DNA of 64,000 nucleotides from an uncultured bacterium (GTDB taxonomy: Bacteria; Armatimonadota; Hebobacteria; Hebobacterales; Hebobacteraceae): contig CAZLHI010000004.1 in NCBI GenBank assembly GCA_964559435.1, positions 23,408-87,407 on the forward strand, in the 5' to 3' direction. Within the stretch, counting starts at the first letter, position 1; each line of letters opens with the position of its first letter. Below the pieces are notes generated by a model. That model was given only the letters and a program-made list of their open reading frames with translations. It did not search any database and was not told where the DNA came from. This document shows, piece after piece, positions 1 through 64,000 of the stretch. The translations under genes were made by a program, and so were the position numbers.

Positions 1-787
1 CGTTGGGAGCCCATCCCGAGCACCCGGAGGTGATGCAGAAGTAGTCTCCCTCGTGCTTGAGGACGGCCGGCGCCTCCCGGCTCCGGCCTACCAACGCTCG
101 TACATACTCGCCGCTCGGCGACAGGTAATCATCCGACAGGCGGGCGATGTACATCGTCCTGTTCCACTCGGAGGCATGGAAGAGATAAGCCGCGCCGTCA
201 TCATCCTTGAACACCGTCATATCGCGGCTGTCGGCATCGTTCGGACGGAAGCTCCCCAGATACTCGTAGGGGCCGGTCGGCGAGCCGCTCCGCGCCACCC
301 CCACCCGGGCGGCCGTATAGTCGGGGCTGTCGATGTGCATCCACATGACATAGGCGCGCGTCTTCTCGTTGAAGATGACCTTGGGCCGCTCGACCACGCC
401 GCTCGGATGGAGATCGTGGTCCGGGTCATCCTGCACGGCCGGCAGGACGAGGCCTTCGTTCTTCCAGTTGAAGAGGTCGCCGGACGAATAGCAGCGCACA
501 CCAACCACGTCCACACGATGCCCAACGACGGATGTCGCGCGCGTCGGCGCGCTCTTGTCTTCGCCGAACCAGTAGTAGGTCCCGCGGTCGTGGAGCATCC
601 CACCCCCGTGCGCCTGGATCGGGTGGCCATCGGTATCGAGCCATACTTCACCCGGTCGGAATCTCTCGCTCATAGAATCCCCTGATCCTGCGGCGCTCCG
701 TCGCCCCATGCCAAGGGCCGCGCCGATCACTCCCGTCGCTGCTGCTGCTCCGAGCTTCAGGAAGTCTCGTCGGCGGATTCGGATCAC
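1..787 (-). CDS. Glycoside hydrolase family 43-like (5-bladed beta-propeller) protein with a twin-arginine signal peptide. The 3' end lies beyond the window start; the GTG start overlaps the thuA stop (GTGA).
   Basis: My own minus-strand translation from 787 gives [26 protein letters not shown]...[40 protein letters not shown]. The RRxFLK Tat motif and the DTDG..I.AHGG / YYWFGE N-terminal signature are typical of GH43/GH32-superfamily propellers. The ORF is missing from the track because it runs off the window edge. Confidence 0.55.
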
Positions 788-1524
788 TTCTCTCTGGGGA
801 TGCGCTCCAGCGCTTTCACGTTGGGCGCGTCGGCCGTGGACATGCGAACTCGCGGAGCCGCCCATCTCACCGCGTTTGTGATGACGCGCAGCACGTTCTC
901 GTCGTAGAAGATCGGAAGCGTTTCATGGCCCGGCCGGAAGTAGAAGATCCGGCCGTGCCCGCGCTGCCAGCAGCAGCCGCTCCGGAACACCTCTCCGCCC
1001 TGGAACCACGACATGAATACTACCTTGTCCGGAGTCGGGATGTCGAAGCGCTCGCCGTACATCTCCACGTGGGGCAGTTCGAAGTACTCGCCGATGCCCT
1101 CGGCAATGGGGTGGCCCGGCTCGATGTTCCACAGCCGCTCCTTCTCGTTCACCTCACGCCATTTGAGGGAGCAGTTGGTGCCCATCATCGTGCGGAAGAT
1201 CTTCGAGAAGTGCGCGGAGTGGAGGCAGATGAGCCCCATACCCGAGAGCACGTGCTCGCGAACGCGCGCCACCACCTCGTCTGACACTTCGTGATGGGCC
1301 ATGTGCCCCCACCAGATGATGACATCCGTGGCCTTCAGCACCTTCTCCGGCAGGCCATGCTCGGGCTCGTCCAGCGTCGCGGTCCCGGCCTCGATCCCCT
1401 CCTGGGCGTTGAGATGGTCGGCGATGGCCGCGTGTATGCCCTTCGGATAGACCTTCCTGACTGCCTCGTCCGTTTTCTCATGTCGAAACTCATTCCAGAC
1501 GATCACCTTTACAGAGTCACTCAT
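784..1524 (-). CDS. ThuA-family (trehalose-utilisation-like, class I glutamine amidotransferase-like fold) protein.
   Basis: The 246-aa ORF contains the ThuA-like signature [13 protein letters not shown]...[27 protein letters not shown]. Its stop overlaps the downstream GH43-like start. Confidence 0.8.
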
Positions 1525-1977
1525 CCCACTTCATGCCTTTCTGTCGTCGATTAGTGAGGCAGACCCGCGCTCTGCGTCGGCGCGCCGCTCCCCGGCAGAG
1601 AAGCTGTTTCCGCGAGGTGCCGTGGGCCGATCAGGGCGCTGTGTTCCCTTCCGTGGTCGCATATCCTTCTGGGTGGCAAGAAGGCCGAAGATGAGACGCG
1701 CCAGCGGAGCCTGCCGACGGCTAGGCTCCGCTGGCAACGTCACTAATGCGTGACGGACGGGGCGAGGTAAGTAGCCTGATCGAGCTGTCATCCAGCTCAT
1801 ACCATTCGGTTCTTACAATTGTAAGACGAAACAAGTACCAATCACATTCCCTCTGATCTGGCCCCTCAGGTAGCATCCAGCGCCATTCCACGCAGAGGAG
1901 CCCCTTCGCCGCTGTTGAACAGCTATTACCGCGGGGAGACGGGGGCCTGAGGCCGATGAAGGGCCCGAGAACGGGAA

Positions 1978-3465
1978 ATGCGCAGAGGTCTTCTGCTTCT
2001 GGTGGCCTTCCTGTCGGGCGCCATTCTCATGGCGCTCGAACTGGTGGGGTTTCGTGTCTTAGCGCCCTCCTTCGGCGGCGCCATATTCGTATGGGGCAGC
2101 CTCATAGGTGTGTTTCTGGCCGCCCTCAGTATCGGGTACTACTTGGGAGGGCGGCTCGTAGACCGCTGGCCCAGCTCTGGGGTTCTCGCCGCCATGTTGC
2201 TGTTGTCTGCCGCGCTCGTGTTCCTGCTGCCGCGCTACGGGCCCGCCACAGCCGACGCCATCTCGCTGCGATACGCCGACACGCGCGCTGGGTCTTTGAT
2301 CACGTGCATGATCCTATTCTTCCTGCCTGGTACGCTGATGGCCGTCACTTCGCCCTTCGTGATTCGACTCACGGCGCGTAGACTCGATGAGGTGGGCCGC
2401 GCTGCGGGCGCCGTGTACGCCGTTTCGACGATCGGCAGTATCGTGGGGACGCTCGGCACGGCCTTCTACCTCATCCCCGCGATCGGGACGCGAGCCATTC
2501 TCTATCTGCTGGGAGCAAGCCTCGTGCTGACTGGGCTCCTCTGTCTCTCCGTGACGCGGCGCCGGGTCGGCTCCGCAGCGGCCATCGTGTTCCTGCTCCT
2601 GCTGATTCCCCACCCGAGCCACGCTAAGGAGCGGATACTGCTGGAGCGCGATAGCTCCTATCATCGGCTGTTCGTCACTGAGGAAGGTCACTACCGCTGG
2701 CTTCGCGCCGACAATATCTGGCACACGCAGATGGACTTGCGGGACCCCCACGGCCGCGGCCTGCCCTACTCCGATTACGTGGACCTCGCGTTTCTCTTGA
2801 ACCCAAACATCCGCCGCGTGTTGGTGATCGGATTGGGTGGCGGAACCGTGCCAAAGCGATTCGTGCGAGACTACCCCGAAGTGACCGTCGACGCGGTGGA
2901 GATCGATCCCGCGGTCATCAGGATCGCTCGCCAGTACTTCGATGTAGAGCCGGGACCCCGGCTCAAGATACATGAGGCCGACGGGCGCCAGTTCCTGCGC
3001 CGCACCCGGCAGACCTGGGACATGATCCTCCTGGACGCCTATTACGCCGATACGGTCCCGTTTTTCCTGACAACGCGGGAGTTCTTCACCATCGCCAAGA
3101 GCCGACTGAATCCAGGCGGGATCCTTGTCAACAACGTTGTCGGCCGGGTTAGCGGGCCCAGGAGCAAGTTCTTCCGCTCAGTGTACAAGACGATGGACGA
3201 AGTCTTCCCTCAAATGTGCGCCTTCGAGGTGGAGGACAGCGGCGCCGTCTGGATCAACATCGAGGTCTTCGGCATCAACGCCAGCCGAAGCTTCTCGCTG
3301 GCGGAGCTGCGAAGGCGAGCCGCACAGCTTCAGGGCAAGCTCATCAAAGATGACAAGCTGACAGAGCACTTGGGCGGCTATCTTCCCCAGCCGGTGGTGA
3401 CGGGTGATGTCCCTGTGCTCACCGACGACTACGCGCCGGTGGACGCCTTGATTCATCTGTGGTGA
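1978..3465 (+). CDS. Fused polytopic membrane domain / spermidine synthase-like (polyamine aminopropyltransferase family) protein.
   Basis: The N-terminal ~210 aa form multiple hydrophobic helices. The C-terminal part has the class I methyltransferase/spermidine synthase fold motifs VLVIGLGGGT...VDAVEIDPAVI...HEADGRQFL...DMILLDAY. Confidence 0.8.
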   Translation: MRRGLLLLVAFLSGAILMALELVGFRVLAPSFGGAIFVWGSLIGVFLAALSIGYYLGGRLVDRWPSSGVLAAMLLLSAALVFLLPRYGPATADAISLRYADTRAGSLITCMILFFLPGTLMAVTSPFVIRLTARRLDEVGRAAGAVYAVSTIGSIVGTLGTAFYLIPAIGTRAILYLLGASLVLTGLLCLSVTRRRVGSAAAIVFLLLLIPHPSHAKERILLERDSSYHRLFVTEEGHYRWLRADNIWHTQMDLRDPHGRGLPYSDYVDLAFLLNPNIRRVLVIGLGGGTVPKRFVRDYPEVTVDAVEIDPAVIRIARQYFDVEPGPRLKIHEADGRQFLRRTRQTWDMILLDAYYADTVPFFLTTREFFTIAKSRLNPGGILVNNVVGRVSGPRSKFFRSVYKTMDEVFPQMCAFEVEDSGAVWINIEVFGINASRSFSLAELRRRAAQLQGKLIKDDKLTEHLGGYLPQPVVTGDVPVLTDDYAPVDALIHLW

Positions 3466-3570
3466 GAGGACGCAAGCACGGCCCGGAGCAGTGGGGGCAC
3501 ACGAGGTCCCGCCGAACGAGGGTCTCGGCAGCGCGATACCGAAGCAGTGAAGCTCTTTCTCCACGCACTG

Positions 3571-6429
3571 TCAGCCACGCCAGCCGAGAAAGGCGCGGGC
3601 GATGTAGACTGCCATCTGATCCCGAGTGACCGGCCAAGTCGGCCGGTACAAACCGTCAGGATAGCCCTCGATAACAGGGTGCTCGTCAGAGAGAAACTCC
3701 ACGTGGCGATAGCACCAGTAGCCAGAGGGCACGTCGTCGAAGGTGGGGGCGGGCGGGGGCTCGTAGTCCGCGAGCCCTTCCTCCCCGCGGGGCACGACGA
3801 CGGCGCGCGCGATGAAGACGGCCATCTGCCCACGGGTGACATCCCATTCGGGGTGGTAGTTCTGCTCGCCATAGCCTTCCACGATGTTCTCGGCCGCCAC
3901 CCCTTCGATGCTCTCGTAGGCCCAGTGGTCGAGCGGCACGTCCGGGAAGGTGGGCTCATCCGGCGGGGCGGGCACGCCCCCGATGGCCCGGGCGATGAAC
4001 ACCGCCATCTGATCGCGGGTGACGACCACGTTCGGCCGATAATAGCCGTTGGGGTAGCCCTCGACGATGTAGCCAGCCCAGCAGTTGAGGATGGGGGCGT
4101 AGGCCCAGTGGTCCTCCGGGACATCGGGGAAGGTCTTGAGCTGATAGTGGGCGGTCACAGTGTGGTCTTCGTCCATCGTGACAGCGATTGAGGTGGCGAA
4201 ACCAGACTGCTCCCCTGGCTGGGTTACCCCATCGACGTCCCAGTGCGTGAAGAAGTGGAAGGTGGCACGGGCAGGCATGCTGATGGTGACCGTCTCATCG
4301 TAGTCGTAGGTGAAGGCGCAGTCGGTCATGCCCCAGTCGCGCCCGTCGAGGTCCGCGGGCGTGACATAGACCTCCGTGTAGGAGACCGGCGTGGCGCGCA
4401 CCGTGAGCGTGCGCGTGTCCGGGTGCAGCCTCCATTCGTGGGCGCCGCGGTCGGGGGCCGCGCCGGAGGGCACCGTGCCACCCCAGAAGTCGAGGCCGCC
4501 GGCGCCTGGGATGGTCAGGCCGCTGTCAATACACGGGGAGTTGGGCTGGAGCTTGTAGCCGGAGCAGGTGTCGCGACCTATGCCGGCGCCGCCCGGGGCG
4601 GCGAGCAGCGGGTCATCGGTGAGCTTGTGGAGGTCGTCCGGCTCGCCGGGAGGGTGGTTGCCGAAGAAGACGTTGGAGTCGAAGAGGTTGTTGGTGCTCA
4701 AGGCGAAGATGTAGTCTCCGCTCCCGAGGTCGTAGAAGATGTTGTTGTAGAAGCGGGTGTCGTCGGCGTACCCGCCCCAGGAGGTGTGGATGATGGGATC
4801 GACCGACATGCCCTCGCCGATGTAGATCGTGTTGTTGTAGACAGCGGTGTTGGTGGTGGGGCCGGCGATATGGAAAGCGCGGGTGAGGTCGTTCTGGCTG
4901 ATGTTGTAGCGGACGATGGTGCCGTCGTTGAAGCCGCTATAGGTGCCGTTGGCGCAGATGAGGCAGAACCCGCCCTCATTGTCGTGGCTGTAGTTGTATT
5001 GGATGATGGTGTTGTGAGAGAACCAGTCGCTGTCGAACCCCTCGCCGTCGTTGGTGCCCCGGGTGAGATAGGCCTCGTTGTATTGGATGACGGCGTTATC
5101 GCAGTCCCACGGCCAGATGGCCACGCAGTAGCGGCCGGAGCGCATGTTGCAGTCCTTGGCGACGTTGTACTCGACGAGGGGGCCGTCGCAGACCGTCGGC
5201 ACGATGCCGTCCCCCCCGATGTCGTCCACGGAGTTGCTCATGATTTCAACGTTGATGCTCGGCACCCACGAGCCGAGGATGCCGGCGGGAAGATTGCGGT
5301 CCCACCACCAGGAGGAGAGCCAGATGCCGGAGCGGTCCACGCCGCGCACGGTGCAGCCGCCGACGAAGACGCCGTTCCACCAGGTCTCCTTCGACAGCCC
5401 TCGGATGTCGAAGATGATGCCGCCGTTGGCCTTGTGGGAGTCATCGAGGAGGCCGTTGACGTCGTGCACGTCGAGGCCGCTCAGGTTTATGCTGTGCAGG
5501 GCTCCGGCGTCCTCACCGATCACCCAGGCGCCGTAACGAGCGCGAGGGAAAGTTCCGTAGTTGATCAGCTCGAGGCCCCACACCATCCAGTATTCCTGGT
5601 TGAAGAGGCGAAACGGAGCGGTGACGGTCCCGCCGCCGTCGATGAGTGGCAAGGGGCCGCTCCAGTCGCTCTGCAGGATAATCTGATTCCCCGCAGCGCC
5701 TGAGCCCATCGGATCGAGCTGTCCGTTCCACACGCACCCTGACTTGAGGACGATGCGGTCGCCGGGAGCGAATACGACGCTGTTAACCTTGTCGAGTGTG
5801 CGCCACGCCGATTCCGGACTGGTACCCGTGCTGGCGTCATCGCCGTCGATCGAATCAACGTAGTAAGTGGTGTTGCCCGGCGAGAACTCGAGATCGGGTC
5901 CGACGAAGGAGAAGTCGTCGACATAGAGGTAGCCAGGCCCATCGTTCTTCCAGGCAAAGACGCGCATCCAGTCGATGGTGTCGGAGGTCGTGAACTCGAC
6001 TTCTTTGTACGTGTAGACGCTCTCGGTGAACTCGACGCCAGGGGTGAAGCGGTTGCCGTAGATATCGTAGTATTCGACGCCGACCCAACCGACCTCGCCG
6101 GCGACACTGACCATCCCCCACGCGCCCACTCTGTAGGTGGTGTTGGCTCTCGGCTTCCCGTGCGTCTGGGCGCGGCCACCGGTTTCGGGACCGATTTTGA
6201 GAGACCAAGAGCCGGTGTGCGGGTTCTCCGGCACAGCCTGGGCGCTGGGGTAGGGCTCCGCCACGCCCCACGAGGCATAGCCTCCCCAGCCGTCATTACG
6301 GCTCTCGAAGCCGGGGTTGGCAAGCAGGTTGCCTGACCAAGCATGAGCCGGAGAGAGCGAAGCAACCAGCGACAGCAACGCTGCAGCGACGCCGAGCGAC
6401 ACGCGCAGCCAGTCGACTCGACGGAGCAT
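3571..6429 (-). CDS. Large secreted SLH-domain cell-surface protein. Domain order: signal peptide, CBM4/9-like module, right-handed parallel beta-helix (pectate-lyase-like), beta-sandwich, then three C-terminal S-layer homology repeats.
   Basis: Signal peptide MLRRVDWLRVSLGVAAALLSLVASLSPAHA. CBM4_9-like block NLLANPGFE..GW. Repetitive beta-helix block NNTIYIGEG...YNNIFYDL...NVFFGN. C-terminal SLH repeats FPDVP.DHWAY..I...V.GYPDG.YRP...VTRDQMAVFIARA, present three times. The start was chosen at the internal ATG at 6429; the track start is 6468. Confidence 0.85.
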   Translation of the reverse strand: MLRRVDWLRVSLGVAAALLSLVASLSPAHAWSGNLLANPGFESRNDGWGGYASWGVAEPYPSAQAVPENPHTGSWSLKIGPETGGRAQTHGKPRANTTYRVGAWGMVSVAGEVGWVGVEYYDIYGNRFTPGVEFTESVYTYKEVEFTTSDTIDWMRVFAWKNDGPGYLYVDDFSFVGPDLEFSPGNTTYYVDSIDGDDASTGTSPESAWRTLDKVNSVVFAPGDRIVLKSGCVWNGQLDPMGSGAAGNQIILQSDWSGPLPLIDGGGTVTAPFRLFNQEYWMVWGLELINYGTFPRARYGAWVIGEDAGALHSINLSGLDVHDVNGLLDDSHKANGGIIFDIRGLSKETWWNGVFVGGCTVRGVDRSGIWLSSWWWDRNLPAGILGSWVPSINVEIMSNSVDDIGGDGIVPTVCDGPLVEYNVAKDCNMRSGRYCVAIWPWDCDNAVIQYNEAYLTRGTNDGEGFDSDWFSHNTIIQYNYSHDNEGGFCLICANGTYSGFNDGTIVRYNISQNDLTRAFHIAGPTTNTAVYNNTIYIGEGMSVDPIIHTSWGGYADDTRFYNNIFYDLGSGDYIFALSTNNLFDSNVFFGNHPPGEPDDLHKLTDDPLLAAPGGAGIGRDTCSGYKLQPNSPCIDSGLTIPGAGGLDFWGGTVPSGAAPDRGAHEWRLHPDTRTLTVRATPVSYTEVYVTPADLDGRDWGMTDCAFTYDYDETVTISMPARATFHFFTHWDVDGVTQPGEQSGFATSIAVTMDEDHTVTAHYQLKTFPDVPEDHWAYAPILNCWAGYIVEGYPNGYYRPNVVVTRDQMAVFIARAIGGVPAPPDEPTFPDVPLDHWAYESIEGVAAENIVEGYGEQNYHPEWDVTRGQMAVFIARAVVVPRGEEGLADYEPPPAPTFDDVPSGYWCYRHVEFLSDEHPVIEGYPDGLYRPTWPVTRDQMAVYIARAFLGWRG

Positions 6430-6484
6430 TCGAGCACCGCCACGACCGCGCGCCACGGGGCCAATCATGAGCTGCCTCCTCTCC

Positions 6485-7670
6485 CTACTCTACTGCTCGC
6501 CGCGACTGCACCTTGGCAGGATCTATCTCGATCCCGAGACCGGGCTTGTCAGGAGGCCGGATGACCCCCGATTCCGGCTGGAGGAATCCCTTCATGAACC
6601 GCTGCTTGTGTCGCTGATGGAGTATGAGGAATTCGACCTGTGGCAGGACCGGCTGCGGAAGGGCCGCGGCCGCGTGTAGCGCAGCGTGAAGCGAGTGGCC
6701 GTGCGGGCAGAGCGGCACATCGTAGGCCGAGCAAAGCGCGGCTATCTTCACGAGTTCGCTGATACCGCCGCACCAGTCGGGATCGGCCTGAATCACGTCG
6801 GCCGCGCTTGCGTCGAGGATTTGCTTGACCTGCCAACGGGTGTACAGGTGTTCCCCTGTCGCGATTGGGATGCCGCTGCTCTCCCGGATTCTCCGCAGCC
6901 CTTCGATCCGGTTCACCGGCACCGGCTCTTCCAGCCATGCGGGCCGGAAAGGCGCGATCCGGCGGCCCATATCGATTGCGTAGGGAACGTCCCAGGAGTT
7001 GAACGCATCGAACATCAGCGCTACATCCTCCCCCACCGCCTCTCTGAGAGTCCGCGCCGTCGCCACATTCTTCGCCGCCCCCTCGTTGCCATCAGCCGGA
7101 CCATAGCGGAAGAACCACTTTTGCGCGCGGTAGCCAAGCTGCTTGTACTCCTGCGCTCGCCGAGCAAGTGCATCCGATTCAAGGGAGAACCCGAGCATGC
7201 TCGCATAGGCGTTGACAGGGCCCTGTACCGGCCCGCCGAGCAGCCGGTACACCGGCTGTCCCAGCACCTTTCCTTTGAGGTCCCACAGAGCGCAGTCCAG
7301 CGCGCTCATCGCCATCATGTAGTATCCGGCACGAGCATGGCGGTTCCGGCGCAGCAGCAGGTCCCAGATCTTCTCGATGGCAAGCGGATCACGCCCCAGC
7401 AAGAAATCCCTCATCTCCCGGCGCAGGATAATCGCATGGGCGCCGTCAACAGGGCCGAACAACCCCGTGACTCCCTCGTCGGTGCGCACCTCCAGGTAGG
7501 CCTCAGTCTGTTGGACCTTCTCCCCCGGCGCGCCGGCCGGCTCGAATGTGCGCGTGCCGCGGAACTCGGGATACACGTCGAGCGGCCTCGAACCCCGCTC
7601 GGCAGCCTGCACCTCGTCGGCCGGAAACTCTCCCGTCAGCTCGAGCAGCACAACATCCGAGATCTTCATG
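6485..7670 (-). CDS. Enolase-superfamily (mandelate racemase/muconate lactonizing enzyme family) sugar-acid dehydratase, for example rhamnonate/galactonate dehydratase-like.
   Basis: MR/MLE hallmarks include FDAFNSWD, WLEEP and IATGEH metal-ligand motifs. The start is set at MKISDVVLLEL (ATG 7670), preceded by GGAGGTG 5 nt upstream. The longer track ORF (7726) lacks an RBS. Confidence 0.85.
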
Positions 7671-7845
7671 CAGCACCTCCAGGAAGCAGCTCGCTCGCCA
7701 TTGGGCTTACCACACGGCGGTCGCATTTCCTATGCACGTGGGACGCTGAGCGAAGGATTGCGGTCGGCCCACGAGCTGGGCACGGAGACTGAAATGGCCT
7801 CGACGCGGCTCCCCATGTGGAAATGATATTGCGAGAGGTGAGTAG

Positions 7846-9087
7846 ATGGCGAAGACGACGTTCGTGCTGCCACTCATGCTGCTGGTCGCAAGCGGCCCGG
7901 TCGCTCTCTGCGCTGAAACCGACTTCGCCGCCATCGACGCCCACGCCCGGTCCGCGCCGCCGTCGGTGAGCCGGTCGATCGACTCTGTCGCCGCCTACCT
8001 GACAGCGCCGGCCCAGGATGACCGGGAGCGGGCGCGTGCGCTGTTCACGTGGATCGCGGTCAACGTGAACTACGACTCTTCGCTCCTGGGAAAGCCGCCC
8101 GATCCCGAGGTCGTGCTAGAGAAGCGACGTGCCGTCTGCGCCGGATACGCGGCGCTCTTCAAGGCGTTGGCGGAGGCGGCGGGTCTGGAAGCGCAGATCA
8201 TCCACGGATACGCCAAAGGCACAGGCCCCGAAGCGGCAATCGAATCCGATGGCCTTCTGACCCACGACTGGAACGCAGTGAGGATCGACGGAGAATGGAC
8301 ACTTCTCGACTGCACCTGGGGCGCGGGACGGCTGGACGAGCAGTATCGCTTCAGGAAACGATTCACCGAACACTATTTTCTTACGTCGCCGGAGATGCTC
8401 GTCTACGACCACTTCCCATTGGACGACAAGTGGCAGCTGCTTCGCGCGCCGATCTCCAAGGGGGAGTTCCTGGCCCGCGCTTGGGTGCAGCCGGCCTTCT
8501 TTGAGCACGACCTTCGCCTGGTCAGCCATGGGAGGAGCAAGATCGAAGCCGACGATTCTCTCGCCATCGTGATTGGGGCGCCCGAGGACACGCTAGTTCT
8601 GGCTTCCATGTCCCAAAACGGGTGGGGCCTGGAGGAAGGCCACACCTTTGCCCAAAGGGGCCCGGACGGATTCGTGATTCGTGCGGCTTTCCCCGCACCG
8701 GGCAACTACGTGCTGCGCATCTTCGCCCGCCGGCGGAATGCTCGCACACAGGAATACGAGTCCGCAGTCGACTACATCGTCCGTGCCAAGCGTTCGACGG
8801 ACAGGATCTTCCCCAAGATGTACGTATCCTTTCAAGAGCGAGGGTGCTATCTCACCTCTCCCATCTCGGGGATCCTGAAGGCGGACGCGCCCGTCGAGTT
8901 CCGAGTGCGGATCCCAGGCGCGGAGGATGTGGTGGTGGGCGTCAACGGCCTGGCGAGACATCTGGGGCGCGCAGGCGACGGAGCCTTCGCCGGCAAGGTG
9001 GTTGTTGAGAGGGGCCAGGCCGCCGTCTTCGGCCGCTTCCCCGGCAGCAAGAGGTACGAGGGTCTGCTGCTCTACGAAGTAAGATGA
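7846..9087 (+). CDS. Secreted transglutaminase-like cysteine protease superfamily protein.
   Basis: N-terminal signal peptide. The transglutaminase-core Cys motif RRAVCAGYAALFKAL is followed by His/Asp-containing blocks (THDWNAVRIDGEWTLLD). RBS GAGAGGTGAG precedes the ATG. Confidence 0.75.
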   Translation: MAKTTFVLPLMLLVASGPVALCAETDFAAIDAHARSAPPSVSRSIDSVAAYLTAPAQDDRERARALFTWIAVNVNYDSSLLGKPPDPEVVLEKRRAVCAGYAALFKALAEAAGLEAQIIHGYAKGTGPEAAIESDGLLTHDWNAVRIDGEWTLLDCTWGAGRLDEQYRFRKRFTEHYFLTSPEMLVYDHFPLDDKWQLLRAPISKGEFLARAWVQPAFFEHDLRLVSHGRSKIEADDSLAIVIGAPEDTLVLASMSQNGWGLEEGHTFAQRGPDGFVIRAAFPAPGNYVLRIFARRRNARTQEYESAVDYIVRAKRSTDRIFPKMYVSFQERGCYLTSPISGILKADAPVEFRVRIPGAEDVVVGVNGLARHLGRAGDGAFAGKVVVERGQAAVFGRFPGSKRYEGLLLYEVR

Positions 9088-9102
9088 GCGCAGTCTCGTT
9101 CA

Positions 9103-9702
9103 CTAGGCAGTCGGGTCGAACTCGCTCAGCGGCTGTTCCGCCCTAATGCGGCGAACGCTGGCACCGGCCTGGAGGACAACGATCCAGCCCTTCGGGTCCT
9201 TGCCCCAGATCGGCGCGTCTAGGTCGCGCTCCCACCGCTTCCCCCAGTGCCAATGGCACATCGCAAGAGGGGTGGAATCTCCCCATTTCCCCCGCCCATA
9301 GCGGGGCGGGGGCCGCCACCACCCCAGCTGGCGCGCGTATTTCCAATTGGGGAGGTACGTATAGCTCACACCTGAAGGAAGGTACAAGGGCCCTTCCATG
9401 TACTCATTGGGCTCATGGCGGCCGCCGGCCGGGTCGGCGGGGCAGACGAAGACAGCTGCATCCGGGCAGTAGGTCGGGTACAGCGTGGACAGGTGGGGGG
9501 CCAGCTCTCCGTTGTCAGCGACGTACATCAACATCGCCATGCCGATCTGACGAAGCTGGTTGATGCAGGAGGCTTGCTTTGCTCCGGCTTTGGCCTTCGC
9601 CAGCGTGGGGAACAGAAGGGCGACCAATGCGACTATGATCGCCGTGACGACAAGTGTCTCTACCAGCGTCAGGCCTGTGCCCGGTTGCCGGCGGCGCGGC
9701 AT
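9103..9702 (-). CDS. Prepilin-type N-terminal cleavage/methylation domain protein (pseudopilin-like).
   Basis: The N-terminus GTGLTLVETLVVTAIIVALVALLFP matches the type IV pilin class III signal (G|F/L-T-L-(I/V)-E). The C-terminus is Trp/His-rich (CHWHWGKRWERDLD) and is not a canonical H-X9-DG. Confidence 0.7.
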   Translation of the reverse strand: MPRRRQPGTGLTLVETLVVTAIIVALVALLFPTLAKAKAGAKQASCINQLRQIGMAMLMYVADNGELAPHLSTLYPTYCPDAAVFVCPADPAGGRHEPNEYMEGPLYLPSGVSYTYLPNWKYARQLGWWRPPPRYGRGKWGDSTPLAMCHWHWGKRWERDLDAPIWGKDPKGWIVVLQAGASVRRIRAEQPLSEFDPTA

Positions 9703-9857
9703 GCTTCACTATATCCCACAGGCGGCCGCGGCACAATAGGCAACTGCCTGCAAAGCTCAAGGCCCAGGCCCCGCCGCCACGGGACTCCGACCCGCCGGAG
9801 TTGCAGTCATCGGCTGCCCAGTGGGAACGTCATCCTCCCAGGCTGGGGACCCGCGGA

Positions 9858-10265
9858 CTAGGACTGACTATTCCGCTGCTCGCCCTCGGGCGGCGCTGGC
9901 GCCGGCTCAGCCGCCTCCGCCTCCGGTTCGGAGGGGACAGCTCCAGCTTGCTCAGGCGAGGGCCGGCGACCAGGTAGAGCAGCAAGTACGACAAGGCCCA
10001 GCACAGGGAGCAGCCCAAGCACGAGTCCCCAGAACGCGGTCTGGCCCTTCGACTTTGCGTAGATCTGATGGCCGCGCAGCCAGAACCCCACTCCGATGAG
10101 AGCGATCACCCCAACGATGATGCCCGCCACGCGGATGTCAAGGTTCACACTGTCGATGAGCGCGCCGAGGTTCTTGAGGAAGATGGCGATACCCACGATG
10201 ACGATGGCCCCGATAACGATGTAGAGGATCCCTCGCCCTGCCCGACCCACCGGTTGACTTCCCAT
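9858..10265 (-). CDS. Small membrane protein (two TM helices, acidic/Pro-rich tail), hypothetical.
   Basis: 135-aa ORF with two clear hydrophobic helices and codon usage matching the GC content. No recognisable family. Confidence 0.45.
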   Translation of the reverse strand: MGSQPVGRAGRGILYIVIGAIVIVGIAIFLKNLGALIDSVNLDIRVAGIIVGVIALIGVGFWLRGHQIYAKSKGQTAFWGLVLGLLPVLGLVVLAALPGRRPSPEQAGAVPSEPEAEAAEPAPAPPEGEQRNSQS

Positions 10266-10311
10266 GGTAGCATCTACCCTCCCGCCTAGCTAACTTCAGG
10301 AAGCTTCCCCC

Positions 10312-11238
10312 TCAGCGCTCAGTCTCCTCTCTCGTGTCACTGATTCGCGAGCCGAGACCGACGTCAGTTGCCGGACGCACAGCAGCGCCAGCCTGTGCGA
10401 TGACGATTGCGGCCACAATCAACGCTCCGCCCAGCGCTCCCCGTAAGCCGAGAACCTGGCCCTGTATGAGCCACGCGAACAGCGCAGCGAACAGGGGCTC
10501 GGCGGCGAAGATCACGGCGACATGTGTGGCGCTCGTTCGCCGCTGCGCCCACATCTGCACCGCGAAGGCGAGGGCTGTGGCGAGAACTCCGGTCACCGCC
10601 AGGGCCGCAACCGTCCACGCAGTCAGGACGAGACGCGGCTTCTCGAGAAAGGCCCCGAGCGCGGAGCAGATTAGCGCGGTCGTCACGATCTGAGCGAGAG
10701 CAAGCGGAACTGGATCATGGTGGCGCGCCACCCGCTCGGTCGTCACGATGTGGAGTGCGAATGCGAGGGCGCACCCGAGCGTGAGCACGTCACCTCTGTT
10801 CAGCCCCCCTGCATCTGGCGATGTCAGAGCATAGAGTCCTCCCCCGGCGAGCAGCACTGCCCCAACCGACGTTGAGCGCGGTCGCCTACGTGAGACAGCG
10901 ACCGACAGCAAGGGAGTGAGCACGACGCTCAGGCCGGTTATAAAGGCGGACTTCGAGGCCGTCGTGAAGAGAAGCCCCACCGTCTGCAGACCGTAGCCGG
11001 CCGTCAGCCACACGCCAATCAGGACGCCCGCGGCGACAGTGCGCCGGGTCAGACGGAAGGCGCGCCTCGGGAACACGAGCGCCAGCGCCGCAGCGGCGAT
11101 GAGAAAGCGGGCCGTGAGGAAGGCGAACGGCGTCGCGGAGTCGAGCGCCCGCTGAACTGCAGTGAAGGTCAACCCCCAAACGGCGGCCACCGCCAGTAAG
11201 GACAAGTCGGCGCCGAGGGAGGTGCGCTCAGGTCGCAT
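10312..11238 (-). CDS. EamA/DMT-family drug/metabolite transporter.
   Basis: About 10 TM helices in two repeated halves, typical of EamA domains (AFLTARF..., ...FAAEPLFAALFAWL). Confidence 0.8.
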   Translation of the reverse strand: MRPERTSLGADLSLLAVAAVWGLTFTAVQRALDSATPFAFLTARFLIAAAALALVFPRRAFRLTRRTVAAGVLIGVWLTAGYGLQTVGLLFTTASKSAFITGLSVVLTPLLSVAVSRRRPRSTSVGAVLLAGGGLYALTSPDAGGLNRGDVLTLGCALAFALHIVTTERVARHHDPVPLALAQIVTTALICSALGAFLEKPRLVLTAWTVAALAVTGVLATALAFAVQMWAQRRTSATHVAVIFAAEPLFAALFAWLIQGQVLGLRGALGGALIVAAIVIAQAGAAVRPATDVGLGSRISDTREETER

Positions 11239-11387
11239 GCCTACGCATCTTCACCGCGCTCAGACGCGCCTCCTTCGGAAGACGTTCGCGGAGAAAGGTA
11301 GAGGCGGGCTGGGTGGCGAACGAGCCGCGAGCGGCTCCAGTGAGACGTCTCCGGCCGGCGTCTCTCCACATGCCGCCGGGGGTTCTC

Positions 11388-13292
11388 ATGGCACGTCTCC
11401 GTGTAGCTGCATGTTGGGCTGCCGCATTCCTCTCATGTCTGGCGGCTTGCGCCCCGGCCGCCGAGGGCGGCCGCCAGCCGCCCTCCCTGTCGGTCGAGGT
11501 CGATCCACGTATCGAGCTCATCAGCACAGTCTTCCACCTCGCCGGCAACCCCGAGTACAACATGGGCCGTCTGGCGGGTTACGAGCGCCGCGTCGAGCGG
11601 CACTTCGAGTCGGTCCGAGACCACCCGGCCGTCACCATGGCGCGGCGCCTGCGCGCCGAGCACGGAATATCGTACGACGCGCCGATGAGCCTGGCCGTGC
11701 ATCTCTCCGACGACCGCACGCTTCAGTTGCGGGTGCCGCTGGACCCATGGCCTGCCGGGCTCGACTCGCGCTGGCAGCCGGAGGATGTGACGGAGTTCCT
11801 CGACAAGCTCCGCAGCTTCGCCGACGAAAGCGACTTCTGGGAGTTCTTCGATGCCCACAAGGGGCTGCATCGACGTGCGGTCGTAGAGATGGAGGCCGTG
11901 CTAGCTGATGCTGTAGATCTCGACTGGTTTGAGAGTTTCTTTGGCGAAAGTCGGCGAGGCGAGTTCCGCTTGGTCCTGAGCATGCTGAATGGTCCGTGCA
12001 ACTATGGGCCCAGATTCAGCGGCGACTCCGGCTGCGAGATCTACTGCATCTGCGGCGTATCGGGTGGCGACGAGCATGGCGCTCCGGCGTTCGACAGACG
12101 CGTTATCTCCACGATAGTCCACGAGTTCAGTCATTCCTACGCCAACCCGGTTGCCGACCGACACGCCGCTGAACTAGAGGAGCCGGCCAAGAAGGTCTTC
12201 GCTCGAGTCGAGGCCGAGATGCGACGGAACGCCTACGGCAGTTGGGAAACGATGACGCGCGAATCCCTCGTGCGAGCGAGCGTCGTGCGCTATCTCGCCG
12301 CGCACGAGGGCGAAGCCCCAGCGAAGCGACAGATCGACGAAGACGTCGCCAAGGGGTTCCTGTGGATTGAGTCCCTGTCGGAGCTCCTCGAAGAGTACGA
12401 GAGCAAGCGCGACACGTATCCGACTCTTGACTCCTTCGCGCCGCGTCTCATTGCGTTCTTCAAGGACTACGTGGAGCCGAGGAAGCCAGAGCCGCCACCC
12501 ACCATCCCGCCGGCGGTGGTCCGCAAGGTTCTCGTGTCGGGCATCCTGATGATCGTCGTCGGGATGGCCAGCGTGGTCGCGGTCCGCCTCAGGTGGGCTG
12601 TCCCGATGCGATGGTTCTTCGCCGGCGCGGCCGTCTGGGTCGTGGGCGTGGCGCTAAAATCAGCCTGGGCACTGGGTCCCCATGAGTCAGTCCTGGCGTT
12701 TCTGCAGCACTCCGTGCCGCGCCCCGGATATCTGATTGCGGGATCGATCTATGAGGGTGTGTTGACTGGGGTCTTCGAGATCGGAATCACGCTGGCCGCA
12801 GCACTCATCTGGCGGGGCTTATCGCGGACTGCGGCCCGGGCAATCGCTGTGGGCGTCGGCGCGGGCGCAATCGAGGCCATGCTGTTAGGCGCGGGGGCGA
12901 CCGCAGCGGCGCTCGCGCTGATGCTGAACATCCCGGAGATGGAGGACATCAGGGAAGGGCTGGCCACTATCGGCCCAACTTCGGCGCTATGGCTCATCGG
13001 GCCGGTCGAGCGGGTGATCGCGATCATCTGCCACACGGGCTCCCGCGTGCTCGTGCTGCTGGCCATCGCCAGAAGTCGATGGTTGCTGTTCTGGTATGGC
13101 TTCCTGATCTTGACCGGCATCGATACGATTGCCGGCTACGTGCACCTCGGCGGATTCGTGGGGAGCGTAAATCTCTGGTGGGTGGAGCTGGCGCTGCTGC
13201 CCTTCGCCCTGCTCAGCCTGGGCGCCCTCCGTTGGTGTGTGAGGACCTGGCCGCAGCCAGAGGAGGCCGCGACGTCGGAGCAGGCGGCCTAG
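11388..13292 (+). CDS. Lipoprotein with a zincin-like HExxH extracytoplasmic domain (possibly DUF4932-like) fused to a C-terminal polytopic membrane domain (about 8 TM, possibly YhfC-like).
   Basis: The start was chosen at MARLRVAACWAAAFLSCLAAC (lipobox L-A-A-C). The motif HEFSHSY lies in a soluble ~350-aa domain, with an ExxE about 20 aa downstream. Residues ~390-635 form multiple hydrophobic helices containing conserved E/H residues (SIYEGVLTGVFEIG, GPVERVIAIICHTGS). The family assignment of both halves is from memory and is uncertain. Confidence 0.65.
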   Translation: MARLRVAACWAAAFLSCLAACAPAAEGGRQPPSLSVEVDPRIELISTVFHLAGNPEYNMGRLAGYERRVERHFESVRDHPAVTMARRLRAEHGISYDAPMSLAVHLSDDRTLQLRVPLDPWPAGLDSRWQPEDVTEFLDKLRSFADESDFWEFFDAHKGLHRRAVVEMEAVLADAVDLDWFESFFGESRRGEFRLVLSMLNGPCNYGPRFSGDSGCEIYCICGVSGGDEHGAPAFDRRVISTIVHEFSHSYANPVADRHAAELEEPAKKVFARVEAEMRRNAYGSWETMTRESLVRASVVRYLAAHEGEAPAKRQIDEDVAKGFLWIESLSELLEEYESKRDTYPTLDSFAPRLIAFFKDYVEPRKPEPPPTIPPAVVRKVLVSGILMIVVGMASVVAVRLRWAVPMRWFFAGAAVWVVGVALKSAWALGPHESVLAFLQHSVPRPGYLIAGSIYEGVLTGVFEIGITLAAALIWRGLSRTAARAIAVGVGAGAIEAMLLGAGATAAALALMLNIPEMEDIREGLATIGPTSALWLIGPVERVIAIICHTGSRVLVLLAIARSRWLLFWYGFLILTGIDTIAGYVHLGGFVGSVNLWWVELALLPFALLSLGALRWCVRTWPQPEEAATSEQAA

Positions 13293-13354
13293 CTGGCGAG
13301 CTCCTGCAGGGATGGCATCGTCGGAGCGGAACTAGCAAGCCAGCGACATTGCCC

Positions 13355-14299
13355 ATGCAACGGGAATCCGCGGCTCATCGAGTTTCACTGCTGCTCCTAT
13401 ATCTCGGCCTCGGACTGATCAGCGCCCTCGTCTGGGTACGTATCGCCAACCTGCCGGAACTGCCCTCGTGGCATGTGGATATGATCACTGGTTCGGCCCC
13501 GGCCCCGAACCAGTACCGGCCGCTGACGCCGTGGCTGGCGGAGGGGCTGCGACAGGTCCTTCCCGGCCGCCACCTCTTTCTCGCGTACATGCTCTTGCGC
13601 GCTCTCCTGACGGGACTCGCCCTGTTCTTCTTTGACCGGTACATGCGCGTCTGGTTCAGACCGGGAGCAGCCGCGGCCGGCGCACTCATGCTGGCAGCGA
13701 TCATCCCCTTCACGTACCTCCATGTCGTCCAGGAGAGCGACCCGCTCAACCTGCTGGTGTTCGTGCTGGCCTTCTGGGCCATGGCGGTGGACCGCGATTC
13801 AGTGCTCCTGCCACTCGTAGCCGTCGGCACCCTCAATCGGGAGACGACCGCACTGATACCGGCGGTCTACCTGCTTGCGCGGTGGGGACAGCGCCCGGCA
13901 AGGGAAGCGGCCGGCCGCGCGGTGGCTCTCGGCCTCGCCTGGGCGGCGGTGTACTTCGGTTTGCTTGCCGCGTACGGTAGGCGGCCCTACTACTGTGACG
14001 TCATCATGTGGGACCTCAACGTTGCCTCTTGGGGACCTACGATCTCGGTATTCCTCGTCTTCGGCGTGCTGTGGGTGCTGGTTGTGATCGGGGCTCGCGA
14101 GGGCCCGCTTCTCCTGAGGCGCGCGCTGTGGCTGCTGCCGGTGTATGTGGCATTGCATTACGTTGTCGCTATGGTGAACGAGGTCAGGCTGTTCCTGCCA
14201 TATGCGCCTGTCGTGATCCCACTGAGTTGGTGGTGGCTCTTCCCCGAGTCCAGGGAACAGCCTCCGCAAGGCCGCAGCGACAGCCGGCGAGCCAGGTGA
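13355..14299 (+). CDS. Polytopic integral membrane protein, hypothetical (about 8-9 TM).
   Basis: The start was chosen at MQRESAAHRVSLLLLYLGLG (ATG 13355), because the track ORF from 12989 overlaps the preceding gene. No family recognised. Confidence 0.55.
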   Translation: MQRESAAHRVSLLLLYLGLGLISALVWVRIANLPELPSWHVDMITGSAPAPNQYRPLTPWLAEGLRQVLPGRHLFLAYMLLRALLTGLALFFFDRYMRVWFRPGAAAAGALMLAAIIPFTYLHVVQESDPLNLLVFVLAFWAMAVDRDSVLLPLVAVGTLNRETTALIPAVYLLARWGQRPAREAAGRAVALGLAWAAVYFGLLAAYGRRPYYCDVIMWDLNVASWGPTISVFLVFGVLWVLVVIGAREGPLLLRRALWLLPVYVALHYVVAMVNEVRLFLPYAPVVIPLSWWWLFPESREQPPQGRSDSRRAR

Positions 14300-14867
14300 T
14301 GCTGCTCGGCCCCGCTGCAGATAGGGGGGATGTCCTGACTGTTCGCGGCGCAGCACCCGTTCGCCAGCGGCGCGCTCCGGCAGGAACACACGCCCGTGCC
14401 GCAAGACATCCATTGAGAGCGGCCCCTTCTGTCGCCTCGTGCCCGAATTGGCCCCGCAGTCTCGGAAAGGCAATTCACCGCATGGCAGAAGTACATGCAG
14501 GGATGGCGTTTCAGTCAGCAGTCGAATAGTCCTGACTCTCCTCCGCCTTGGCGGTTGAGGAGTAATGCCGTAACTCGTGGCCGGCAGCCGGCATTATAGG
14601 CAGATGTCAATCAGGCGGATCTCCCGCAGGCGAGTGGCGATAGACCGCAGAGACAAGCCCGGTGAGGTCGGATAGACTCCGCGCTCCCTTGCCGCGCTGG
14701 AAGGGGCGAGTGTGATTGCTGAGACGCGCAGCAGCGCCCGTCCTTGTCGAACTGCGGAAAAAAGAAAGTGGTACCTGCAGCAACTGGTCGGAGGGAGGAG
14801 TGACAGAAGTCAGAGCACTCGGGCCGACACCTCACGAGTAACGAGATCAACTTAGAGGAGGTCGACG

Positions 14868-15104
14868 GTGAACAAGTCTGTGCCAACATTGTTGGGGATC
14901 GTGATTATCCTGCTGGTCGTAGTCCTCGTAATAGTGATATTCAACTATAGGCTGACGCAGCGACAGGCCCACCTGTCGCCTGCGCTCAGCGGCACTCGCG
15001 CAGGAGAGAGGACCCGTGAAATCAGTGGCCCGCGGTCGGAGAAGGAAGGGGTCGGCCCGGCCCGATCAGAGCAGCAAGAAGAAGTCGAGGAGAGAAGCGA
15101 CTAA
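14868..15104 (+). CDS. Small single-TM protein with a charged C-terminal tail, hypothetical.
   Basis: GTG start 7 nt after a strong GAGGAGG RBS. The TM helix is LLGIVIILLVVVLVIVIF. Codon usage is atypically AT-rich at third positions (ata, gta, ttg, aca) for this genome, so the ORF is either foreign or not real. Confidence 0.35.
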   Translation: MNKSVPTLLGIVIILLVVVLVIVIFNYRLTQRQAHLSPALSGTRAGERTREISGPRSEKEGVGPARSEQQEEVEERSD

Positions 15105-15213
15105 CGCGCGGCCCCTCCGTTGCACAAGTCAGCCTCATAGTTGGTGGAGAGGCGCGGCGCGCGCCGGCCCTCTCACTTCTGTGGGCCAGAAGCTTCGCCC
15201 GCCTCGGGGCAGC

Positions 15214-15369
15214 TAGCAGCTGCAGGAGCGTCGGTGCGGGGCACAAGAGAAGAACAGCCCTGGAGCGAGGTCGAAATCGCTTCCAGAGCTGCCTCGGCGG
15301 TGGTTTACGCTGATTGAGTTGTTGGTGGTGACCGCCGGTCTCTTATACCACACTTGCACCTCGCTGTGA
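15214..15369 (+). pseudogene. Start-less remnant of a prepilin-type (DUF1559-family) N-terminus.
   Basis: My own translation of the frame from the stop at 15214 gives ...LPELPRRWFTLIELLVVTAGLLYHTCTSL*. The DNA tttacgctgattgagttgttggtggtgaccgc is about 27/32 identical to the N-terminal coding DNA of the 16791..17837 paralog (tttacactgattgagctgttggtcgtcatcgc). There is no in-frame start and no downstream body. Confidence 0.4.
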
Positions 15370-15771
15370 CATACGTATGTACCAGTAGCGCCCCAAGACC
15401 CCCGGTATGTGTCCGGAATCTGCCACACTCGGATTGTTCGCTCCCGCGGTCGGCCGACAGGTCCTCAGGGGGTTCACAATGGAACTTTGCCATTCTGTTC
15501 ACCATACGTACACATCTGCGACGAATCATATAGGTGGAAAAGACTGACAGCTCCATCAGAGTGGACCGCCTCGGCCGCCCGGCGCCCCCGCCGGGCGGCT
15601 CCGCCTTTGCGGGTGGTCTGGGCCGCCGGATCGCCCGGATGGACCGACCTCGTGTCCGGCGAGGCCCTCCCGCCGAGGCGCAAGGACGGTGCCGGGCGCC
15701 GCCGAAGAGAAGATTGAGGCAGGCGAGCCTATCCGGAACGGCGGCCTGCCGACGCTTCGGGTGGAGTTGTT

Positions 15772-16677
15772 ATGGAGCAAGCGACTCGCAGGGCTCGGTT
15801 TGGCGTCGATTCGGTAAGACGCGCGAAGCTCTACGACTTCCAGTTGTCCCCGGCAACACCCTTGTATGCTGACAGCAATCTCTTTCCCGAGGAGACACCA
15901 TTGGAGATCGAGGTGCACGCGGGCATCGAGGTGGGAGTCCTGCTCGCCGGCTCAGAGGAGCACCAGCTCGACGATTGGGTGTGCCGCGTGGTACCCGGAG
16001 ACGTCTGGCTCACCGCCACCTCGGAGCCGCATGGATGGCGGGTCGCAGCACCGAACACCGAGGACGTGATCCTCATCTTCCTGCCCGAGTTCCTAGGGGA
16101 AGAACAGCTCGGCAACTATTCCTGGCTCGATCTTTTTGCGCTTCCGGCCAACCAGAGGCCGCGAGTGACGACGCCCGAGATGCGAGAGCGCGTGATGGCA
16201 TTGGGGCATGAGCTCCGGCGCGAGGTAGAGGAGCGGCGACCCGGCTGGGAGAGTGCGGTGCGGCTCGGTCTGCTCAGCCTGCTGCTGACGCTGAGCCGCG
16301 AGTGGGAGCCTCCGGCCCAGTCGAGCGTGCGATCTCGCGTCCGGGCGAGCAGCCTTGCTCGGATCATGCCGGCGCTCAACCTAGTTCAGTCGCGCCCGGC
16401 GAGGCGAGTAGCGGTGGCCGAGGCGGCGAGGGCCTGTGGGCTCAGTCGAGCGCAGTTCTGCCTGATCTTCCAGCATGCAGTGGGGATGAGCTTCGGCCGC
16501 TTCTGTCGCCGCTCTCGACTAGGCTATGCGGCGGAGCTTCTGCTTTCCACCGACCTGACGATGGGTGCGATCGCCCAACGTGCGGGCTTCTCGGACAGCA
16601 GCCACATGCACCGCTCGTTCAGCCGCCACTACGGCTGCACGCCGGGGCAGTACAGAGCGCAGAACCGACCCGAGTAG
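15772..16677 (+). CDS. AraC-family transcriptional regulator (N-terminal cupin-like sensing domain plus C-terminal dual HTH). Paralog 1.
   Basis: The C-terminus has the AraC HTH signature ...AAELLLSTDLTMGAIAQRAGFSDSSHMHRSFSRHYGCTPGQYR. RBS GGTGGAG precedes the ATG. It is about 60% identical to the 18214..19119 product. Confidence 0.85.
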   Translation: MEQATRRARFGVDSVRRAKLYDFQLSPATPLYADSNLFPEETPLEIEVHAGIEVGVLLAGSEEHQLDDWVCRVVPGDVWLTATSEPHGWRVAAPNTEDVILIFLPEFLGEEQLGNYSWLDLFALPANQRPRVTTPEMRERVMALGHELRREVEERRPGWESAVRLGLLSLLLTLSREWEPPAQSSVRSRVRASSLARIMPALNLVQSRPARRVAVAEAARACGLSRAQFCLIFQHAVGMSFGRFCRRSRLGYAAELLLSTDLTMGAIAQRAGFSDSSHMHRSFSRHYGCTPGQYRAQNRPE

Positions 16678-16790
16678 CCGCCAGGGATAGTCGCAGAAGA
16701 CGCCATAAGCAGGCGGAGCGCCCGGCCGGGCGCTCCGCTCAACATTCCACCAAGAACGTCTATCTTGCTAGCGCAAGATCTGAACCAGTA

Positions 16791-17837
16791 CTAGTAGAGG
16801 AGCCAGTCGTTGTCGGCCAGGTAGCCCTCGCTCCAGTCGTCGGCCCTGGTCGGTCCCCAGCTAGAAATACCTGTCAGATCCCCCTCGGCGACCTTGTTGA
16901 TCAGGCCTTCCGAGTTGATCCAGGATGCATGCCCGTCGAGGAAGCCGAGGTTGACGCCGCCCAGGTGCCGCGAATACGGCTTGCGTAGATTCGGGTCCTT
17001 CAGGAAGGAGCCGTTGTTCGGCGCCATCAGATACAGCCCGCAGTCGGCCGCCCACGTGCAGATGTCCCAGTCCTGCCAGCCACAGCACGGGTTGCTGCAC
17101 TCCAGTGTGCAGAGGTCTGGATAGGCGGCAAGGCCCACGTTATTGTCCTCAGCGGAGGCGCCAGCATCACCGCAGATGACGTGGTTGACCGGGTCCGGGA
17201 CCTGCACCAGCTTCAGGCCACCCATCCACTGGGTGCCAATGGTCTGGACGAAGGCCTTGTTGACAGCATCCCCGCCATACTCGGCCACGGCGAGCCGGCG
17301 CTGCAGGTACGAGTCTGTGACCTCGCCGCCCCATCCTGGCGGCCAGGACCAGAAGCAGGGGCCAGCGATCCATGTATCGGCATCGGAGGCGCCGGGTCCC
17401 CATTCGGCGTCATAGGCCTGCAGGTAGGTGAACCAGTCAGGCCCGGGCACGATCCAGCTGGCGCCCCCTTCCATCCTGCCACTGGGGCAGCGCCAGACGT
17501 CACGGTTCTTCACGTACTCGTCGAAGATCACCGGATGTCGGAGGTAGGGGTTGCTCTGGAACACACACCAGTCGTCGTAGTCGTCCGGGGCCTTGGTCTC
17601 GTAGTAGTCGTGAATCTCCTGCCTGGTTTCGGTGGGCGGCAGAACGTCGTTGTTGTCCGCCAGGTACATCTGGATTGCCAGCGCAATGTTCTTGACATTG
17701 GACAGGCAGACAGCCTTGCGCGCGGACTCCCGCGCGCGGGCGAACACGGGAAAGACCATAGCGGCCAGGATCCCGATGATCGCGATGACGACCAACAGCT
17801 CAATCAGTGTAAATCCTCGTACTCTCCGCGTACTCAT
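16791..17837 (-). CDS. Prepilin-type N-terminal domain / DUF1559 / H-X9-DG family protein. Paralog 1.
   Basis: N-terminus MSTRRVRGFTLIELLVVIAIIGILAAMVFPVFARARESARKAVCLSNVKNIALA (DUF1559-type). C-terminal H-X9-DG motif HLGGVNLGFLDGH. The start was chosen at the ATG at 17837. Confidence 0.85.
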   Translation of the reverse strand: MSTRRVRGFTLIELLVVIAIIGILAAMVFPVFARARESARKAVCLSNVKNIALAIQMYLADNNDVLPPTETRQEIHDYYETKAPDDYDDWCVFQSNPYLRHPVIFDEYVKNRDVWRCPSGRMEGGASWIVPGPDWFTYLQAYDAEWGPGASDADTWIAGPCFWSWPPGWGGEVTDSYLQRRLAVAEYGGDAVNKAFVQTIGTQWMGGLKLVQVPDPVNHVICGDAGASAEDNNVGLAAYPDLCTLECSNPCCGWQDWDICTWAADCGLYLMAPNNGSFLKDPNLRKPYSRHLGGVNLGFLDGHASWINSEGLINKVAEGDLTGISSWGPTRADDWSEGYLADNDWLLY

Positions 17838-18176
17838 GAAGCTATTCCCCTTCCACACAGAGATTGGGGGCACAGCGTTTCCGAGATCTCGCGCCCCTCA
17901 CGGCACGAGGACGAGCCAGGATAGTCTCACCTCCTTTCAACATGCTTACTCATGGTACTCGCCGCAACGGCGATCCGGCGACCGAGCTGACGGAAACATG
18001 TCGGCCGGAGCCAGCCCCTGACTGCTCAACAGCCATCGCCATTTGCCACAGGCCTGCCGCTGCGGGCCCTTCATCAAGCATTCCGCCAGAAGGCCGGGAA
18101 ACCCTGCGGCGAGAAGCGCCCTTCCTTTTCGTAGTCTCCACTAGTGTAATTCTACGGGAATGGCCTTTCCTAGTCA

Positions 18177-18206
18177 TTGGACGGCCTGCTGAAAGTGTTG
18201 TAAAAT
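18177..18206 (+). promoter_or_regulatory. Putative sigma70-type promoter TTGGAC-18-TAAAAT ending 7 nt before the araC-paralog-2 ATG, which implies a leaderless or near-leaderless mRNA.
   Basis: TTGGAC at 18177-18182, an 18-nt spacer, TAAAAT at 18201-18206, ATG at 18214. There is no Shine-Dalgarno sequence between the -10 element and the ATG. Confidence 0.35.
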
Positions 18207-18213
18207 CGTCTGC

Positions 18214-19119
18214 ATGGAACAATACCCACCAGTTTCCGGTTTCGCCGTCGCTTCGGACGCTCCTGCCTTGCGTCTCGAGTACGGCCTGTCGCCAGATTCG
18301 CCGCTGTACGCTGACAGCAACGTCTTCGAGGGCGAGGTGCCGCTGGTCGTCCATGTGCACGAAGGCATAGAGTTCGGCATCCTGCTGTCCGGGGAGCAGG
18401 AGCGGCGCTTCGGAGAACTCGTCTGGGAGATTCGCCCAGGGGACGTGTGGCTGTGCGCGACCTGGGAGCCTCACGGCTACCGGATCATCGCGCCGGAAAG
18501 CACCGACGTCGTAGTGATGTTCCTGCCCGAGTTTCTTGGCGAGGAGAGGCTGGGAGAGCTTTCCTGGCTGAGCCTGTTCGCGGCTTCGCCCGCTCGCCGG
18601 CCGCGCGTCACTGAGGACGGCATGCGGGAGCAAATGCTGGCCGTCGGCCGGGAGATGCAGTGCGAAATCAGCGAGAAGCAGCCCGGCTGGCACAGCGCCG
18701 TTCGGCTTGATCTCCTGAGGGCCTTGCTGACGCTCAGCCGAGCCTGGGAGCCCCCGGCTCGGTCCGAAGCGCGGTCTCGAGTGCAGGCAAGCAACCTTCC
18801 CAGAATCATGCCTGCCCTCGTCTTGCTCCACTCGGAACGAGGTCGCCGCGTGGGGCTGGAGGAGGCGGCCAGAAAGTGTGGTCTCGGCAGGGCGCAGTTC
18901 TCCCTGGTGTTCCGGGATACCATGGGCGTGAGCTTCGGCAAGTTCTGCCTGCGATCACGCCTCGGGTTGGTGGCGGAGCTGCTTCTCTCTACGGACTTGC
19001 CCACTCAGTCAATCGCACAGAGAGCCGGCTTCGTGGATGGAAGCCACATGCACAGGGCCTTCGTAGCTCACTATGGATGCACGCCGGGCCAATACAGGGC
19101 CCAGAACCGGTCCGGCTGA
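18214..19119 (+). CDS. AraC-family transcriptional regulator. Paralog 2.
   Basis: Same architecture and C-terminal HTH as paralog 1 (AELLLSTDLPTQSIAQRAGFVDGSHMHRAFVAHYGCTPGQYR). Confidence 0.85.
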   Translation: MEQYPPVSGFAVASDAPALRLEYGLSPDSPLYADSNVFEGEVPLVVHVHEGIEFGILLSGEQERRFGELVWEIRPGDVWLCATWEPHGYRIIAPESTDVVVMFLPEFLGEERLGELSWLSLFAASPARRPRVTEDGMREQMLAVGREMQCEISEKQPGWHSAVRLDLLRALLTLSRAWEPPARSEARSRVQASNLPRIMPALVLLHSERGRRVGLEEAARKCGLGRAQFSLVFRDTMGVSFGKFCLRSRLGLVAELLLSTDLPTQSIAQRAGFVDGSHMHRAFVAHYGCTPGQYRAQNRSG

Positions 19120-19133
19120 GCGCGCGCTCCCTG

Positions 19134-20690
19134 TCACGTCTCCGGCGTGCTCTCCCTCAAGAGAAGATCGCGGTAGGTGGTCAGGCGCACTCCGCTGTCG
19201 GTGACTGCTGCTGCCACCTGAGCACTGGTCAGTGCCCCGAGCTCCTGCTCCCATCGGTAGTTCCAGCCAAGCTCCCGGTCGACGCTGTCGTCCGCTCCCG
19301 GGTGGCAGCCGACTTCAGTGAGACCTGTCCCGAGGCCGTGGATTGTGCGCCCAAGAGAGTCGGCCTTCCACCGACCGGCCTCGGCGAAGCCGCGGAAGTC
19401 GTCTGCCGTCAGGAAGCCGTTCCCGCGGAGGGAACGCGCGCCTAGGCAACAGAGGGCCCGTAAGGCGACGAGTTCAGTCCTCCGCCTTGTGCTGTGCAGC
19501 AGGCCGCCTCCGGTGCTACAGGAACGCACCTGCCTGGGACAGCGCACCGCTCCTATCCTGTATTCGGAGGCGAGCCCGACCACGACCGGCAGCACCTTTG
19601 GCAGCATGTGCAGGTGCTGATGGCTATCCATGTGGGAGAAGGGCAGGCCGGTTGAGAGGGCCCGCTCGATCTGCGCGCGCAGCTCGGCCTCGATCTCACC
19701 CGTGCGAGTTCTAGGGTAACGCCTCAGGAAGTGCTGCCAGCTCGCGGCGAACCATCCCGCCTGGTCGACGAGACTCGGTATGCGCCTGGACGCCGTCAGC
19801 GCTCGTCGTTCCGTCAACGCCAGGTGGATCCCGAGGTCGAGCGCGGGGCGCTCGCGGGCCAGGGCAACCGCGTGCTCGAAGCTGTCCCCCGTGGGCATCA
19901 GGCTCGCGCTCGTCACGATGCCGCGGTCGAAAGCTTCGGCCACGCCCACATCGATCTCCTTCCTCAGGCCGAAATCGTCTGCGTTCACGATCAGGTGCAC
20001 TGGTCCCGCGCGGCGTCGCCAGTAGCGCCACATCTCTCGGAAGATATGCATCACGACGCGCGTGCTGGCGGCCGTGGAGAGGCCGGCCACCCGCGGATGG
20101 TAGTGGATGCCGACCTCCCGGACGCGAGCGCCAAGCCGCGCCGCCTCGAGCAGCAGCTCTGCGTCGATGAACGAACCCTCGCTCCTCAGCCGCATCTGTT
20201 GGAGCAGCTCGCGGCGCATCAGCTTGAAGGCGAAGTTCACGTCCCGGACCCGCAGCGCGAAGGAGACACGAATCAGCCGGTTGTAGGTCCACGACATGAT
20301 CTCCCTGCGAGGCCCTTCGGCCCGGCCGACGCGGTAGCCGATCAGCAGGTCGACGTCGCCGGTGAACTCGGCGATCGCGGCCCGGGCCTCCTCCACGCTC
20401 ACAGGGAAATCGGAGTCCATGTAGAGAACTAAGTCCTTCGTCGCGCCGGCGAGGCCGCCGCGGATGGCGGCGCCGAGGCCGCGGTTGCGTGAGTGATGAA
20501 CCGCGACGATATTCGAATGCTGTGCCGCCAGTTCGTCTATGAACGCGCCACTGCCATCAGTGCTGCCGTCGTCGACCAGCACCACTTCGAAGTCCGAGAC
20601 AAGGCCCTCGGCAATCTGACTCGTCTCGGGTAGAAGCCGCGGCAGATTGTCGATCTCGTTGTATACTGGATAGACGAACGAGAGATTCAT
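19134..20690 (-). CDS. Bifunctional fusion: N-terminal GT2 polyprenyl-phosphate sugar transferase (DPM1/ArnC/GtrB-like) plus C-terminal YdjC/ChbG-family carbohydrate deacetylase.
   Basis: N-terminal GT2 signature MNLSFVYPVYNE...VVLVDDGSTDGS...YMDSDF. The C-terminal half carries the YdjC motifs LIVNADDFGL...SHMDSHQHLHMLP. The start was chosen at the second ATG (MNLSF...). Confidence 0.8.
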   Translation of the reverse strand: MNLSFVYPVYNEIDNLPRLLPETSQIAEGLVSDFEVVLVDDGSTDGSGAFIDELAAQHSNIVAVHHSRNRGLGAAIRGGLAGATKDLVLYMDSDFPVSVEEARAAIAEFTGDVDLLIGYRVGRAEGPRREIMSWTYNRLIRVSFALRVRDVNFAFKLMRRELLQQMRLRSEGSFIDAELLLEAARLGARVREVGIHYHPRVAGLSTAASTRVVMHIFREMWRYWRRRAGPVHLIVNADDFGLRKEIDVGVAEAFDRGIVTSASLMPTGDSFEHAVALARERPALDLGIHLALTERRALTASRRIPSLVDQAGWFAASWQHFLRRYPRTRTGEIEAELRAQIERALSTGLPFSHMDSHQHLHMLPKVLPVVVGLASEYRIGAVRCPRQVRSCSTGGGLLHSTRRRTELVALRALCCLGARSLRGNGFLTADDFRGFAEAGRWKADSLGRTIHGLGTGLTEVGCHPGADDSVDRELGWNYRWEQELGALTSAQVAAAVTDSGVRLTTYRDLLLRESTPET

Positions 20691-22410
20691 GCCGCCTGCC
20701 ATGAGCTCAAGACTGCTCCAGCCCGCCGCCCGCCGCGACCGAGATTGGCGTCGTCTTTGCTACCCACTGCTTCTGCTCGCGCTGTGTGCTGTGCTGTTCT
20801 TCTGGCGACTTGGCGTCACTCCGCTCGATGACTTCGACGAGGCCTACTACGCTGAGGCCGCCCGGGAGATGCTCGAGCGCGGCAACCTCGGCACGCCCTA
20901 CTACAACGGGAAACCGTTCCTGCTGAAGCCCATTCTGATCTACTGGCTGATCGCCGGCGCCTTTCGCCTTTTCGGCATCACCGAGTTCGCCGCTCGGTCG
21001 GTGTCAGCCTTTTTCGCCATTGTTATCGTCCTGACCACCTACTGGTTCGCCGCCCGCACACTGAGCATGACCGCCGGCCTGCTGGCAGGGCTCATGCTCG
21101 CCCTCTGCTACTTCTGGATTGACACCGGCCGAGAGGCGATGATAGACATGCCCCTGACCGCCGCGCTCGCCCCGGCCGTCTTCTTCTTCTTCCTCGCCAC
21201 GCGTGCCCCCCCAGATCGCAAGCCCGTTCTCTACCTGGCGGCCTACCCGCTCCTGGGAGTTTCTCTGCTGGCCAAAGGTCCCGTCGCCACGGGTGTGGTG
21301 CTTGTGGGACTCATGGCGTACTTGGCTGGCGCGAGGCGATTGCGAGCGACCCTTGCAGAGGCCCGACTCATCCCAGGGATCGCTCTCATGCTCGCGGTCG
21401 CAGCGCCCTGGTACCTCTACGAGTCCCTCCAACAGCCGGAGTTCATTCGAACATTCCTGATCGGGGAGCACTTCGGCCACTTGCACGGGGAGCTGGCGCG
21501 CGATGAACCCTGGTGGGGACACCTGAAGAACCTCCTGATCGGCTTCTACCCCTGGGCGGCGTTCGTGCCCGCCGCCTTCGCACACGCGTTCCGGCAAGAA
21601 AGAGAGAGCGTTCTCCGATTTGCCGCCTGGTGGGCGCTCGTCGTCATCGTTGCCTTCTCCTTCGCAGGAGCCAAGCTGCCGCATTATCTCGTCCCCGCTT
21701 TTCCGGCCCTGGCAATTCTCACCTCGGGTTGGTTTGAGGCATGGGTGCTGGGGCGGGCCCCCAGCAGGGCCTTGACAGGACTCGGCGTGACTCTGCTCGC
21801 GCTCATAGGCGCCACTCTCCTCGCTGCGACCGTGATTGCAATCCTCATGCCGTTGCCTCTGCGCGCCCGGCTGGCGGCCAGCTGGGGTTCTTGGACGCCC
21901 GGCGCTGCGCCGGTCGTCATGTTGGCGGCCCTTGCCATCGGGTCAACCGGGGCCGCCGCGGCCGCAGTAGCCGGCCGCCGACGCGCGGTCTTCCCCCTCC
22001 TCGCCGCAGCCGTCGCGCTAGCCGCGGTGGCACACATCGGCTGGTTCAAGCCGCGGCTGGCGCAGATTCAGGCGCAGCCGCGCAAGGAGCTGGCCCAGTT
22101 CGCAGCCACAGCCCTCCCCGAGGAGGAGCCGCTCGGCGTCTACTACGCGAAGCGCAACGCCACCATCTTCTATGCGCGCCGGCCCATCGTGGATCTTGGC
22201 CAATGGGAAGTGGCAGAGCTGACCTGCTTCCTCTCCTCGCCAGCTCCAGCCACGGCTCTGACGCACGCCAAGTTCATCTCCGCCCTGATCCAGGAGGTTC
22301 CCGAACTGCACGTGTGGAGGCGGCGCGGTGACTTCGTCCTGGTCTCCAACCATCCGATTCCCTCCGTTGGGAGCCGTGCGCCCGAGGCCGACTCCCGACG
22401 GCAGCCATGA
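20689..22410 (+). CDS. GT-C fold glycosyltransferase of the ArnT/PMT (GT83/GT39) family, using a polyprenyl-phosphate-sugar donor.
   Basis: 573 aa with about 12 TM. The N-terminal ArnT/PMT block is FDEAYYAEAAREMLERGNLGTPYYNGKPFLLKPILIYWLIAGAFRLFG. The start codon overlaps the divergent GT2-YdjC start within CATG; 20701 is an alternative start. Confidence 0.8.
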   Translation: MPPAMSSRLLQPAARRDRDWRRLCYPLLLLALCAVLFFWRLGVTPLDDFDEAYYAEAAREMLERGNLGTPYYNGKPFLLKPILIYWLIAGAFRLFGITEFAARSVSAFFAIVIVLTTYWFAARTLSMTAGLLAGLMLALCYFWIDTGREAMIDMPLTAALAPAVFFFFLATRAPPDRKPVLYLAAYPLLGVSLLAKGPVATGVVLVGLMAYLAGARRLRATLAEARLIPGIALMLAVAAPWYLYESLQQPEFIRTFLIGEHFGHLHGELARDEPWWGHLKNLLIGFYPWAAFVPAAFAHAFRQERESVLRFAAWWALVVIVAFSFAGAKLPHYLVPAFPALAILTSGWFEAWVLGRAPSRALTGLGVTLLALIGATLLAATVIAILMPLPLRARLAASWGSWTPGAAPVVMLAALAIGSTGAAAAAVAGRRRAVFPLLAAAVALAAVAHIGWFKPRLAQIQAQPRKELAQFAATALPEEEPLGVYYAKRNATIFYARRPIVDLGQWEVAELTCFLSSPAPATALTHAKFISALIQEVPELHVWRRRGDFVLVSNHPIPSVGSRAPEADSRRQP

Positions 22411-22689
22411 CTCGCCTCGAAAGTCGGTGCCCCAGAGGCATGACTGCACGTGGCCCCGCCCCTCCAGCTCACGTACGGCGAGTGCCCCGGGGGAGGCGGC
22501 GCCTCCCCCCAACGCGGGCGGAGCGCCCAAACGGACGCTCCGCCTTAGCACTCCATAGAAAGCCTATCTTGCTAGCGCAAGATCTTAGCCAGTCTTAGCC
22601 GCCAGGCCTACAAGCGCCTTGGCGGGCGCTCCGCCCTTCGAGTCCGCAGAAGGAAAGCGTATCCTGCCAGTGCAGGATCGGAGCCAGTA

Positions 22690-23727
22690 CTAGTAGATCA
22701 GCCAGTTGTTCTCCGCGAGGTAGCCCTCGCTCCAGTCATCGTCCGTCGTCGGTCCCCACGGACCCACGCCCGAGAGATCTTCCTCTTTTATCTTGTTGAG
22801 AACAGTCTGGGAGTTGAACCACTGCGCGTGACCGTCGAGGAAGCCGATGTTTATGCCGCCCAAGTGACGCGCGTACGGCTTCCGTAACTCGGGGTTGGCG
22901 AGGAACGAGCCGTTGTTCGGGGCGCCGTTGTAGAGCCCGCAGTCCACGGCCCAGGTGCAGAGATCCCAGTCATACCAGCCGCAGCACGGGTTGCTGCACT
23001 CCAGGTTGCAGAGGTCCGGGTAGGCCAGGGTTCCCGCACCGAAGTCGTCAACGATGACGCCCGCGTCGCCGCAGACGACAGCGTTGACCGGGTCCGGCAC
23101 CGAGACCAGCTTCAGGCCTGATGCATAGACCGTCCCGATGCTCTGCACGAACGCCTTGTGGGCACCTACGGCGGTCCGCCCCTGCAGGATGGAGTCGGTG
23201 ACCTCACCGCCCCAGCCGCTCGGCCAGATTACACCGCACGGCTTCAGGTCGTAGTCGCCCGTTCCCCAGTCTCCCTCGTTGGCCACCATAAAGCCAAACC
23301 AGTCCGGGATCGGGATGACCCCACCCGCGCCGCCTTCGACCTTGGCGCTCGGGCACCGCCACACGTCGCGGTTCTTGACGTACTCGTCGAGAATCACCGG
23401 TATCCGCAGATACGGGTTCGACTGCCGGGCACGGTGGCAATCTCCGTCTTCGTCCACGTCCCAGCCATCCTCCCTGCCACCTGGTGCCAGGTTGAAGTAG
23501 TCCAGCACTTCCCGCCGGTGCTCTTCGGGCGGAAGTGTGTCGTTGTTGTCCGCCAGATACATCTGAAACGCCAGGGCGATGTTCTTGACATTGGAGAGAC
23601 ACACGGCCTTTCGGGCAGACTCGCGTGCCCTTGCGAAGACCGGGAAGACCATCGCGGCAAGAATCCCGATGATCGCGATCACCACCAACAGCTCAATGAG
23701 CGTGAATCCCTTGCGTCCTCGTAGCAT
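22690..23727 (-). CDS. Prepilin-type N-terminal domain / DUF1559 / H-X9-DG family protein. Paralog 2.
   Basis: N-terminus MLRGRKGFTLIELLVVIAIIGILAAMVFPVFARARESARKAVCLSNVKNIALA. C-terminal motif HLGGINIGFLDGH. Strong RBS GGAGGAGGTG upstream of the ATG at 23727. Confidence 0.85.
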   Translation of the reverse strand: MLRGRKGFTLIELLVVIAIIGILAAMVFPVFARARESARKAVCLSNVKNIALAFQMYLADNNDTLPPEEHRREVLDYFNLAPGGREDGWDVDEDGDCHRARQSNPYLRIPVILDEYVKNRDVWRCPSAKVEGGAGGVIPIPDWFGFMVANEGDWGTGDYDLKPCGVIWPSGWGGEVTDSILQGRTAVGAHKAFVQSIGTVYASGLKLVSVPDPVNAVVCGDAGVIVDDFGAGTLAYPDLCNLECSNPCCGWYDWDLCTWAVDCGLYNGAPNNGSFLANPELRKPYARHLGGINIGFLDGHAQWFNSQTVLNKIKEEDLSGVGPWGPTTDDDWSEGYLAENNWLIY

Positions 23728-24472
23728 GCTAGGTCCTTCACCTCCTCCAGATTGTCACGACCCGAGTAACCCGTTCGGCTGAGTTACCGTTCCGCCAATG
23801 TTATGTCCGCCACCTCCTTTCCGTTTCTCAGCCGGCGCGTTCTTGCGGCACTCCGACAGACTTTGCCGCTATGTGACCCGCGCGTTGTGCGCGTTACCCG
23901 GCATATTCAGTGTACCCAGCCAGGGACTAGAGGCACACCTGTATCACAGACAAGGCGCTCGCCAAGGCTGCGAGCGCCCCATGGATCACGTTCTCTTCGT
24001 TGCCCAGCCGCACGCGCCGCTCCGCCGGGCTCCAGCAGACGCCGCATCGGAGCGAAATCGGAGGGGCCAACACACCGGGCCCGTCGGACGGGCCCTCTGC
24101 CGGCCCAACGCGGGAGACACCAGGACGAACGTATGAATACATGCTTTCTCGCCGGACAGAACTAGACCCTCACACAGCGTCCGGAGAACCGTTCGAATGG
24201 TAACATTTCGCCGCTCATCCGTCAAGAAGCTTTTTTGCCGCGACAACGCCCCAGAGCGCTCGGCGCCGGTCACCGGTGTCAGGGACGAGCGGACCGTCCC
24301 CCATCACGTCAAGCGGTTCCACGGCGACAGCGTGTTGGTGGGAGGCTGCTCTCCCAGCGAAAGGCGGCCGGAGTCGCCCCCCAGAAGGGATGTGCCGGCA
24401 AGGCCGTTGCGGGGTGCCCAACCAAGCGGTTTGCCAGTCAAAGCGGGGTGCGGCGACAATCAAGTCACGGCA

Positions 24473-25096
24473 TCAGTCGGGAGCCCCGGCTTCCAGGGCA
24501 ACGATGCGGCGCGCCACCTCGACGAGCTTGGTGTTCGACCGGCTGCTGGTGCGCTGAAGCCAGCGATAGGCTTCCTGCTCTCCGACGTTCATGTCCCGCA
24601 TGATGATGCCTTTGGCGCGCTCGACCAGCTTGCGGGCGTCCAGAGAGTCCTTCAGGTCGCCGACCTCGCCGCGGAGGGACTGCAGATCCCTGAAGCGGGC
24701 CTGTGCCGTGGCGATGGCGGCTGCCAACCGTTCCCGGGTGATGGGCTTCACGAGGTAGCTGAAAACACCAGCCTCTGCCGCGTCCTCGATAAGTGACTGA
24801 TCTGTGTGGCCGGTGATGATAACGATGGGCACGGAATGCTCACCCAGGATGGACCTGGCCGCTTCGAGACCGTTCAGTTCCGGCATACGGATGTCGAGCA
24901 GGACGAGGTCAGGGCCGGTCTGCGCCGCCATGTCCACCGCCTCTCGGCCATCTCGGGCCTGTGCCACAACCTGGTGGCCGAGGGATTCGGACATGCGGAC
25001 GATTGCCGTCAGGACGGCTTCCTCGTCGTCAGCCACGAGAAGTCTCAGAGTTCCCACGTCGCCCCCTGCGCCACCCGCCCTATTGCCCCCGCTCAC
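24473..25096 (-). CDS. Response regulator with a REC domain and an ANTAR RNA-binding antitermination output domain (AmiR/NasT-like).
   Basis: REC block LLVADDEE...DLVLLDIRMPELNGLEA. ANTAR block ERAKGIIMRDMNVGEQEAYRWLQRTSSRSNTKLVEVARRIV. The true start may be the internal GTG at about 25060 (MGTLRLLVADDE). Confidence 0.85.
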   Translation of the reverse strand: MSGGNRAGGAGGDVGTLRLLVADDEEAVLTAIVRMSESLGHQVVAQARDGREAVDMAAQTGPDLVLLDIRMPELNGLEAARSILGEHSVPIVIITGHTDQSLIEDAAEAGVFSYLVKPITRERLAAAIATAQARFRDLQSLRGEVGDLKDSLDARKLVERAKGIIMRDMNVGEQEAYRWLQRTSSRSNTKLVEVARRIVALEAGAPD

Positions 25097-25403
25097 TTAT
25101 TCCACAAGAAGGACCCTTCTATGTGGCCAGGCATGCTAGCGCACAATTGAGCCTGCGGGGGTGGGCCAGCAGGCCGCGGGAGCACGGGGCCCCGGGAGCA
25201 CGACACAGGACATGTGCCAGGGACTGAGCGTTGGAGGCGCCAAACCATCTCACTCGCTTGCTTGAACTGTGGAATGTCCCCAGTGGGGAGGAGGCAGACC
25301 AGGCGCCCGACTGCGTCCTCGTACCGGTCGGTCCTGAGTTCCACCCACCCCTTCGGCGTGTCAGGGTCCTTCGTCTGCCCGCTCGACGGAGGCTTCTTGG
25401 CAA

Positions 25404-26405
25404 ATGGGAACAGCAGCGAAGCCGCCAGACCGTGCAGAACTGACAAGCACAACAAACAGCCTGGACTCACTCAACAATATCGAGAGGGCACATCAGCGTC
25501 TATGGACTCTGGCATTCATCCTCTTCGTGCTCGTGAGCCTGAGCCTGCTGATGCTCGACGCGAGCTCTGGCGCTGCCGAACGTATTTTCGCCGGCGTGAA
25601 GACCACGGCCCGAGTTCTTCTCGACCAGTACGGCACGGCCGTGGCGCTGTCTGTCATCATCCTCCTCATCTGCGCCTATTTCTATGAGAAGTTGGGCATC
25701 GTCCGGGAGCAGAGCCGACAGCTCGTCGGGGCGCTGGAGGCCAACGCGCGGCTCCTCGGCCTGCGCAACCATCAGCTTGACACATGGGACCAGCTCAGTC
25801 ACCAACTGATCACCAACTTCAATCTGCCGCGCCTTCTCGAGCTCATTGCCAGGACGGCAGCAGAGGTCACAGAGTCGGACTGCAGCGCCGTCATGGTGGC
25901 CGAGAACGACAGCCCTCATCTGAGATTGGCGGCCATCTACGAGCGCGGGATGCAGACGGAACTGGCGCGGCGTGTCGCCTGCAAGCTCATAGAGACAGGC
26001 AAGCCGGTGGACCTCCGGCCCGGATCGGCCCCGGAAGATCTGGATAGGCCGGACTTGGAGTGGCAGCATCTCGTTGGTATCGCAGCAACACCTCTCCTCG
26101 CGCCCGACGCCATCAAGGGAGCGCTCCTTGTGGGCCGGCTGAAGCCGGAGGAGCCTTTCCCGAGCAATGTCGCCGGCGTTCTGCAATCGTTCGGAAGCCA
26201 GGCTTCCATCGCCCTGGAGAAGGCGCAGCTCTACGCGGAGAGCCAAAAGCAGCTTCAGAGACTCGCCAAGCTGCTCGGGGAGTTGCGCTCCGCGCATGAG
26301 CGGCTCCACGCGCCAGCTGCAGCCGCCGAGCGCGCCGATGCAGCGGGGCAACAGGCGGATCTCCATAGAGAGCGGTCACAGGAGAGCACCACCGAGCCGG
26401 TTTAG
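25404..26405 (+). CDS. Membrane-anchored GAF-domain protein with a C-terminal coiled coil and no kinase domain.
   Basis: One N-terminal TM segment. GAF-like block LPRLLELIARTAAEVTESDCSAVMVAEND...LAAIYERG, followed by a helical Q/A/R-rich tail. Confidence 0.6.
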   Translation: MGTAAKPPDRAELTSTTNSLDSLNNIERAHQRLWTLAFILFVLVSLSLLMLDASSGAAERIFAGVKTTARVLLDQYGTAVALSVIILLICAYFYEKLGIVREQSRQLVGALEANARLLGLRNHQLDTWDQLSHQLITNFNLPRLLELIARTAAEVTESDCSAVMVAENDSPHLRLAAIYERGMQTELARRVACKLIETGKPVDLRPGSAPEDLDRPDLEWQHLVGIAATPLLAPDAIKGALLVGRLKPEEPFPSNVAGVLQSFGSQASIALEKAQLYAESQKQLQRLAKLLGELRSAHERLHAPAAAAERADAAGQQADLHRERSQESTTEPV

Positions 26406-26638
26406 ATCGCCAATGCTGAGCCTCCGGAGGTGGGTCGCAGCCAGAACAAACGTCATCTCAGCCGGCGCCGACGAGAGGCGTCCGGCCAACGAAGTGTGTC
26501 AGGAAGGGCCTCTTCGAGGAGGCCCTTTTCTTCTTGCGGCCCGGCGGCCAGGCGCTCGCCGCCCTCACGAGCGCCCCCACCGGGCCGCTTTGGCCCGCTC
26601 GCGCCTGCTGGAGGGGCCTCTTCCGAACGATATGAGGC

Positions 26639-27427
26639 CTACGTCGAGAGTATGCGCCGCAGGAACTGCGCACTACGCTGAAGCAGAGGAGCAGGATCCC
26701 CGCCCCCTTCTCGTTCGACAGAGTACACGCCCGAGTACCCCGACTCGCGAAGGGTTGCGACGATCTGCGTCATCGGAAGCCGTCCTTCCCCGAGCGCGCA
26801 AGCGCCACCCTCGTCCAGGTCCTTCAGGTGGGTGTGAACAGTGACTTCCCTGAGCGCTTGCACAGCCGCGAGCGGATCAGACCCGTCGCGCTGATAGCCC
26901 GCGGTATCGGGACAGGCGCCGATGAAACCACGGTGCCTCTCTGCGAGCCCCAGGATGTCTTCAGGGTCGGCGATGGAGTACTCGCGGCCGTGGTTTTCCA
27001 GGCCGTATCGCATGCCATATCGCTGACAGGCTTCCGCGATCTGCCCGGCGAGCGCGTCCGCTTCAGTGTTGCTCAGGTAGCCCGTGCACATGGGCGCGCC
27101 GAGCGTGTTTGCGCAGCCGAAAAGCCCTTCGATATCACTGTCGCTCCCGATCCCACCAACGCAGTAGGCGGCGATTTGGAGATCGTGACGAGACAGGCTG
27201 TCTCGGACCAACGACAGCTGCTCGTCGTCCCACTTCTCGAATCCAGTCGTCCCTCGCCAGAGCTCCACGTAGTCGAAGCCAAGCGATTTCACGGTCGCCA
27301 GCAGCTCGTCGAGGTCTCGGGGAGTCCAGCTCTGCTCGAACCTGCCCTGGGCAACGGCCCAGGGCGTGGTCGCATCGTAGCCGCTGAGTCTGTACACCCA
27401 CGACGCTGTGATCACACCTATCTTCAT
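26639..27427 (-). CDS. Sugar phosphate isomerase/epimerase (xylose-isomerase-like TIM barrel).
   Basis: The start was chosen at MKIGVITASWVYRL (ATG 27427, RBS AAGGGGAA); the track ORF is over-extended to 27772. TIM-barrel signature blocks are GFDYVEL, ...LENHG.EY, ...HLKD. Confidence 0.75.
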   Translation of the reverse strand: MKIGVITASWVYRLSGYDATTPWAVAQGRFEQSWTPRDLDELLATVKSLGFDYVELWRGTTGFEKWDDEQLSLVRDSLSRHDLQIAAYCVGGIGSDSDIEGLFGCANTLGAPMCTGYLSNTEADALAGQIAEACQRYGMRYGLENHGREYSIADPEDILGLAERHRGFIGACPDTAGYQRDGSDPLAAVQALREVTVHTHLKDLDEGGACALGEGRLPMTQIVATLRESGYSGVYSVEREGGGDPAPLLQRSAQFLRRILST

Positions 27428-27449
27428 GCTTGTTCCCCTTGAGAGTCGC

Positions 27450-28628
27450 TCAATGGCGGCTTGGCGCTCGCGCCTCTCCCCGGCGCATCGCCCGGGGGTC
27501 GGCAGCCTGGAATATCGGGAAGAGTATTCGAATGCGATCCACCTCGTCAAGGGCGTTGTCGGCCCACGCGGGCAGAGGAGCACCGAGGTCTGACGACAGC
27601 CGCAAGCAAGGCATGGGCCGCCATCCGTCACCTGTGTCCACTTCCACGAGAAAGCGCTCCAGGAGCCGAGTCCGCCATTCAGTGGCATAGAGATCATCGG
27701 CAAGATAGTCGGGGCGGATGTGCTGATAGAACAGCGGCGCCAAGGTTCCCCAGAGGAACGACTCGTCTTCAATCGGTCCCACTATCATCCACTGGGCCTT
27801 CGTCCACGCGGGGTGCATCTCAGGGCTCATGGCGTGGCCGACAGGGATCATCTGGAAGGCGCCGAGGGCCCGCACCGGTGAGGTCGATACGTCCACCACC
27901 CCCGCGTGGCCCGCCCGGACCCGGCCGATCCCGGCATAGAGCGAACCCGCAAAGCGGCCGATCCCCCGCACCGGACGGATGACCCATCCGACCGGCCGCT
28001 TCGATCCGTCTGGGTAGCAGAGAGTCAGTGCGCCGCCCTCCGTGTTCTCGATCTCGGCGGCAATCGGGTAGGGCGTAGGGAGAGTTACAAGGATGCTGAG
28101 GACGTCACCGCGTTGAGGCACGTAGCCCTCAGTTAAGGGCACCCGCTCCGACTGATCTGTCTCACACCAGACCAGGTTGCCTACGAAGGGCGCGAGGCCG
28201 CCGCCGAAGATTCCCCGGCCAGCGGGAATGTCGGTGTAGATGGAGGAGTCAGGGCTCAGGAACGAGTTGTACCTTTCCGGCGGAGCCAGGAAGTCCCGGG
28301 GCAGGATCGAGAAGATAATGCCTCTATCCTCTTCCTCGCTCACTCCCAGGCCGATGTGTACGGCATTCACAGCCGTAGCGGCGACGCGGCCGGGTGCCAC
28401 CCATTTGCTGGCCGTATAGCCCCGGTTGCTGACCCTGGTCGTGTAGCGGAGCACGCTGCCGACATCGTGCCAGGTCTGGCCGCCGTCATAGCTGGCCGCG
28501 ATGGGTCCGCCGACATCGTTGACGATGCGCAGCCTCACCAGTTCCCGCGCGGGCGCCCGGCCGACACAATGGACCTGAAGCGGGACGAGCCATAGTACCA
28601 GCGCGCAGACAGCGGCCGCGGTGGCCAT
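27450..28628 (-). CDS. Secreted hypothetical protein (signal peptide, 392 aa), in an operon with the downstream sugar-phosphate isomerase.
   Basis: N-terminal signal peptide MATAAAVCALVLWLVPLQVHCVG. The ORF has good GC3 codon usage, and only a 22-nt gap separates it from the next gene. No family recognised. Confidence 0.6.
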   Translation of the reverse strand: MATAAAVCALVLWLVPLQVHCVGRAPARELVRLRIVNDVGGPIAASYDGGQTWHDVGSVLRYTTRVSNRGYTASKWVAPGRVAATAVNAVHIGLGVSEEEDRGIIFSILPRDFLAPPERYNSFLSPDSSIYTDIPAGRGIFGGGLAPFVGNLVWCETDQSERVPLTEGYVPQRGDVLSILVTLPTPYPIAAEIENTEGGALTLCYPDGSKRPVGWVIRPVRGIGRFAGSLYAGIGRVRAGHAGVVDVSTSPVRALGAFQMIPVGHAMSPEMHPAWTKAQWMIVGPIEDESFLWGTLAPLFYQHIRPDYLADDLYATEWRTRLLERFLVEVDTGDGWRPMPCLRLSSDLGAPLPAWADNALDEVDRIRILFPIFQAADPRAMRRGEARAPSRH

Positions 28629-28983
28629 CGCTGTACTCCGAAGCCTGATGAGATACGCTGCTCAAGGAACTGCAAGCTCTCGGATTCTATCAGAATGGGG
28701 AGGGATACGCCAGCCGGTAATCACGCGCCGCGCCGGAGCGACGCGGCCCGGCCTGTGGCTGCCTGTCGGAACAAGCTGACGATAGGGGAGAGGAGTTTCA
28801 GGGCTCCGTCGACAGGTCCGGTAGCGGAGTGCCCCTCAATTCCTTCCTTCGCTCCTCTCCCCGACTCGCCATGAGGGCACCGCCCTCTGAGGGATTGAGC
28901 AGGTATTAGACGCGGTTAAGCCGTGAATAGTTCTCGGAGGGCCACGGCTTCTTCGCGAGTGGCAAGCTGGGACCCGGAGGCGA

Positions 28984-30093
28984 TCAGCGGTCGGGCAGAA
29001 GGCTGACTGCCAGCTCAACGTTCCGCAAAGCGGCTGCCCGGAGGTGAGACAGGCGCTCCGCCAGCAGCGTCGAGACCTCGGAACGGGCCTCCCAAGTCTC
29101 CTCGATCGCGGCCTCGAGGCGCTCTGGGTCGAACTCCTCCACCGCGGCGGCCGGTTCCAGGTCGAGCTGGTCCAGCAATCCGTCAACCTTCGGATCGTAG
29201 GAGATGGCCACCAGCGGCACTGCGGCGAGCGCGCTGAAGACAAGCGAATGGAGGCGCATGCCAACCAGAAGGTCGCAGCCGGCCACCAGTGCCAGCATGT
29301 CACGTGTGCTCAGCTTGGCCTGGACGACGTGAGACTGACACGCCATGGCCCCGGCCGCTCGTCTGGCGATCTGCGCGTCCTGCCCGGGATGCAGCGCCAC
29401 GAGCACAGGTCGCAGCCCAACCCGCCGACAGGCCCTTCCGATGGCCTCGCCAAGCTCCGCGGCCGTCGCCGCGCTGTCGGCCCGCCCCGGCGCTCGCCGC
29501 AGCGACACGATTGCGGCCGGATGACCGCGGTCGGACAGGCCAGCCTTCTTGCGGGCGACTGTGATCTCTTCAGAAGTCGGCGGTGGCATGAGAAAGGCCA
29601 AGTCCGCGGTCACCTCCGCTCCGCGCGCGACCGCGAGATTGCGCAGCTCATCGAGGGAGAGCCGATCACGGAGGGCGAACACATCCACTCCTCTGAGAAC
29701 GCGCCGGACGGCCCATCGAATGGCCCCTCGCCGCAGAGGGCCGACGCTCTGGCCGACGAAAGCAACGGGACGCCCGGCGACGTGCGCAAGATACATCACT
29801 GCCAGGTAGTACAGCGGCGACCGCCAGCTGGTGACATCCTGAAGCAGGCCGCCGCCTCCGCTGACCACCAGGTCGCTGGCCCTCGCCTCTCGCCGGGCGA
29901 TCCGCAAATCCCGAGGGACTGCGATGACCCCGTGCTCGGCCGCGGTGGCCGCGGGATTCCCCGACATCACGATCAGCTCAGCGCGAGGGGCGAGCTCCTG
30001 AAATCCTGAAATCAGGCCGGCGAGGATCGCTTCATCACCTATGTTGCCGAACCCGTAGTAGCCCGATATCAGGACGCGGGCGCGCCGACTCAT
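28984..30093 (-). CDS. csaB: Polysaccharide pyruvyl transferase CsaB, which adds the pyruvate ketal to secondary cell wall polymer (SCWP) for SLH-domain anchoring.
   Basis: The start was chosen at MSRRARVLISGYYGFGNIGDEAIL (ATG 30093). The GxYGxxNxGDEA N-terminus and the later ...LVGMRLHSLVFSA... block are characteristic of the PS_pyruv_trans/CsaB family. The track ORF is over-extended to 30282. Confidence 0.85.
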   Translation of the reverse strand: MSRRARVLISGYYGFGNIGDEAILAGLISGFQELAPRAELIVMSGNPAATAAEHGVIAVPRDLRIARREARASDLVVSGGGGLLQDVTSWRSPLYYLAVMYLAHVAGRPVAFVGQSVGPLRRGAIRWAVRRVLRGVDVFALRDRLSLDELRNLAVARGAEVTADLAFLMPPPTSEEITVARKKAGLSDRGHPAAIVSLRRAPGRADSAATAAELGEAIGRACRRVGLRPVLVALHPGQDAQIARRAAGAMACQSHVVQAKLSTRDMLALVAGCDLLVGMRLHSLVFSALAAVPLVAISYDPKVDGLLDQLDLEPAAAVEEFDPERLEAAIEETWEARSEVSTLLAERLSHLRAAALRNVELAVSLLPDR

Positions 30094-32000
30094 GATGAGA
30101 GGGACCGACGGTCGGCGACGGCCGACCAAATGAGGAGGAGGATAACTCCGAGCACGACCCCCAGCCATAGGCCATTCAGGGCTCGGAGAATCGACACGTA
30201 CAAGGGCGTATGAAAGTGACAGAATGTGTTGAGCAACGACACCTGCCCCAAGCTGGCAATAGCACCTACCAGTGGCAGCCATGCGCGGCGGCCTCGTACC
30301 GCCAGCACGACGCTCAGCATAAGGGCAGGATGTCCGAGGAGAAACTCCTTAGTGCGCGGCCGCACGGCCAAGGCAGATTCCAGCAACTCCCGCGCCTTGA
30401 CCTCCAATAGCGATGGCAAGACGAGAGGTTGGTTGCCACTTCGCGTGACCACGAACCCGACCGCTGCCAGGACTATGACGACTGCCGCCACCTGCGAGAC
30501 GCTGACCGGCTGACGAAGGAACTGAGCCACGTGCACCCGCGTCCGCACCCACCAGCTCGACATCGGCTCGATGCCGCCGGAGACATTCGCGATGACGGCG
30601 GCCACCGTGAGGACGATCGGTGCCAGCAGCGATAACTTGACACCGGTGAAGAGCGCAATGCCAGACAGATAGCCGACGCGCGAGTACATGCCGACGATCA
30701 GCATCGCGCCGGCGAGCGAGATGGCAGATGCCGCCACGAGTCGATAGGCGGCCGCGCCCAGAAGAAACATCCGGCCGGCCCGCGGCCGCACGCCAGGCAC
30801 GCCCTGCACTGCCCAGACGGCGGCCAGCGTCGGGAAGGCTACGGCCGCCACCAATCCGCCGAGTGGAGTGAGCAGGGGCAAAGCAAGCAGAGATATTGCG
30901 CCGCCGATCGCCAGCAGGACGAGCAACACGCCCCACGACCAGGGGGCGCTCACCGGGACCAGTCGTCGCAGTAGCAGTATTGCACCGGCGACGATGCCGA
31001 GCGCGACAACCGCGCGCGGCCACCTGGGCGGCCACCCCCGGGGGGCTGAGAACGGCCTCCCGCTGCCCAGATGGAATCCGTCGGCACGGAGCGCACTGGC
31101 GATGGCCTTCACGTATTCGGTATTGCGTGCAGCGGGTTCCGGAATGGCCCGGGTGATCAGACGCACGTAGAGCGCACGGATGTTGCGCTCTTGCGCGGCG
31201 CGGGCGTATCGAGGCACGCCCACAGCCGGAGTCATTGTGAGCATGTCTGATTCGCTGGTGCTGTGCACGCGGACCACTCGATCGAAGAGCCTCCCCGCGA
31301 GGGCGCCATCGCCCCGTTGGCCGGCCATCTCCACACGCCCGAACAGGAGATCGTTCTCCCGCATTGCCTGTGCTGTGATGTCGATGAGGCCGTCGTATCC
31401 AAGGATCTCTTCTTTGTCGAAGATGATCAGACGCGCGCCGGCCCCTACCGCGTCAGCGACGGCCGCCTCGACTGCGGCCGCGGTGGCGCCGGGCCAGTTC
31501 CTGAGACGCGCCACCACATCCAGCCCCACCGCCTCGGCGGCCGCGACGTGCTCCACGGGCAGCAGAGCGGGCACCTCCGCGAGATCGCCTCCGGGCATCC
31601 GAACGGCTACCACCGGTGGCGGAGCCGCCATCTGGATCTCAGTCTGCGGCAGCCGGGCCCTCAGAGCTGTCACAAGCAGGACGGCGAGCGAGCCGTCAGG
31701 GGTAATCAGACTCGTCTCACCCCGCAGCGACATCGCCATGATGCGGCCTTCTGCAACGAGGTCGCCAACTGTCCGCTCTCTGACTGCCAGCGCGGAGGCA
31801 CCCGCGTCTCTCAGGCCTACCAAGAACTCGGGCAATGTCTTGCCCGAGGCGCTCGCCACAAGGCACGCGTCATCGACATCGATGATGATCTCCACAGTGC
31901 GATTGGTCCCCTCGATCCGCGCCCTCCCCATTGCGAGGAACACGGCGGCGGCCAAAGCCAGCACGACAAGGAGGATCAAGATCTTGTCCGTACGATCCAT
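30090..32000 (-). CDS. Large membrane protein with an N-terminal extracytoplasmic domain and a C-terminal polytopic region; DUF5693-like (csaB-associated).
   Basis: The start was chosen at MDRTDKILILLVVLALAAAVFLAM (ATG 32000); the track start at 32120 is a TTG. Its TGA stop overlaps the csaB ATG (ATGA). The DUF5693 assignment and its frequent adjacency to csaB are from memory. Confidence 0.65.
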   Translation of the reverse strand: MDRTDKILILLVVLALAAAVFLAMGRARIEGTNRTVEIIIDVDDACLVASASGKTLPEFLVGLRDAGASALAVRERTVGDLVAEGRIMAMSLRGETSLITPDGSLAVLLVTALRARLPQTEIQMAAPPPVVAVRMPGGDLAEVPALLPVEHVAAAEAVGLDVVARLRNWPGATAAAVEAAVADAVGAGARLIIFDKEEILGYDGLIDITAQAMRENDLLFGRVEMAGQRGDGALAGRLFDRVVRVHSTSESDMLTMTPAVGVPRYARAAQERNIRALYVRLITRAIPEPAARNTEYVKAIASALRADGFHLGSGRPFSAPRGWPPRWPRAVVALGIVAGAILLLRRLVPVSAPWSWGVLLVLLAIGGAISLLALPLLTPLGGLVAAVAFPTLAAVWAVQGVPGVRPRAGRMFLLGAAAYRLVAASAISLAGAMLIVGMYSRVGYLSGIALFTGVKLSLLAPIVLTVAAVIANVSGGIEPMSSWWVRTRVHVAQFLRQPVSVSQVAAVVIVLAAVGFVVTRSGNQPLVLPSLLEVKARELLESALAVRPRTKEFLLGHPALMLSVVLAVRGRRAWLPLVGAIASLGQVSLLNTFCHFHTPLYVSILRALNGLWLGVVLGVILLLIWSAVADRRSLSS

Positions 32001-32119
32001 TGAGGCCCTCTGCCCGCGCCTGCCTGTGCGCCGCATTGTAGCACGGCAAGGAGGGAGCCGCAAACACAGGGGCGAGGTAGGCCGCCCGATTCCGGCGAAA
32101 CCGGCTGTGAGGATGGTCA

Positions 32120-33106
32120 ATGTCGGGACTCGTCCTGGGAATGGACGGCGGCCAGACTTCGACGACCGCCGCGGTGTGCGAGCTCAGCGGGAGGCTTCTG
32201 GGCGTTGGACGCGCGGGGCCGGCCAACCACGTGTGGGAGCCCTGGGGTGTCCGGCGCGCCAGGCGCGCGGTCAAGGGCGGCGCGGCCGAAGCGCTGAAAG
32301 CCGCCCGACTGCCTAGGCACACCATCTTGGATGCAGCGTTCCTCGGAATCACAGGGGCAAAGGCCGACCGCCGGACCGAGCGGGCGGTCAGGAACTGCGT
32401 CAGAGCAAAGCGCCTGCGGATCGCCAACGATGACGTCAACGCCCTTGCCTCGGTCACTGCCGGCAAGCCGGGAGTCGTCGTGATCGCTGGCACCGGCACA
32501 ATTGCGTACGGAGAGAACGCGCGGGGTCGCAGCGAGAGCGCAAGTGGGTGGGGGTTCCTGCTGGGCGACGAGGGCGCGGGATTCTGGATGGCTCGGAAGG
32601 CCATCGCCGCCGCCTGTCGCGCCTACGACGGGCGGAACGACGACACCGCTTTGACCCGGATGCTCCTGGCCGAGGCCGGCGCGCGGGACTTATGGGATCT
32701 GCACTTTCTCATCTACTCGGAGAAACTCTCCCGGTCTGACATAGCAGACCTCGCGCGGGTGGTGCCGAGAGCCGCGGCTGAGGGAGATCGGGCAGCTCGG
32801 AGCATCCTCCGGCAGGCCGGAGGCGAACTCGGCCTCGCCGGGGCGACCGTTGCGCGCCGGCTGGGCATGCACCGCGGCCGAGCGACGGTCGGCATGGTCG
32901 GGGGCGTCTTTCTCGGATCGAGCGGGGTGCGCCAGAGCTTCCGGCGCGAGGTCAGGAAGCATGTGCCCCAGGCCCATTTCGCGCCGGCCCGCTTTGCACC
33001 GGTTATCGGCTCCGTCGTCCTGGCACTGAAGATGGCCGGGGTGCCGCTGAAACAAACCGTTCTGGCCAATCTGGACACGGCCTCGGCCGAGATTGGCAGC
33101 AAGTAG
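32120..33106 (+). CDS. BadF/BadG/BcrA/BcrD-type ATPase, N-acetylglucosamine (or N-acetylmannosamine) kinase-like (ASKHA superfamily).
   Basis: N-terminus LVLGMDGGQTSTTAAV. Later blocks VVIAGTGTIAYG and GWGFLLGDEGAGFWMARKA are typical of the eukaryotic-type GlcNAc kinase/BadF family. RBS GAGGATGG is present. Confidence 0.75.
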   Translation: MSGLVLGMDGGQTSTTAAVCELSGRLLGVGRAGPANHVWEPWGVRRARRAVKGGAAEALKAARLPRHTILDAAFLGITGAKADRRTERAVRNCVRAKRLRIANDDVNALASVTAGKPGVVVIAGTGTIAYGENARGRSESASGWGFLLGDEGAGFWMARKAIAAACRAYDGRNDDTALTRMLLAEAGARDLWDLHFLIYSEKLSRSDIADLARVVPRAAAEGDRAARSILRQAGGELGLAGATVARRLGMHRGRATVGMVGGVFLGSSGVRQSFRREVRKHVPQAHFAPARFAPVIGSVVLALKMAGVPLKQTVLANLDTASAEIGSK

Positions 33107-33139
33107 GCTGCCACCGGGCCGCGCGGAGGAGCGATAGTG

Positions 33140-33823
33140 ATGAGCGGATCGATCATCGAGAAGCTCAAAGGCGGGCTCGTCGTCTCCTGCCAGGCCGAGG
33201 AGGGCAGCCCCTTCTTCCGGCCTGAGTCGATGGCGCGCTTTGCCAAAGCCGCGGAGATGGGGGGCTCGGTGGGCATTCGCGCCAAGGAGCCGGATATTCG
33301 AGCCATCAAGGAGATGTGCACGCTGCCGATCATCGGAATAGACAAGGTCTACCTCGACGGCTTCGAGGTCTACATCACCCCACGCTTCGAAGATGCGCAA
33401 CGCATCGCCCAGGCCGGTGCTGACATCATCGCCCTCGACTGCACGCCCCGGCCGCGGCCGGGTGGAATGAATATGGAGGAACTGGTGCAGCGCATCAAGT
33501 CAGACCTAAGGCTCCCCGTCATGGCTGACATCGCCACCTTGGAAGAGGCGATTGCGGCGGAGAAGGCCGGCGCCGACATCCTGGCCACAACGTTGAGCGG
33601 ATACACAGCCTACAGCCCAAGGCGAGAAGCACCTGACTTCGCTCTCCTTGAGACCGTCATACGCTCGGTGAAGGTTCCAGTAATCGCCGAGGGACACGTC
33701 CAGACGCCGGAGGATGCGCGGGCGTGCTTCGCTCTAGGGGCTTGGGCGATCGTGATCGGGACCGCCATCACGCGGCCGGTTGAGCTGACGCAGCGGTTCG
33801 CGCGGGCGATTGGCTCGTCGTAG
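33140..33823 (+). CDS. nanE: N-acetylmannosamine-6-phosphate 2-epimerase.
   Basis: It aligns throughout with E. coli NanE: GGLVVSCQA, ...LPIIGI.K, ...AQAGADIIALDCT.RPRP, ...ILATTLSGYT, ...VPVIAEGH..TPEDA......GAWAIVIGTAITRP. RBS GGAGGA lies 9 nt before the ATG at 33140. Confidence 0.85.
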   Translation: MSGSIIEKLKGGLVVSCQAEEGSPFFRPESMARFAKAAEMGGSVGIRAKEPDIRAIKEMCTLPIIGIDKVYLDGFEVYITPRFEDAQRIAQAGADIIALDCTPRPRPGGMNMEELVQRIKSDLRLPVMADIATLEEAIAAEKAGADILATTLSGYTAYSPRREAPDFALLETVIRSVKVPVIAEGHVQTPEDARACFALGAWAIVIGTAITRPVELTQRFARAIGSS

Positions 33824-33843
33824 GGCCCACTGCGAGGACGCCG

Positions 33844-35064
33844 ATGTTCACCGGCCGCGAGTTCGAAGACATACGCAGGGCCCTCGACGCCATTCCCATC
33901 GTCGACACCCATGAGCACTACGGTCCGGCCTGGAACGCACCCGGCACGACGCTGTACACCTTGTTTCGCGAGTCTTACGTCGAGTGGGTTGCCCACGACG
34001 ATGAGCTAGAGGAGAGCCCTGAGTCGCTGCGAGCGTGGCTCCAGCCGTGCTGGAGCAATTCCTACACCGTCTCCCTGATGCGCGGGCTCCGCGGCCTCTA
34101 CGACATAGAGCAGCGAGAGCTAAGCGACCTCCCTTTCGCCGATCTGGCCGAGAGGGTGCAGGCCGCCTACCAGGACCCCGGCTGGGCACTGAGCGTGCTC
34201 CGCAGGGCAGGCATCCAGCAGACCATCGTCGATCCGCTTCCGACCCGTGGTTACCTCCACGATGAGCCGAGCTTCCACCTGGCTCTGCGCTCTCACATGC
34301 TCGTCCATGGGTACGACCGAACGGCAGAAGATCACGACGGATGTAATCCTTTCGCCTTCGCCGCGAAGCTCGGCAGCCGCATATCCAGCTTCGACGACTA
34401 TCTTGGATTCGTGGATGCGTGGGTGAGAGAGCACAAGGAGAAGGGTGCGGTCGCCATCAAGTCCGCGCTGGCCTACGAGCGCGACATCGAGGTGAAGCCG
34501 GTTACACACAGGGAGGCCGCCCGCATCTTCGACACGGCGACCAAAGACCCCGAGCAACAGAAGCAGTTCGGCGACTTCATTCTGAACCTACTGGCCCAGA
34601 AGGCGGCGGAGTACGATCTGGTCTTCCAAGTCCACGCGGGACTGGCCCTCCAGGCCACCTCCCACCCATGGCGTCTCATGTGGCTGCTGGACAACAACCC
34701 CGGCACGACCTTGGACCTCTTCCACGCCGGCTACCCCTGGCTCGACGACGTGCTGGCGATGGCATCTGAGAGGTCGAACCTGATCGTGGATACGTGCTGG
34801 CTCCCGATCATATCGCCGGCCGCAGCCGTCCGCTTCTACACTGAGTACCCGGAAGTCGCCTACCGAGCCGATACGCTGCTGTGGGGCGGCGACAACTGGC
34901 ATTCCGAGGAGACCTACGGCGCTGCCATGACCTTCAGGGATTGCCTCGCCAAGGCTGTGGCTGAGAAAGTCGAGGGCGGCTACTGGACGCGGCGAGAGGG
35001 GCTCCGCTTTGCGGAGGGTGTCATGTGGCGAGCCGCGCAGAGGTGGTTCGACATGGATCTGTGA
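33844..35064 (+). CDS. Amidohydrolase-family (metal-dependent TIM-barrel hydrolase, Amidohydro_2-like) protein.
   Basis: N-terminal IVDTHEH metal-binding motif and a C-terminal ...HAGYPW...D motif. 406 aa. Confidence 0.7.
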   Translation: MFTGREFEDIRRALDAIPIVDTHEHYGPAWNAPGTTLYTLFRESYVEWVAHDDELEESPESLRAWLQPCWSNSYTVSLMRGLRGLYDIEQRELSDLPFADLAERVQAAYQDPGWALSVLRRAGIQQTIVDPLPTRGYLHDEPSFHLALRSHMLVHGYDRTAEDHDGCNPFAFAAKLGSRISSFDDYLGFVDAWVREHKEKGAVAIKSALAYERDIEVKPVTHREAARIFDTATKDPEQQKQFGDFILNLLAQKAAEYDLVFQVHAGLALQATSHPWRLMWLLDNNPGTTLDLFHAGYPWLDDVLAMASERSNLIVDTCWLPIISPAAAVRFYTEYPEVAYRADTLLWGGDNWHSEETYGAAMTFRDCLAKAVAEKVEGGYWTRREGLRFAEGVMWRAAQRWFDMDL

Positions 35065-35076
35065 AGAGCACGGATG

Positions 35077-36429
35077 CTACACCGCGCTGGGCTCGCGGGT
35101 GCCAACATCTGTCGCCGTCACACGCACGATGAGGAGAGTCATGTCGTCCCGCCGGCGGCTCTCCTTCCCATAGTCGATCACATAGTCGAAGATGCCCTTG
35201 GCCATCGCATCCGGGCTCGGAGCACCCGCGTGAGTTTGAATCTGCTCCAACAACCCCTCGCGCCCCAGCGGCTGGTCCTGACTGTCGGATAGTTCCGTCA
35301 TACCGTCGGTGAAAAGCACCAGGGTTGTTCCTGTGTCAATGCTGGACGTAACCTGTTCATACGTGGTCTCGGGAAGCACTCCGAGCACGATGCCGTGGCA
35401 CTTCAGCGACAGCAGCTCTTCGCCCGGCTTGGGAATCAGCACCGCGGGTTCCATGCCGGCGTTCGCGCCGGCGAGCGTGCCCTCGTCGAGATCGAGCACG
35501 GTATAGCACATACTTATGAAGACCTCGGGCTCATCCCTCTCCTGCATCTCGGCTGCGACCTCGCGGTTGATCTGTGTGAGAACTCCGGCCGGCGAGTCCT
35601 CCTGACGCGCGGCGAGCCGCAACGCCGATTTGAACAGCGGCAGGTAGACCAGCCCTAGCTCTTCCTTTGCACGTACGTCCGCCACCAGGATCCCCCACCT
35701 TCGTCCGCCGAGCGGGATGACATCGTAGTAGTCGCCCGAGACGGCCTGAGCGGCAGGCCGAAAGCGAAAAGCAACGGCCAGCCCGGGGGTGTCCGGAATC
35801 CGTCTTGGACGCAGCATCTCGTCTACGTGCTGGGCGACCCTGATCCGCTCCCAGTGCTGCTGCAAGGCAGCGCGGCTGAGCACGAGTTCCTGGCGCTCAC
35901 GTTCCTGTACCTCCGTGGCTATACTCACTACCCCCGCGGTCAGAAGCAGGAACAGGATCTGAAACGCAACCGTGCCGGCCGTAGTGCGTACGGCACCTGC
36001 AGGCAGGGGCGAGTAGGTTATTGCCCAGAGATATAGCGCAGATGCCAGCAAGCCCACCGCAAAGGCCCCGCCACGCCTGAACCACAGGCCGCCGACGATC
36101 ACCACAGCGAAGTACATGAGGAAGAAGCGCTCCCCGACAGGTCCGGCAAAGTATATCCATAGGCTGATGAGCATGACATCGACAGTGACGATAATAGGGC
36201 GGGGGAAGGACAGTTTCTGCATATGCAGAACGAACAGGACGAGATTGTAGAAGGCAGCAGTGATAATCGCAACGATGAGCAGATTTCCCTGTATGCCCCG
36301 CGCATGGATGAACTGGGGAGACAGAACCACTATCAGCAGAAAGATGGTTCGGAAAACCGCGACCGCTATCTCGGTGTCGCGGCGATACAGGTCGACGCGG
36401 CTTGTGGGAGGGACTGCCGAAGTTGACAT
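35077..36429 (-). CDS. Membrane-anchored PP2C-family serine/threonine phosphatase (SpoIIE/RsbU-like).
   Basis: About six N-terminal TM helices followed by PP2C/SpoIIE motifs (SGDYYDV, ...GILVADV, ...LFTDGMTE). The start was chosen at ATG 36429 (MSTSAV...). Confidence 0.75.
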   Translation of the reverse strand: MSTSAVPPTSRVDLYRRDTEIAVAVFRTIFLLIVVLSPQFIHARGIQGNLLIVAIITAAFYNLVLFVLHMQKLSFPRPIIVTVDVMLISLWIYFAGPVGERFFLMYFAVVIVGGLWFRRGGAFAVGLLASALYLWAITYSPLPAGAVRTTAGTVAFQILFLLLTAGVVSIATEVQERERQELVLSRAALQQHWERIRVAQHVDEMLRPRRIPDTPGLAVAFRFRPAAQAVSGDYYDVIPLGGRRWGILVADVRAKEELGLVYLPLFKSALRLAARQEDSPAGVLTQINREVAAEMQERDEPEVFISMCYTVLDLDEGTLAGANAGMEPAVLIPKPGEELLSLKCHGIVLGVLPETTYEQVTSSIDTGTTLVLFTDGMTELSDSQDQPLGREGLLEQIQTHAGAPSPDAMAKGIFDYVIDYGKESRRRDDMTLLIVRVTATDVGTREPSAV

Positions 36430-36644
36430 CGTGGGCCCCCGGTGCCTGGGCGGACTTCGGCGAGGCGGGACCGGAATCCTGCCCAAGCAATGGACGCCAT
36501 GGCTAGGACGAGCGGGGCGTGGGTCTGGGAATGGACGCTCACACTGTGGTATAAGCCAGATGGAGGAGTGTGTGGGGAGGTGGCCCTTGCGTCATCCAGC
36601 GGGCGGCTGGAGGTGCAGCCCCACGCCCAGTGGGGGGTAGAGTG

Positions 36645-37814
36645 ATGCGAAGCAACCGCGGTCGGCAGATTCGCCTCGCCGTCGTGGGCTATCTTGTGTT
36701 CGGCCTCGCGGCGGCAGGCGCTTCAATCGCCGGACCTACTGCGAACCAGGACCTCACTAGCCTGACCGAGCGACTTGATGAGCTGGCGCGGGAGAAGGCT
36801 CGTGTTCAGCGGAAGCTCCGCGGCGTCAAGAACCGCCAGAGACGGGTGACGCGTCAGCTGGTCAGCCTCGACGCGAAGATTGATGAGGCCGAGGCGCGGC
36901 TACTCCGTGTGAGCGCTAGCGTCCACGTCACCCGGGCCGAGCTGGGACAAGCCACCATTGAATGCGAACAGGCCGAGGCCCGGCTCGCCGAGCAGAAGGC
37001 CCTTGTTGCACGGCGGCTCGTTGCCATCTACCAGCGCGGTGAAACGCGGCCTCTGGAGATCCTCCTCCAATCAGCCAGCTTCGCAGACTTCGCCAACCGC
37101 CTCTACCTGTTAGATCAGGTGATCGGCCGCGACGCCGAGATGCTGGAGGAGTTCGGGCACATGCAGGCGACGGCCGAAGCCCTCCGCAGCGAACTTGAAC
37201 AGCGCCATCACGACCTCGAAGCCCAGAAATCCCGCATCGCCGCGGAGAAGCGACGCAACTCAAGCGAGCGCAGGGAAGCCACGCGGAAGAAGCGGAACCT
37301 CCTGCGCGATCGCGCTGCGTGGGAGCGGGCCCTCTCAGAGCTGGAGCAGGACTCGAACGAGATCGAAGCCATGCTCCAGCGTCTCCAGCGCACTCCCGAG
37401 GGGCGCGAGCGGGCATCCAAGCCGTGGAGCGGCAAGTTCATCATGCCGGCGAACGGCCGTCTGACCTCGGGGTACGGCTACCGCCGCCACCCGATCTACA
37501 GGGTGCGGAAGTTCCATACCGGCGTCGACATAGCGGCGCCCACCGGAGCACCGATTCGATGCGGCGGCGACGGCACCGTAGTCCACGCGTCTCGGTGGGG
37601 CGGATACGGCCGCTGCATTATCGTCGATCACGGCGGGAACCTGGCTACTCTGTATGGCCACTGCTCGCGCGTGGCAGTAACGAAGGGCCAGAGCGTCACC
37701 AAAGCCCAGGTCATCGGGTACGTTGGGAGCACGGGGGTATCCACGGGGCCACACCTTCACTTCGAGGTGCGGCGCAACGGGCGACACACGAACCCCAAGC
37801 CCTTCCTGGAGTAG
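36645..37814 (+). CDS. M23-family murein endopeptidase with an N-terminal coiled coil (EnvC/NlpD-like).
   Basis: Signal/TM anchor, then a long coiled coil. C-terminal LytM motifs YGYRRHPIYRVRKFHTGVDIAAPTGAPI...ATLYGHCS...GSTGVSTGPHLHFEV. Confidence 0.8.
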   Translation: MRSNRGRQIRLAVVGYLVFGLAAAGASIAGPTANQDLTSLTERLDELAREKARVQRKLRGVKNRQRRVTRQLVSLDAKIDEAEARLLRVSASVHVTRAELGQATIECEQAEARLAEQKALVARRLVAIYQRGETRPLEILLQSASFADFANRLYLLDQVIGRDAEMLEEFGHMQATAEALRSELEQRHHDLEAQKSRIAAEKRRNSSERREATRKKRNLLRDRAAWERALSELEQDSNEIEAMLQRLQRTPEGRERASKPWSGKFIMPANGRLTSGYGYRRHPIYRVRKFHTGVDIAAPTGAPIRCGGDGTVVHASRWGGYGRCIIVDHGGNLATLYGHCSRVAVTKGQSVTKAQVIGYVGSTGVSTGPHLHFEVRRNGRHTNPKPFLE

Positions 37815-37851
37815 GCAGCCCGGCACCGAGGCCGATGTCAGCAGGTCGGGT

Positions 37852-37881
37852 TTGACACAATTCCGCTCCGCGGAGTAGAAT
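37852..37881 (+). promoter_or_regulatory. Putative sigma70 promoter TTGACA-18-TAGAAT upstream of the cimA/leuA-family gene.
   Basis: TTGACA at 37852-37857, an 18-nt spacer, TAGAAT at 37876-37881. The gene starts at 37964 behind a GGAGGA RBS. Confidence 0.4.
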
Positions 37882-37963
37882 CCCCGCAGTCGAAGCCGCG
37901 CGGCCGCCGCGTCCATGCCTGGGCACGCCCGCGGCTGAATCATTTCGGCATCGGAGGACTGCC

Positions 37964-39574
37964 GTGAGCGACCTTCTGCTCTATGACACCACACTCCGCG
38001 ATGGTGCGCAGACAGAGGGCATTGCTTTCTCGGCCGACGACAAGGTCAAGATCGCCCGAAAGCTCGACCAACTCGGGGTGCACTACGTCGAGGGTGGGTT
38101 TTCACATCCCAGCATCCGCACCGACATGGACTTCTTCGCGAGGATGCGAGAGGAGCCGCTGGCAAGCGCCAAGCTGGTCGTCTTCGGCATGACCCGACGG
38201 GCCGGCGCGAAGGCCGATCGGGACCCGGGAGTGCGCAACCTCGTCGAGCTGGGCGCTCCGGTCGCCGCCCTGGTCGCGAAGACCTGGGACCTGCACGTTA
38301 CTCACGCACTCCGCGTGGATCTCGAAGAGAACCTGGCCATGATCCGGGATTCTGTCCGCTTTGTTAAGGAGCACGGCGTGGAGCTATGCTTCGATGCAGA
38401 GCACTTCTTCGACGGATTCAGGAACAACTCCGACTACGCCCTCGAATGCCTCCGCGCGGCTGCGGAGGCCGGCGCCGACTCCATCTGCCTGTGTGACACA
38501 AACGGCGGCATGCTGCCCGACCAGATAAGGGAGGCCGTCCAAACCGTCAAAGCCCAGCTAGAAGTCCCGCTCGGCATTCACGCCCACAACGACTGCGAGT
38601 TAGCCGTCGCCAACACGCTGGCCGCGGTGGAGGCCGGTGTCACCCAGGTTCAGGGCACCATCAACGGCTACGGCGAGCGCTGCGGCACCGCCAATCTCTG
38701 CTCCGTCATCCCCAATCTTCAGCTGAAGTTCGATACCGAGGTGCTGTCAGACGAGCAGCTCATACAACTCTACGAAGTGGCTCACTACGTTGCATCCGTC
38801 GCCAACATGCCGCCCCCGGAGCAGGCCGCCTATGTCGGCCGCAGCGCCTTCTCCCACAAAGGCGGCATGCACGTCGATGCCATGCTGAAACACCCTCGGA
38901 CCTATGAGCACATCCGCCCTGAGCTGGTCGGCAACGAGCGTCGGTATCTGGTTTCCGATCTCGCCGGGCGAGGCACCGTCATCTTCAAGGCCCAGTCGCT
39001 GAACCTCGGGCTCGATAAGGACTCTCCTGCGGCCAAGGAGATCATGGAGCGCCTCAAGGAGATGGAGCACGCCGGCTACCAGTTCGATGGTGCGGAGGCA
39101 TCCTTCGAGCTGCTCGTCCAGAAAAGCGTTGGCCGATACAGGCCCCGCTTCGATCTCGAGGGCTTCCGTGTTATCGTCGAGAAGGATCGGTCGGGCGAGA
39201 TCAAGACTGAGGCGACCATCAAGGTCAAGGTGGACGGTGAAGAGGAGCATACGGCGGCCGAAGGTGACGGCCCGGTTCACGCCCTCGACAATGCGTTGCG
39301 AAAAGCGCTGGAGCGATTCTATCCGGAGCTGAAGGGTATCCGCCTCACTGACTTCAAGGTGCGCGTCGTCGACGCCCCGGCTCAGGCCACCGCCGCTTCG
39401 GTACGGGTGATGGTCGAGTCGCGTGCAGGCGCCGAGACCTGGACCACCGTCGGTGTCCATACCAACATCATCGAGGCGAGCTGGCAGGCCCTCGTGGACG
39501 GAGTCGAATACGGCCTGCTGCGGAGCCTGGGTGAGGTGGACGACCCCGGGCAGCGCGCCACGGGCAGCGACTGA
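37964..39574 (+). CDS. Citramalate synthase / 2-isopropylmalate synthase family enzyme (LeuA/CimA family); length and C-terminal regulatory domain fit CimA-like.
   Basis: LYDTTLRDGAQ, HxH (GIHAHND), and the C-terminal LeuA-dimer domain. 536 aa. Confidence 0.85.
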   Translation: MSDLLLYDTTLRDGAQTEGIAFSADDKVKIARKLDQLGVHYVEGGFSHPSIRTDMDFFARMREEPLASAKLVVFGMTRRAGAKADRDPGVRNLVELGAPVAALVAKTWDLHVTHALRVDLEENLAMIRDSVRFVKEHGVELCFDAEHFFDGFRNNSDYALECLRAAAEAGADSICLCDTNGGMLPDQIREAVQTVKAQLEVPLGIHAHNDCELAVANTLAAVEAGVTQVQGTINGYGERCGTANLCSVIPNLQLKFDTEVLSDEQLIQLYEVAHYVASVANMPPPEQAAYVGRSAFSHKGGMHVDAMLKHPRTYEHIRPELVGNERRYLVSDLAGRGTVIFKAQSLNLGLDKDSPAAKEIMERLKEMEHAGYQFDGAEASFELLVQKSVGRYRPRFDLEGFRVIVEKDRSGEIKTEATIKVKVDGEEEHTAAEGDGPVHALDNALRKALERFYPELKGIRLTDFKVRVVDAPAQATAASVRVMVESRAGAETWTTVGVHTNIIEASWQALVDGVEYGLLRSLGEVDDPGQRATGSD

Positions 39575-39620
39575 CGGAGCGCCCGTCTCAGGTCCATCCC
39601 AGCCGAGGCGATGGGCCGCC

Positions 39621-39928
39621 CTATTCCCACCGCGCCACGGTAACGCGCTTCAGATAGGGCGTAATCGCCCGGTCCTCTGTCTTAAGGAGCACGCGGTACT
39701 GCAGGAAGCCGGGCTCGGACAGTTCGAACCGTGTGCCCGGCTGCTCGAAGTCGGTCTTCAGCAGGAGCGAGGGCAGCATTGCATGGTCGATACCCTTCGC
39801 ACTGGCAACGAGACCGGGCGAACGCCAGTCTCTGTCGTCAAGGACAACATCGGCTGCGCCCCAGCCTTGCACGAGCAACATGACAACACACGCACCCAGG
39901 ATCAGGAAACGACGGGAGAGAACAAACA
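39621..39928 (-). CDS. Small secreted hypothetical protein (about 102 aa).
   Basis: The start was chosen at MFVLSRRFLILGACVVMLLVQGWGAA (signal peptide), preceded by a strong GAGGAGG RBS. The track ORF is over-extended to 40187. Confidence 0.5.
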
Positions 39929-39999
39929 TGTTGGATCCCCTCCTCTGACAAGAAGGCAGGAGCGAGTCGGCAACGATGCCGCCGCAGTTGCACGCCGAC

Positions 40000-41313
40000 T
40001 CATCTGCCGCCGTTCCTGCCGTTCGGGCTGTACACGAGTTCCGGCTGCCATTCGTCGACCGCCGTCCGGCGAACTGAACCGTCCTCGCGATTGGACCAGT
40101 AGAAGAACTTCCCGCTGGCAGACACTTTCGGGAGGTCGAAGTCGGCCTGTGGCAGGGGCAGCTCCGTTGACTCGCCTGTCGCAGCATCTATCGTCACGAG
40201 CTGGGACGCGAGGTGACCACGGAGAGCAGATTCACCGCCTGCTTCGCCCGCCCGTCGAAGTGCAAGCAAGTGCCGCTCATCAGTGAATCGCAGTGGGACG
40301 TAGCTCTCCTTCGCTCGGCTCTCTGCCACGAGGCGGGCGGGTTCGTGGCGACTCAGATCGACGAGCCACACTGATTGCCAACTCCTCATGTCATCCCAGG
40401 AGCGGGCGCCTCCCTCGACGTTTCTGAGTTCAATCACAGCGTGGCCATCTGCCGGAGACGAGATCACTCGCACGGTCGCCGGCAGTCTGGGCACAGACGG
40501 CAGAAAGACTCGTCGAAGCTCCGAACCTCCTCTCGCGCCTACCTCCGCGACGTAGAGCGTCGTTTCATCACCGGCCTCGGGCCGCGCTGTGAAGTAAAGG
40601 CGATCCCTCTCGGCATCCCAGCTGTAGCCCCCGTGCCTGCTTGGGGAGATCGTCGTGCCGGCTTCGTGGACGCGTTGTGCCTCACCGCCCTCCGCAGGAA
40701 TGAGCAGAAGACTCAGCACTTGCGGGGACTCGCCACGCTCGAACGCAATCCATCGGCCGCTCGGGCTCCATTTCGGCCACCAATCCGCCGAGGCGCCTGC
40801 TATCCGATTCGTCAGTTCAGCCACCGCGCCAGCATCAACCTCTAGGACGGCGATCCCGCCGTCCGAATGGTCGGCCGTGCTCCAAACCCCGACCACTTGC
40901 CGCCCCTCCGCGTCCCAGTCCTTCGGGATAAAAGCGCACATGCGTCCAGGCAGTTCGATCTCCCGAGCTGCCGCATTCCGCAGGTCAACCAGAACGAGCC
41001 TGTGCTGGGTCGCTTCGGGGGCGCGGGGAGAGGCGACCAGCCAGGAATCATCGTCTGAAACCTCAAACGGGGTGGCTGGCTTTTGGTTGAGCGCCCCGGC
41101 CGCCTGAGGGGGCACCCGCTGCGCGCCCGGCGCCGGTCCGACGACCGGCGCACGCTGGGAGCACCCGCCTGCAGTCAGGAGGGGGCAGATAATGACGGCA
41201 AAGGCAGTTGTCGCCCAGTAGCGAACCGCGCGGGCTACTTGGGGTCCCTTGCGGCGGCCGAGCAATGTCCGGACTCGCCCCTGGGCCGGCTTCATGCGTC
41301 CCGCGCCTTGCAT
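40000..41313 (-). CDS. TolB-like / WD40-like beta-propeller lipoprotein.
   Basis: Lipobox LLTAGGCS. Repeated beta-propeller blocks recur (W.SPSGRWIAFER, ...DGHAVIEL...). The internal ATG at 41295 is an alternative start. Confidence 0.7.
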   Translation of the reverse strand: MQGAGRMKPAQGRVRTLLGRRKGPQVARAVRYWATTAFAVIICPLLTAGGCSQRAPVVGPAPGAQRVPPQAAGALNQKPATPFEVSDDDSWLVASPRAPEATQHRLVLVDLRNAAAREIELPGRMCAFIPKDWDAEGRQVVGVWSTADHSDGGIAVLEVDAGAVAELTNRIAGASADWWPKWSPSGRWIAFERGESPQVLSLLLIPAEGGEAQRVHEAGTTISPSRHGGYSWDAERDRLYFTARPEAGDETTLYVAEVGARGGSELRRVFLPSVPRLPATVRVISSPADGHAVIELRNVEGGARSWDDMRSWQSVWLVDLSRHEPARLVAESRAKESYVPLRFTDERHLLALRRAGEAGGESALRGHLASQLVTIDAATGESTELPLPQADFDLPKVSASGKFFYWSNREDGSVRRTAVDEWQPELVYSPNGRNGGR

Positions 41314-41521
41314 GCGCCAGCACTCTCACAGGCCACGCGTCTAGAATCCGCCTGTCTATGGTCAGGGAGCATAGAACCAGGGACAGCAGCGGCCTTCGAA
41401 GCCGCCTCACGCCCGAAAGCGTGCCGTAGCCACCCTACTGCTGTCCCACCTTTGAAAGCCGTGAGGCAGGAGGAGACCCCCTGCCCGAGTGTGGTCGTCC
41501 CCTCTCCTGGCCGCGGACAGT

Positions 41522-41953
41522 CTACTTCTCCGCGGCCGTCTCGTCTTCGGTGGAAGACCCCTTCCCCGCTTGCCGGTTGCGGTAATCCTCTATGGCCGAC
41601 TTGAGCGCCTGCTCGGCCAGCACCGAGCAGTGCATCTTCACCGGCGGCAGGCCGCCGAGCGCCTCCACGACGGCCTTATTGCTGATCTCGAGGGCCTCCT
41701 CGACCGTCTTCCCCTTGACCAGCTCCGTCACCATGCTGCTGGTCGCAATCGCCGCCCCACACCCAAACGTGCGGAACTTCGCATCCTCGATCTTCCCGTC
41801 CTTGACCTTGATGCTGAGCTCCATGATATCGCCGCAGACGGGATTGCCGACCTTGCCCACCCCGTCCGCCTCCTCAATGGCCCCCACATTCCGTGGGTTC
41901 CGAAAATGCTCCATTACGTGGTCGCTGTACACGCTCGGCTCCTCGCCGTCCAC
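41522..41953 (-). CDS. iscU: Fe-S cluster assembly scaffold, NifU/IscU N-terminal-domain family.
   Basis: YSDHVMEHFRNPRNVG...GNPVCGDIMEL...FRTFGCGAAIATSS...HCSVLAEQALKSAI. Confidence 0.85.
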   Translation of the reverse strand: MDGEEPSVYSDHVMEHFRNPRNVGAIEEADGVGKVGNPVCGDIMELSIKVKDGKIEDAKFRTFGCGAAIATSSMVTELVKGKTVEEALEISNKAVVEALGGLPPVKMHCSVLAEQALKSAIEDYRNRQAGKGSSTEDETAAEK

Positions 41954-41963
41954 TCACCGACTG

Positions 41964-42752
41964 CTATTCGTTGGTCAGAAGATGGCTTCCTGCCTTGGCC
42001 ATCGCCGTCGGGTCCCAGAAGATGCCGGCGGTTCCGTCGATAACCGGGGCTCGCTCGTGCCTCGCCATCGGCGGGGTGGCCGAGTTCATCAGGCCGCCCG
42101 CATAGCCGTAGGTGTCGAAGCGACGACCGACAACATAGTGACGCGGTTTCGACGGCAGTAGCTCTGGTCCGCCGTTGGCGTTCCATCCAGCATCACTCTC
42201 GAATACGAGCACGGTGAGGTGAAGAGCGGTCTGGATATCCTCCAGGCGCATGGAACCCAGTGCGCGGTTCATCGCATACCCGCTTTGCAAATCCGGACGC
42301 GCCGGGCAGACGAAATACTCTTCGCTGTGAACGTACTCGCTCAGGGAATCACACCAGGAATCGGCGGGAGGGAGTGCTCCGTAGTCGCCCGCGTACATAT
42401 GGAACACCAGCGGCATACCCTCGAGGTTCAGGTAACACCCCAATGAGTGCCACGCTGGGAGCAGGAGGAAGAAGTAGAACGAAGCCAAGACGATTCCCAG
42501 CGTCGACAGAGCCATGCCTTGCACGGCGCGTTGCTTCCCTGTGAGTTCACCTCCCGAGCGTCGGATTCGGAGAAGCGCAATCACCCCGAGGGCCAGGGCG
42601 GCAACCGGGATGAGCAGGAGTACGTAGACCGCGCAGCCTGCCAGCCACCCGACGGCGGCGACCAGCACAAGCACGACCGGAAACAACAGCGCGACACCCA
42701 GCGAGAAGCCGGCCAGGGGATCCACCTGCGCGGCTGAGCTGCTGCCCGGCAT
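41964..42752 (-). CDS. Membrane protein with a C-terminal extracytoplasmic domain, hypothetical. The C-terminal region is weakly reminiscent of the DUF1559 body (YVHSEEYFVCPARP versus YVKNRDVWRCPSA).
   Basis: Three or four N-terminal TM helices, then a ~150-aa soluble region. The family is uncertain. Confidence 0.45.
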   Translation of the reverse strand: MPGSSSAAQVDPLAGFSLGVALLFPVVLVLVAAVGWLAGCAVYVLLLIPVAALALGVIALLRIRRSGGELTGKQRAVQGMALSTLGIVLASFYFFLLLPAWHSLGCYLNLEGMPLVFHMYAGDYGALPPADSWCDSLSEYVHSEEYFVCPARPDLQSGYAMNRALGSMRLEDIQTALHLTVLVFESDAGWNANGGPELLPSKPRHYVVGRRFDTYGYAGGLMNSATPPMARHERAPVIDGTAGIFWDPTAMAKAGSHLLTNE

Positions 42753-42769
42753 CTGTTCTCCCTGACAGG

Positions 42770-43213
42770 CTAGTCGATGGACTCCACAACCAACGTCACT
42801 GGCCCATCATTCACCAGATGCACCTGCATCTTCGCCTGAAAAACCCCTGCCTCCACTGGCAGGCCATGCTCTTTCAGCCGCGCGACGAAGACCTCGTACA
42901 GCCGCTCCGCTTCGTCCGGAGGCGCTGCGCCCGTGAAACTCGGACGTCTCCCCTTCCGGCAGTCCCCGTATAGCGTGAACTGGCTCACCACAAGCATCGA
43001 GCCTCCCACGTCTTCGAGCGACAGGTTCATCTTCCCCGCATCGTCCTCGAAGACGCGGAGGCCGGCGATCTTGTCGGCCAGCCAGGTGGCTTCTTTCCGA
43101 GTGTCGCCGCGCCCCACGCCAAGGAGAACCAGCAGGCCGCGGTCAATGCGGCCTCGAACCTCCCCCTCCACCTCGACGCGCGCCGAGGCGACGCGCTGGA
43201 CGACCGCCCGCAC
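42770..43213 (-). CDS. dtd: D-aminoacyl-tRNA deacylase.
   Basis: [13 protein letters not shown]......GLLVLLGV...D......WLA.KI..LR.F.D......NLSL.DVGG..L.VSQFTL..D..KG.RPSF. Confidence 0.85.
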
Positions 43214-43225
43214 CTGACCCCCTCG

Positions 43226-43702
43226 CTAGCTCTTCTTCGGAAGCTCGCGCAGCAGGTTGGCCATCTCGATGGCCGACCGTGCGGCGTCGGCGCCGCGGTT
43301 GCCCGCTTTCGTGCCGGCCCGCTCGACAGCCTGCTCGATCGTGTCGGCGGTGACGACACCGTAGATCACTGGCAGGCCGGTGCGGAGCGCGACCTGCGCG
43401 ATGCCCTTCGCGGTTTCTGAGGCGACGTACTCGAAGTGCGGCGTGGCCCCGCGGATGATGGCGCTGAGGCAGATCACCGCATCGTACTTCCCACTTTCGG
43501 CGAGTCGCTCGGCCACCGGCGGAAGCTCGAAGCCGCCGGGCACCCAGGCGATCTCGATATTGTCGTCGGCCGCCCCGTGGCGCCGAAGCGCGTCCAGGGC
43601 TCCGGACAGCAGTCGCCGGGTGATAAGCTCGTTAAACCGGCTGGCGACGATGCCGAACCGGAGCCCGTCTGCAAGTAGCTTTCCCTCATAGGTCTTGCTC
43701 AC
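43226..43702 (-). CDS. ribH: 6,7-dimethyl-8-ribityllumazine synthase.
   Basis: [10 protein letters not shown]...ITRRLL.GA.DAL..HG.......I.WVPG.FELP......[21 protein letters not shown]. Confidence 0.9.
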
Positions 43703-44961
43703 CGCGTCGCGTCCTTTCCGCTGTCCTCTCCCCCGAGCAAATCGGACAGAATGTGACCCAGCTTGTCACGTTTCGTCTGGAGGTAGCCTCGGTTGGCGTC
43801 GGTGGGCGGGATCTCCAGAGGCACCCGCTCCACCACCCGGATGCCCATTCCTTCGACCCCAACGACCTTGCCCGGATTGTTCGTCATCAGCCTGATCTGC
43901 TTCAACCCCAGATCGGCCAGAATCTGGGCCCCTATCCCGTAGTCGCGGATGTCCGGCGCAAAGCCGAGCAGCTGATTCGCCTCCACCGTGTCGTGCCCAT
44001 GCTCCTGCAGCTCATAGGCGCGTATCTTATTGATGAGCCCGATGCCTCTCCCCTCTTGCTGGATGTACAACAGAACGCCCGCCCCTTCCTCTACTATCCT
44101 CTGGAGTGCCGCCTCGAGCTGGTCCCCGCAGTCGCAGCGCATGGAGTGGAAGACGTCGCCGGTCAGGCAGCTTGAATGGACGCGCACCAGGGTCGGCTCT
44201 GGTCCTACCCTGCCATAGACGAGAGCCAGGTATGGCTTCGTATCGACCTCGCTTTCGTAGGCGTGCACCGCGAACGTCCCGAAGCGCGTGGGGACAGCGG
44301 AGGTGGCGGCCCGCCGCACGAGCTTCTCCCGCTGGCGGCGGTACCGTATGATGGATTCGACGGTCACGATGTGGAAGCCGTGCTTGCGGGCGAATTCCCT
44401 GAGGGCCGGAAGCCTCATCATGGTTCCATCGTCGGCCATGATTTCGCAGATGACGGCCGCCGGGTACAGGCCCGCCGTCCGGGCGAGGTCCACGGAGGCC
44501 TCCGTCTGGCCGGCGCGGACGAGCACGCCACCATCCTTTGCCTCGAGCGGGAACATGTGTCCCGGCCGTGCCAGATCACTCGGCTTGGTCCTTGGATCGA
44601 TGAGAGCGCGCACCGTTGTTGCGCGATCATAGGCGGATATCCCAGTCGTTGTTCCGTCGACGGCATCGACGGAGACCGTGAAGGCCGTCCCGTGAAGCGC
44701 GCTCTGGCGGCCGTCGGCGACCATCGGATACAGCTCCAGCTCTCGCAGGCGCTCACGAGTCATCGAGACGCAGAGCAGGCCGCGCCCCTCTCTCGCCATG
44801 AGGTTGATCGTCTCGGCCGTGACGAACTCGGCCGCGACGACCAAGTCCCCCTCATTCTCCCGGTCTTCGTCATCGACGATTATCACTGGCCGACCGGCCT
44901 TGAAGTTCTCAATGGCCGCTTCGGCCGACACTATGCGACTTTCCTCTTCATGCTGATTCAT
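43699..44961 (-). CDS. ribBA: Bifunctional 3,4-dihydroxy-2-butanone-4-phosphate synthase / GTP cyclohydrolase II.
   Basis: DHBP-synthase block [19 protein letters not shown] cyclohydrolase II block with the CDCG zinc motif and [13 protein letters not shown]. The start was chosen at MNQHEEE (ATG 44961). It overlaps ribH by ATGA. Confidence 0.9.
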
Positions 44962-45604
44962 TCGACGGCTCCGATTCGGCAAGCCAAGACATAAGCTCCT
45001 CTGAGACCGACTGACCCCGGGCCCCGTCCAGCAGACGCTCGATGTGCTTGGCAAGGAGATCGGCCTCCATATTCACGCGATCTCCCGGACGTAGCTCATC
45101 GAGCGTTGTGCCGGAAAGCGTTGCCCCGACAAGGCCGACCGCGAATGCTCGACCCCGTGGCTCGATCACCGTCAGGCTCACTCCATCCAGAGCAACCGAG
45201 CCACGATCCACGAGGTGCCGCTCCAGGCCAGGAGGGGCCTCAAGCCGCACCAGCCGGGTCTCGTCCCTGCCGCTCACCGAAGTGACGGTCGCCTGGCCGT
45301 CAACGTGCCCGGCCACGAGGTGGCCGCCGATGCGATCCCCGAGTCTCAGCGGCCGCTCGAGATTCACCCGCGCGCCCCGCCTGAGGCGGCCCAGGGTCGT
45401 TTTCTCGGCGGTCTCCGGCAGAAGGGCCGCCCAGAAGCGATCGGCCGATATCTCCTCCGCCGTCAGGCACGGCCCGCTCACTGCAATGCTGTCGCCGGGC
45501 TTCAGATCCTCAAGCACTCGGCCAGCCCGAATGCACAGACGCAGTCCCGCGCCCCGCGTCACCTCGGCCACCGTGCCGACTTCTTCTATAAGACCGGTAA
45601 ACAT
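44948..45604 (-). CDS. ribE: Riboflavin synthase alpha chain.
   Basis: [10 protein letters not shown]..........L.I.........GDSIAV.G.CLT... duplicated lumazine-binding halves (…SLDGVSLTV…). The start was chosen at ATG 45604. Confidence 0.85.
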
Positions 45605-46704
45605 GAGTCCGATTGGCGAGCTATGTCGCCGCTTATCAGCAGGTCCTCCCCTATTCGCCGCGCGCGGATGCGGCCGAGCCGCCACGCGTCGGCGAGCTTG
45701 TCCACACCCGCGCCATCAACCGGGCTCGGCGCCGCCTTGCCGCCTATCAGCTTCGGCGCCACAAAGAAGTATACACGATCAACGAGGCCCGCTTCCAGCA
45801 GCGCGGCAGCAACCGTGCCCCCGCCTTCGGCCAACACGCTCTGCACTTGCCGCTTGCCGAGGCGACCCATGAGTTCCATGAGATCGACTCCGCCGCTGCC
45901 ACATGGCAGCACCCAGGTGTCTGCACCTGCCCTGCTCAGGTGGTTCACACGCGCCTTGGGCGCTGCCTCGGTGACGGCGATGATCGGTGGTATCTCATCG
46001 GCCGTAAGCAGCGGAGAGTCAGTGGGCGTACGGGCTTCACTGTCCACGACGACCCGGAGGGGCGTGCGGCCTCGCGCATTGCGAACCGTCAGCCTCGGCT
46101 TGTCGGCGATCACCGTGCCGACTCCGACCAAGACAGCGTCGTGCGCGGCCCGAAGCTGGTGCGCAACTCTTCGGGCGCGCTCGCCCGTGATCCATCGCGA
46201 TTCACCGGAAGTCGTGGCAATCTTGCCATCGAGACTCATGGCTGCCTTCAATGACACCAGCGGCAGGCCGGTCATCGTGTGCTTGAAGTAGGCGGCATTG
46301 AGATGGCGGGCCTCCTCTTCGAGCAGGCCTACCTCTGTCTGCACGCCGGCCTCCCGGAGGGCCGCCAGGCCTTTCCCTTTCACCAAAGGGTTGGGGTCAA
46401 GCACGGCGGCGACTACCCCGGCGATGCCGGCCGCAATGAGAGCGTTCACGCACGGAGGAGTGCGGCCTTCGTGGGCGCACGGCTCCAGCGTCACATACAT
46501 TGTCGCGCCGCGCGCCTTGTTCCCGGCCTCCCGCAAGGCCCACACCTCGGCGTGCGGTCCCCCGGCCTCCTTGTGATATCCCTCGCCGACGACTCGATCG
46601 CCGGCGACGATGACTGCCCCCACTATGGGGTTGGGGCTGGTTCGTCCCTGGCCGCGCGCGGCAAGGCGAAGGGCGCGCTTCATCCACCGGGCGGCGTCAC
46701 TCAT
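45586..46704 (-). CDS. ribD: Bifunctional diaminohydroxyphosphoribosylaminopyrimidine deaminase / 5-amino-6-(5-phosphoribosylamino)uracil reductase.
   Basis: Deaminase zinc motifs HAEV...PCAHEGRTPPC. C-terminal reductase (RibD_C) domain ...KAAMSLDGKIA.... Confidence 0.9.
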   Translation of the reverse strand: MSDAARWMKRALRLAARGQGRTSPNPIVGAVIVAGDRVVGEGYHKEAGGPHAEVWALREAGNKARGATMYVTLEPCAHEGRTPPCVNALIAAGIAGVVAAVLDPNPLVKGKGLAALREAGVQTEVGLLEEEARHLNAAYFKHTMTGLPLVSLKAAMSLDGKIATTSGESRWITGERARRVAHQLRAAHDAVLVGVGTVIADKPRLTVRNARGRTPLRVVVDSEARTPTDSPLLTADEIPPIIAVTEAAPKARVNHLSRAGADTWVLPCGSGGVDLMELMGRLGKRQVQSVLAEGGGTVAAALLEAGLVDRVYFFVAPKLIGGKAAPSPVDGAGVDKLADAWRLGRIRARRIGEDLLISGDIARQSDSCLPVL

Positions 46705-47117
46705 TCCTTCTGTTCGCCCTTCGAGCCAGCGTTGGAGCTCCCGTCGGCCTTCATGCGATCGGCAAGGAAGCGCGCCATATCATGCCAGATCTCGTGCCGA
46801 CGCGCGTTGAACCGGTCTTCCACCTCGCGAAGATCGGCCAGCATCACCCATACGAGCGCCACCGAGATGAGCAGACAACCGGACCAGTAGGCGAGGAAGA
46901 GCTGCGGGCGGCTCTGAGCGCTGTAAAGCCGCAGCGCGAACAGACCGACAAAGACTGCAGCCAGCAAGGCAAGCAGCATGAATCCAGCAGCCACCCGCAG
47001 CGCCAGCCGACGTCGGCTGATCAAAGTGCGGCGTGCTCGGAAGCTCCGGACCTCTATCAGCAACAGGAGGACAACTATGATACCGACGATAGCTAGGGAG
47101 ATCGCTACCGTGTACAC
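46701..47117 (-). CDS. Small membrane protein (3 TM), hypothetical; its TGA stop overlaps the ribD ATG.
   Basis: GTG start with RBS AAGGGG. Hydrophobic helices. Located at the head of the rib operon. Confidence 0.5.
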   Translation of the reverse strand: MYTVAISLAIVGIIVVLLLLIEVRSFRARRTLISRRRLALRVAAGFMLLALLAAVFVGLFALRLYSAQSRPQLFLAYWSGCLLISVALVWVMLADLREVEDRFNARRHEIWHDMARFLADRMKADGSSNAGSKGEQKE

Positions 47118-47216
47118 TGAACACCCCTTGCGGCCGCGAAGCCGTCTTGACAGATGATATCACCGCGCACCGGCAGAAGGCAAGGCACGTAATGTCGGCC
47201 ACCGGGTCACGTTGAC

Positions 47217-50200
47217 ATGGCCGCGAAGGCCGGTATATACTCGTCACGTATGAGTTGGATAGTTGCCGCCCTGGATGCATGGGCGGACCTCGGGAAGATA
47301 CAGGAGGGGCTGCGAGGCAGCGCCTCCCGGGTTCGCGTGACCGGCGCCACGGGCCCGGCGAAGGCTCTCATCGCTGCTGCGGCCGCGCGGAGGTCAGGCC
47401 GAGCGGTCTTCGTCGTCTCTCCGAGCAGCGAGTCGGCTGAGCGATTTCACGACAACGTGGCCGCGCTGACGGGGGAGGGTCGCGCGGATACAGACGATCG
47501 CGTGGTGCTGCTGCCGTCGCTGGAGATCCTTCTTTACGAGGACGTCGCACCGGACCCGACGCTCGTCGGCCAACGGCTGCGCGCGCTTCGCCTCTTGCGG
47601 AATGGCGAGCCGCGCATCTTCGTCGCGAGCGGCCCGGCAGCTCTCCAGCGCTGCCTCCCGCCGGAAGCCTTGTCTTCGGCCTTTGTCGGCCTCTCCGAGG
47701 GTCAGGAACTTGACCGGGATTCGCTCGTCACAGAGCTGGTTGAGCTCGGATATGAGCGGGAGGCGATGGTCGAGTCGCCCGGCCAGCTGAGCGTTCGTGG
47801 GGGCATCGTCGATATCTTCCCGGCCGGCGCGCCAGACCCAGTCAGGATTGAGCTGTTCGGGGATGAGATCGAGTCGCTGCGCACGTTCGACCCCGACAGC
47901 CAGCGATCACTGGACGAGATACCCGAACTGACCGTGCTGCCCGCGCGGGAAGTCCTGCTGCGGCCGGATGCTGTCAAAGGAGCAATCCCTCGAATCGAGG
48001 AGGCTCTGAAGTCGCACTCCGACGAACTGCGGGGCGCCGGAAAGGAGGTCGAGGCAGGCCGGCTTGAGGAGAAGGTGGGGACGTTGCTGGAAGCGCTTCC
48101 CCAGGGCGCATACGTGCGTGGCGTCGAGTACCTGCTCCCGTTCCTGTATCCGTCAGGCGTCACCGCTCTGGACTACCTGCCCGACGACGCAATCGTTGTG
48201 CTGGACGAGCCCGTGCGCCTGTCGGAGCTTCATCGGGAGTTTCAGAGCGATCTGTCGAAGCTTCAGCTGGCACGCTCGGATCAGGGGCTGCTCCTGCCGC
48301 TGCCCGCTCCTCTCCACATTGACTTAGACGAGGCCGAGGCCCGGCTCGACGGACGCCCGGTGATAGAGATGAGCCACTTCGACGCACCGCCCCGCGGGAA
48401 GGTGAGTCAGCGAGTGGATGTCGCAAGCCGGCCGATGGAGGAGTTCGCCGGTGACATCCGCAGGATGGCGTTCGAGCTAGAGGGACTTCAGAGGAGAGGG
48501 ACACGAGTGCTCGTGGCCACGCGCCAGGGCGACCGCGTGGCCGAGCTGCTGGATGAGGCCGGGGTCGGGAACATGGTCAGGGAACAGACCGGCCCGGAGC
48601 CGAAGAGCGGACAACTGGTCATCTCCCAGCGACCCGTGAACGAAGGGTTCAAGCTGCCCGGCGCAGGTCTTGCAGTCGTCACGGATCGAGAGATATTCGG
48701 CTGGCGCCGCGTGCGCCGGCCTGTCCGACGTCGGGCGGCCGAGGCCGCGCCCATCGGCTCGCTCACCGATCTGCGAACAGGCGACTACGTCGTCCACATC
48801 AACCACGGCATTGGCATCTACCGCGGGCTCGTCCGCCGAGGGGTAGCGGAGGCTGAGCGCGAGTATCTGCTGATCGAATACGCCGACGAAGACCGACTCT
48901 ACGTGCCCACCGAGCAGTTCGACCGTGTCCAGAAGTACCTCGGCGGCGAGGAAGAACTGCCCCAGTTGCACCGGCTGGGCGGGGCGGAGTGGGAGCGCGC
49001 CAAGCGCCGCGCCCGGCGGTCTGCGCGCGAGATGGCCGGCGAGCTTCTCCGGCTCTACGCGGCCCGAAACAGTCGTCCAGGGCACGCCTTCGCGCCCGAC
49101 ACGCCATGGCAGCGCGAGATGGAGGACGGGTTCGAGTACGAGGAGACGCCTGACCAGCTCTCGGCGATTGCGGCCGTCAAGGAGGACATGGAAGCAGCCC
49201 GGCCGGCCGACCGGCTCGTCTGCGGTGACGTCGGGTACGGCAAGACCGAGGTGGCCATACGGGCCGGCTTCAAGGCCGTGATGGATGGGTGCCAGGTAGC
49301 GGTCCTGGCACCCACTACAGTGCTCGCCCAGCAGCACCATACTACCTTCAAGGAGCGGCTGAGCCCCTACCCGGTCCGCATAGAGATGTTGAGCCGCTTC
49401 CGCACCCGCAATGAACAGGAGACAGTCGTCGCCGACCTGGAGGCCGGCGCGGTGGACATCGTGATTGGAACCCATCGGCTTCTCTCCAACGACGTGAAGT
49501 TCAGACAGTTGGGCCTGGTGATAGTCGATGAGGAGCAGAGGTTCGGGGTCCGGCACAAGGAGAAGCTGAAGCAGCTGCGGACGACGGTAGACGTCATCAC
49601 CATGACCGCGACCCCGATTCCCCGGACACTCCACATGGCCCTGACGGGGATTCGCGACATGAGCGTGATCAACGATCCGCCGGAGGGGCGCACAGCCGTC
49701 ATCACTCGAACGCTGCCGCGTGAGGATGGGTTGATCGGAGAGGCAATCCTGAGAGAGCTCGAGCGCGGCGGCCAGGTCTACGTCGTCCACAATCGCGTGC
49801 AGTCAATCAGCCACATAGCGGAGCGGGTGAAGCAGCTCGTTCCGCACGCGAGGGTGCTTGTCGCGCACGGACAGATGAACGAGAGACAGCTCGAGGACGC
49901 GATGCTGCAGTTCTACGCGGGGGATACTCATGTTCTCGTGTGCACGACCATCATCGAGAACGGGCTGGACATACCGAACGCGAACACGCTGATCGTCACG
50001 GACGCTGACCGGCTGGGCCTGGCGCAGCTCTACCAGCTTCGGGGGCGCGTCGGCCGATCCAATCGGCAGGCCTATGCTTACCTGATGTGGACGCCGCACA
50101 AGCGACTGACCGACAGCGCAGAGAAGCGGATCGCGGCGATACGCGAGTTTTCCGAGCTTGGATCCGGCTTCAAGATAGCGCTTCGGGACCTGGAGATTCG

Positions 50201-50837
50201 CGGCGCGGGCAATCTGCTGGGGCCGGAGCAGCACGGGTTCATCGCAGCGGTCGGCTTCGAGCTCTACACGCAAATGCTTTCGGACGCGGTGCAGGAGGCC
50301 AAAGGAGAAGCGCCGCCGCCGAGGCCCCAGGTCAGTGTAGAGTTGCCGGTCCCCGCCTACCTGCCCGAGTCGTATGCCCCTGACCGGAATCAGCGCATCG
50401 ACCTGTATCGGCGACTGGCCGGCGCGCCCGACCACGGAAGACTCGAACAGATCGCCGGGGAAATCGCAGACCGTTTCGGCCACCCCATCCCAGCGCCTGC
50501 CCAGAACCTGATCAGGCTGGCCGGCGTCAAGATCAGGTGCGCCGAGGCGGGGGTGACGAGGATCAGCCTGGAAGGGAATCTGGCGGCTCTGCTGATCGCC
50601 GGAAACCGCCGGCTTACACCGCAAATGGTACGCAAGCTCCGACAGATGCTGCCGCCGAAAACCAGGATTTGGCTCGCCCTGGTAAACCACGACCGCGTCG
50701 TGGTTTCGCTGCGGAAAGCGCAGGCGGAACAGATATTCCCGCGGCTGGAGGAGGTGCTCACAGCCTTGGCCTCGCTGCCGCTCGAGAGCGAGGCCAAGCG
50801 TCACAGACGGCGAGAAGAGCTTGCTGCGCGGGGATGA
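47217..50837 (+). CDS. mfd: Transcription-repair coupling factor.
   Basis: 1206 aa. UvrB-homology N-terminal domains, a central RNAP-interacting domain, and a DEAD/DEAH-box helicase with motif I GDVGYGKTEVA, DEEQRFGV, and a TRG motif. Confidence 0.9.
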   Translation: MAAKAGIYSSRMSWIVAALDAWADLGKIQEGLRGSASRVRVTGATGPAKALIAAAAARRSGRAVFVVSPSSESAERFHDNVAALTGEGRADTDDRVVLLPSLEILLYEDVAPDPTLVGQRLRALRLLRNGEPRIFVASGPAALQRCLPPEALSSAFVGLSEGQELDRDSLVTELVELGYEREAMVESPGQLSVRGGIVDIFPAGAPDPVRIELFGDEIESLRTFDPDSQRSLDEIPELTVLPAREVLLRPDAVKGAIPRIEEALKSHSDELRGAGKEVEAGRLEEKVGTLLEALPQGAYVRGVEYLLPFLYPSGVTALDYLPDDAIVVLDEPVRLSELHREFQSDLSKLQLARSDQGLLLPLPAPLHIDLDEAEARLDGRPVIEMSHFDAPPRGKVSQRVDVASRPMEEFAGDIRRMAFELEGLQRRGTRVLVATRQGDRVAELLDEAGVGNMVREQTGPEPKSGQLVISQRPVNEGFKLPGAGLAVVTDREIFGWRRVRRPVRRRAAEAAPIGSLTDLRTGDYVVHINHGIGIYRGLVRRGVAEAEREYLLIEYADEDRLYVPTEQFDRVQKYLGGEEELPQLHRLGGAEWERAKRRARRSAREMAGELLRLYAARNSRPGHAFAPDTPWQREMEDGFEYEETPDQLSAIAAVKEDMEAARPADRLVCGDVGYGKTEVAIRAGFKAVMDGCQVAVLAPTTVLAQQHHTTFKERLSPYPVRIEMLSRFRTRNEQETVVADLEAGAVDIVIGTHRLLSNDVKFRQLGLVIVDEEQRFGVRHKEKLKQLRTTVDVITMTATPIPRTLHMALTGIRDMSVINDPPEGRTAVITRTLPREDGLIGEAILRELERGGQVYVVHNRVQSISHIAERVKQLVPHARVLVAHGQMNERQLEDAMLQFYAGDTHVLVCTTIIENGLDIPNANTLIVTDADRLGLAQLYQLRGRVGRSNRQAYAYLMWTPHKRLTDSAEKRIAAIREFSELGSGFKIALRDLEIRGAGNLLGPEQHGFIAAVGFELYTQMLSDAVQEAKGEAPPPRPQVSVELPVPAYLPESYAPDRNQRIDLYRRLAGAPDHGRLEQIAGEIADRFGHPIPAPAQNLIRLAGVKIRCAEAGVTRISLEGNLAALLIAGNRRLTPQMVRKLRQMLPPKTRIWLALVNHDRVVVSLRKAQAEQIFPRLEEVLTALASLPLESEAKRHRRREELAARG

Positions 50838-50844
50838 GGAGACA

Positions 50845-51699
50845 ATGATGCCCAGAGTGGTTTGCCTATGTTTCCGACGGGCCGGCAAGTCATACTACTT
50901 CGATGCCCGCGACCTGGACCTCAAGCCCGGCGATCAGGTCGTGGCAAACACAGCCCGCGGCCAAGAAATGGCAGAAGTCCGCTCCAGCCCGATAGAGATA
51001 GGGGCCGAACAGGCGAAGGAGGAACTGAAGCCGGTCCTCCGCAGGGCGACGGAGGGAGACCTGCAAAACGATCAGGAGAACTTGACGCGCGAGCAGGAGG
51101 CCATGCAGGTGGCGGCGCGCAAGATTGCCGAGCACGGGCTGCCCATGAAGTTGATCGAGGCCGAGGCCACCCTGGACGGGGGCAGGGTGGTACTGCACTT
51201 CCGCGCCGAGGGCCGGGTAGACTTCCGCGCGCTCGTGCGAGACCTGGCGCGGACGCTTCACACGCGGGTGGAGCTCCACCAAGTGGGCGTGCGCGACGAG
51301 GCCAAGATGCGGGGCGGCCTGGGGCACTGCGGGCGCCCCCTGTGCTGTGCGACGTTCCTCACGGACTTCGATCCGGTCGGCATAAAGATGGCAAAGGAGC
51401 AAGAACTTTCCCTGAATCCGCAGAAGATCTCGGGTATATGCGGCCGGCTCATGTGCTGCTTGAACTTCGAGTATGACTTCTACCGGGAGGCCCGCCAGTG
51501 TGTCCCGAAGACTGGTAGCCGGATCGACACGAAGCAAGGACCCGGCCAATTAGCCGAGATCGATGTCGTCCGGGACCGCGCGGTCGTCGCTCTCGACGGC
51601 GGCGCGAAGCTGCAACTCCCACTGTCGGCGGTCGCGAGACACAAGCGGGGCTGTCCGCATGAGGTGAGGGGCAAGCAGGAAGAGACGGGCGAAGACTAG
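50845..51699 (+). CDS. PSP1 C-terminal domain protein (RicT/YaaT-like regulatory Fe-S protein).
   Basis: CCATFL...ISGICGRLMCCLNFE cysteine motif typical of YaaT/PSP1. RBS GAGGAG precedes the ATGATG at 50845. Confidence 0.8.
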   Translation: MMPRVVCLCFRRAGKSYYFDARDLDLKPGDQVVANTARGQEMAEVRSSPIEIGAEQAKEELKPVLRRATEGDLQNDQENLTREQEAMQVAARKIAEHGLPMKLIEAEATLDGGRVVLHFRAEGRVDFRALVRDLARTLHTRVELHQVGVRDEAKMRGGLGHCGRPLCCATFLTDFDPVGIKMAKEQELSLNPQKISGICGRLMCCLNFEYDFYREARQCVPKTGSRIDTKQGPGQLAEIDVVRDRAVVALDGGAKLQLPLSAVARHKRGCPHEVRGKQEETGED

Positions 51700-51832
51700 C
51701 CGGACGGTCCCTGCCGAGCACTGGCTGGGAAGGACACCCCACCGGATCCCTCGAACTCGTGTCGGGCGCACAGAGGCCGAGGGCAGCGCGGCGCTCGGCT
51801 TTGCGCGATCCTGTGTGGGAGGATCCCAAGGC

Positions 51833-52831
51833 ATGGCGCGAAGGGTGAAGCTGGGCTTAGTCGGATGCGGCGGGTTCATGCGGGCCCATGTGCGGCGGCT
51901 TGCGGCAGTCAGAGCAGCCGAGATTGCGGCACTGGTGGAGCCGAGCAGCAGGAATCTCAAGGGGTTCCTCGGACACCATCCCGAGCTGGAAGACCTGCCC
52001 ACTTTCAGGGACGACCAGGACATGCTCGGGCGCGTGGAGTTAGATGGTGTCGTCATCGCCTCGCCCCACACCCTGCACTACGAGCAGATCATGGGAGCGC
52101 TGGACCATGGCCTGCACGTACTCACCGAGAAGCCGATGGTCTGCAGTGTGAGGGAAGCAAAGGAAGTCATCAGCAAGGCCAAGCGAAAGAGCCGCCTCCT
52201 TATGATAGGCTATCAGCGCCATTACCTCCCCGCCTTTCGCCTCGCGCGTCGGATGATCGCATCGGGCAAGCTCGGACGAGTCACCTTCGTCGCCGCCCTT
52301 CAGGCTCAGAACTGGCTTCGCGGGACGCGGGGCACTTGGCGGCAGGACCCCGACCTCAGCGGCGGCGGGCAGCTCAATGACTCGGGGAGCCATCTCCTTG
52401 ACGCCATCCTGTGGGTCACCGACCTCACACCGGACGTTGTCTGCGCGCAGACGGACAACAGAGGCAGCAAGGTCGACATCCTGTCTGGCTTGACGGTTCG
52501 ATTCGAGGGCGGCGCCATCGGGAACATCGCTGTCGTCGGCGACGCTCCGGAATGGTGGGAAGATGTGACGTTCTACGGCGAGAAGGCCGCTCTCTACGTC
52601 CGGGACAACCGCCTCATTCTCCAGTCACGCAGCCGCGACGGAGCCGGGAAGACAGAGGACATGACCCGTAAGCTCAAGTACAAGGGCGACCCCGATAGGA
52701 ACTTCGTCGATTCAATCCTAGGAAAGGACGAGCCGCAGACACCTGCTCTCTGTGGGCTTCGCGTCGCGCAGCTGACAGAGGCGGCCTGGCAGTCGGCCCG
52801 CACCCGCAAGCCCGTGAAGGTGAAGCGATGA
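51833..52831 (+). CDS. Gfo/Idh/MocA-family NAD(P)-dependent oxidoreductase.
   Basis: N-terminal Rossmann block VKLGLVGCGGFMRAHV and a central EKP motif (VLTEKPM). RBS GGGAGGAT upstream. Confidence 0.8.
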   Translation: MARRVKLGLVGCGGFMRAHVRRLAAVRAAEIAALVEPSSRNLKGFLGHHPELEDLPTFRDDQDMLGRVELDGVVIASPHTLHYEQIMGALDHGLHVLTEKPMVCSVREAKEVISKAKRKSRLLMIGYQRHYLPAFRLARRMIASGKLGRVTFVAALQAQNWLRGTRGTWRQDPDLSGGGQLNDSGSHLLDAILWVTDLTPDVVCAQTDNRGSKVDILSGLTVRFEGGAIGNIAVVGDAPEWWEDVTFYGEKAALYVRDNRLILQSRSRDGAGKTEDMTRKLKYKGDPDRNFVDSILGKDEPQTPALCGLRVAQLTEAAWQSARTRKPVKVKR

Positions 52832-52844
52832 GAGGCCGGGCCGG

Positions 52845-53978
<1,134 letters not shown>

Positions 53979-54218
53979 CTATTCCGGTTCTTCCTCGGGT
54001 TCCTCCCCCCGGATCTTCACACGACCGTCGGCGATCTCCTCGATCGCCCGGTTGACAAGCCCCCCGCCGGTGGGCTCGAGGGCGCTATGAATGGGCTCCT
54101 TTAGATCGTGGGCCCGCTTTGCCACTCCCACTACGAGAGCATACTTGCCAAATCGCTTCGACAATCGGTCAAGCACTTCGGTGCTTTCTGCGATTCCCCT
54201 GCGAGACTTCTGCCTCAT
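53979..54218 (-). CDS. rpoZ: DNA-directed RNA polymerase subunit omega.
   Basis: 79 aa. It aligns with Bacillus RpoZ: LDRLSKRFGKYALVVGVAKRAHDL versus LDSKYTLVTVSARRAREM, and NRAIEEIADGRV versus GKALEEIDAGLL. Confidence 0.75.
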   Translation of the reverse strand: MRQKSRRGIAESTEVLDRLSKRFGKYALVVGVAKRAHDLKEPIHSALEPTGGGLVNRAIEEIADGRVKIRGEEPEEEPE

Positions 54219-54323
54219 AGGCTGCCACCCTTGGTTATTGAATTTCCACCTGGCGGACAGATTCCTAACAATACGGACTGCTGGCGACCGCTGTCCGGGC
54301 GTACTGTCACCCAGCGGAAACGC

Positions 54324-54956
54324 TCAGACCCCCTCCAGATGAAGGCGTCGCTGGCGCGCCGCGCGAACAGGCGCGAAGCTGAGCCTGTGCTCGGGACACG
54401 CCCCGAGTTCAAGCAGGCGAGCCAGGTGCTGGCGGGTGCTATAGCCTTTGTGCCGCGCGAACCCGTACCCGGGGTAGGCCCGGTCAAGTTCCATCATCAT
54501 CCTGTCGCGCACCACTTTCGCCACGATGGAGGCGGCCGCAATTGAGCCGCACGTCCGATCACCGCCGACTATCGCCCGCTGCGGAAGTCCCACACCGGGC
54601 AGCCCGCGGCCGTCCACAAGCAGCAGGTCGGGCCGCGGTCGGAGCTGCCGCACAGCCTCGTTCATGGCGAAGTGCGTCGCACGCAATACATTGAGTCGGT
54701 CCACCGTCCGGGCATCGGCCACTCCGACGGCGACACACACCGCCTTCTCGCGAATCCGGTCGAAGAGTCGCTCACGCTGCTCAGCCTTGAGGAGCTTCGA
54801 ATCAGCGAGACCAGGCAGCCGGCAGCCGTCGGAGAGGATCGCCGCGGCCGCCACCACTGGTCCGGCGATAGGGCCGCGGCCGGCTTCGTCAACTCCGGCG
54901 ATACGAAGGAAGCCCTGCCCCCGAAGCTCTCGCTCCGTCTTCCACAGGCCTCTCAC
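54324..54956 (-). CDS. rnhB: Ribonuclease HII.
   Basis: IAGVDEAGRGPIAGPVVAAA...DSK.L....R........AVG......ID..N.L.A...AM..A........LLVDG. Confidence 0.9.
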   Translation of the reverse strand: MRGLWKTERELRGQGFLRIAGVDEAGRGPIAGPVVAAAAILSDGCRLPGLADSKLLKAEQRERLFDRIREKAVCVAVGVADARTVDRLNVLRATHFAMNEAVRQLRPRPDLLLVDGRGLPGVGLPQRAIVGGDRTCGSIAAASIVAKVVRDRMMMELDRAYPGYGFARHKGYSTRQHLARLLELGACPEHRLSFAPVRAARQRRLHLEGV

Positions 54957-55000
54957 ACCCGACCTCCACCGACCGACAGGCGCAGCGGAAATGCCTCCGC

Positions 55001-55756
55001 TCAGGGTGAGACGCCGCCGGCCGGCACCCGGCTGGCGGTCGCCACTTCGGTGCCTTCCCCCAGCTGGACCTGCTTGTGGTCGCCCACCAGTCGCACCCTG
55101 GCCGGCGGCCAGAATATCACCATTGCCTTGCCGACGATCCCGCTTGCCTTAAGCTCGGGCCGCGGGCGCCCATCCAGCCCCGTCCATTTGTGGCTGTCGT
55201 TGCTCTCGTTCCGGTTGTCACCAAGGACGAAGTAGCAGTCTTCTGGGACCCGGTAAGGCTCATCGGCCGGCATGCCGTACTCATCGAGCGGCCACTCGTA
55301 CTCGGGGCGCGCAATCTCTGCTGGCTCCTCCACCCGCCGCCCGTTGACGTAGACGCCGTCCCCGCGCCTGATCCTGATTGTATCGCCGGGGAGGCCCACC
55401 AATCGCTTGACGAAGTCCTTGCGGCCGTCTCCATAGAGGGCATGCCGCGGCGCATCGAACACGATGATGTCGCCGCGCTGCGGCGGGTTGAAACGATAGA
55501 CGAACTTGTTCACCAGTATCCGGTCGTGCTCAACCAGCGAGGGCGCCATGGATCTCGACGGGATATAGAAGGCCTGAACGACCAATGGCCGGATGAGAAG
55601 GAAGACGAGAACGAAAGCGATCAAGCCCGAGTCGAGCAGCTCCAACATGAAGGCCCGGCCGGGCGCGTGGCGCCAAAGGCCCCACACTATGCGAAGGAAG
55701 GCCAGCAGACAGATTACGGCCGCGATCTTCCAGGGCTGGTCGAGGTTCAGGTTCAT
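55001..55756 (-). CDS. lepB: Signal peptidase I.
   Basis: N-terminal TM segment, catalytic SRSMAPSL (Ser) and KRLVGLPGD (Lys) boxes, and GDNRNESNDSH. Confidence 0.85.
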   Translation of the reverse strand: MNLNLDQPWKIAAVICLLAFLRIVWGLWRHAPGRAFMLELLDSGLIAFVLVFLLIRPLVVQAFYIPSRSMAPSLVEHDRILVNKFVYRFNPPQRGDIIVFDAPRHALYGDGRKDFVKRLVGLPGDTIRIRRGDGVYVNGRRVEEPAEIARPEYEWPLDEYGMPADEPYRVPEDCYFVLGDNRNESNDSHKWTGLDGRPRPELKASGIVGKAMVIFWPPARVRLVGDHKQVQLGEGTEVATASRVPAGGVSP

Positions 55757-55757
55757 G

Positions 55758-56105
55758 CTATCGACGGCGATCCTCTTTGACGCGGGCAGCGCGGCCCACC
55801 CGGTGACGCAGGTAGAACAGCTTCGCCCTACGCACCCGGCCTCGACGCAGGGCCTCTATGTGCTCCACCCGGGGCGAATGCAACAGGAAGGTACGCTCGA
55901 CACCGACTCCGTGAGTGACTCGCCGAACAGTGAATGTCTCTTTCAGGCCCTTGCCACGGCGCGCCATGACCACCCCCTGAAACGGCTGAGACCGTTCTCT
56001 CCCGCCCTCGACGACTCGGACCGTAACCCGGACCAGGTCCCCGGGCTGGAAATCCGGCACTTCGGCGCGAAGCTGTGCCTTCTCGGTGTTCTCGATCGCA
56101 AGCAT
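55758..56105 (-). CDS. rplS: 50S ribosomal protein L19.
   Basis: [36 protein letters not shown]...GVGVER.F.LHSP. Confidence 0.9.
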
Positions 56106-56176
56106 GTGCGTTCACTCCCGGGGAGAAAGCCTGGCGGGTGAGACGCCGGCGTGTGGGTCACCCCTACGACTTCGTG

Positions 56177-56206
56177 AGTATAGCACATCACGGCGCAGCG
56201 GCGCAA
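56177..56206 (-). promoter_or_regulatory. Putative sigma70 promoter (minus strand) TTGCGC-18-TATACT with an extended -10 TG, upstream of rplS.
   Basis: On the minus strand: TTGCGC (56206-56201), an 18-nt spacer, then TGcTATACT (-10 at 56182-56177). The rplS ATG is at 56105. Confidence 0.4.
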
Positions 56207-56241
56207 GCCGAACGGACCCAAGAGGAATCCGACACAAGACT

Positions 56242-56270
56242 GCCGGCCCGGCGGCAACCGCCGGGCCGGC
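56242..56270 (-). terminator. GC-only 13-bp perfect hairpin (GCCGGCCCGGCGG-caa-CCGCCGGGCCGGC) directly downstream of the 56292..56903 gene; a likely intrinsic-type terminator with a weak U-tract (AGUCUUGUGUC).
   Basis: Perfect inverted repeat at 56242-56254 and 56258-56270. It sits between the stop of the hypothetical gene and the rplS promoter. Confidence 0.4.
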
Positions 56271-56291
56271 CTACACTAGTTGTCCTACGGC

Positions 56292-56903
56292 TCAGTGAAT
56301 GAGCCGCTGACCTGTCACTTCGTTAAGATCGGTCACGCCCGGTCCCTGATGGGGGATTCTGACCAGCAGGTGCTGATCGCTCAGGTTGGCGACGAAGAAC
56401 AGCACGCCCTTGCGGGTTCCCAGTATTGGCTCAACAAGGTCACTGTCCGCCTTCAGCTTGAAGAAGATGGGGAGGACGGTAGGACGAAAGATGCCGATTA
56501 CAGAGGGGCCTTCTTCTTCAGAACCGTAGCGGCGCCAGTGGTAGAGGAAGGTATCTTCGGGCTTGAACACACCGTCCCACCCGTAGATAACCATGAGGCT
56601 GATCTCATGAGTGTCGGCCGACTCCGGACCCAGCGCCGCGTCGTGGAGTCCTGTGGCAAGCCGCAATCCCTTGTCAGTGCCGATGAACTCGTACCGAAAT
56701 CCTGAGCCTACAGCGCCTGAGAATTCCTCGGGTAGGTCGCGGAACTCGTAATAGCAACCACGGTCCGACAGCACTACCCGGACCAAGTCATTGGTGTACT
56801 CCAGACCCGCCCCGACTTGGTCCTTGATGTAGTCGATCATGACCTGGTACTCAGGTCGCCGGGACTGCCCCAGCTGCGGTAGCTCGCGTTCTCTCCAGTC
56901 CAT
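56292..56903 (-). CDS. Hypothetical cytoplasmic protein (203 aa), family not recognised.
   Basis: Codon usage consistent with a real gene and a strong hairpin after its stop. It occupies the slot upstream of rplS where trmD/rimM usually lie, but it does not look like a SPOUT methyltransferase. Confidence 0.55.
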   Translation of the reverse strand: MDWRERELPQLGQSRRPEYQVMIDYIKDQVGAGLEYTNDLVRVVLSDRGCYYEFRDLPEEFSGAVGSGFRYEFIGTDKGLRLATGLHDAALGPESADTHEISLMVIYGWDGVFKPEDTFLYHWRRYGSEEEGPSVIGIFRPTVLPIFFKLKADSDLVEPILGTRKGVLFFVANLSDQHLLVRIPHQGPGVTDLNEVTGQRLIH

Positions 56904-57098
56904 GGCCAGTTCCTCTCCGGGAACCCCTGTGAGCCAATTTGATCATACCCATTGAAGGATGCAAGCTACCCCCCAGTTTCGTACCTTCCGCTGGCTATAT
57001 ACCACGATTCGTGTACGAGAAGGACACGAATTCAACATGCGTTGTGTTGGATCGTTGACGGGCGATCTCCTGTGGTATACTGTCACAGGTTCGTGCAA

Positions 57099-58310
57099 AT
57101 GCGCATCCTCAACTTGCTGTTCCTACTACTGGCCGTTGCCTTATGCCACACCCCTGCCTCCGCCCAGGAGGCCGCTCCCCGACCTGATGACGAGAGCGAC
57201 GGTACGGTGGCCGTCATTCCCGGAAAGCCGCCGGAGGAAATGACCGAGGAGGAGAAGTCCGATGCCGAGATCGGCAAGTCCGCGGCGGAGGAAATCGAGA
57301 GGCAGTCCAAGCGCTTCAAGCTGGTGGAGAACAGCCCGGATCTGCTTCGCATCGCCGGGGTCGTAGAGAGGCTGCGGCCGGCAACGCAGAAGGCCCTGCA
57401 GAAGTACGAGATAAGAGTCATCGATAGCAAGGGGGTCAACGCCATCGCTCTACCGGGCGGGTACGTCTACTTCACGCAGGGCGCGCTGGACGCCGTCGAG
57501 TCAGAGGACGAGCTGGCGGCGATGGCTGCGCACGAGATGGCCCACGTATGCCTCATGCATTCCCGCAAGTTGATGAGCAAGGACGAGAAGTACCAGAGGA
57601 TTCTCGGCTCGCTGCTCGTCGTCTCAATTCTCAGCAACGCCGAAGGCGTCAGCCCCGGAGCTATCGCGACAGTGGGACAGCTGGTGATGGAGGACGCGGT
57701 GAATCACTACGGCCGCGAGGCGGAGCTCGAGGCCGATCGCGAGGCCGTGCTCTATCTGCATCGGAGTGCCCCCTACAATCCGGTGGCGGTCCTCACCGTG
57801 GTGGAAGGACTGGCGCGCATGGAGGCCGCTGTTGGCGACCCCGAGCTCGGCGTCTTCCAGACACACCCTTGCGGCAGAGAGCGGGTCGAGGCCGTGCTCG
57901 CGCAGTTGAAACAACTGGGAGTGCCCGTTGAGCGGCGACGTGTCACGCGGTCCCTCGTAGCAGACTATGGTTCAATCTCCGAGGGCGGGGCGGAGATCGG
58001 CGAACTGCGTCTCAACGGAAGAGCAGTTTTCCGACCGGCTAGGGAACTCCATGGTCTCACACCGGTGGAGCGGGCCGAGCAGAGCGCCGACATGTTCAAC
58101 CGGTTGCTGCTCGAGAACCTCCGCTTGCTCGAGATCCTGGCCGTGACTGACGGTGATCTCATCCGTGTCCAGGCCCGCGGCGAAACCATCTTTGTCATCA
58201 CGCCCGGAGATGCAAGCTTCCACGAGTCGGACACCAAGGCTATGGCTCAGGAGGCCATGGCGGCGATCCGGCTGGGGTTCACCGAGGAGAAAGTGCAGCG
58301 CGCCTACTGA
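57099..58310 (+). CDS. Secreted M48-family zinc metallopeptidase.
   Basis: The start was chosen at MRILNLLFLLLAVALCHTPASA (signal peptide). HExxH motif AAHEMAHVCLMH with a downstream Glu-containing block EAELEADREAV. The track ORF is over-extended from 56952. Confidence 0.75.
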   Translation: MRILNLLFLLLAVALCHTPASAQEAAPRPDDESDGTVAVIPGKPPEEMTEEEKSDAEIGKSAAEEIERQSKRFKLVENSPDLLRIAGVVERLRPATQKALQKYEIRVIDSKGVNAIALPGGYVYFTQGALDAVESEDELAAMAAHEMAHVCLMHSRKLMSKDEKYQRILGSLLVVSILSNAEGVSPGAIATVGQLVMEDAVNHYGREAELEADREAVLYLHRSAPYNPVAVLTVVEGLARMEAAVGDPELGVFQTHPCGRERVEAVLAQLKQLGVPVERRRVTRSLVADYGSISEGGAEIGELRLNGRAVFRPARELHGLTPVERAEQSADMFNRLLLENLRLLEILAVTDGDLIRVQARGETIFVITPGDASFHESDTKAMAQEAMAAIRLGFTEEKVQRAY

Positions 58311-58361
58311 GCCCCCGCCCCCGCTGGAAGAGATGCACGCAGACTGCACCAGTCCGGCCGG

Positions 58362-59396
58362 CTAGCGTGAATAGCCCGAAGAGGCCTCCGTCGCCGTGGC
58401 CAGCAGCGCAGGCGGCAGGCCTGGGGCCATGTCCAAGTAGAGGCCGGTCCCGACCGCCACAGAGGGGAGTGGATCCTCCGCTACCTCGACTCTGAGCTCG
58501 GTCTGTTCCGCCAGGAGCTGATCGAGGCCGCGCAGCAGCGCCCCGCCTCCGGTGAGTGTTATGCCAAGCTCCATGATGTCGGCGGCGAGCTCAGGAGGAG
58601 TATTCTGCAGAACACGTCGCACACACTCGACAATGGCCGCCACCGGCTCCGTCAATGCCTCTCTGACTTCCTCTGAGCTTATCTCGACTGTTCGGGGCAG
58701 GCCGGACACGACGTCCCGGCCTCGAACCGCCAGTGAATTCTCGTTCGGAAGCGGGTAGGCCGACCCGATCTGCATCTTGATATCCTCTGCAGTGCCCTCT
58801 CCGATGTCCAAGTTGTGGGCTTGCTTCACGTGGCGCACAATCAGTTCATCCATATCTGACCCGCCCAGACGGATCGACTCGCTGAGGACAATCCCTGCCA
58901 TTGAGATGACGGCCGCGTCGGTCGTCCCCCCGCCGATGTCAACCACGAGATGGCCCTTTGGATTGGTGACCTCAAGCCCGGCCCCGATGGCCGCCGCCAG
59001 AGGCCCTTCTACAGGGAGCGCGCTGCCGGCTCCCCCTGCTCGGGCGGCCTCCAGAAATGCGCGCTTCTCGACCGCGGTGGCACCAGACGGAACACAAATG
59101 CAGACCCGAGGCTTGAAGAGCCTGGGCCGACCGCATACACGAGTCAGAAGATACCGCAGCAACACGCATGTTACCGTGAAATCGGCGATGACGCCATCCT
59201 GCACGGGCCGGACGACGACTATCCCATCCGCGACCCGACCAAGCATGGCCCCTGCCTCTTCGCCCAAGGCCACCACCTCTTCCTCGAAAACCGCCACCAC
59301 GGAGGGCTCGCGGATGATGATACCGCGGCCCTTCGCGCAGAGGAGGGTATTGGTCGTCCCCAGGTCTACCCCAATGGATTCCGCCAGCCCGATCAT
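58362..59396 (-). CDS. mreB: Rod shape-determining protein MreB (actin-like ATPase).
   Basis: IGVDLGTTNT (phosphate 1), ...VVDIGGGTTD (phosphate 2), ...LTGGGALLRGLD (adenosine motif). Confidence 0.85.
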   Translation of the reverse strand: MIGLAESIGVDLGTTNTLLCAKGRGIIIREPSVVAVFEEEVVALGEEAGAMLGRVADGIVVVRPVQDGVIADFTVTCVLLRYLLTRVCGRPRLFKPRVCICVPSGATAVEKRAFLEAARAGGAGSALPVEGPLAAAIGAGLEVTNPKGHLVVDIGGGTTDAAVISMAGIVLSESIRLGGSDMDELIVRHVKQAHNLDIGEGTAEDIKMQIGSAYPLPNENSLAVRGRDVVSGLPRTVEISSEEVREALTEPVAAIVECVRRVLQNTPPELAADIMELGITLTGGGALLRGLDQLLAEQTELRVEVAEDPLPSVAVGTGLYLDMAPGLPPALLATATEASSGYSR

Positions 59397-59405
59397 CGGT
59401 CCGCC

Positions 59406-60683
59406 CTACACCCCCTCGCCGGCCGCCGCCATGTCTGCCCCCAGAGCCCTGAGCTTCCCCTCGAAGTCCTCATATCCGCGCGAGACGTAGCGTCGCCCCA
59501 GGACGAGGCTCTCCCCCTCGGCGCTGAGGGCCGCAGTCACAACAGCGGCCCCATCCCTGATGTTCCCGGCCTCCACGGTAGCACTTGTCAAACGTTCCAC
59601 GCCTCGGATGATCGCATGTCGAGAGTCCCGCAGCTCGATGTCCGCACCCATCTTCACCAACTGTTCCGCGTACTGGAGCCGCCGATCGAACACCGTCTCT
59701 TGGATCGTGCTGTTCCCCTCCGCAGTTGCCAGCACGGCGGCGGCCAGTGGTTGCAGATCGGTCGAGAAGAAGGGGAACGGATCGGTGACTATGTCTACAC
59801 CACGCGGTCGCCCAGGACAGCCGGCGACCAGCCCGTGGCCCTGAGCCACCAGGTGCACGCCGGCCTCCTCGAGCTTGTCGGCCGTCGCGCCCAGTTCAGA
59901 GCGCGTTATGTTCTCCAGCATGACTTCGCCGCGCGTCGCAGCGGCCGCGCAGATGAAGGTGCCGGCCTCCAGGCGATCAGAGTTTACTCGGTGAGTGGTT
60001 CCGTGCAGCCCCGACACGCCCTGGACCGTCAGCTTCGGCCCCCCAATACCCCGGATGTGGGCGCCGGCCTCGTTCAGGAAGTTACAGAAGCATACCACGT
60101 CTGGCTCATAGGAGGCGTCCTCGATGACCGTTTCCCCGCCGGCCAGAGCAGCGGCCATGAGCGCGGTGAAGGTCGCCCCCGGGTTCCGGTGGCGTTCGTC
60201 GAGGGTGACAGTGGTCCCGTGGAGGGCCTCGGCCTGAAGCTGAATGTGGTCTGCTCCCATGCTCACCTGCGCGCCAAGCGCCTCTAGCACAGCGAGGATG
60301 TGCGTGACCGGGCGATTCCCAAGGTCACAGCCGCCGGGGATGGCCAGCTCTGCCCGGCCCAGGCGGATGAGCAAAGGACCGAGCAAGTAGTGCGATGCCC
60401 GCATCTTCCGCACCAGCTCGGCCGGCGGAGAGTGAGTAGTGGTCCCAGTGTTGACCACTCGCACACTGCCGTCGGCGCCCTCTTCCACCGCAAGGCCGAC
60501 CGAGCGCATGAGGGCGACCATCGTATGCACGTCCGCAATGCGAGGGACGTTTTGGACCACAGTCTCGCCCTCGAGCAGCAGCGTTGCAGCGAGGACCGGC
60601 AGTGAGCCGTTCTTGCTCCCCGAAAGTCGCACCTTCCCCCGCAGTGGTCTCCCGCCCGCGATCCGCCAGGCTTCTGCCGTCAT
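59406..60683 (-). CDS. murA: UDP-N-acetylglucosamine 1-carboxyvinyltransferase.
   Basis: G.V.LSGSKN..LP.L.A.LL.E......N.P.I.DV......L...G... with the catalytic Cys loop PGGCDLGNRPV. Confidence 0.9.
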   Translation of the reverse strand: MTAEAWRIAGGRPLRGKVRLSGSKNGSLPVLAATLLLEGETVVQNVPRIADVHTMVALMRSVGLAVEEGADGSVRVVNTGTTTHSPPAELVRKMRASHYLLGPLLIRLGRAELAIPGGCDLGNRPVTHILAVLEALGAQVSMGADHIQLQAEALHGTTVTLDERHRNPGATFTALMAAALAGGETVIEDASYEPDVVCFCNFLNEAGAHIRGIGGPKLTVQGVSGLHGTTHRVNSDRLEAGTFICAAAATRGEVMLENITRSELGATADKLEEAGVHLVAQGHGLVAGCPGRPRGVDIVTDPFPFFSTDLQPLAAAVLATAEGNSTIQETVFDRRLQYAEQLVKMGADIELRDSRHAIIRGVERLTSATVEAGNIRDGAAVVTAALSAEGESLVLGRRYVSRGYEDFEGKLRALGADMAAAGEGV

Positions 60684-60697
60684 GGCTGCTCCTATTG

Positions 60698-61144
60698 CTA
60701 CGTTGTCTGGATTGTCCTTCGACGTCCGGCTAAGCGCTTTCTCTCGGCCGCCTTCAGCCTGGCGAGAGCGCGCTGGAGCGCGGCCTCCGCCCGAGCAATG
60801 TCAATATCCCGTTCGTGGAGGCGGAGTCTCTGTCGAGCCCGTTGTTCCGCCGCGCGAGCCCTCTCCACATCGATCTCCAGCGCGGCCTCCGCGGTGTCCG
60901 CCAAGACGGTGACACCGTCCAGCTCGACTTCGAGAAACCCAGCAGACACGGCGAAGTAATCCTCTTCCCCGTTCTCCTGTCTGATCATGAGAGCCCCCGG
61001 GCCGAGCTCAGCAACCATCGGCGCATGCCTCGCCAGCACCCCAAAGTAGCCCTCTACTCCGGGTGCTATCAGGGATCGTGCCCGGCCCTCGAACAGAGCG
61101 TGATCGGGCGCCAGTATCGTCAGATCAAAGAGCGGGAAGGGCAA
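60698..61144 (-). CDS. atpC: F0F1 ATP synthase subunit epsilon.
   Basis: 148 aa, N-terminal beta-sandwich (ILAPD..LFEG....L..PG.EG.FG.L..HAP) plus a C-terminal helical hairpin. Directly follows atpD. Confidence 0.85.
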   Translation of the reverse strand: MPFPLFDLTILAPDHALFEGRARSLIAPGVEGYFGVLARHAPMVAELGPGALMIRQENGEEDYFAVSAGFLEVELDGVTVLADTAEAALEIDVERARAAEQRARQRLRLHERDIDIARAEAALQRALARLKAAERKRLAGRRRTIQTT

Positions 61145-63398
<2,254 letters not shown>

Positions 63399-63402
<4 letters not shown>

Positions 63403-64000
63403 GCGGCCTTACCCTCGTCTTCTCGCTCCCCCGGCTGCACCTTCTGTGTATGGAAGCGCTCGCAGCAGTGCTCCAGGGCTCGCCTCAACTGCCTTTCCAC
63501 CTCGTCGCTGAGCTCGCCGGTGTCCTCAATCTGGTGCAGGACCGCCGGATAGTGCTCGCGCACAAACCGGATTACCTCCCGGCCGAATCGAGAAACATCG
63601 TCCGCTTCCACGTCGTCGGCGTAGCCGTGTGTACCAGCGTAGATGACGACCACCTGCTCGGCGATGGGCATGGGTTCGTACTGGGGCTGAATCAAGAGCT
63701 GCATCATCCGCTCGCCTCGTGCCAGCTGAGCTCGCGTGGTGCGGTCGAGCTCGGTAGCGAACTGAGCGAAGGCCTGGAGTTCCTGGTAGTAGGCCAAGTC
63801 GAGACGCAGCATTCCCCCCACTTGCTTCATGGCCGGCCGCTGCGCCGCACCGCCGACGCGAGACACGGAAAGCCCGACATTCATCGCCGGCCGGAAGCCA
63901 GAGAAGAACAGGTCACTCTCCAGGTAGATCTGTCCATCAGTGATGGAGATGATGTTGGTCGGGATGTAGGCCGAGTAGTCCCCCTCCTGAGTCTCGATTA
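63399..64000 (-). CDS. atpA: F0F1 ATP synthase subunit alpha; C-terminal part only, as the gene continues beyond the window end.
   Basis: ...INVGLSVSRVGGAAQ..AMKQVGGMLRLDLAYYQEL.AFAQF.. is the conserved alpha C-terminus. The in-frame ORF runs to the window edge. Confidence 0.9.

Follow-up and report, generated by a model that had tools for sequence, protein, structure and literature searches.

A short palindrome located just downstream of two DUF1559 genes in the window, by which we mean the whole 64,000-nucleotide stretch of DNA that was analyzed, is a real and previously undescribed 3′-UTR motif, modest in kind and specific to this gene family. With moderate confidence, we interpret it as a gene-sense stem-loop in the 3′ UTR of a DUF1559 subfamily of the Armatimonadota, where it would represent the proximal half of a conserved two-hairpin module and serve as an accessory mRNA 3′-end element. 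The finding is slightly larger than the original prediction, which concerned the palindrome: the recurring unit is a two-hairpin module that includes a likely, family-specific terminator.

The DUF1559 paralogs and their relatives

Both paralogs in the window contain a prepilin N-terminal methylation motif, the DUF1559 domain (Pfam SBP_bac_10) and an H-X9-DG motif near the C-terminus. Few paralog families in Armatimonadota, Planctomycetota and related groups are larger than that of the DUF1559/H-X9-DG proteins. One family protein has 2025 relatives at E ≤ 1e-30, with the closest named homologs belonging to Armatimonadota, and the protein encoded by paralog 1 has an exact match on the ENA contig ZHAO22-1_SAMN13740703_METAG-scaffold_21. 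The window itself is part of a metagenomic scaffold of 176 kb. Locus 1 is convergent with an AraC-family gene ending at 16677, and locus 2 is convergent with a PMT_2 glycosyltransferase gene ending at 22410. A Response_reg-ANTAR gene is situated upstream of paralog 2.

For comparison across the family, we used 80 metagenomic loci, whose encoded homologs are 54–80% identical in protein sequence, and four further loci from three named Armatimonadota genomes. Three of these four loci (L205, L206, and L207) show synteny to the window, sharing the order GAF sensor or kinase gene, Response_reg-ANTAR, and DUF1559; in L206 and L207 the synteny extends through PMT_2, GT2-YdjC, and AraC to a second DUF1559 gene. 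Most family genes end in UAG, and some in UAA or UGA.

Architecture of the module in the window

The sequence ATCTTGCTAGCGCAAGAT is present in two exact copies, one following paralog 1 and one in the distal part of locus 2, and a variant, ATCCTGCCAGTGCAGGAT, follows paralog 2 (Table 1). Allowing up to three mismatches, ATCTTGCTAGCGCAAGAT has 2 matches in the window, compared with 0.02 expected from shuffles. All three copies, which are located where the original prediction had placed them, consist of a 7-bp stem and a 4-nt loop. In gene sense, the copy at paralog 1 and the distal one are predicted to fold at −8.2 kcal/mol, and the one at paralog 2 at −9.7 kcal/mol. Since both DUF1559 genes lie on the minus strand, copy 1 reads AUCUUGC-GCUA-GCAAGAU in gene sense. 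The stop codon of paralog 1 occupies 16791–16793, so that exactly 11 nt separate it from the small hairpin, and the spacing at paralog 2 is likewise 11 nt, in agreement with what had been predicted. The two versions of the palindrome differ by a T-A to C-G change at two positions that pair with each other, such that pairing is preserved, as the original prediction had also recognized. The two remaining differences are in the loop.

A gene-sense alignment of the three copies (A1) reveals a repeated unit of ~90–95 nt, comprising the stop codon, an 11-nt spacer, the small hairpin, a linker of ~20–25 nt, and a GC-rich hairpin. Locus 2 consists of two such units in tandem. The additional copy that the original prediction had reported about 95 nt further on is indeed exact; this description falls short, as the copy lies inside a second complete module (22517–22597), which is either a duplicated or an orphan one. 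The GC hairpin of the proximal module at locus 2 is degenerate, with a predicted stability of −14.1 kcal/mol for the folded 32-nt stretch, which is slightly longer than the hairpin listed in Table 1. The intact GC hairpin of the distal module is probably the working terminator of paralog 2.

Table 1. Features of the two DUF1559 loci in the window (R1 denotes the covariance model of the small hairpin)
Feature	Position	Strand	Description
GC-rich hairpin, likely intrinsic terminator	16713..16738	-	GCGGAGCGCCC-GGCC-GGGCGCUCCGC; −26.3 kcal/mol; shared with the convergent AraC gene
Linker between hairpins, predicted single-stranded	16739..16761	-	Unpaired in the centroid fold
Small hairpin, copy 1	16762..16779	-	R1 28.3 bits, E=1.6e-5, minus strand only; present in the centroid fold
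Spacer, stop to small hairpin	16780..16790	-	Gene sense UACUGGUUCAG
DUF1559/H-X9-DG pseudopilin-like paralog 1	16791..17837	-	348 aa from ATG; stop TAG 16791-16793; Pfam N_methyl + SBP_bac_10 (DUF1559)
Intact GC hairpin of the distal module	22517..22544	-	GGCGGAGCGUCC-GUUU-GGGCGCUCCGCC; −26.9 kcal/mol; faces the convergent PMT_2 gene
Small hairpin, distal orphan copy	22566..22583	-	Identical to copy 1; R1 32.2 bits
Relic stop codon and spacer heading the distal module	22584..22597	-	Gene sense UAAGACUGGCUAAG, resembles UAGUACUGGCUCCG; alignment A1, repeat family D7
Degenerate GC hairpin, proximal module of locus 2	22611..22636	-	AGCGCC/GGCGCU core, no T tail
Small hairpin, locus 2 proximal	22661..22678	-	AUCCUGC-ACUG-GCAGGAU, 11 nt past the stop; R1 24.8 bits
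DUF1559/H-X9-DG paralog 2	22690..23727	-	345 aa; stop TAG 22690-22692; N_methyl + DUF1559

Taken alone, the window makes a weak case for selection. The two paralogs are 71–85% identical in DNA along their full length, and their 3′ UTRs, at 76% over 42 nt, do not exceed the coding regions in conservation. One compensated pair in two such paralogs is only suggestive, and what decides the matter is the evidence from homologous loci elsewhere.

The small hairpin across the DUF1559 family

The small hairpin is found in about 22 of 74 distinct family 3′ ends from metagenomes (~30%), with the core CYTGY/RCARG and mostly 10–12 nt past the stop codon. One metagenomic locus (L022) carries the exact version seen in the window. 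In the named genomes, the carriers are both genes of L205 and the gene of L089 (Candidatus Hebobacterum abditum), and L207 carries a G-C variant. The homologous modules follow one pattern: a stop codon, a 10–12-nt spacer, a stem of 7–8 bp with the consensus GAUCYUGC/GCARGAU, a variable loop, a G/U-rich linker of 17–30 nt, and the GC hairpin. A recurring ACNNG...AAG pattern is visible in the spacer, whose length departs from the usual range in L205 (17 and 21 nt) and in an orphan module in L031 (~25 nt). The linker is loosely conserved in general and poorly conserved between genomes.

To describe the distribution of the element, we used a covariance model (R1) of 17 hairpins with 3–4 flanking bases, searched against both strands of ~520 kb, made up of 428 kb of retrieved loci and window and 92 kb from named genomes. 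The matches with E<0.01 are located just 3′ of a family gene, mostly 10–12 nt past the stop, with two exceptions, and each scores best on the gene-sense strand. One exception (L030, 2461–2486) is located behind a truncated DUF1559 pseudogene in which HLGGVNLGFLDGH is still encoded. The other (L031, 6732–6757) is the orphan module, which lies after an unrelated 748-aa gene and retains a relic spacer and the GC terminator hairpin. In the window, with filters off, R1 finds just the three copies, the next best match scoring 13.8 bits. The association with the 3′ ends of one gene family, as originally proposed, is thus borne out by the R1 matches, and no scattered copies were detected by the model on either strand of the ~520 kb; the random, REP-like scatter that had been named beforehand as evidence to the contrary was not seen.

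A scan of a public genome collection with the pattern GATCNTGCN{3,6}GCANGATN{12,40}GGAGCGCC gave at least 120 matches. Among the matches listed, almost all were chance occurrences in unrelated phyla; four had a second terminator arm, and one, the L089 module of Candidatus Hebobacterum abditum, was a real module.

We considered whether every family UTR might have a proximal hairpin of whatever sequence and rejected this as a general rule, as the UTRs of non-carriers show a mean z of −0.40 (p=0.06). With ~70% of family 3′ ends devoid of the element and no general tendency of these ends to fold in the interval from stop to terminator, the small hairpin is dispensable. About a third of the non-carrier UTRs contain some unrelated hairpin. 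A three-frame stop cassette was also rejected: in paralog 1, each of the three frames contains a TAG in the interval from the stop codon to the hairpin's end, and this pattern is not conserved in the family. On reading the 5′ leaders of both window paralogs, we saw no complementarity to the hairpin arms.

Conserved pairing and strand bias

In a MAFFT alignment of 19 modules, 94% of the cells of the small stem pair, and four of the seven pairs are changed on both sides; a second alignment gave a similar pairing result. The pair that distinguishes the window copies is UA in nine modules, CG in eight and UG in two, and never CA. Further switches in the stem lead from A-U to G-C or G-U, from U-A to C-G, and from C-G to U-A. 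The covariation score of the stem is 0.296, compared with 0.195 ± 0.025 in shuffles (reached by 0 of 500) and 0.04–0.16 with slid partners, although the shuffle controls overstate the significance because the sets were chosen partly for forming the hairpin and the sequences are related; we therefore take the pairing and covariation numbers as support for the structure and not as probabilities. Supplied with no structure, RNAalifold folds the 19 whole modules into exactly two hairpins, with compensatory changes in 12 of the 21 pairs. The loops measure 3–6 nt, and three loci have insertions of 15–37 nt inside the loop with the stem kept. Selection on pairing, which the original prediction had deduced from the one compensated pair, is supported by these 19 modules.

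The strand on which the structure forms can also be read from the alignment. G-U pairs, which are valid in gene sense only, outnumber A-C combinations in the small stem 6 to 1. The orientation of the hairpin relative to the gene never changes, its flanks and loop are asymmetric, and it is on the gene-sense side that the module has its T-rich tail. The proposal that the palindrome works on either strand does not agree with these features.

Three of the seven pairs of the small stem are the same base pair in 18 of the 19 sequences, and the stem is conserved in sequence beyond the needs of a purely structural role. That both stems are so strongly conserved in sequence hints that some factor recognizes them.

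The distal GC hairpin

The distal hairpin has the consensus CGGAGCGCC...GGCGCUCCG, followed by a U-rich tail. Searched as GGAGCGCC-N2-14-GGCGCTCC, allowing no more than one mismatch in each arm, the motif is present 20–110 nt past the stop in 59 retrieved family loci, even where the remaining UTR cannot be aligned. When long ORFs that do not overlap were counted, the motif was present after 39 of 52 distinct family genes, compared with 11 of 223 other ORFs; ten of these eleven are convergent neighbors reading the same palindrome, and one is an orphan module. Among gene-called Armatimonadota loci, a clean copy is found at 7 of 8 family genes, and a scan of four such loci showed no copy after non-family genes.

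The GC stem comprises 11–12 bp with a predicted stability of about −26 kcal/mol. Across the 19 aligned modules, 97.8% of its cells pair, six of the 12 pairs are changed on both sides, and G-U outnumbers A-C in the core 9 to 4. The 12 nt past the stem contain on average 4.2 T in gene sense, compared with 3.2 A before the stem (p=0.003), and half of 58 copies have at least five T there in gene sense, compared with 16% on the other strand, so the tail is moderately U-rich. The hairpin has the G+C-rich stem, the short loop, and the U-rich tail on the transcribed strand that characterize Rho-independent terminators and fits this class; it is likely the intrinsic terminator of family genes. Unlike ordinary terminators, in which the stem sequence is unconserved, its stem is conserved across the gene family and across genomes.

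Evolution of the module

The two hairpins differ in their distribution on the protein tree, where the terminator motif is nearly universal and the small hairpin is patchy, occurring in at least six separate clades. The nearest orthologs of paralog 1, with 78–80% protein identity (L004–L006 and L204), carry a different proximal hairpin, GAGGCC-UCG-GGCCUC, which indicates that paralog 1 acquired its present module secondarily. Among hairpin-carrying loci, pairwise identity is 69% over the first 80 nt of the UTR and 63% over the last 60 nt of coding sequence, with a shuffled background of ~59%.

The tandem paralogs of L205 are 66% identical in protein sequence, and their modules are ~96% identical over the whole stretch that runs from the spacer through loop and linker to the terminator's end; the first 180 coding nucleotides are 94% identical. 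These near-identical modules and 5′ ends show that both ends of the genes undergo concerted evolution, and, as judged from the L205 modules, gene conversion contributes to the similarity of modules in addition to selection. The 5′ coding ends of the window paralogs differ at synonymous sites (81% identity), so no recent conversion has taken place there.

Comparison with known elements

Rfam 15 gave no match at gathering thresholds in the whole window, and only matches with chance-level E-values at both loci. The searchable literature on DUF1559 and H-X9-DG proteins contained nothing relevant on 3′ elements or terminators. In kind, the module resembles the hairpins found 3′ of major pilin genes, REP-type stabilizers, and the body plan of 3′-UTR-derived small RNAs.

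In E. coli papA and similar pilin genes, a downstream stem-loop is thought to affect the stability of the mRNA 3′ end and subunit dosage. These stem-loops are likewise RNA hairpins immediately 3′ of a pilin-type gene, but they are single, intercistronic elements of one operon and have no sequence common to dozens of paralogs. Unlike them, the element described here is conserved in sequence, optional, and located after monocistronic-looking paralogs across the phylum, together with a conserved terminator. REP/BIME elements are also short imperfect palindromes at gene 3′ ends that can occur in tandem and are homogenized within a genome; they are dispersed in hundreds of copies irrespective of the upstream gene and can stabilize the upstream mRNA. 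We rejected assignment to this class, as R1 matches in the ~520 kb were confined to DUF1559 3′ contexts, including the pseudogene, and one orphan.

CpxQ, SroC, and DapZ are small RNAs derived from 3′ UTRs, each ending at the same terminator as its parent mRNA. They and the module have in common a 5′ hairpin, a single-stranded stretch, and an intrinsic terminator, starting just past the stop codon. The conservation of the module is in its stems and not in a seed, unlike in these small RNAs, and an sRNA species would here be a candidate by analogy. At Neisseria pilin loci, a Sma/Cla repeat is located at the 3′ end, and inverted DNA-uptake sequences double as terminators. The module shares with these the position of conserved DNA directly 3′ of pilin-type paralogs; it differs in that no silent-cassette organization was seen and in that pairing, rather than sequence, is preserved under change. 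A motif akin to an uptake sequence was rejected, since it shows no over-representation in the genome: the 12-mer has 7 near-matches in 64 kb, 5 of which are inside modules.

An ANTAR-target RNA, considered because of the Response_reg-ANTAR gene near paralog 2, a SECIS or read-through signal, and an attC site were each rejected for want of a hallmark of the class. Such targets consist of two tandem hairpins with hexaloops bearing A1 and G4, the second of which overlaps a terminator. The loops of the small hairpin measure 3–6 nt with no conserved A1 or G4, and the hairpin does not overlap the terminator. Bacterial SECIS and recoding elements place a hairpin ~11 nt past an in-frame UGA or read-through stop, with the frame continuing to a defined stop. 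In the present family the stops are mostly UAG, the conserved protein ends at the stop, and the spacer varies between 10 and 12 nt, so that the reading frame past the stop is not kept. Integron attC sites have R″/L″-L′/R′ core sites (GTTRRRY) and occur in cassette arrays with an adjacent intI. The modules contain no visible core-site motif, each of the dispersed genes has its own leader, and the neighborhoods encode no integrase.

Proposed role and alternative explanations

In our preferred reading, transcription would pass through the small hairpin and stop at the distal GC hairpin. The small hairpin begins just past the footprint of the terminating ribosome and could therefore remain folded. 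Its most likely role would be exerted in cis, as a ribonuclease barrier or processing determinant, as a docking site for an RNA-binding protein, or as both, and in either case it would adjust mRNA stability or expression for part of the paralog family. In this reading, the modules are passed on with their genes, are also exchanged or homogenized between paralogs, and can outlive a lost gene as orphans.

An alternative, which we regard as unlikely, is that the module is a passenger: an ancestral 3′ UTR copied with the genes and subjected to gene conversion, with the symmetry of the palindrome maintained by DNA template-switch correction and not by selection on the RNA. The equal divergence of UTR and coding sequence in the window would be in keeping with such an origin, as would the patchy distribution, with ~70% of family members lacking the element, the near-identical modules and 5′ ends that surround a diverged center in L205, and the different proximal hairpin of the closest paralog-1 orthologs, which suggests a module swapped in and not conserved in place. 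However, the same stem recurs in the six or more clades, in many metagenomes and in three named genomes, next to coding sequence that is at background similarity; compensatory changes affect four different pairs; the loops diverge freely with the stems kept; and the gene-sense wobble bias is not expected from correction at the DNA level. It is quite improbable that the module acts in trans as a small RNA, released from the mRNA by cleavage or transcribed from an internal promoter, in which the small hairpin, the linker as seed, and the terminator would combine to pair with other transcripts. Its architecture, with a 5′ hairpin, an unpaired 17–30-nt linker, and a strong terminator with a U tail, would by analogy be compatible with this, orphan modules are intact with no gene (window 22517–22597 and L031 6722–6800), and the linker is identical in both L205 modules. 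Yet between genomes it is the stems that are conserved and not the proposed seed in the linker, no promoter, processing site, or candidate target was found, and one cell would hold many different paralog-specific versions.

We give very little credence to a site acting at the DNA level, either an operator for a dimeric protein or a recombination or homology signal at the 3′ boundary of a variable pilin-like cassette. Palindromic symmetry with conserved half-sites overlapping GATC would suit such a site, orphan and swapped modules do occur, and the conserved ends of the L205 genes bracket a variable center. A fixed dimer site is nevertheless incompatible with half-sites spaced 3–6 nt and, with the 15–37-nt loop insertions, up to 37 nt apart, and we rejected a palindromic operator on these grounds; the double substitutions preserve complementarity and not sequence, the G-U bias is limited to one strand, the window paralogs show no recent conversion at their 5′ coding ends, and no recombinase gene is consistently nearby. 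Least credible of all is the small hairpin as a weak Rho-independent terminator or pause site that terminates in tandem with the GC hairpin; the original prediction had named a terminator as one of the likely functions. The hairpin does come right behind the stop codon, and in the three window copies the sequence turns moderately T-rich 3–4 nt past the stem. Against this, the 7-bp stem has only 3–4 G-C pairs and −8 to −10 kcal/mol and so is not the stable, G+C-rich stem of this class, the sequence past it starts AG or GC and is G/U-mixed, with no abutting U-tract in most of 24 modules, the hairpin was not called by a terminator scan, and 20–25 nt downstream there is a far stronger hairpin (−26 kcal/mol) that has a T-rich tail.

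Significance

Nothing is overturned by these findings, as hairpins in the 3′ UTR and 3′ structures in tandem are well-known types of element. As a candidate new cis-regulatory RNA motif, the module lends itself to curation of the Rfam type, and it marks the 3′ ends of family genes, including decayed or deleted copies. A conserved, structured 3′-end module with a sequence-conserved terminator implies shared post-transcriptional handling of the DUF1559 family, and the module provides a concrete, mutable element with which such handling can be tested. More speculatively, and with a low probability in our estimation, the module, with both of its stems conserved in sequence, may be an address tag of the family, through which a dedicated RNA-binding factor or a processed 3′-UTR small RNA would coordinate the expression of the many DUF1559 paralogs of a cell, or which, together with the near-identical 5′ coding end, would form a homology boundary for cassette exchange of the variable core, a version that we liken to pilin variation systems. 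If true, this reading would in either version provide an initial way into the function of a gene family that is very large and unexplained.

Terminator and stop-codon context of the family genes

Downstream of the DUF1559 (H-X9-DG pseudopilin-like) genes, the small ATCYTGC hairpin, where present, is followed by a GC-rich hairpin, the likely terminator. Across the window and the fetched metagenomic loci (L004–L083), the stem sequence CGGAGCGCC...GGCGCUCCG of this second hairpin is conserved. The GC-rich hairpin lies 3′ of 39 of the 52 family genes, and only 1 of 223 other ORFs has its own copy. Such a family-specific terminator sequence is unusual. In one named Armatimonadota genome (L206), an ortholog has a terminator in which the order of this core on the two arms is swapped (GGCGAGGCGCUC-CUUGU-GAGCGCCUCGCC), followed by UUUUUU. 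Paralog 1 of the window is flanked by two genes for AraC-family regulators of equal length (301 aa), one of which is convergent on the paralog 1 terminator.

The family also favors one stop codon. In the window and L004–L083, TAG terminates 37 of 52 family genes (71%); among the 223 long ORFs outside the family, a crude comparison set with some spurious entries, it terminates 83 (37%). From its stop codon to the 3′ end of the small hairpin, paralog 1 presents TAG in all three frames: the stop codon itself, GCUAG within the loop, and GAUAG past the stem. This three-frame pattern is common among family members, though not universal.

In several members without the ATCYTGC hairpin, the corresponding place, 6–13 nt past the stop codon, is occupied by an unrelated hairpin of 6–12 bp, such as GCCGGU-AUG-ACCGGC or GAGAGGCC-UCG-GGCCUCUC. 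Approximately one-third of all non-carriers fold more than 1 standard deviation better than shuffled sequences.

Positions of the features described
Feature	Locus	Positions
GC-rich terminator hairpin	window	16713–16738; 22517–22544
GC-rich terminator hairpin	L004–L083	20–110 nt past family stop codon
Terminator arms, order swapped	L206	11084–11160
AraC-family regulator genes	window	15772–16677 (convergent on paralog 1 terminator); 18214–19119
Three-frame TAG, paralog 1	window	16760–16793 (−)
Unrelated proximal hairpins	L004, L006, L012, L015, L019, L024, L028, L063, L204	
Orphan module region	window	22500–22600
Regions compared with it	L205; L206; L207	11040–13334; 11514–13028; 4032–5588
Module after pseudogene fragment	L030	2200–2530
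Module after unrelated gene	L031	6707–6800
Tandem family paralogs	L205	10001–11120; 12270–13420
Response_reg-ANTAR/leader region	window	~23728–25100 (−)
Response_reg-ANTAR/leader region	L001; L205; L206; L207	7323–9255; 6858–9358; 7521–9426; 1491–2081
Promoter-like site, paralog 2 leader region	window	24225–24197
Direct repeats, family D4	window	3592–4064

Orphan modules and mosaic paralogs

Related genomes have an intervening gene between the paralog 2 ortholog and the next gene. In L205 it is a second DUF1559 gene; in L206 and L207 it encodes a sulfatase. In the window, this position holds nothing but an orphan module. Either loss of a gene, of which it would be the relic, or tandem duplication of the module may account for it. 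Modules do outlive their genes: one in L030 follows a truncated DUF1559 pseudogene fragment, and one in L031 lies 25 nt past an unrelated 748-aa gene, with a relic spacer and stop codon kept.

The two tandem paralogs of L205 share 66% protein identity, 94% identity over their first 180 nt, and ~96% identity in their 3′ modules. The pair is mosaic: its ends are homogenised and its core is variable. In their terminators, one pair is swapped from A-U to G-C on both arms.

Elsewhere in the window, three direct repeats of ~80 nt each (family D4), 65–75% identical and spaced 183–210 nt apart, probably represent a repeated protein domain.

Regulator gene and leader upstream of paralog 2

Both in the window and in the three named Armatimonadota genomes, the gene directly upstream of the paralog 2 ortholog encodes a Response_reg-ANTAR regulator; in three of these four cases a GAF sensor or kinase gene adjoins the regulator gene. 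The regulator gene and the paralog 2 ortholog are separated by a long leader of roughly 460–740 nt, and the leader region of paralog 2 in the window contains a promoter-like site. Together, the upstream Response_reg-ANTAR gene and the long leader with its promoter-like site suggest candidate antitermination control of paralog 2.

Follow-up and report, generated by a model that had tools for sequence, protein, structure and literature searches.

A divergent gene pair, in which a GT2-YdjC fusion gene and a gene for an ArnT-like GT-C glycosyltransferase share their start (Table 1), probably encodes a polyprenyl-phosphate amino-sugar glycosylation system whose first two cytoplasmic steps would be carried on one polypeptide, a reading drawn from sequence, predicted structure and analogy with characterised pathways. 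The fusion probably loads an N-acetyl sugar onto a membrane carrier lipid and then strips the acetyl group. An initial annotation of the window (the whole 64-kb stretch of DNA analysed) had proposed such a module, and the proposal gains support from comparative genomics, from relatives in which the components form split operons, and from an ArnE/F-like gene pair at one locus (L053). Both ORFs are real and lie exactly where that annotation placed them, and every motif it quoted for the fusion (VYPVYNE, DDGSTDGS, NADDFGL, HMDSHQHLHM) is found in the translation.

Table 1. Features of the gene pair and its immediate surroundings, in window coordinates
Feature	Position	Strand	Extent and basis
AraC-family regulator (cupin + HTH), context only	18214..19119	+	Pfam; neighbourhoods
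GT2-YdjC fusion gene	19134..20690	-	518 aa; ORF list, Pfam, AF2 model
YdjC-family de-N-acetylase domain (predicted)	19134..19994	-	aa 233-518 + stop; Pfam, alignment, Foldseek
GT2 domain, polyprenyl-phosphate glycosyltransferase type	20007..20690	-	aa 1-228; NCBIfam, PDB, Foldseek
Amphipathic Arg/aromatic-rich helix STRVVMHIFREMWRYWRR	20013..20066	-	aa 209-226; hydrophobic moment, AF2
CATG common to both divergent start codons	20688..20691	.	sequence
ArnT-like GT-C, GT83/COG1807 type, C-terminal periplasmic domain	20689..22410	+	573 aa; PMT_2, ArnT model, Foldseek
DUF1559/prepilin-type protein, context only	22690..23727	-	Pfam N_methyl + DUF1559, NCBIfam H-X9-DG

The fusion protein

The maximal ORF of the fusion spans 19134-20702(-) and 522 aa; homologues and gene callers begin at M5, the ATG at 20690, which yields a 518-aa protein that is also present, identical and in the same gene pair, on an independent public contig. 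Pfam matches to Glycos_transf_2 (residues 8-169, E 1.7e-22, 80.5 bits vs a cutoff of 23.3) and YdjC (residues 237-500, E 3.1e-65, 221 bits vs 29.7) are beyond chance, bearing out the earlier claim that a single ORF joins the two families. Structure prediction, which the initial annotation had proposed as a check, returns a confident single protein of two domains (AF2 pLDDT 92.2, pTM 0.82). No signal peptide was found in the fusion, and a crude hydrophobicity scan predicted no transmembrane segment anywhere along it.

Within the GT2 half, residues D40/D41, the DxD motif D92-S-D94 and the motif R-D150-x-N152-F-A-F-K are invariant or nearly so among 66 homologues. Its best NCBIfam match is ArnC (79 bits, far below the equivalog cutoff), with lesser matches to PpgS (31 bits) and a dolichyl-P hexose transferase. 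ArnC, DPMS and GtrB are its PDB sequence matches and also lead the Foldseek ranking, with glucosyl-3-phosphoglycerate synthase next, so among its top-ranked solved relatives this half resembles, in sequence and modelled fold, only polyprenyl-phosphate glycosyltransferases (ArnC, GtrB, DPMS). The strongest amphipathic helix of the protein (hydrophobic moment 0.82, the highest in the fusion; helical in the AF2 model) lies at the junction of the two domains, and we infer that it is a membrane-interface helix standing in for the transmembrane helices that ArnC and GtrB carry at their C-termini.

The C-terminal half had been assigned to the YdjC family, and its score and retained catalytic Asp/His/His residues uphold that assignment. 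Alignment to ChbG (7vi8) and EF3048 indicates an intact Asp/His/His metal site, in which D238/D239, H289 and H359 are invariant and H361 nearly so across the same number of homologues (66), and a Foldseek match of this half reaches E 6e-21.

The ArnT-like partner and the shared start

Beyond a Pfam PMT_2 match (E 2.3e-15), the GT-C has ArnT as its best NCBIfam model (E 1.3e-40; 139.5 bits, far under the cutoff of 567) and CmArnT as its sole PDB sequence match (E 2e-27). Foldseek comparison of its AF2 model (pLDDT 93.1) recovers CmArnT (5f15/5ezm) at E 1e-23 and TM 0.73-0.76, with all other GT-C folds at E >= 1e-7. No solved structure other than ArnT is thus significantly related to the GT-C, whether in sequence or in fold, and the protein groups with it, not with oligosaccharyltransferases or PMTs. 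The 12 transmembrane segments originally attributed to it are approximately right, a crude scan giving about 11 hydrophobic segments. Residues D50, K80, D153 and Y333, which correspond to CmArnT D55, K85, D158 and Y345, are invariant or nearly so among 56 homologues, whereas the positions of CmArnT E84, H265 and R270 are occupied by L, G and H; because of these replacements, the lipid-phosphate and metal site is predicted to be unlike that of ArnT.

The GT-C start codon occupies 20689-20691 and that of the fusion is the complement of 20688-20690. The two starts had been described as abutting, which is correct as to adjacency and understated, since both codons overlap in one CATG. A further CATG lies at 20700-20703; a single-CATG overlap recurs in relatives L007, L010, L012 and L014, and a double CATG in L005. 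Convergent with the fusion gene is an AraC-family regulator that is kept in some relatives (L004, L006 and L007) and missing from others.

Conservation of the gene pair and spread of the fusion

At 13 of the 14 Hebobacteria-type loci (the close relatives) the fusion has an ArnT-like GT-C directly beside it, and in all 24 loci of Armatimonadia such a GT-C lies upstream of the GT2+YdjC unit on the same strand. Verrucomicrobia differ in the family of the partner, GT87-family GT-Cs flanking the fusion at 7 of 8 loci. Overall, 44 of 46 loci from Armatimonadota and Verrucomicrobia show GT-C adjacency, in three gene orders and with two GT-C families, and the linkage on which the initial reading depended is therefore conserved. 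Relatives from Zipacnadia carry the same GT2 beside a YfhO-type GT-C and a small SMR-like protein.

GT2 and YdjC are both present in 115 of the best 120 database clusters, which span three phyla, and the fusion occurs in Actinomycetota. In Armatimonadia, Synergistota and some Actinomycetota the two are separate genes with an ATGA/GTGA stop-start overlap (4 nt in Armatimonadia), and we infer that fusion occurred independently at least twice. Automatic labels on the fused proteins read 'ChbG/HpnK family deacetylase' or 'HpnK', the latter used by IMG for many of them; the 'HpnK' label is a misannotation of what is a common architecture in databases. The view that the fusion is undescribed holds for the literature searched, where no description of the arrangement was found, and does not extend to the databases.

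Proposed pathway and its precedents

In the pathway we propose, the GT2 domain, tethered at the inner membrane face by the amphipathic helix, would load undecaprenyl phosphate with an N-acetylhexosamine taken from UDP-HexNAc, as its family and fold suggest. The fused YdjC domain would at once remove the N-acetyl group to give undecaprenyl-phosphate-hexosamine, a step suggested by its family, intact active site and precedent, and one that would take place on the cytoplasmic face because the fusion has neither signal peptide nor transmembrane segment. A flippase, for which this locus offers no identified gene, would turn the lipid-linked amino sugar outward, and the ArnT-like GT-C would then pass the free-amine sugar (candidates are GlcN and GalN) to an acceptor in the envelope, which would thereby gain positive charge; for this last step the fold, the conserved catalytic residues and the conserved gene linkage provide the argument. 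No flippase gene adjoins the pair in the window or in close relatives. At the Synergistota locus L053, two extra 118-aa proteins have ArnE and ArnF as their best models, a flippase-like pair, and together with the relatives in which GT-C, GT2 and YdjC form an operon they mirror the logic of the Lgm, Flm and Arn systems.

In Francisella, FlmF2 is the GT2 that makes undecaprenyl-P-GalNAc and FlmK the GT-C that transfers the amino sugar. The order of events in FlmF2/NaxD/FlmK, with NaxD also known from A. baumannii, is that proposed here: a GT2, then deacetylation on the lipid carrier by a YdjC-family enzyme, then a GT-C. NaxD deacetylates undecaprenyl-P-GalNAc, and GalN is then added to lipid A (PMC11279074). 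By comparison, GT2 and YdjC are here one polypeptide lacking transmembrane helices, in a host (Armatimonadota) that is a Terrabacteria diderm. Bordetella LgmA is an ArnC-like GT2 and LgmC a YdjC-type deacetylase; these are encoded together with the ArnT-like GT-C LgmB (and LgmD), as are their counterparts here, the difference being that the Bordetella genes are separate members of one operon, whereas here a fusion faces a divergent, start-overlapping GT-C and no LgmD-like gene was seen at the locus. LgmB is the enzyme that decorates lipid A phosphates with GlcN (PMC11401268).

The Arn aminoarabinose pathway (ArnC/ArnD/ArnE-ArnF/ArnT), to which the best solved relatives of the two proteins (ArnC and ArnT) belong, follows the same logic of a lipid-linked N-acylated sugar, deacylation at the cytoplasmic face, flipping and GT-C transfer. 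It differs in using a deacylase of ArnD rather than YdjC type, which removes formyl and not acetyl; the proteins described here also score far below the ArnC and ArnT equivalog cutoffs, the GT2 is without the ArnC transmembrane helices, and the GT-C has the three altered positions given above. Three-component periplasmic glycosylation systems (GtrA/GtrB/GtrC, GacI-L, CsbB/GtcA/YfhO) likewise combine a GtrB-type polyprenyl-P sugar synthase with a GT-C; there the sugar is passed on unmodified, whereas here de-N-acetylation is built into the synthase.

The acceptor and alternative readings

Lipid A is the leading candidate acceptor. It is feasible because core LPS genes have been reported in Armatimonadetes (PMC5007114). 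Linkage to lipid A genes, for which the initial annotation had suggested looking, was not borne out in the window, where none were found in 64 kb. Roughly weighed, a lipid A or LPS phosphate has somewhat less than an even chance, another envelope glycan is plausible though doubtful, something else is unlikely, and a protein acceptor distinctly so. The GT2+YdjC donor unit occurs with unrelated GT-C families and in Actinomycetota without LPS genes, so lipid A cannot be the general acceptor.

The same donor pathway might instead serve a GT-C that decorates a glycan other than lipid A (a secondary cell-wall polymer, peptidoglycan-linked polysaccharide, O-antigen or core, or capsule), a tentative reading that we consider less probable than not by a clear distance. 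The donor unit's association with polytopic proteins, GT87 among them, and its occurrence in LPS-less Actinomycetota speak for it, as do the unconserved E84/H265/R270 positions and a Wzy_C gene (O-antigen ligase/polymerase family) that follows the operon in Capsulimonadaceae. Genes in the window for an SLH-domain protein and for a CsaB-like pyruvyl transferase with DUF5693 together point to a polymer-based envelope. Precedent exists in mycobacteria, where PpgS (Rv3631), a TM-less GT2, makes polyprenyl-P-GalNAc and the GT-C Rv3779 delivers GalN to arabinogalactan; to our knowledge the deacetylase of that pathway has not been assigned. This TM-less GT2 and GT-C, with their non-lipid-A acceptor, offer a model for the LPS-less Actinomycetota that carry the fusion, tempered by weak similarity (the 31-bit match) and a GT-C of another family. 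Against a glycan acceptor, the closest characterised relative of the GT-C is the lipid A enzyme ArnT, with an E-value margin of 16 orders of magnitude, all characterised GT2, YdjC and GT-C trios known to us (Lgm, Flm) act on lipid A, and no glycan-assembly genes are conserved beside the pair in close relatives.

By analogy with TfpW, a GT-C that arabinosylates pilin, the GT-C could transfer hexosamine to the DUF1559 pseudopilin-like proteins, which we judge quite improbable. Two paralogues, 66% identical, lie on either side of the module, and protein O-glycosyltransferases belong to the GT-C superfamily. In the window, L005, L012, L013 and L014, no more than 500 bp separates a DUF1559 gene from the module; in L057 the two are neighbours, and in L039 the DUF1559 gene lies among the genes of the operon. 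The co-occurrence that the initial annotation had suggested testing exists in part (5 adjacent genes observed vs 1.8 expected at Hebobacteria-type loci, 2 vs 1.1 in Armatimonadia), but the enrichment is weak and confined to lineages, and the loci are not phylogenetically independent. Adjacent DUF1559 genes are absent from 22 of 24 Armatimonadia loci and from all Verrucomicrobia, Synergistota and Actinomycetota loci, and in Capsulimonadaceae unrelated genes occupy the slot between GT-C and GT2. The DUF1559 gene at 22690..23727 is tail-to-tail with the GT-C and so is not co-transcribed with it, and PMT-type structures match the GT-C far less well than ArnT does.

Little more than a slim chance attaches to the two genes being functionally unlinked, the fusion making an end product on the cytoplasmic face or serving another lipid or soluble acceptor, the GT-C using another donor, and their adjacency reflecting co-regulation or chance. 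The missing nearby flippase gene would fit, as would L009, where an intact fusion stands beside a GT-C shrunk to a 40-aa remnant, and the Actinomycetota loci, which have a CDP-alcohol phosphatidyltransferase near the fusion and no recognisable GT-C. Such a separation is at odds with adjacency at 44 of 46 loci, in varied gene orders and with different GT-C families, with the overlapping start codons, and with a GT2 whose structural relatives are polyprenyl-P glycosyltransferases, the products of which feed GT-C enzymes as donors.

Equivalence to HpnI-HpnK, in which GlcNAc would be placed on bacteriohopanetetrol and then deacetylated, is very unlikely. The YdjC half would, as HpnK does, deacetylate GlcNAc on a membrane lipid, and HpnK is its best curated NCBIfam model, aligned over the full length and with 33% identity to genuine HpnK, in line with the IMG naming; yet the score of 200 bits misses the cutoff of 232.6, and identity to ChbG is just as high (about 34%). 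The GT2 half does not match genuine HpnI significantly (E 0.096) and gave no hit to an HpnI model, no hpnJ, hpnH radical-SAM or other hopanoid genes lie nearby as they do in a genuine hpnIJK cluster, and the conserved partner of the fusion is a GT-C. A processive synthase-deacetylase for a chitosan-like or PNAG-like exopolysaccharide (PgaC/PgaB or NodC/NodB type), hinted at by a weak PgaC/IcaA NCBIfam match (51 bits, first 100 residues), is effectively ruled out by domain architecture: that match is confined to the nucleotide-binding part of the domain, the GT2 half is without a transmembrane channel, and its best full-domain structural matches are the non-processive ArnC, GtrB and DPMS.

Implications

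The gene pair probably represents a fused form, widespread and so far unstudied, of a pathway known to modify lipid A, which here is a candidate acceptor. Joining synthase and deacetylase in one polypeptide would render a reversible first step irreversible and keep the acetylated intermediate from export.

Gene arrangement and start codons

Both reading frames on which the initial annotation built its proposal, a GT2-YdjC fusion (hereafter the fusion) and a divergent ArnT-like GT-C transferase, are present in the ORF list of the window where it had placed them (see table). The window is a uniform, high-GC stretch of chromosome that carries housekeeping genes (riboflavin operon, mfd, mreB, a MurA-type gene of the EPSP-synthase family, ATP synthase); its nearest genomes belong to 'Candidatus Hebobacteria', an Armatimonadota class, and an Rfam scan of it returned no matches. 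Homologues and an independent gene call favour the fifth codon of the maximal ORF as the start of the fusion. One CATG palindrome is common to the start codons of both genes, and a second follows it; the single-CATG overlap also occurs in related loci L007, L010, L012 and L014, whose fusions are 60-68% identical, while L005 keeps the double CATG. Because the start codons overlap and leave zero intergenic DNA, promoters must lie inside the coding sequence of the partner gene, or else the mRNAs are leaderless; a scan around the pair for promoter and terminator consensus found no consensus sites and no sigma-70-like site.

Coordinates of features in the window and, where named, in related loci
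Feature	Position	Strand	Remark
Fusion gene, maximal ORF	19134-20702	-	522 codons
Fusion gene, adopted start	19134-20690	-	fifth codon (MNLSFVYP...), 518 aa
GT-C gene	20689-22410	+	573 codons
Fusion ATG	20688-20690	-	complement
GT-C ATG	20689-20691	+
Both CATGs	20688-20703		second 12 nt further on from first
Single CATG, L007, L010, L012, L014	about 8000-8003
Double CATG, L005	about 7989-8002
GT-C remnant, L009	7763-7882		40 residues
GT-C, GT2, YdjC and two small genes, L053	55-3253		Synergistota MAG
7-TM/GT2 protein and YdjC genes, L061	6753-9479		Actinomycetota MAG
SLH-domain protein	3571-6468	-	965 aa, three SLH domains
EamA transporter	10312-11238
Polytopic membrane protein	13355-14299	+	314 aa, motif APAPNQYRP
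Same, L009	12835-13782
Same, L013	12312-13571
Same, L014	11780-12763
Small single-TM protein	14868-15104	+	MNKSVPTLLGIVIILL...
Same, L009	11842-12180
Same, L014	11203-11562
Prepilin-type gene remnant	15244-15366	+	…RRWFTLIELLVVTAGLLYHTCTSL, then stop
Duplicated AraC-family regulator + DUF1559 cassette	15772-17873 and 18214-19119 plus 22690-23727
Repeated 3' element	16709-16794		after first DUF1559 gene
Repeated 3' element, two in tandem	22514-22598, 22613-22693		between GT-C and second DUF1559 gene
ANTAR-type response regulator	24473-25096	-
GAF-domain membrane protein	25404-26405	+
CsaB-like polysaccharide pyruvyl transferase	28984-30282	-
DUF5693 gene	30090-32120	-

The two-domain fusion protein

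Chance can be excluded for the GT2 and YdjC assignments of the initial annotation: Pfam assigns residues 8-169 to Glycos_transf_2 (PF00535, E 1.7e-22) and residues 237-500 to YdjC (E 3.1e-65, 221 bits vs a gathering score of 29.7, profile positions 2-264 of 266). Both domains are found at full length in 115 of the 120 best database clusters, making this a common fused architecture. An alignment of 66 full-length homologues shows D40/D41, D92-S-D94 (DxD) and R-D150-x-N152-F-A-F-K of the GT2 half to be invariant or nearly so, and these include the DD that binds the nucleotide and the metal-binding DxD, both hallmarks of a GT-A fold. Its solved relatives by sequence are ArnC, dolichyl-phosphate mannose synthase (DPMS) and GtrB, and the same three head the Foldseek matches (E 1e-14 to 1e-11), followed by glucosyl-3-phosphoglycerate synthase. 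The predicted activity is that of a polyprenyl-phosphate glycosyltransferase of the DPM1/ArnC/GtrB type; on the ArnC equivalog model NF007986 the protein scores 79 bits, below the cutoff of 529.

The fusion is modelled with confidence by AlphaFold as a single two-domain body (pLDDT 92.2, pTM 0.82), with no transmembrane segment predicted anywhere in it and no signal peptide, its N-terminus leading directly into the first beta-strand of the GT-A fold. The most amphipathic stretch is a helix at residues 209-226, just before the YdjC domain (moment 0.82, six Arg, four aromatics), and we infer a monotopic enzyme at the cytoplasmic face, with this helix standing in for the C-terminal transmembrane helices that ArnC and GtrB have. 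Polyprenyl-phosphate GT2 enzymes without transmembrane helices exist, PpgS and human DPM1 among them. A processive PNAG or chitin synthase is ruled out by the absent membrane channel and by the structural neighbours.

In the YdjC half the same 66 homologues have N236-A-D238-D239-F-G, H289 and D355-S-H-Q-H359-L-H361 invariant or nearly so, D238/D239, H289 and H359 being strictly invariant and H361 only nearly. The motifs NADDFG, GIHL and DSHQHLH align with those of the solved ChbG (7vi8) and EF3048, and Foldseek matches the C-terminal half to ChbG, EF3048 and CmCBDA; by these alignments the metal and catalytic Asp and two His residues of YdjC/ChbG de-N-acetylases are intact.

Many database members of this family are named 'hopanoid biosynthesis associated protein HpnK', and a hopanoid reading would make the two halves counterparts of HpnI and HpnK. 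We compared them with the genuine hpnI-hpnJ-hpnK cluster of Mycetohabitans: HpnK shares 33% identity with the YdjC half (E 8e-33), about as much as ChbG does, and HpnI gives no significant match to the GT2 half (E 0.096). The score of the fusion on the HpnK model TIGR03473 (200.3 bits) is below the cutoff of 232.6, and the window, unlike the genuine cluster, holds no hpn genes, including the radical-SAM gene hpnJ. The lack of relation between GT2 half and HpnI, the score below the cutoff and the absence of hpn neighbours led us to reject the hopanoid reading; for the first and last of these reasons, the name HpnK is probably wrong for the family. A plasmid collection yielded stand-alone chbG and hpnK only, and not the fused form.

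The GT-C partner

The divergent gene encodes a PMT_2 protein (Pfam E 2.3e-15) whose best NCBIfam model is ArnT (E 1.3e-40), scores that again rule out chance, and whose sole significant PDB sequence match is CmArnT, the ArnT of Cupriavidus metallidurans (E 2e-27). Its AlphaFold model (pLDDT 93.1, pTM 0.92) superposes on ArnT over the full length, including the periplasmic C-terminal domain (5f15, E 1.4e-23, TM 0.73/0.76, 567 columns). The other fold classes, namely oligosaccharyltransferases, ALG enzymes, PMTs and mycobacterial arabinosyltransferases, reach only E >= 1e-7 in Foldseek, a gap of at least 16 orders of magnitude that groups the protein with ArnT and not with oligosaccharyltransferases or PMTs. 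Residues D55, K85, D158 and Y345 of CmArnT, said to have been identified by Petrou et al. in 2016 as catalytic and carrier-phosphate residues, correspond to D50, K80, D153 and Y333 here, a match that we accept because the alignment offsets fit the published numbering, and these four are invariant or nearly so in 56 homologues. Of the CmArnT metal site E84/H265/H267 and of R270, which correspond to L79, G259, H261 and H264, H267 alone is kept. The ArnT equivalog model NF009784 gives 139.5 bits vs a cutoff of 567, with model positions 8-368 of 539 aligned. The protein, of the ArnT/GT83 kind, is therefore ArnT-like in fold and core chemistry, but no ArnT equivalog.

Fused and split forms across phyla

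When one genome per species was scanned, 363 stretches proved related to the GT2 half; the best 80 of them were examined and sorted into fused, split and GT2-only loci by domain-level HMMs built from the homologue alignment. Among these best 80 of 363, the fused form occurs in Hebobacteria-type Armatimonadota, in Chthoniobacterales and other Verrucomicrobiota, and in some Acidimicrobiia; the split form occurs in Armatimonadia and Capsulimonadaceae, Synergistota, some Verrucomicrobiae and some Acidimicrobiia, its GT2 and YdjC genes being adjacent with stop and start overlapping as ATGA or GTGA. When GT2 domains were compared in a neighbour-joining tree, the fusions of Armatimonadota and Verrucomicrobiota formed one clade beside split forms, and the actinobacterial fusions, which have a linker of 30-50 residues, formed another, amid split and GT2-only forms; two separate clades of fusions imply at least two independent fusion events.

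The linkage of a GT-C to the fusion, which the initial annotation had seen in the window, is conserved: of 46 loci from Armatimonadota and Verrucomicrobia, 44 have a GT-C adjoining the GT2+YdjC unit. It is ArnT-like and placed head-to-head with the fusion gene in 13 of the 14 related loci of Hebobacteria type; ArnT-like (33-36% identical to that of the window), upstream and on the same strand in 24/24 Armatimonadia loci; and of the GT87 family, in one or two copies flanking the fusion, in seven of eight Verrucomicrobia loci. Recurrent fusion of GT2 with YdjC, together with recurrent linkage to differing GT-C families, is what would be expected of a donor-making unit and its transferase. In the Hebobacteria-type exception, L009, the GT-C has shrunk to a remnant and the fusion gene is intact.

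In the Synergistota locus L053 an ArnT-like GT-C, a GT2 and a YdjC gene are followed by two more genes, each encoding 118 residues, for which ArnE (70 bits) and ArnF (35 bits) score best; judged by these matches, it is a putative complete Arn-like operon with the YdjC gene standing in for ArnD. A small flippase-type gene is also present in the Zipacnadia locus L063, and in Capsulimonadaceae a Wzy_C-family gene lies 3' of the operon.

Several loci depart from these layouts. L061 encodes a 657-aa protein with a 7-TM N-terminal domain and the same kind of GT2 domain, and a separate YdjC gene comes after it; compared with GT-C, the 7-TM domain gave an hhalign probability of 1.8% and no PDB match. 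A subgroup of fusions has 684-714 aa (P0081, P0084-P0087, P0091, P0099, P0104), and the two that were aligned, P0081 and P0104, carry a C-terminal extension of ~190 residues with hydrophobic segments after YdjC, which would make the subgroup a form of the fusion anchored in the membrane. In the Acidimicrobiia-type loci L028 and L029 the fusion is followed 3' by one gene (215-256 aa) and then by genes for two proteins, one of ~200 aa with four TM segments and one of ~830 aa, without a recognisable GT-C downstream; the ~200-aa protein of L028, which alone was scanned, is a CDP-alcohol phosphatidyltransferase by Pfam. The lipid or the acceptor may be different in loci of this type.

Proposed pathway

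The domain identities, intact active sites, absent export signals and conserved linkage are observed here; by analogy we propose on which lipid the GT2 acts, in what order the reactions run, and that flipping and transfer follow. The GT2 domain would convert UDP-HexNAc to undecaprenyl-P-HexNAc, which the YdjC domain would de-N-acetylate on its carrier; a flippase encoded elsewhere than beside the pair would export the lipid-linked amino sugar, and the GT-C would move the cationic sugar to an acceptor in the envelope. The scheme follows the logic of the ArnC/ArnD/ArnEF/ArnT pathway. One topological point is made firm by the fusion: as there is no signal peptide and no transmembrane segment between the domains, deacetylation must take place in the compartment of the nucleotide-sugar step, at the cytoplasmic face. 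The context of the YdjC domain, encoded with an ArnC-like GT2 (to which it is fused) and a GT-C, is of the NaxD/LgmC type; NaxD has been described as a lipid-carrier deacetylase (PMC11279074), and LgmB decorates the phosphates of lipid A with GlcN (PMC11401268). The system would work like Flm/NaxD, Lgm and Arn, but here the synthase is fused to the deacylase and lacks its transmembrane helices, the genes are divergent with overlapping start codons, and the hosts belong to different phyla.

No small polytopic flippase (GtrA or ArnE/F-like) adjoins the pair in the window or in close relatives. We rejected two membrane proteins of the window for this role, the conserved 314-aa protein, 5 kb away, without a Pfam or NCBIfam family and without profile similarity to the GT-C, and the EamA transporter, 8 kb away and generic. 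The former is 58-65% identical between genomes; its distance from the module is 2-5 kb in the window, L009, L013 and L014, with a small single-TM protein beside it in three of these (see table).

The acceptor

Lipid A is favoured by the closest characterised relative of the GT-C, which is ArnT, and by the Arn-type flippase pair in the relative L053; to our knowledge, all characterised trios of GT2, YdjC and GT-C act on lipid A. Core LPS genes are reported in Armatimonadetes (PMC5007114). Against lipid A alone stand the ArnT score, far below its cutoff, the changes at the E84/H265/R270 positions, the pairing of the GT2+YdjC unit with GT87 enzymes as well, and its presence in Actinomycetota, which are reported to be without LPS genes (PMC5007114); in these, if our explanation holds, the sugar must go to acceptors besides lipid A. 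A Pfam scan found no lipid A genes among the ~50 predicted genes of the window.

The SLH-domain protein and the CsaB-like enzyme of the window, the latter beside a DUF5693 gene, together suggest that the host has an SLH / pyruvylated cell-wall polymer anchoring system, which makes cell-wall polymers plausible as alternative acceptors.

The initial annotation had also offered the flanking pseudopilin-like DUF1559 proteins as acceptor, and this proposal fares poorly. We counted DUF1559 genes within 500 bp of the module in 36 Armatimonadota loci, taking the expectation from local density: they occur at five of 12 Hebobacteria-type loci (1.8 expected) and at two of 24 Armatimonadia loci (1.1 expected), and at none of the loci examined outside Armatimonadota. 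The five Hebobacteria-type cases share common ancestry and synteny, with DUF1559 tail-to-tail with the module. Given so weak an excess, restricted to a single lineage, we reject DUF1559 as a conserved partner. We consider it very improbable that the GT-C leaves lipid A untouched and instead puts a free-amine hexosamine on a flanking DUF1559 or other surface protein. If it did, this would be a new kind of protein glycosylation, cationic and supplied by a bifunctional synthase-deacetylase, and would give a first functional clue to DUF1559, a huge family that is still unexplained.

The DUF1559 genes of the window belong to a duplicated cassette with an AraC-family regulator that brackets the module; between copies the regulators are 60% and the DUF1559 proteins 66% identical, the first ~50 mature residues of the latter being identical. 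An element repeated 3' of both DUF1559 genes combines a GC-rich hairpin (GCGGAGCGCC...GGCGCTCCGC) with a 42-nt unit that contains an internal palindrome (ATCTTGCTAGCGCAAGAT), and may be a bidirectional terminator. Upstream of the first AraC gene, a ~1.3-kb stretch without convincing genes contains a prepilin-type gene remnant that lacks a start codon and runs into a stop shortly after the motif. The second DUF1559 gene is adjoined by the ANTAR-type response regulator and the GAF-domain membrane protein, and these are the same neighbours in L005 and L009.

Novelty and meaning

No description of a GT2-YdjC fusion was found in the literature searched, a limited library, and to that extent the initial statement that the arrangement is undescribed holds, but the databases represent the family well, under uninformative or misleading names. 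By analogy, no new principle would be involved, the chemistry and logic being those of the Flm, Lgm and Arn pathways. If our explanation holds, it corrects a systematic mislabel, hundreds of such proteins being called HpnK or hopanoid-associated.

Decoration of the envelope with cationic amino sugars is known from a few Proteobacteria, where it drives resistance to polymyxin and antimicrobial peptides. If the proposed pathway is correct, such decoration would extend to Armatimonadota, Verrucomicrobiota, Synergistota and the LPS-less Actinomycetota, and the compact two-gene system could, by heterologous expression, yield undecaprenyl-P-hexosamine. It would also supply gene-fusion evidence that synthesis of a lipid-linked amino sugar and its de-N-acetylation are coupled at the cytoplasmic face, a coupling that for NaxD and LgmC has so far been only a model. 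On a basis that is computational throughout, the fusion would sharpen that model and open up envelope chemistry in poorly known phyla.

Follow-up and report, generated by a model that had tools for sequence, protein, structure and literature searches.

A conserved attenuator-type leader, lacking the canonical ANTAR motif, between a REC-ANTAR regulator gene and a DUF1559 pseudopilin-like gene in Armatimonadota

The RNA target of ANTAR-domain regulators consists of two short stem-loops with hexanucleotide loops whose first base is A and whose fourth is G, joined by a linker of 2-25 nt, with the second hairpin overlapping a terminator or a ribosome-binding site (RBS) (PMC3369931, PMC8164766). Actinobacterial ANTAR regulators can also act on translation at the RBS (PMC8164766). 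In Bacillus thuringiensis, a leader element of another kind, the STAB-SD of cry3A, is a Shine-Dalgarno-like sequence located some 125 nt ahead of the start codon within a 558-nt leader; it binds the 30S subunit and blocks 5'-3' decay, and the transcript has a primary 5' end at -558 and a stable one at -129 (PMC4113751). The locus described here resembles the EutV/eut, NasR/nasF and AmiR/amiE systems in that an ANTAR regulator gene adjoins a gene with a strong promoter and a terminator-like hairpin in its leader. It differs from them in having a pilin-like gene rather than a catabolic operon as the target, in a leader that extends about 215 nt further past the terminator, and in the absence of an A..G.. 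hexaloop pair overlapping that terminator.

In the 64-kb stretch of DNA analyzed here (the window), a response regulator of the PdtaR/EutV type is encoded on the minus strand (24473..25096). As in EutV, it is a REC-ANTAR protein (PMC3369931), with both domains well above their Pfam cut-offs in the same ORF: Response_reg with an E value of 1.6e-27 (96.3 bits versus a cut-off of 30.2) and ANTAR with an E value of 6.1e-20 (71.2 bits versus 27.3). Since its orthologs are called at 194 aa, the GTG at 25057 is probably the true start, which would give a protein of this length. Among solved structures, it is most similar to 1s8n (E 6e-40), followed by 6wsh (E 4.5e-30). The former is PdtaR of Mycobacterium (Rv1626, annotated as a "putative antiterminator"), and the Asp of the motif LVLLDIRMP lines up with the phospho-acceptor Asp of 1s8n. 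The nearest genomic relatives of the regulator are found in metagenome-assembled genomes of Armatimonadota.

The regulator gene is followed on the same strand, after a spacer of 745 nt (23728-24472), by a gene that we term DUF1559-2 (22690..23727); gaps between genes in the window, as crudely mapped, have a median of about 77 nt. Pfam matches of DUF1559-2 include N_methyl, SBP_bac_10 and the start of DUF1559, and in NCBIfam it matches TIGR02532 (36 bits, cut-off 16.3) and TIGR04294 (21.3 bits, cut-off 19), so that both the prepilin-type N-terminal methylation motif and the C-terminal H-X9-DG motif of the DUF1559 family are present. The protein has more than 2000 homologs, and the DUF1559/H-X9-DG family is among the most expanded gene families of Armatimonadota, Planctomycetota and Verrucomicrobiota. 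No paper on the regulation of a DUF1559 gene was found in the literature searched. Divergently from the regulator, on the plus strand, a membrane GAF protein is encoded (25404..26405; Pfam GAF), which is a short form without a kinase domain. These data bear out the gene-level part of the original prediction, which had described a REC-ANTAR gene, an unusually long spacer and a pseudopilin-like DUF1559 gene in this order, with the GAF protein as the partner of the regulator.

A scan of metagenomes with the ANTAR half of the regulator yielded 33 further ortholog loci. The order of regulator, spacer and DUF1559 gene, which had been proposed to form a unit, is kept in 19 loci. In 12 loci, including the window, the regulator leads on the same strand, after 450-760 nt, to a DUF1559 gene or to the start of its leader, and the promoter and leader described below occur in 16 of 38 regulator-ortholog loci. 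No DUF1559 leader adjoins the regulator in about half of its ortholog loci, among them the closest, L081; in these, the next gene encodes a sulfatase and has an ordinary promoter with a short leader. When seven homologs of DUF1559-2 (64-76% identity) were looked up, six were found in the order GAF, REC-ANTAR, 620-870 nt, DUF1559, and the seventh adjoins a divergent gene for an ECF sigma factor. Other DUF1559 paralogs adjoin other regulator genes, such as those for AraC-type proteins or ECF sigma factors; in the window itself, DUF1559-1 (16791-17873) lies beside an AraC-type gene (18214-19119). This pattern suggests that each DUF1559 paralog may have one dedicated regulator. Four of the five other DUF1559 paralogs examined have no leader terminator. 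The conserved architecture as such is solid.

The GAF protein was found by tblastn to be divergent beside the regulator in nearly every locus for which upstream sequence is available. It occurs in two forms: a long form with a HATPase_c domain in eight loci, most copies of which have Tyr in place of the phospho-accepting His, and a short form without the kinase in the window and 14 other loci. The presence of the same short form in these 14 loci led us to reject the idea that the window copy is a truncation artifact. The partner sensor of PdtaR, PdtaS, also uses a GAF domain; unlike in that pair, the GAF protein here is membrane-anchored and either lacks a kinase or, in most long forms, carries Tyr for His. 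Because of the Tyr in most long forms and the missing kinase in the short ones, signaling may not proceed through His-Asp phosphotransfer. In AmiC/AmiR and NasS/NasT, signaling occurs by protein-protein contact, and by analogy the GAF protein could act on the regulator in the same way.

The spacer was previously taken to be a 745-nt untranslated RNA read through from the regulator gene. In an alignment of nine spacers, the stretches between the regulator stop and position 24226 do not align among relatives, and a single invariant block, CTTGAC(G)-N15-TGnTAnnAT, follows, with no variation in the -35 and -10 columns. In the window, this block corresponds to a sigma-70-type promoter on the minus strand (24197..24225), also found by a promoter scan, with a -35 element TTGACG (24225-24220) and an extended -10 element TGtTACCAT (24205-24197); it begins about 245 nt past the regulator stop. 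Eighteen related Armatimonadota loci share the pattern CTTGAC-N14-16-TGnTAnnnT, which has a single occurrence in the 64-kb window, and TTGACA-17-TAACAT occupies the promoter position in locus L119, which belongs to the complete genome CP070816.1. Because of this invariant block, DUF1559-2 very probably has its own near-consensus promoter, with a predicted transcription start near 24189 and thus a leader of about 462 nt (23728..24189, minus strand) in place of the 745-nt read-through RNA; the leaders of homologous loci are 300-500 nt long. The original prediction had held that transcription of DUF1559-2 from its own promoter close to its RBS, independent of the regulator, would speak against it. 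An own promoter is indeed present, but it is sited about 470 nt from the RBS.

The part of the spacer before the promoter (24226..24472, minus strand), as compared by blastn and MAFFT, is poorly conserved: blastn matched none of it to L115, a moderately related locus whose promoter is near-identical. It includes the weak terminator formerly proposed at 24355-24385. Over this stretch, the MAFFT alignment showed scattered identities only; the fold was no better than shuffles (z -0.51), and the U run was paired inside the predicted stem. Being upstream of the conserved promoter, this hairpin is also in the wrong place for a leader terminator. In several relatives, hairpins or U-runs lie directly 3' of the regulator gene, before the promoter. 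The fold of the whole 745-nt spacer showed no excess structure over shuffles (z -0.02), and a built-in terminator scan of 22400-25600 called no terminator.

Halfway along the predicted leader, folding and a cross-leader scan uncovered a terminator-like element on the minus strand (23943..23978), which consists of GGCGCTCGC-AGCCTTG-GCGAGCGCC (23978-23954) followed by UUGUCUGUGAU. The hairpin has a 9-bp GC stem with a dG of -18.2 kcal/mol (local z -2.28), and its U-tract, UUGUCUGU, is weak and interrupted, with 5 U in 8 nt; the built-in scan made no call for it. An earlier loose terminator predictor was undiscriminating (10 of 11 leaders versus 7.8 in shuffles) and was replaced by a stricter definition, which required a hairpin of at most 36 nt, a dG of at most -16 and five or more T among the 8 nt that follow. 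Such a site occurs once, and in mid-leader, in 7 of 11 distinct leaders, versus 0.15 +/- 0.36 in dinucleotide shuffles. L119 and L122 have a site as well under a looser scan (dG of at most -14, hairpin no longer than 40 nt, four or more T), and L115, L084 and L089 are without a convincing leader terminator. The stem sequences differ completely between lineages, indicating that the hairpin is maintained as a structure. Thus, the proposed leader with a terminator stands in part, with the terminator-like element lying at 23978-23943 and not at 24355-24385. Judged from sequence conservation, the spacer holds a real, conserved leader of the attenuator type, at whose hairpin transcription is predicted to terminate.

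Several further elements surround this hairpin, all on the minus strand. Near the predicted 5' end, a hairpin termed P1 (CCGGAC...GTCCGG; 24152..24184), read from the sequences and followed by CGAGAA, keeps its pairing with other bases in L115 (CCGGGCA/TGTCCGG), L103 (CCGCA/TGCGG) and L104 (CCGT/ACGG). The stretch between P1 and the terminator-like hairpin varies from 86 to 212 nt in relatives. A k-mer search of the upstream half of the leader found no shared motif beyond shuffles, and MAFFT with RNAalifold was uninformative for this half, in which the window sequence was misaligned. Past the terminator-like hairpin lies the most conserved box of the leader, GGGTACACTGAATATGCCGGGTAACGCG (23890..23917), found by blastn against L115, with which it shares 93% identity between unalignable flanks. 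This box contains a -10-like TACACT (23914-23909); it is unique in the window, has variants in other leaders and retains TAnAnT in most relatives. We rejected a sigma-54 promoter at the box because of its spacing, which as read from the sequence is GG-N12-GC rather than N10. It is followed by hairpin a (CGCGC-ACAAC-GCGCG; 23879..23893), the only structure recovered by MAFFT and RNAalifold on the downstream half of eight leaders, the loop of which is 4-5 nt long in most relatives (GUGA, UGAG, AGAA, GGAA) and 7 nt in L100, and hence is not a hexaloop. Hairpin b (GCGGCA-13 nt-TGCCGC; 23845..23869), read from the sequences, again keeps its pairing with other stems, GGAGGC/GCCTCC in L104 and L116 and GGGGCGG/CCGCCCC in L115. 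The true Shine-Dalgarno sequence of DUF1559-2, GGAGGAGGTG (23739..23748), precedes the ATG at 23727, and GAGGAGG and the ATG are invariant in the alignment. Rfam searches returned no family for the leader at E<=10, the sole match being a chance-level Rhodo-rpoB (18.7 versus 33.6 bits, E 8.6), and none at gathering score in the window and nine other loci.

An orphan Shine-Dalgarno sequence, GGAAAGGAGGTG, was found by pattern search between hairpin b and the true RBS (23811..23822, minus strand; -95 to -84). It lies about 85 nt before the start codon of DUF1559-2, and no ORF stands behind it, the best downstream ORF having four codons. The pattern A[AG]GGAGGTG has three copies in the 64-kb window, of which one is a normal RBS and the other two are orphans about 85-100 nt upstream of both DUF1559 genes. 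An orphan of this kind is present in about 14 of 17 DUF1559-paralog leaders of the fetched loci, AraC-linked ones included. The nearest parallel is the STAB-SD of cry3A: a perfect Shine-Dalgarno (GAAAGGAGG) about 100 nt upstream of the start that begins no ORF and sits in a leader of several hundred nt, with the predicted transcription start at about -462 and the orphan at -95 to -84 here, as compared with the 5' ends at -558 and -129 in cry3A. By sequence the element thus qualifies as STAB-SD-like, on the assumption that the 16S rRNA here ends in the anti-SD general to bacteria. It differs from cry3A in phylum and in being common to many DUF1559 paralogs, whereas cry3A is one toxin gene. By analogy with cry3A, the orphan Shine-Dalgarno probably holds a 30S subunit and stabilizes the mRNA.

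If the leader were controlled by an ANTAR regulator in the known way, two A..G.. hexaloop hairpins would be expected in it, and the original prediction had named their absence as a finding against it. We searched for tandem stems of at least 3 bp each with a linker of 2-25 nt, counting the start codon as an overlap site as well. In the window leader and its 30-nt flanks, no hairpin with a suitable hexaloop was found. Across 12 homologous leaders, strict A..G.. dual hexaloops numbered 0 versus 1.9 expected from shuffles. Hexaloop pairs as such were not enriched in the 12 leaders (530 versus 539 in shuffles). Allowing one deviation gave 26 pairs, as against 29.5 in shuffles; the window had none of these, and their positions were not conserved. 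Dual hexaloops were likewise not enriched over the whole window (27 versus 31.8), and none was found around the RBS, from -120 to +90 of the ATG, which sets this locus apart from the actinobacterial regulators that act at the RBS. In five or six leaders, small hairpins lie over the 5' arm of the terminator, with loops of 4-5 nt; they are absent in the window and in L103. The scan for the dual A..G.. hexaloop was therefore negative at every level, and by its lack of the pair, of the A and G positions and of the overlap with terminator or RBS, the leader falls outside the dual-hexaloop family of ANTAR targets. Control of the leader by the ANTAR regulator, whose linkage to DUF1559-2 is nonetheless strong, is a plausible candidate mechanism that would need a non-canonical site.

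Based on these data, we propose that DUF1559-2 is a separate transcription unit, in which the near-consensus and probably constitutive promoter at 24225-24197 would start a structured leader of about 462 nt. The GC-rich hairpin and U-rich tail at 23978-23943 would stop most transcripts halfway, that is, by attenuation. Transcripts reading through would carry hairpins a and b and then the orphan Shine-Dalgarno at 23822-23811, which would probably hold a 30S subunit and stabilize the mRNA as STAB-SD does, before the true RBS is reached. The REC-ANTAR regulator, receiving its signal via the divergent GAF protein, would be the most likely decider of read-through, and in that role it would have to recognize RNA at a site that differs from the canonical dual hexaloop. 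The succession of a near-consensus promoter and a terminator points to control after initiation. A self-contained antiterminator helix was rejected, as upstream pairing with the 5' arm of the terminator was no better than in shuffles (mean z +0.3), and the absence of a competing upstream pairing together with the unconserved upstream half makes a self-contained riboswitch unlikely and a trans-acting factor likelier. The regulator is the candidate for this factor because an RNA-binding protein is encoded next door, to which the pattern of one regulator per paralog adds weight. ANTAR-dependent attenuation of the DUF1559-2 leader is thus our best explanation, a tentative one whose probability we put somewhat short of even. 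The narrower claim, that the regulator controls read-through of the leader terminator via a site unlike the dual A..G.. hexaloop, we consider rather unlikely.

The same leader can be read in other ways. The leader and its terminator-like hairpin may be real and yet independent of the ANTAR regulator, the hairpin being a constitutive partial terminator or an element of stability or processing, or read-through being set by ribosomes on a short leader ORF, by a small RNA, or by Rho or NusG. In that case, the regulator–GAF pair would act elsewhere in the genome, and its adjacency would reflect inherited gene order only. The absence of the canonical motif fits this reading, as do the loci, about half of the total, in which a sulfatase gene, and not the leader, adjoins the GAF and REC-ANTAR pair. 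The window, L104, L100 and L092 have short ORFs whose ends lie 1-15 nt ahead of the terminator, which would fit a role of ribosomes, but these ORFs share no consistent start, Shine-Dalgarno sequence, frame or peptide, and at 65% G+C chance would be expected to produce ORFs as long as these. We rejected a conserved leader peptide, since peptide matches occurred in all three frames and among close relatives only. Linkage to the regulator in six of the seven DUF1559-2 homologs also speaks against independence, as does a terminator behind a near-consensus promoter, which needs post-initiation control, with an RNA-binding regulator adjoining. We regard an independent leader as possible, if doubtful.

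It could also be that an independent gene for a small RNA is made up of the promoter, the first ~235 nt and the terminator, and that DUF1559-2 is transcribed mainly from another promoter, located at the conserved box, where the -10-like TACACT (23914-23909) would give a leader of about 180 nt. The terminator would then yield a discrete RNA of about 235 nt, and the box at 23917-23890 is the best-conserved element of the leader, with TAnAnT in most relatives. As read from the sequences, however, no relative has a -35 element or a TG extension at the box; the upstream half is conserved neither in sequence nor in length (86-212 nt in its variable stretch), which is unusual for a trans-acting RNA, and no Rfam family was matched. 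A small RNA gene is therefore improbable. The literal form of the original prediction, with co-transcription of the two genes, a 745-nt leader, a terminator at 24355-24385 and canonical dual hexaloops, draws on the adjacency of the regulator gene and DUF1559-2 on the same strand. It conflicts with the conserved internal promoter, with a proposed hairpin that is poorly conserved and folds no better than shuffles, with the lack of a dual hexaloop in the window leader, and with the hairpins or U-runs just past the regulator gene in several relatives. We consider this co-transcription model largely refuted and give it hardly any probability.

On the features read from the DNA, the locus is best filed as an attenuator-type leader that is linked to an ANTAR two-component system, lacks the defining motif and carries a STAB-SD-like element. 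It brings together, in a compact conserved regulatory unit, a sensor and an RNA-binding regulator with a strong promoter, a terminator in the leader and a stabilizer-like element. Action of the ANTAR protein here would mean that the RNA code known for ANTAR domains is incomplete; even without such action, the leader would be an attenuator not described so far. Either way, the orphan Shine-Dalgarno would carry the STAB-SD idea beyond Firmicutes. Should ANTAR-dependent attenuation through a non-canonical site prove true, it would reveal a second recognition mode of ANTAR domains together with a new family of structured leaders, and would provide the first known regulatory input to the DUF1559/H-X9-DG pseudopilin-like family.

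Within the predicted 5' leader of DUF1559-2, a 28-nt box (GGGTACACTGAATATGCCGGGTAACGCG; window 23917-23890, minus strand) is second only to the promoter in conservation among the leader elements. This box contains a -10-like TACACT, with neither a -35 element nor a TG extension found at the site. Further upstream, a 40-codon leader ORF with a TTG start (window 24108-23986, minus strand; leader positions 81-203) stops 10 nt 5' of the terminator stem, and in three related loci (L104, L100 and L092) ORFs likewise stop 1-15 nt ahead of the terminator. No start, Shine-Dalgarno sequence or peptide is common to the terminator-proximal ORFs of the window and these three loci, and ORFs of this kind are expected to arise by chance at this G+C content.

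A perfect orphan Shine-Dalgarno sequence, GAAAGGAGGTG, was found approximately 85-100 nt 5' of the start codon in both DUF1559 genes of the window (17936-17928 and 23822-23811, minus strand), with no ORF behind it at either gene; the 9-mer has just three copies in the 64 kb. In the related locus L091, where an AraC-type gene separates the regulator from DUF1559, the leader of DUF1559 (about 5510-5600) still carries a TTGACC promoter-like site and a terminator hairpin (dG -16.2 kcal/mol) followed by TTCTTCTT, and the orphan Shine-Dalgarno sequence is also kept.

The regulator ORF as listed encodes 207 aa from a GTG at 25096 (minus strand). Because its orthologues are called at 194 aa, matching a GTG at 25057 (minus strand), the listed ORF is probably 13 codons too long (window 25057-25096). 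The GAF partner has two natural forms among the loci compared: a short form without a kinase, present in the window (25404-26405, plus strand) and 14 other loci, versus a long form with HATPase_c (L001 4065-5489; also L091, L095, L096, L084, L106, L083 and L119). The H-box reads GGVAYVINNP in most long forms, in which Tyr replaces the phospho-accepting His; among the long forms, this His is retained only in L083.

Related loci carry one or two sulfatase genes 3' of DUF1559, or directly 3' of the regulator where DUF1559 is absent (L103 6564-7988, L104 3357-4700, L115 4578-6326, L116 4333-5862, L117 5310-6782 and L121 4885-6399). No sulfatase gene occupies the corresponding place in the window, where a PMT_2 glycosyltransferase gene is found instead on the opposite strand (20689-22410). 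In the Armatimonadetes genome OY970296, the DUF1559 gene by the regulator (L001 7031-8077) is split across two reading frames, the result of a frameshift or else of an error in the assembly.

A different regulator adjoins each DUF1559 paralogue in the window and in L120. DUF1559-1 (16791-17873, minus strand) neighbors an AraC-type gene (18214-19119, plus strand), the L120 paralogue is paired with an ECF sigma factor gene (252-845 with 1706-2758), and REC-ANTAR adjoins DUF1559-2, together suggesting that each DUF1559 paralogue has one dedicated regulator.
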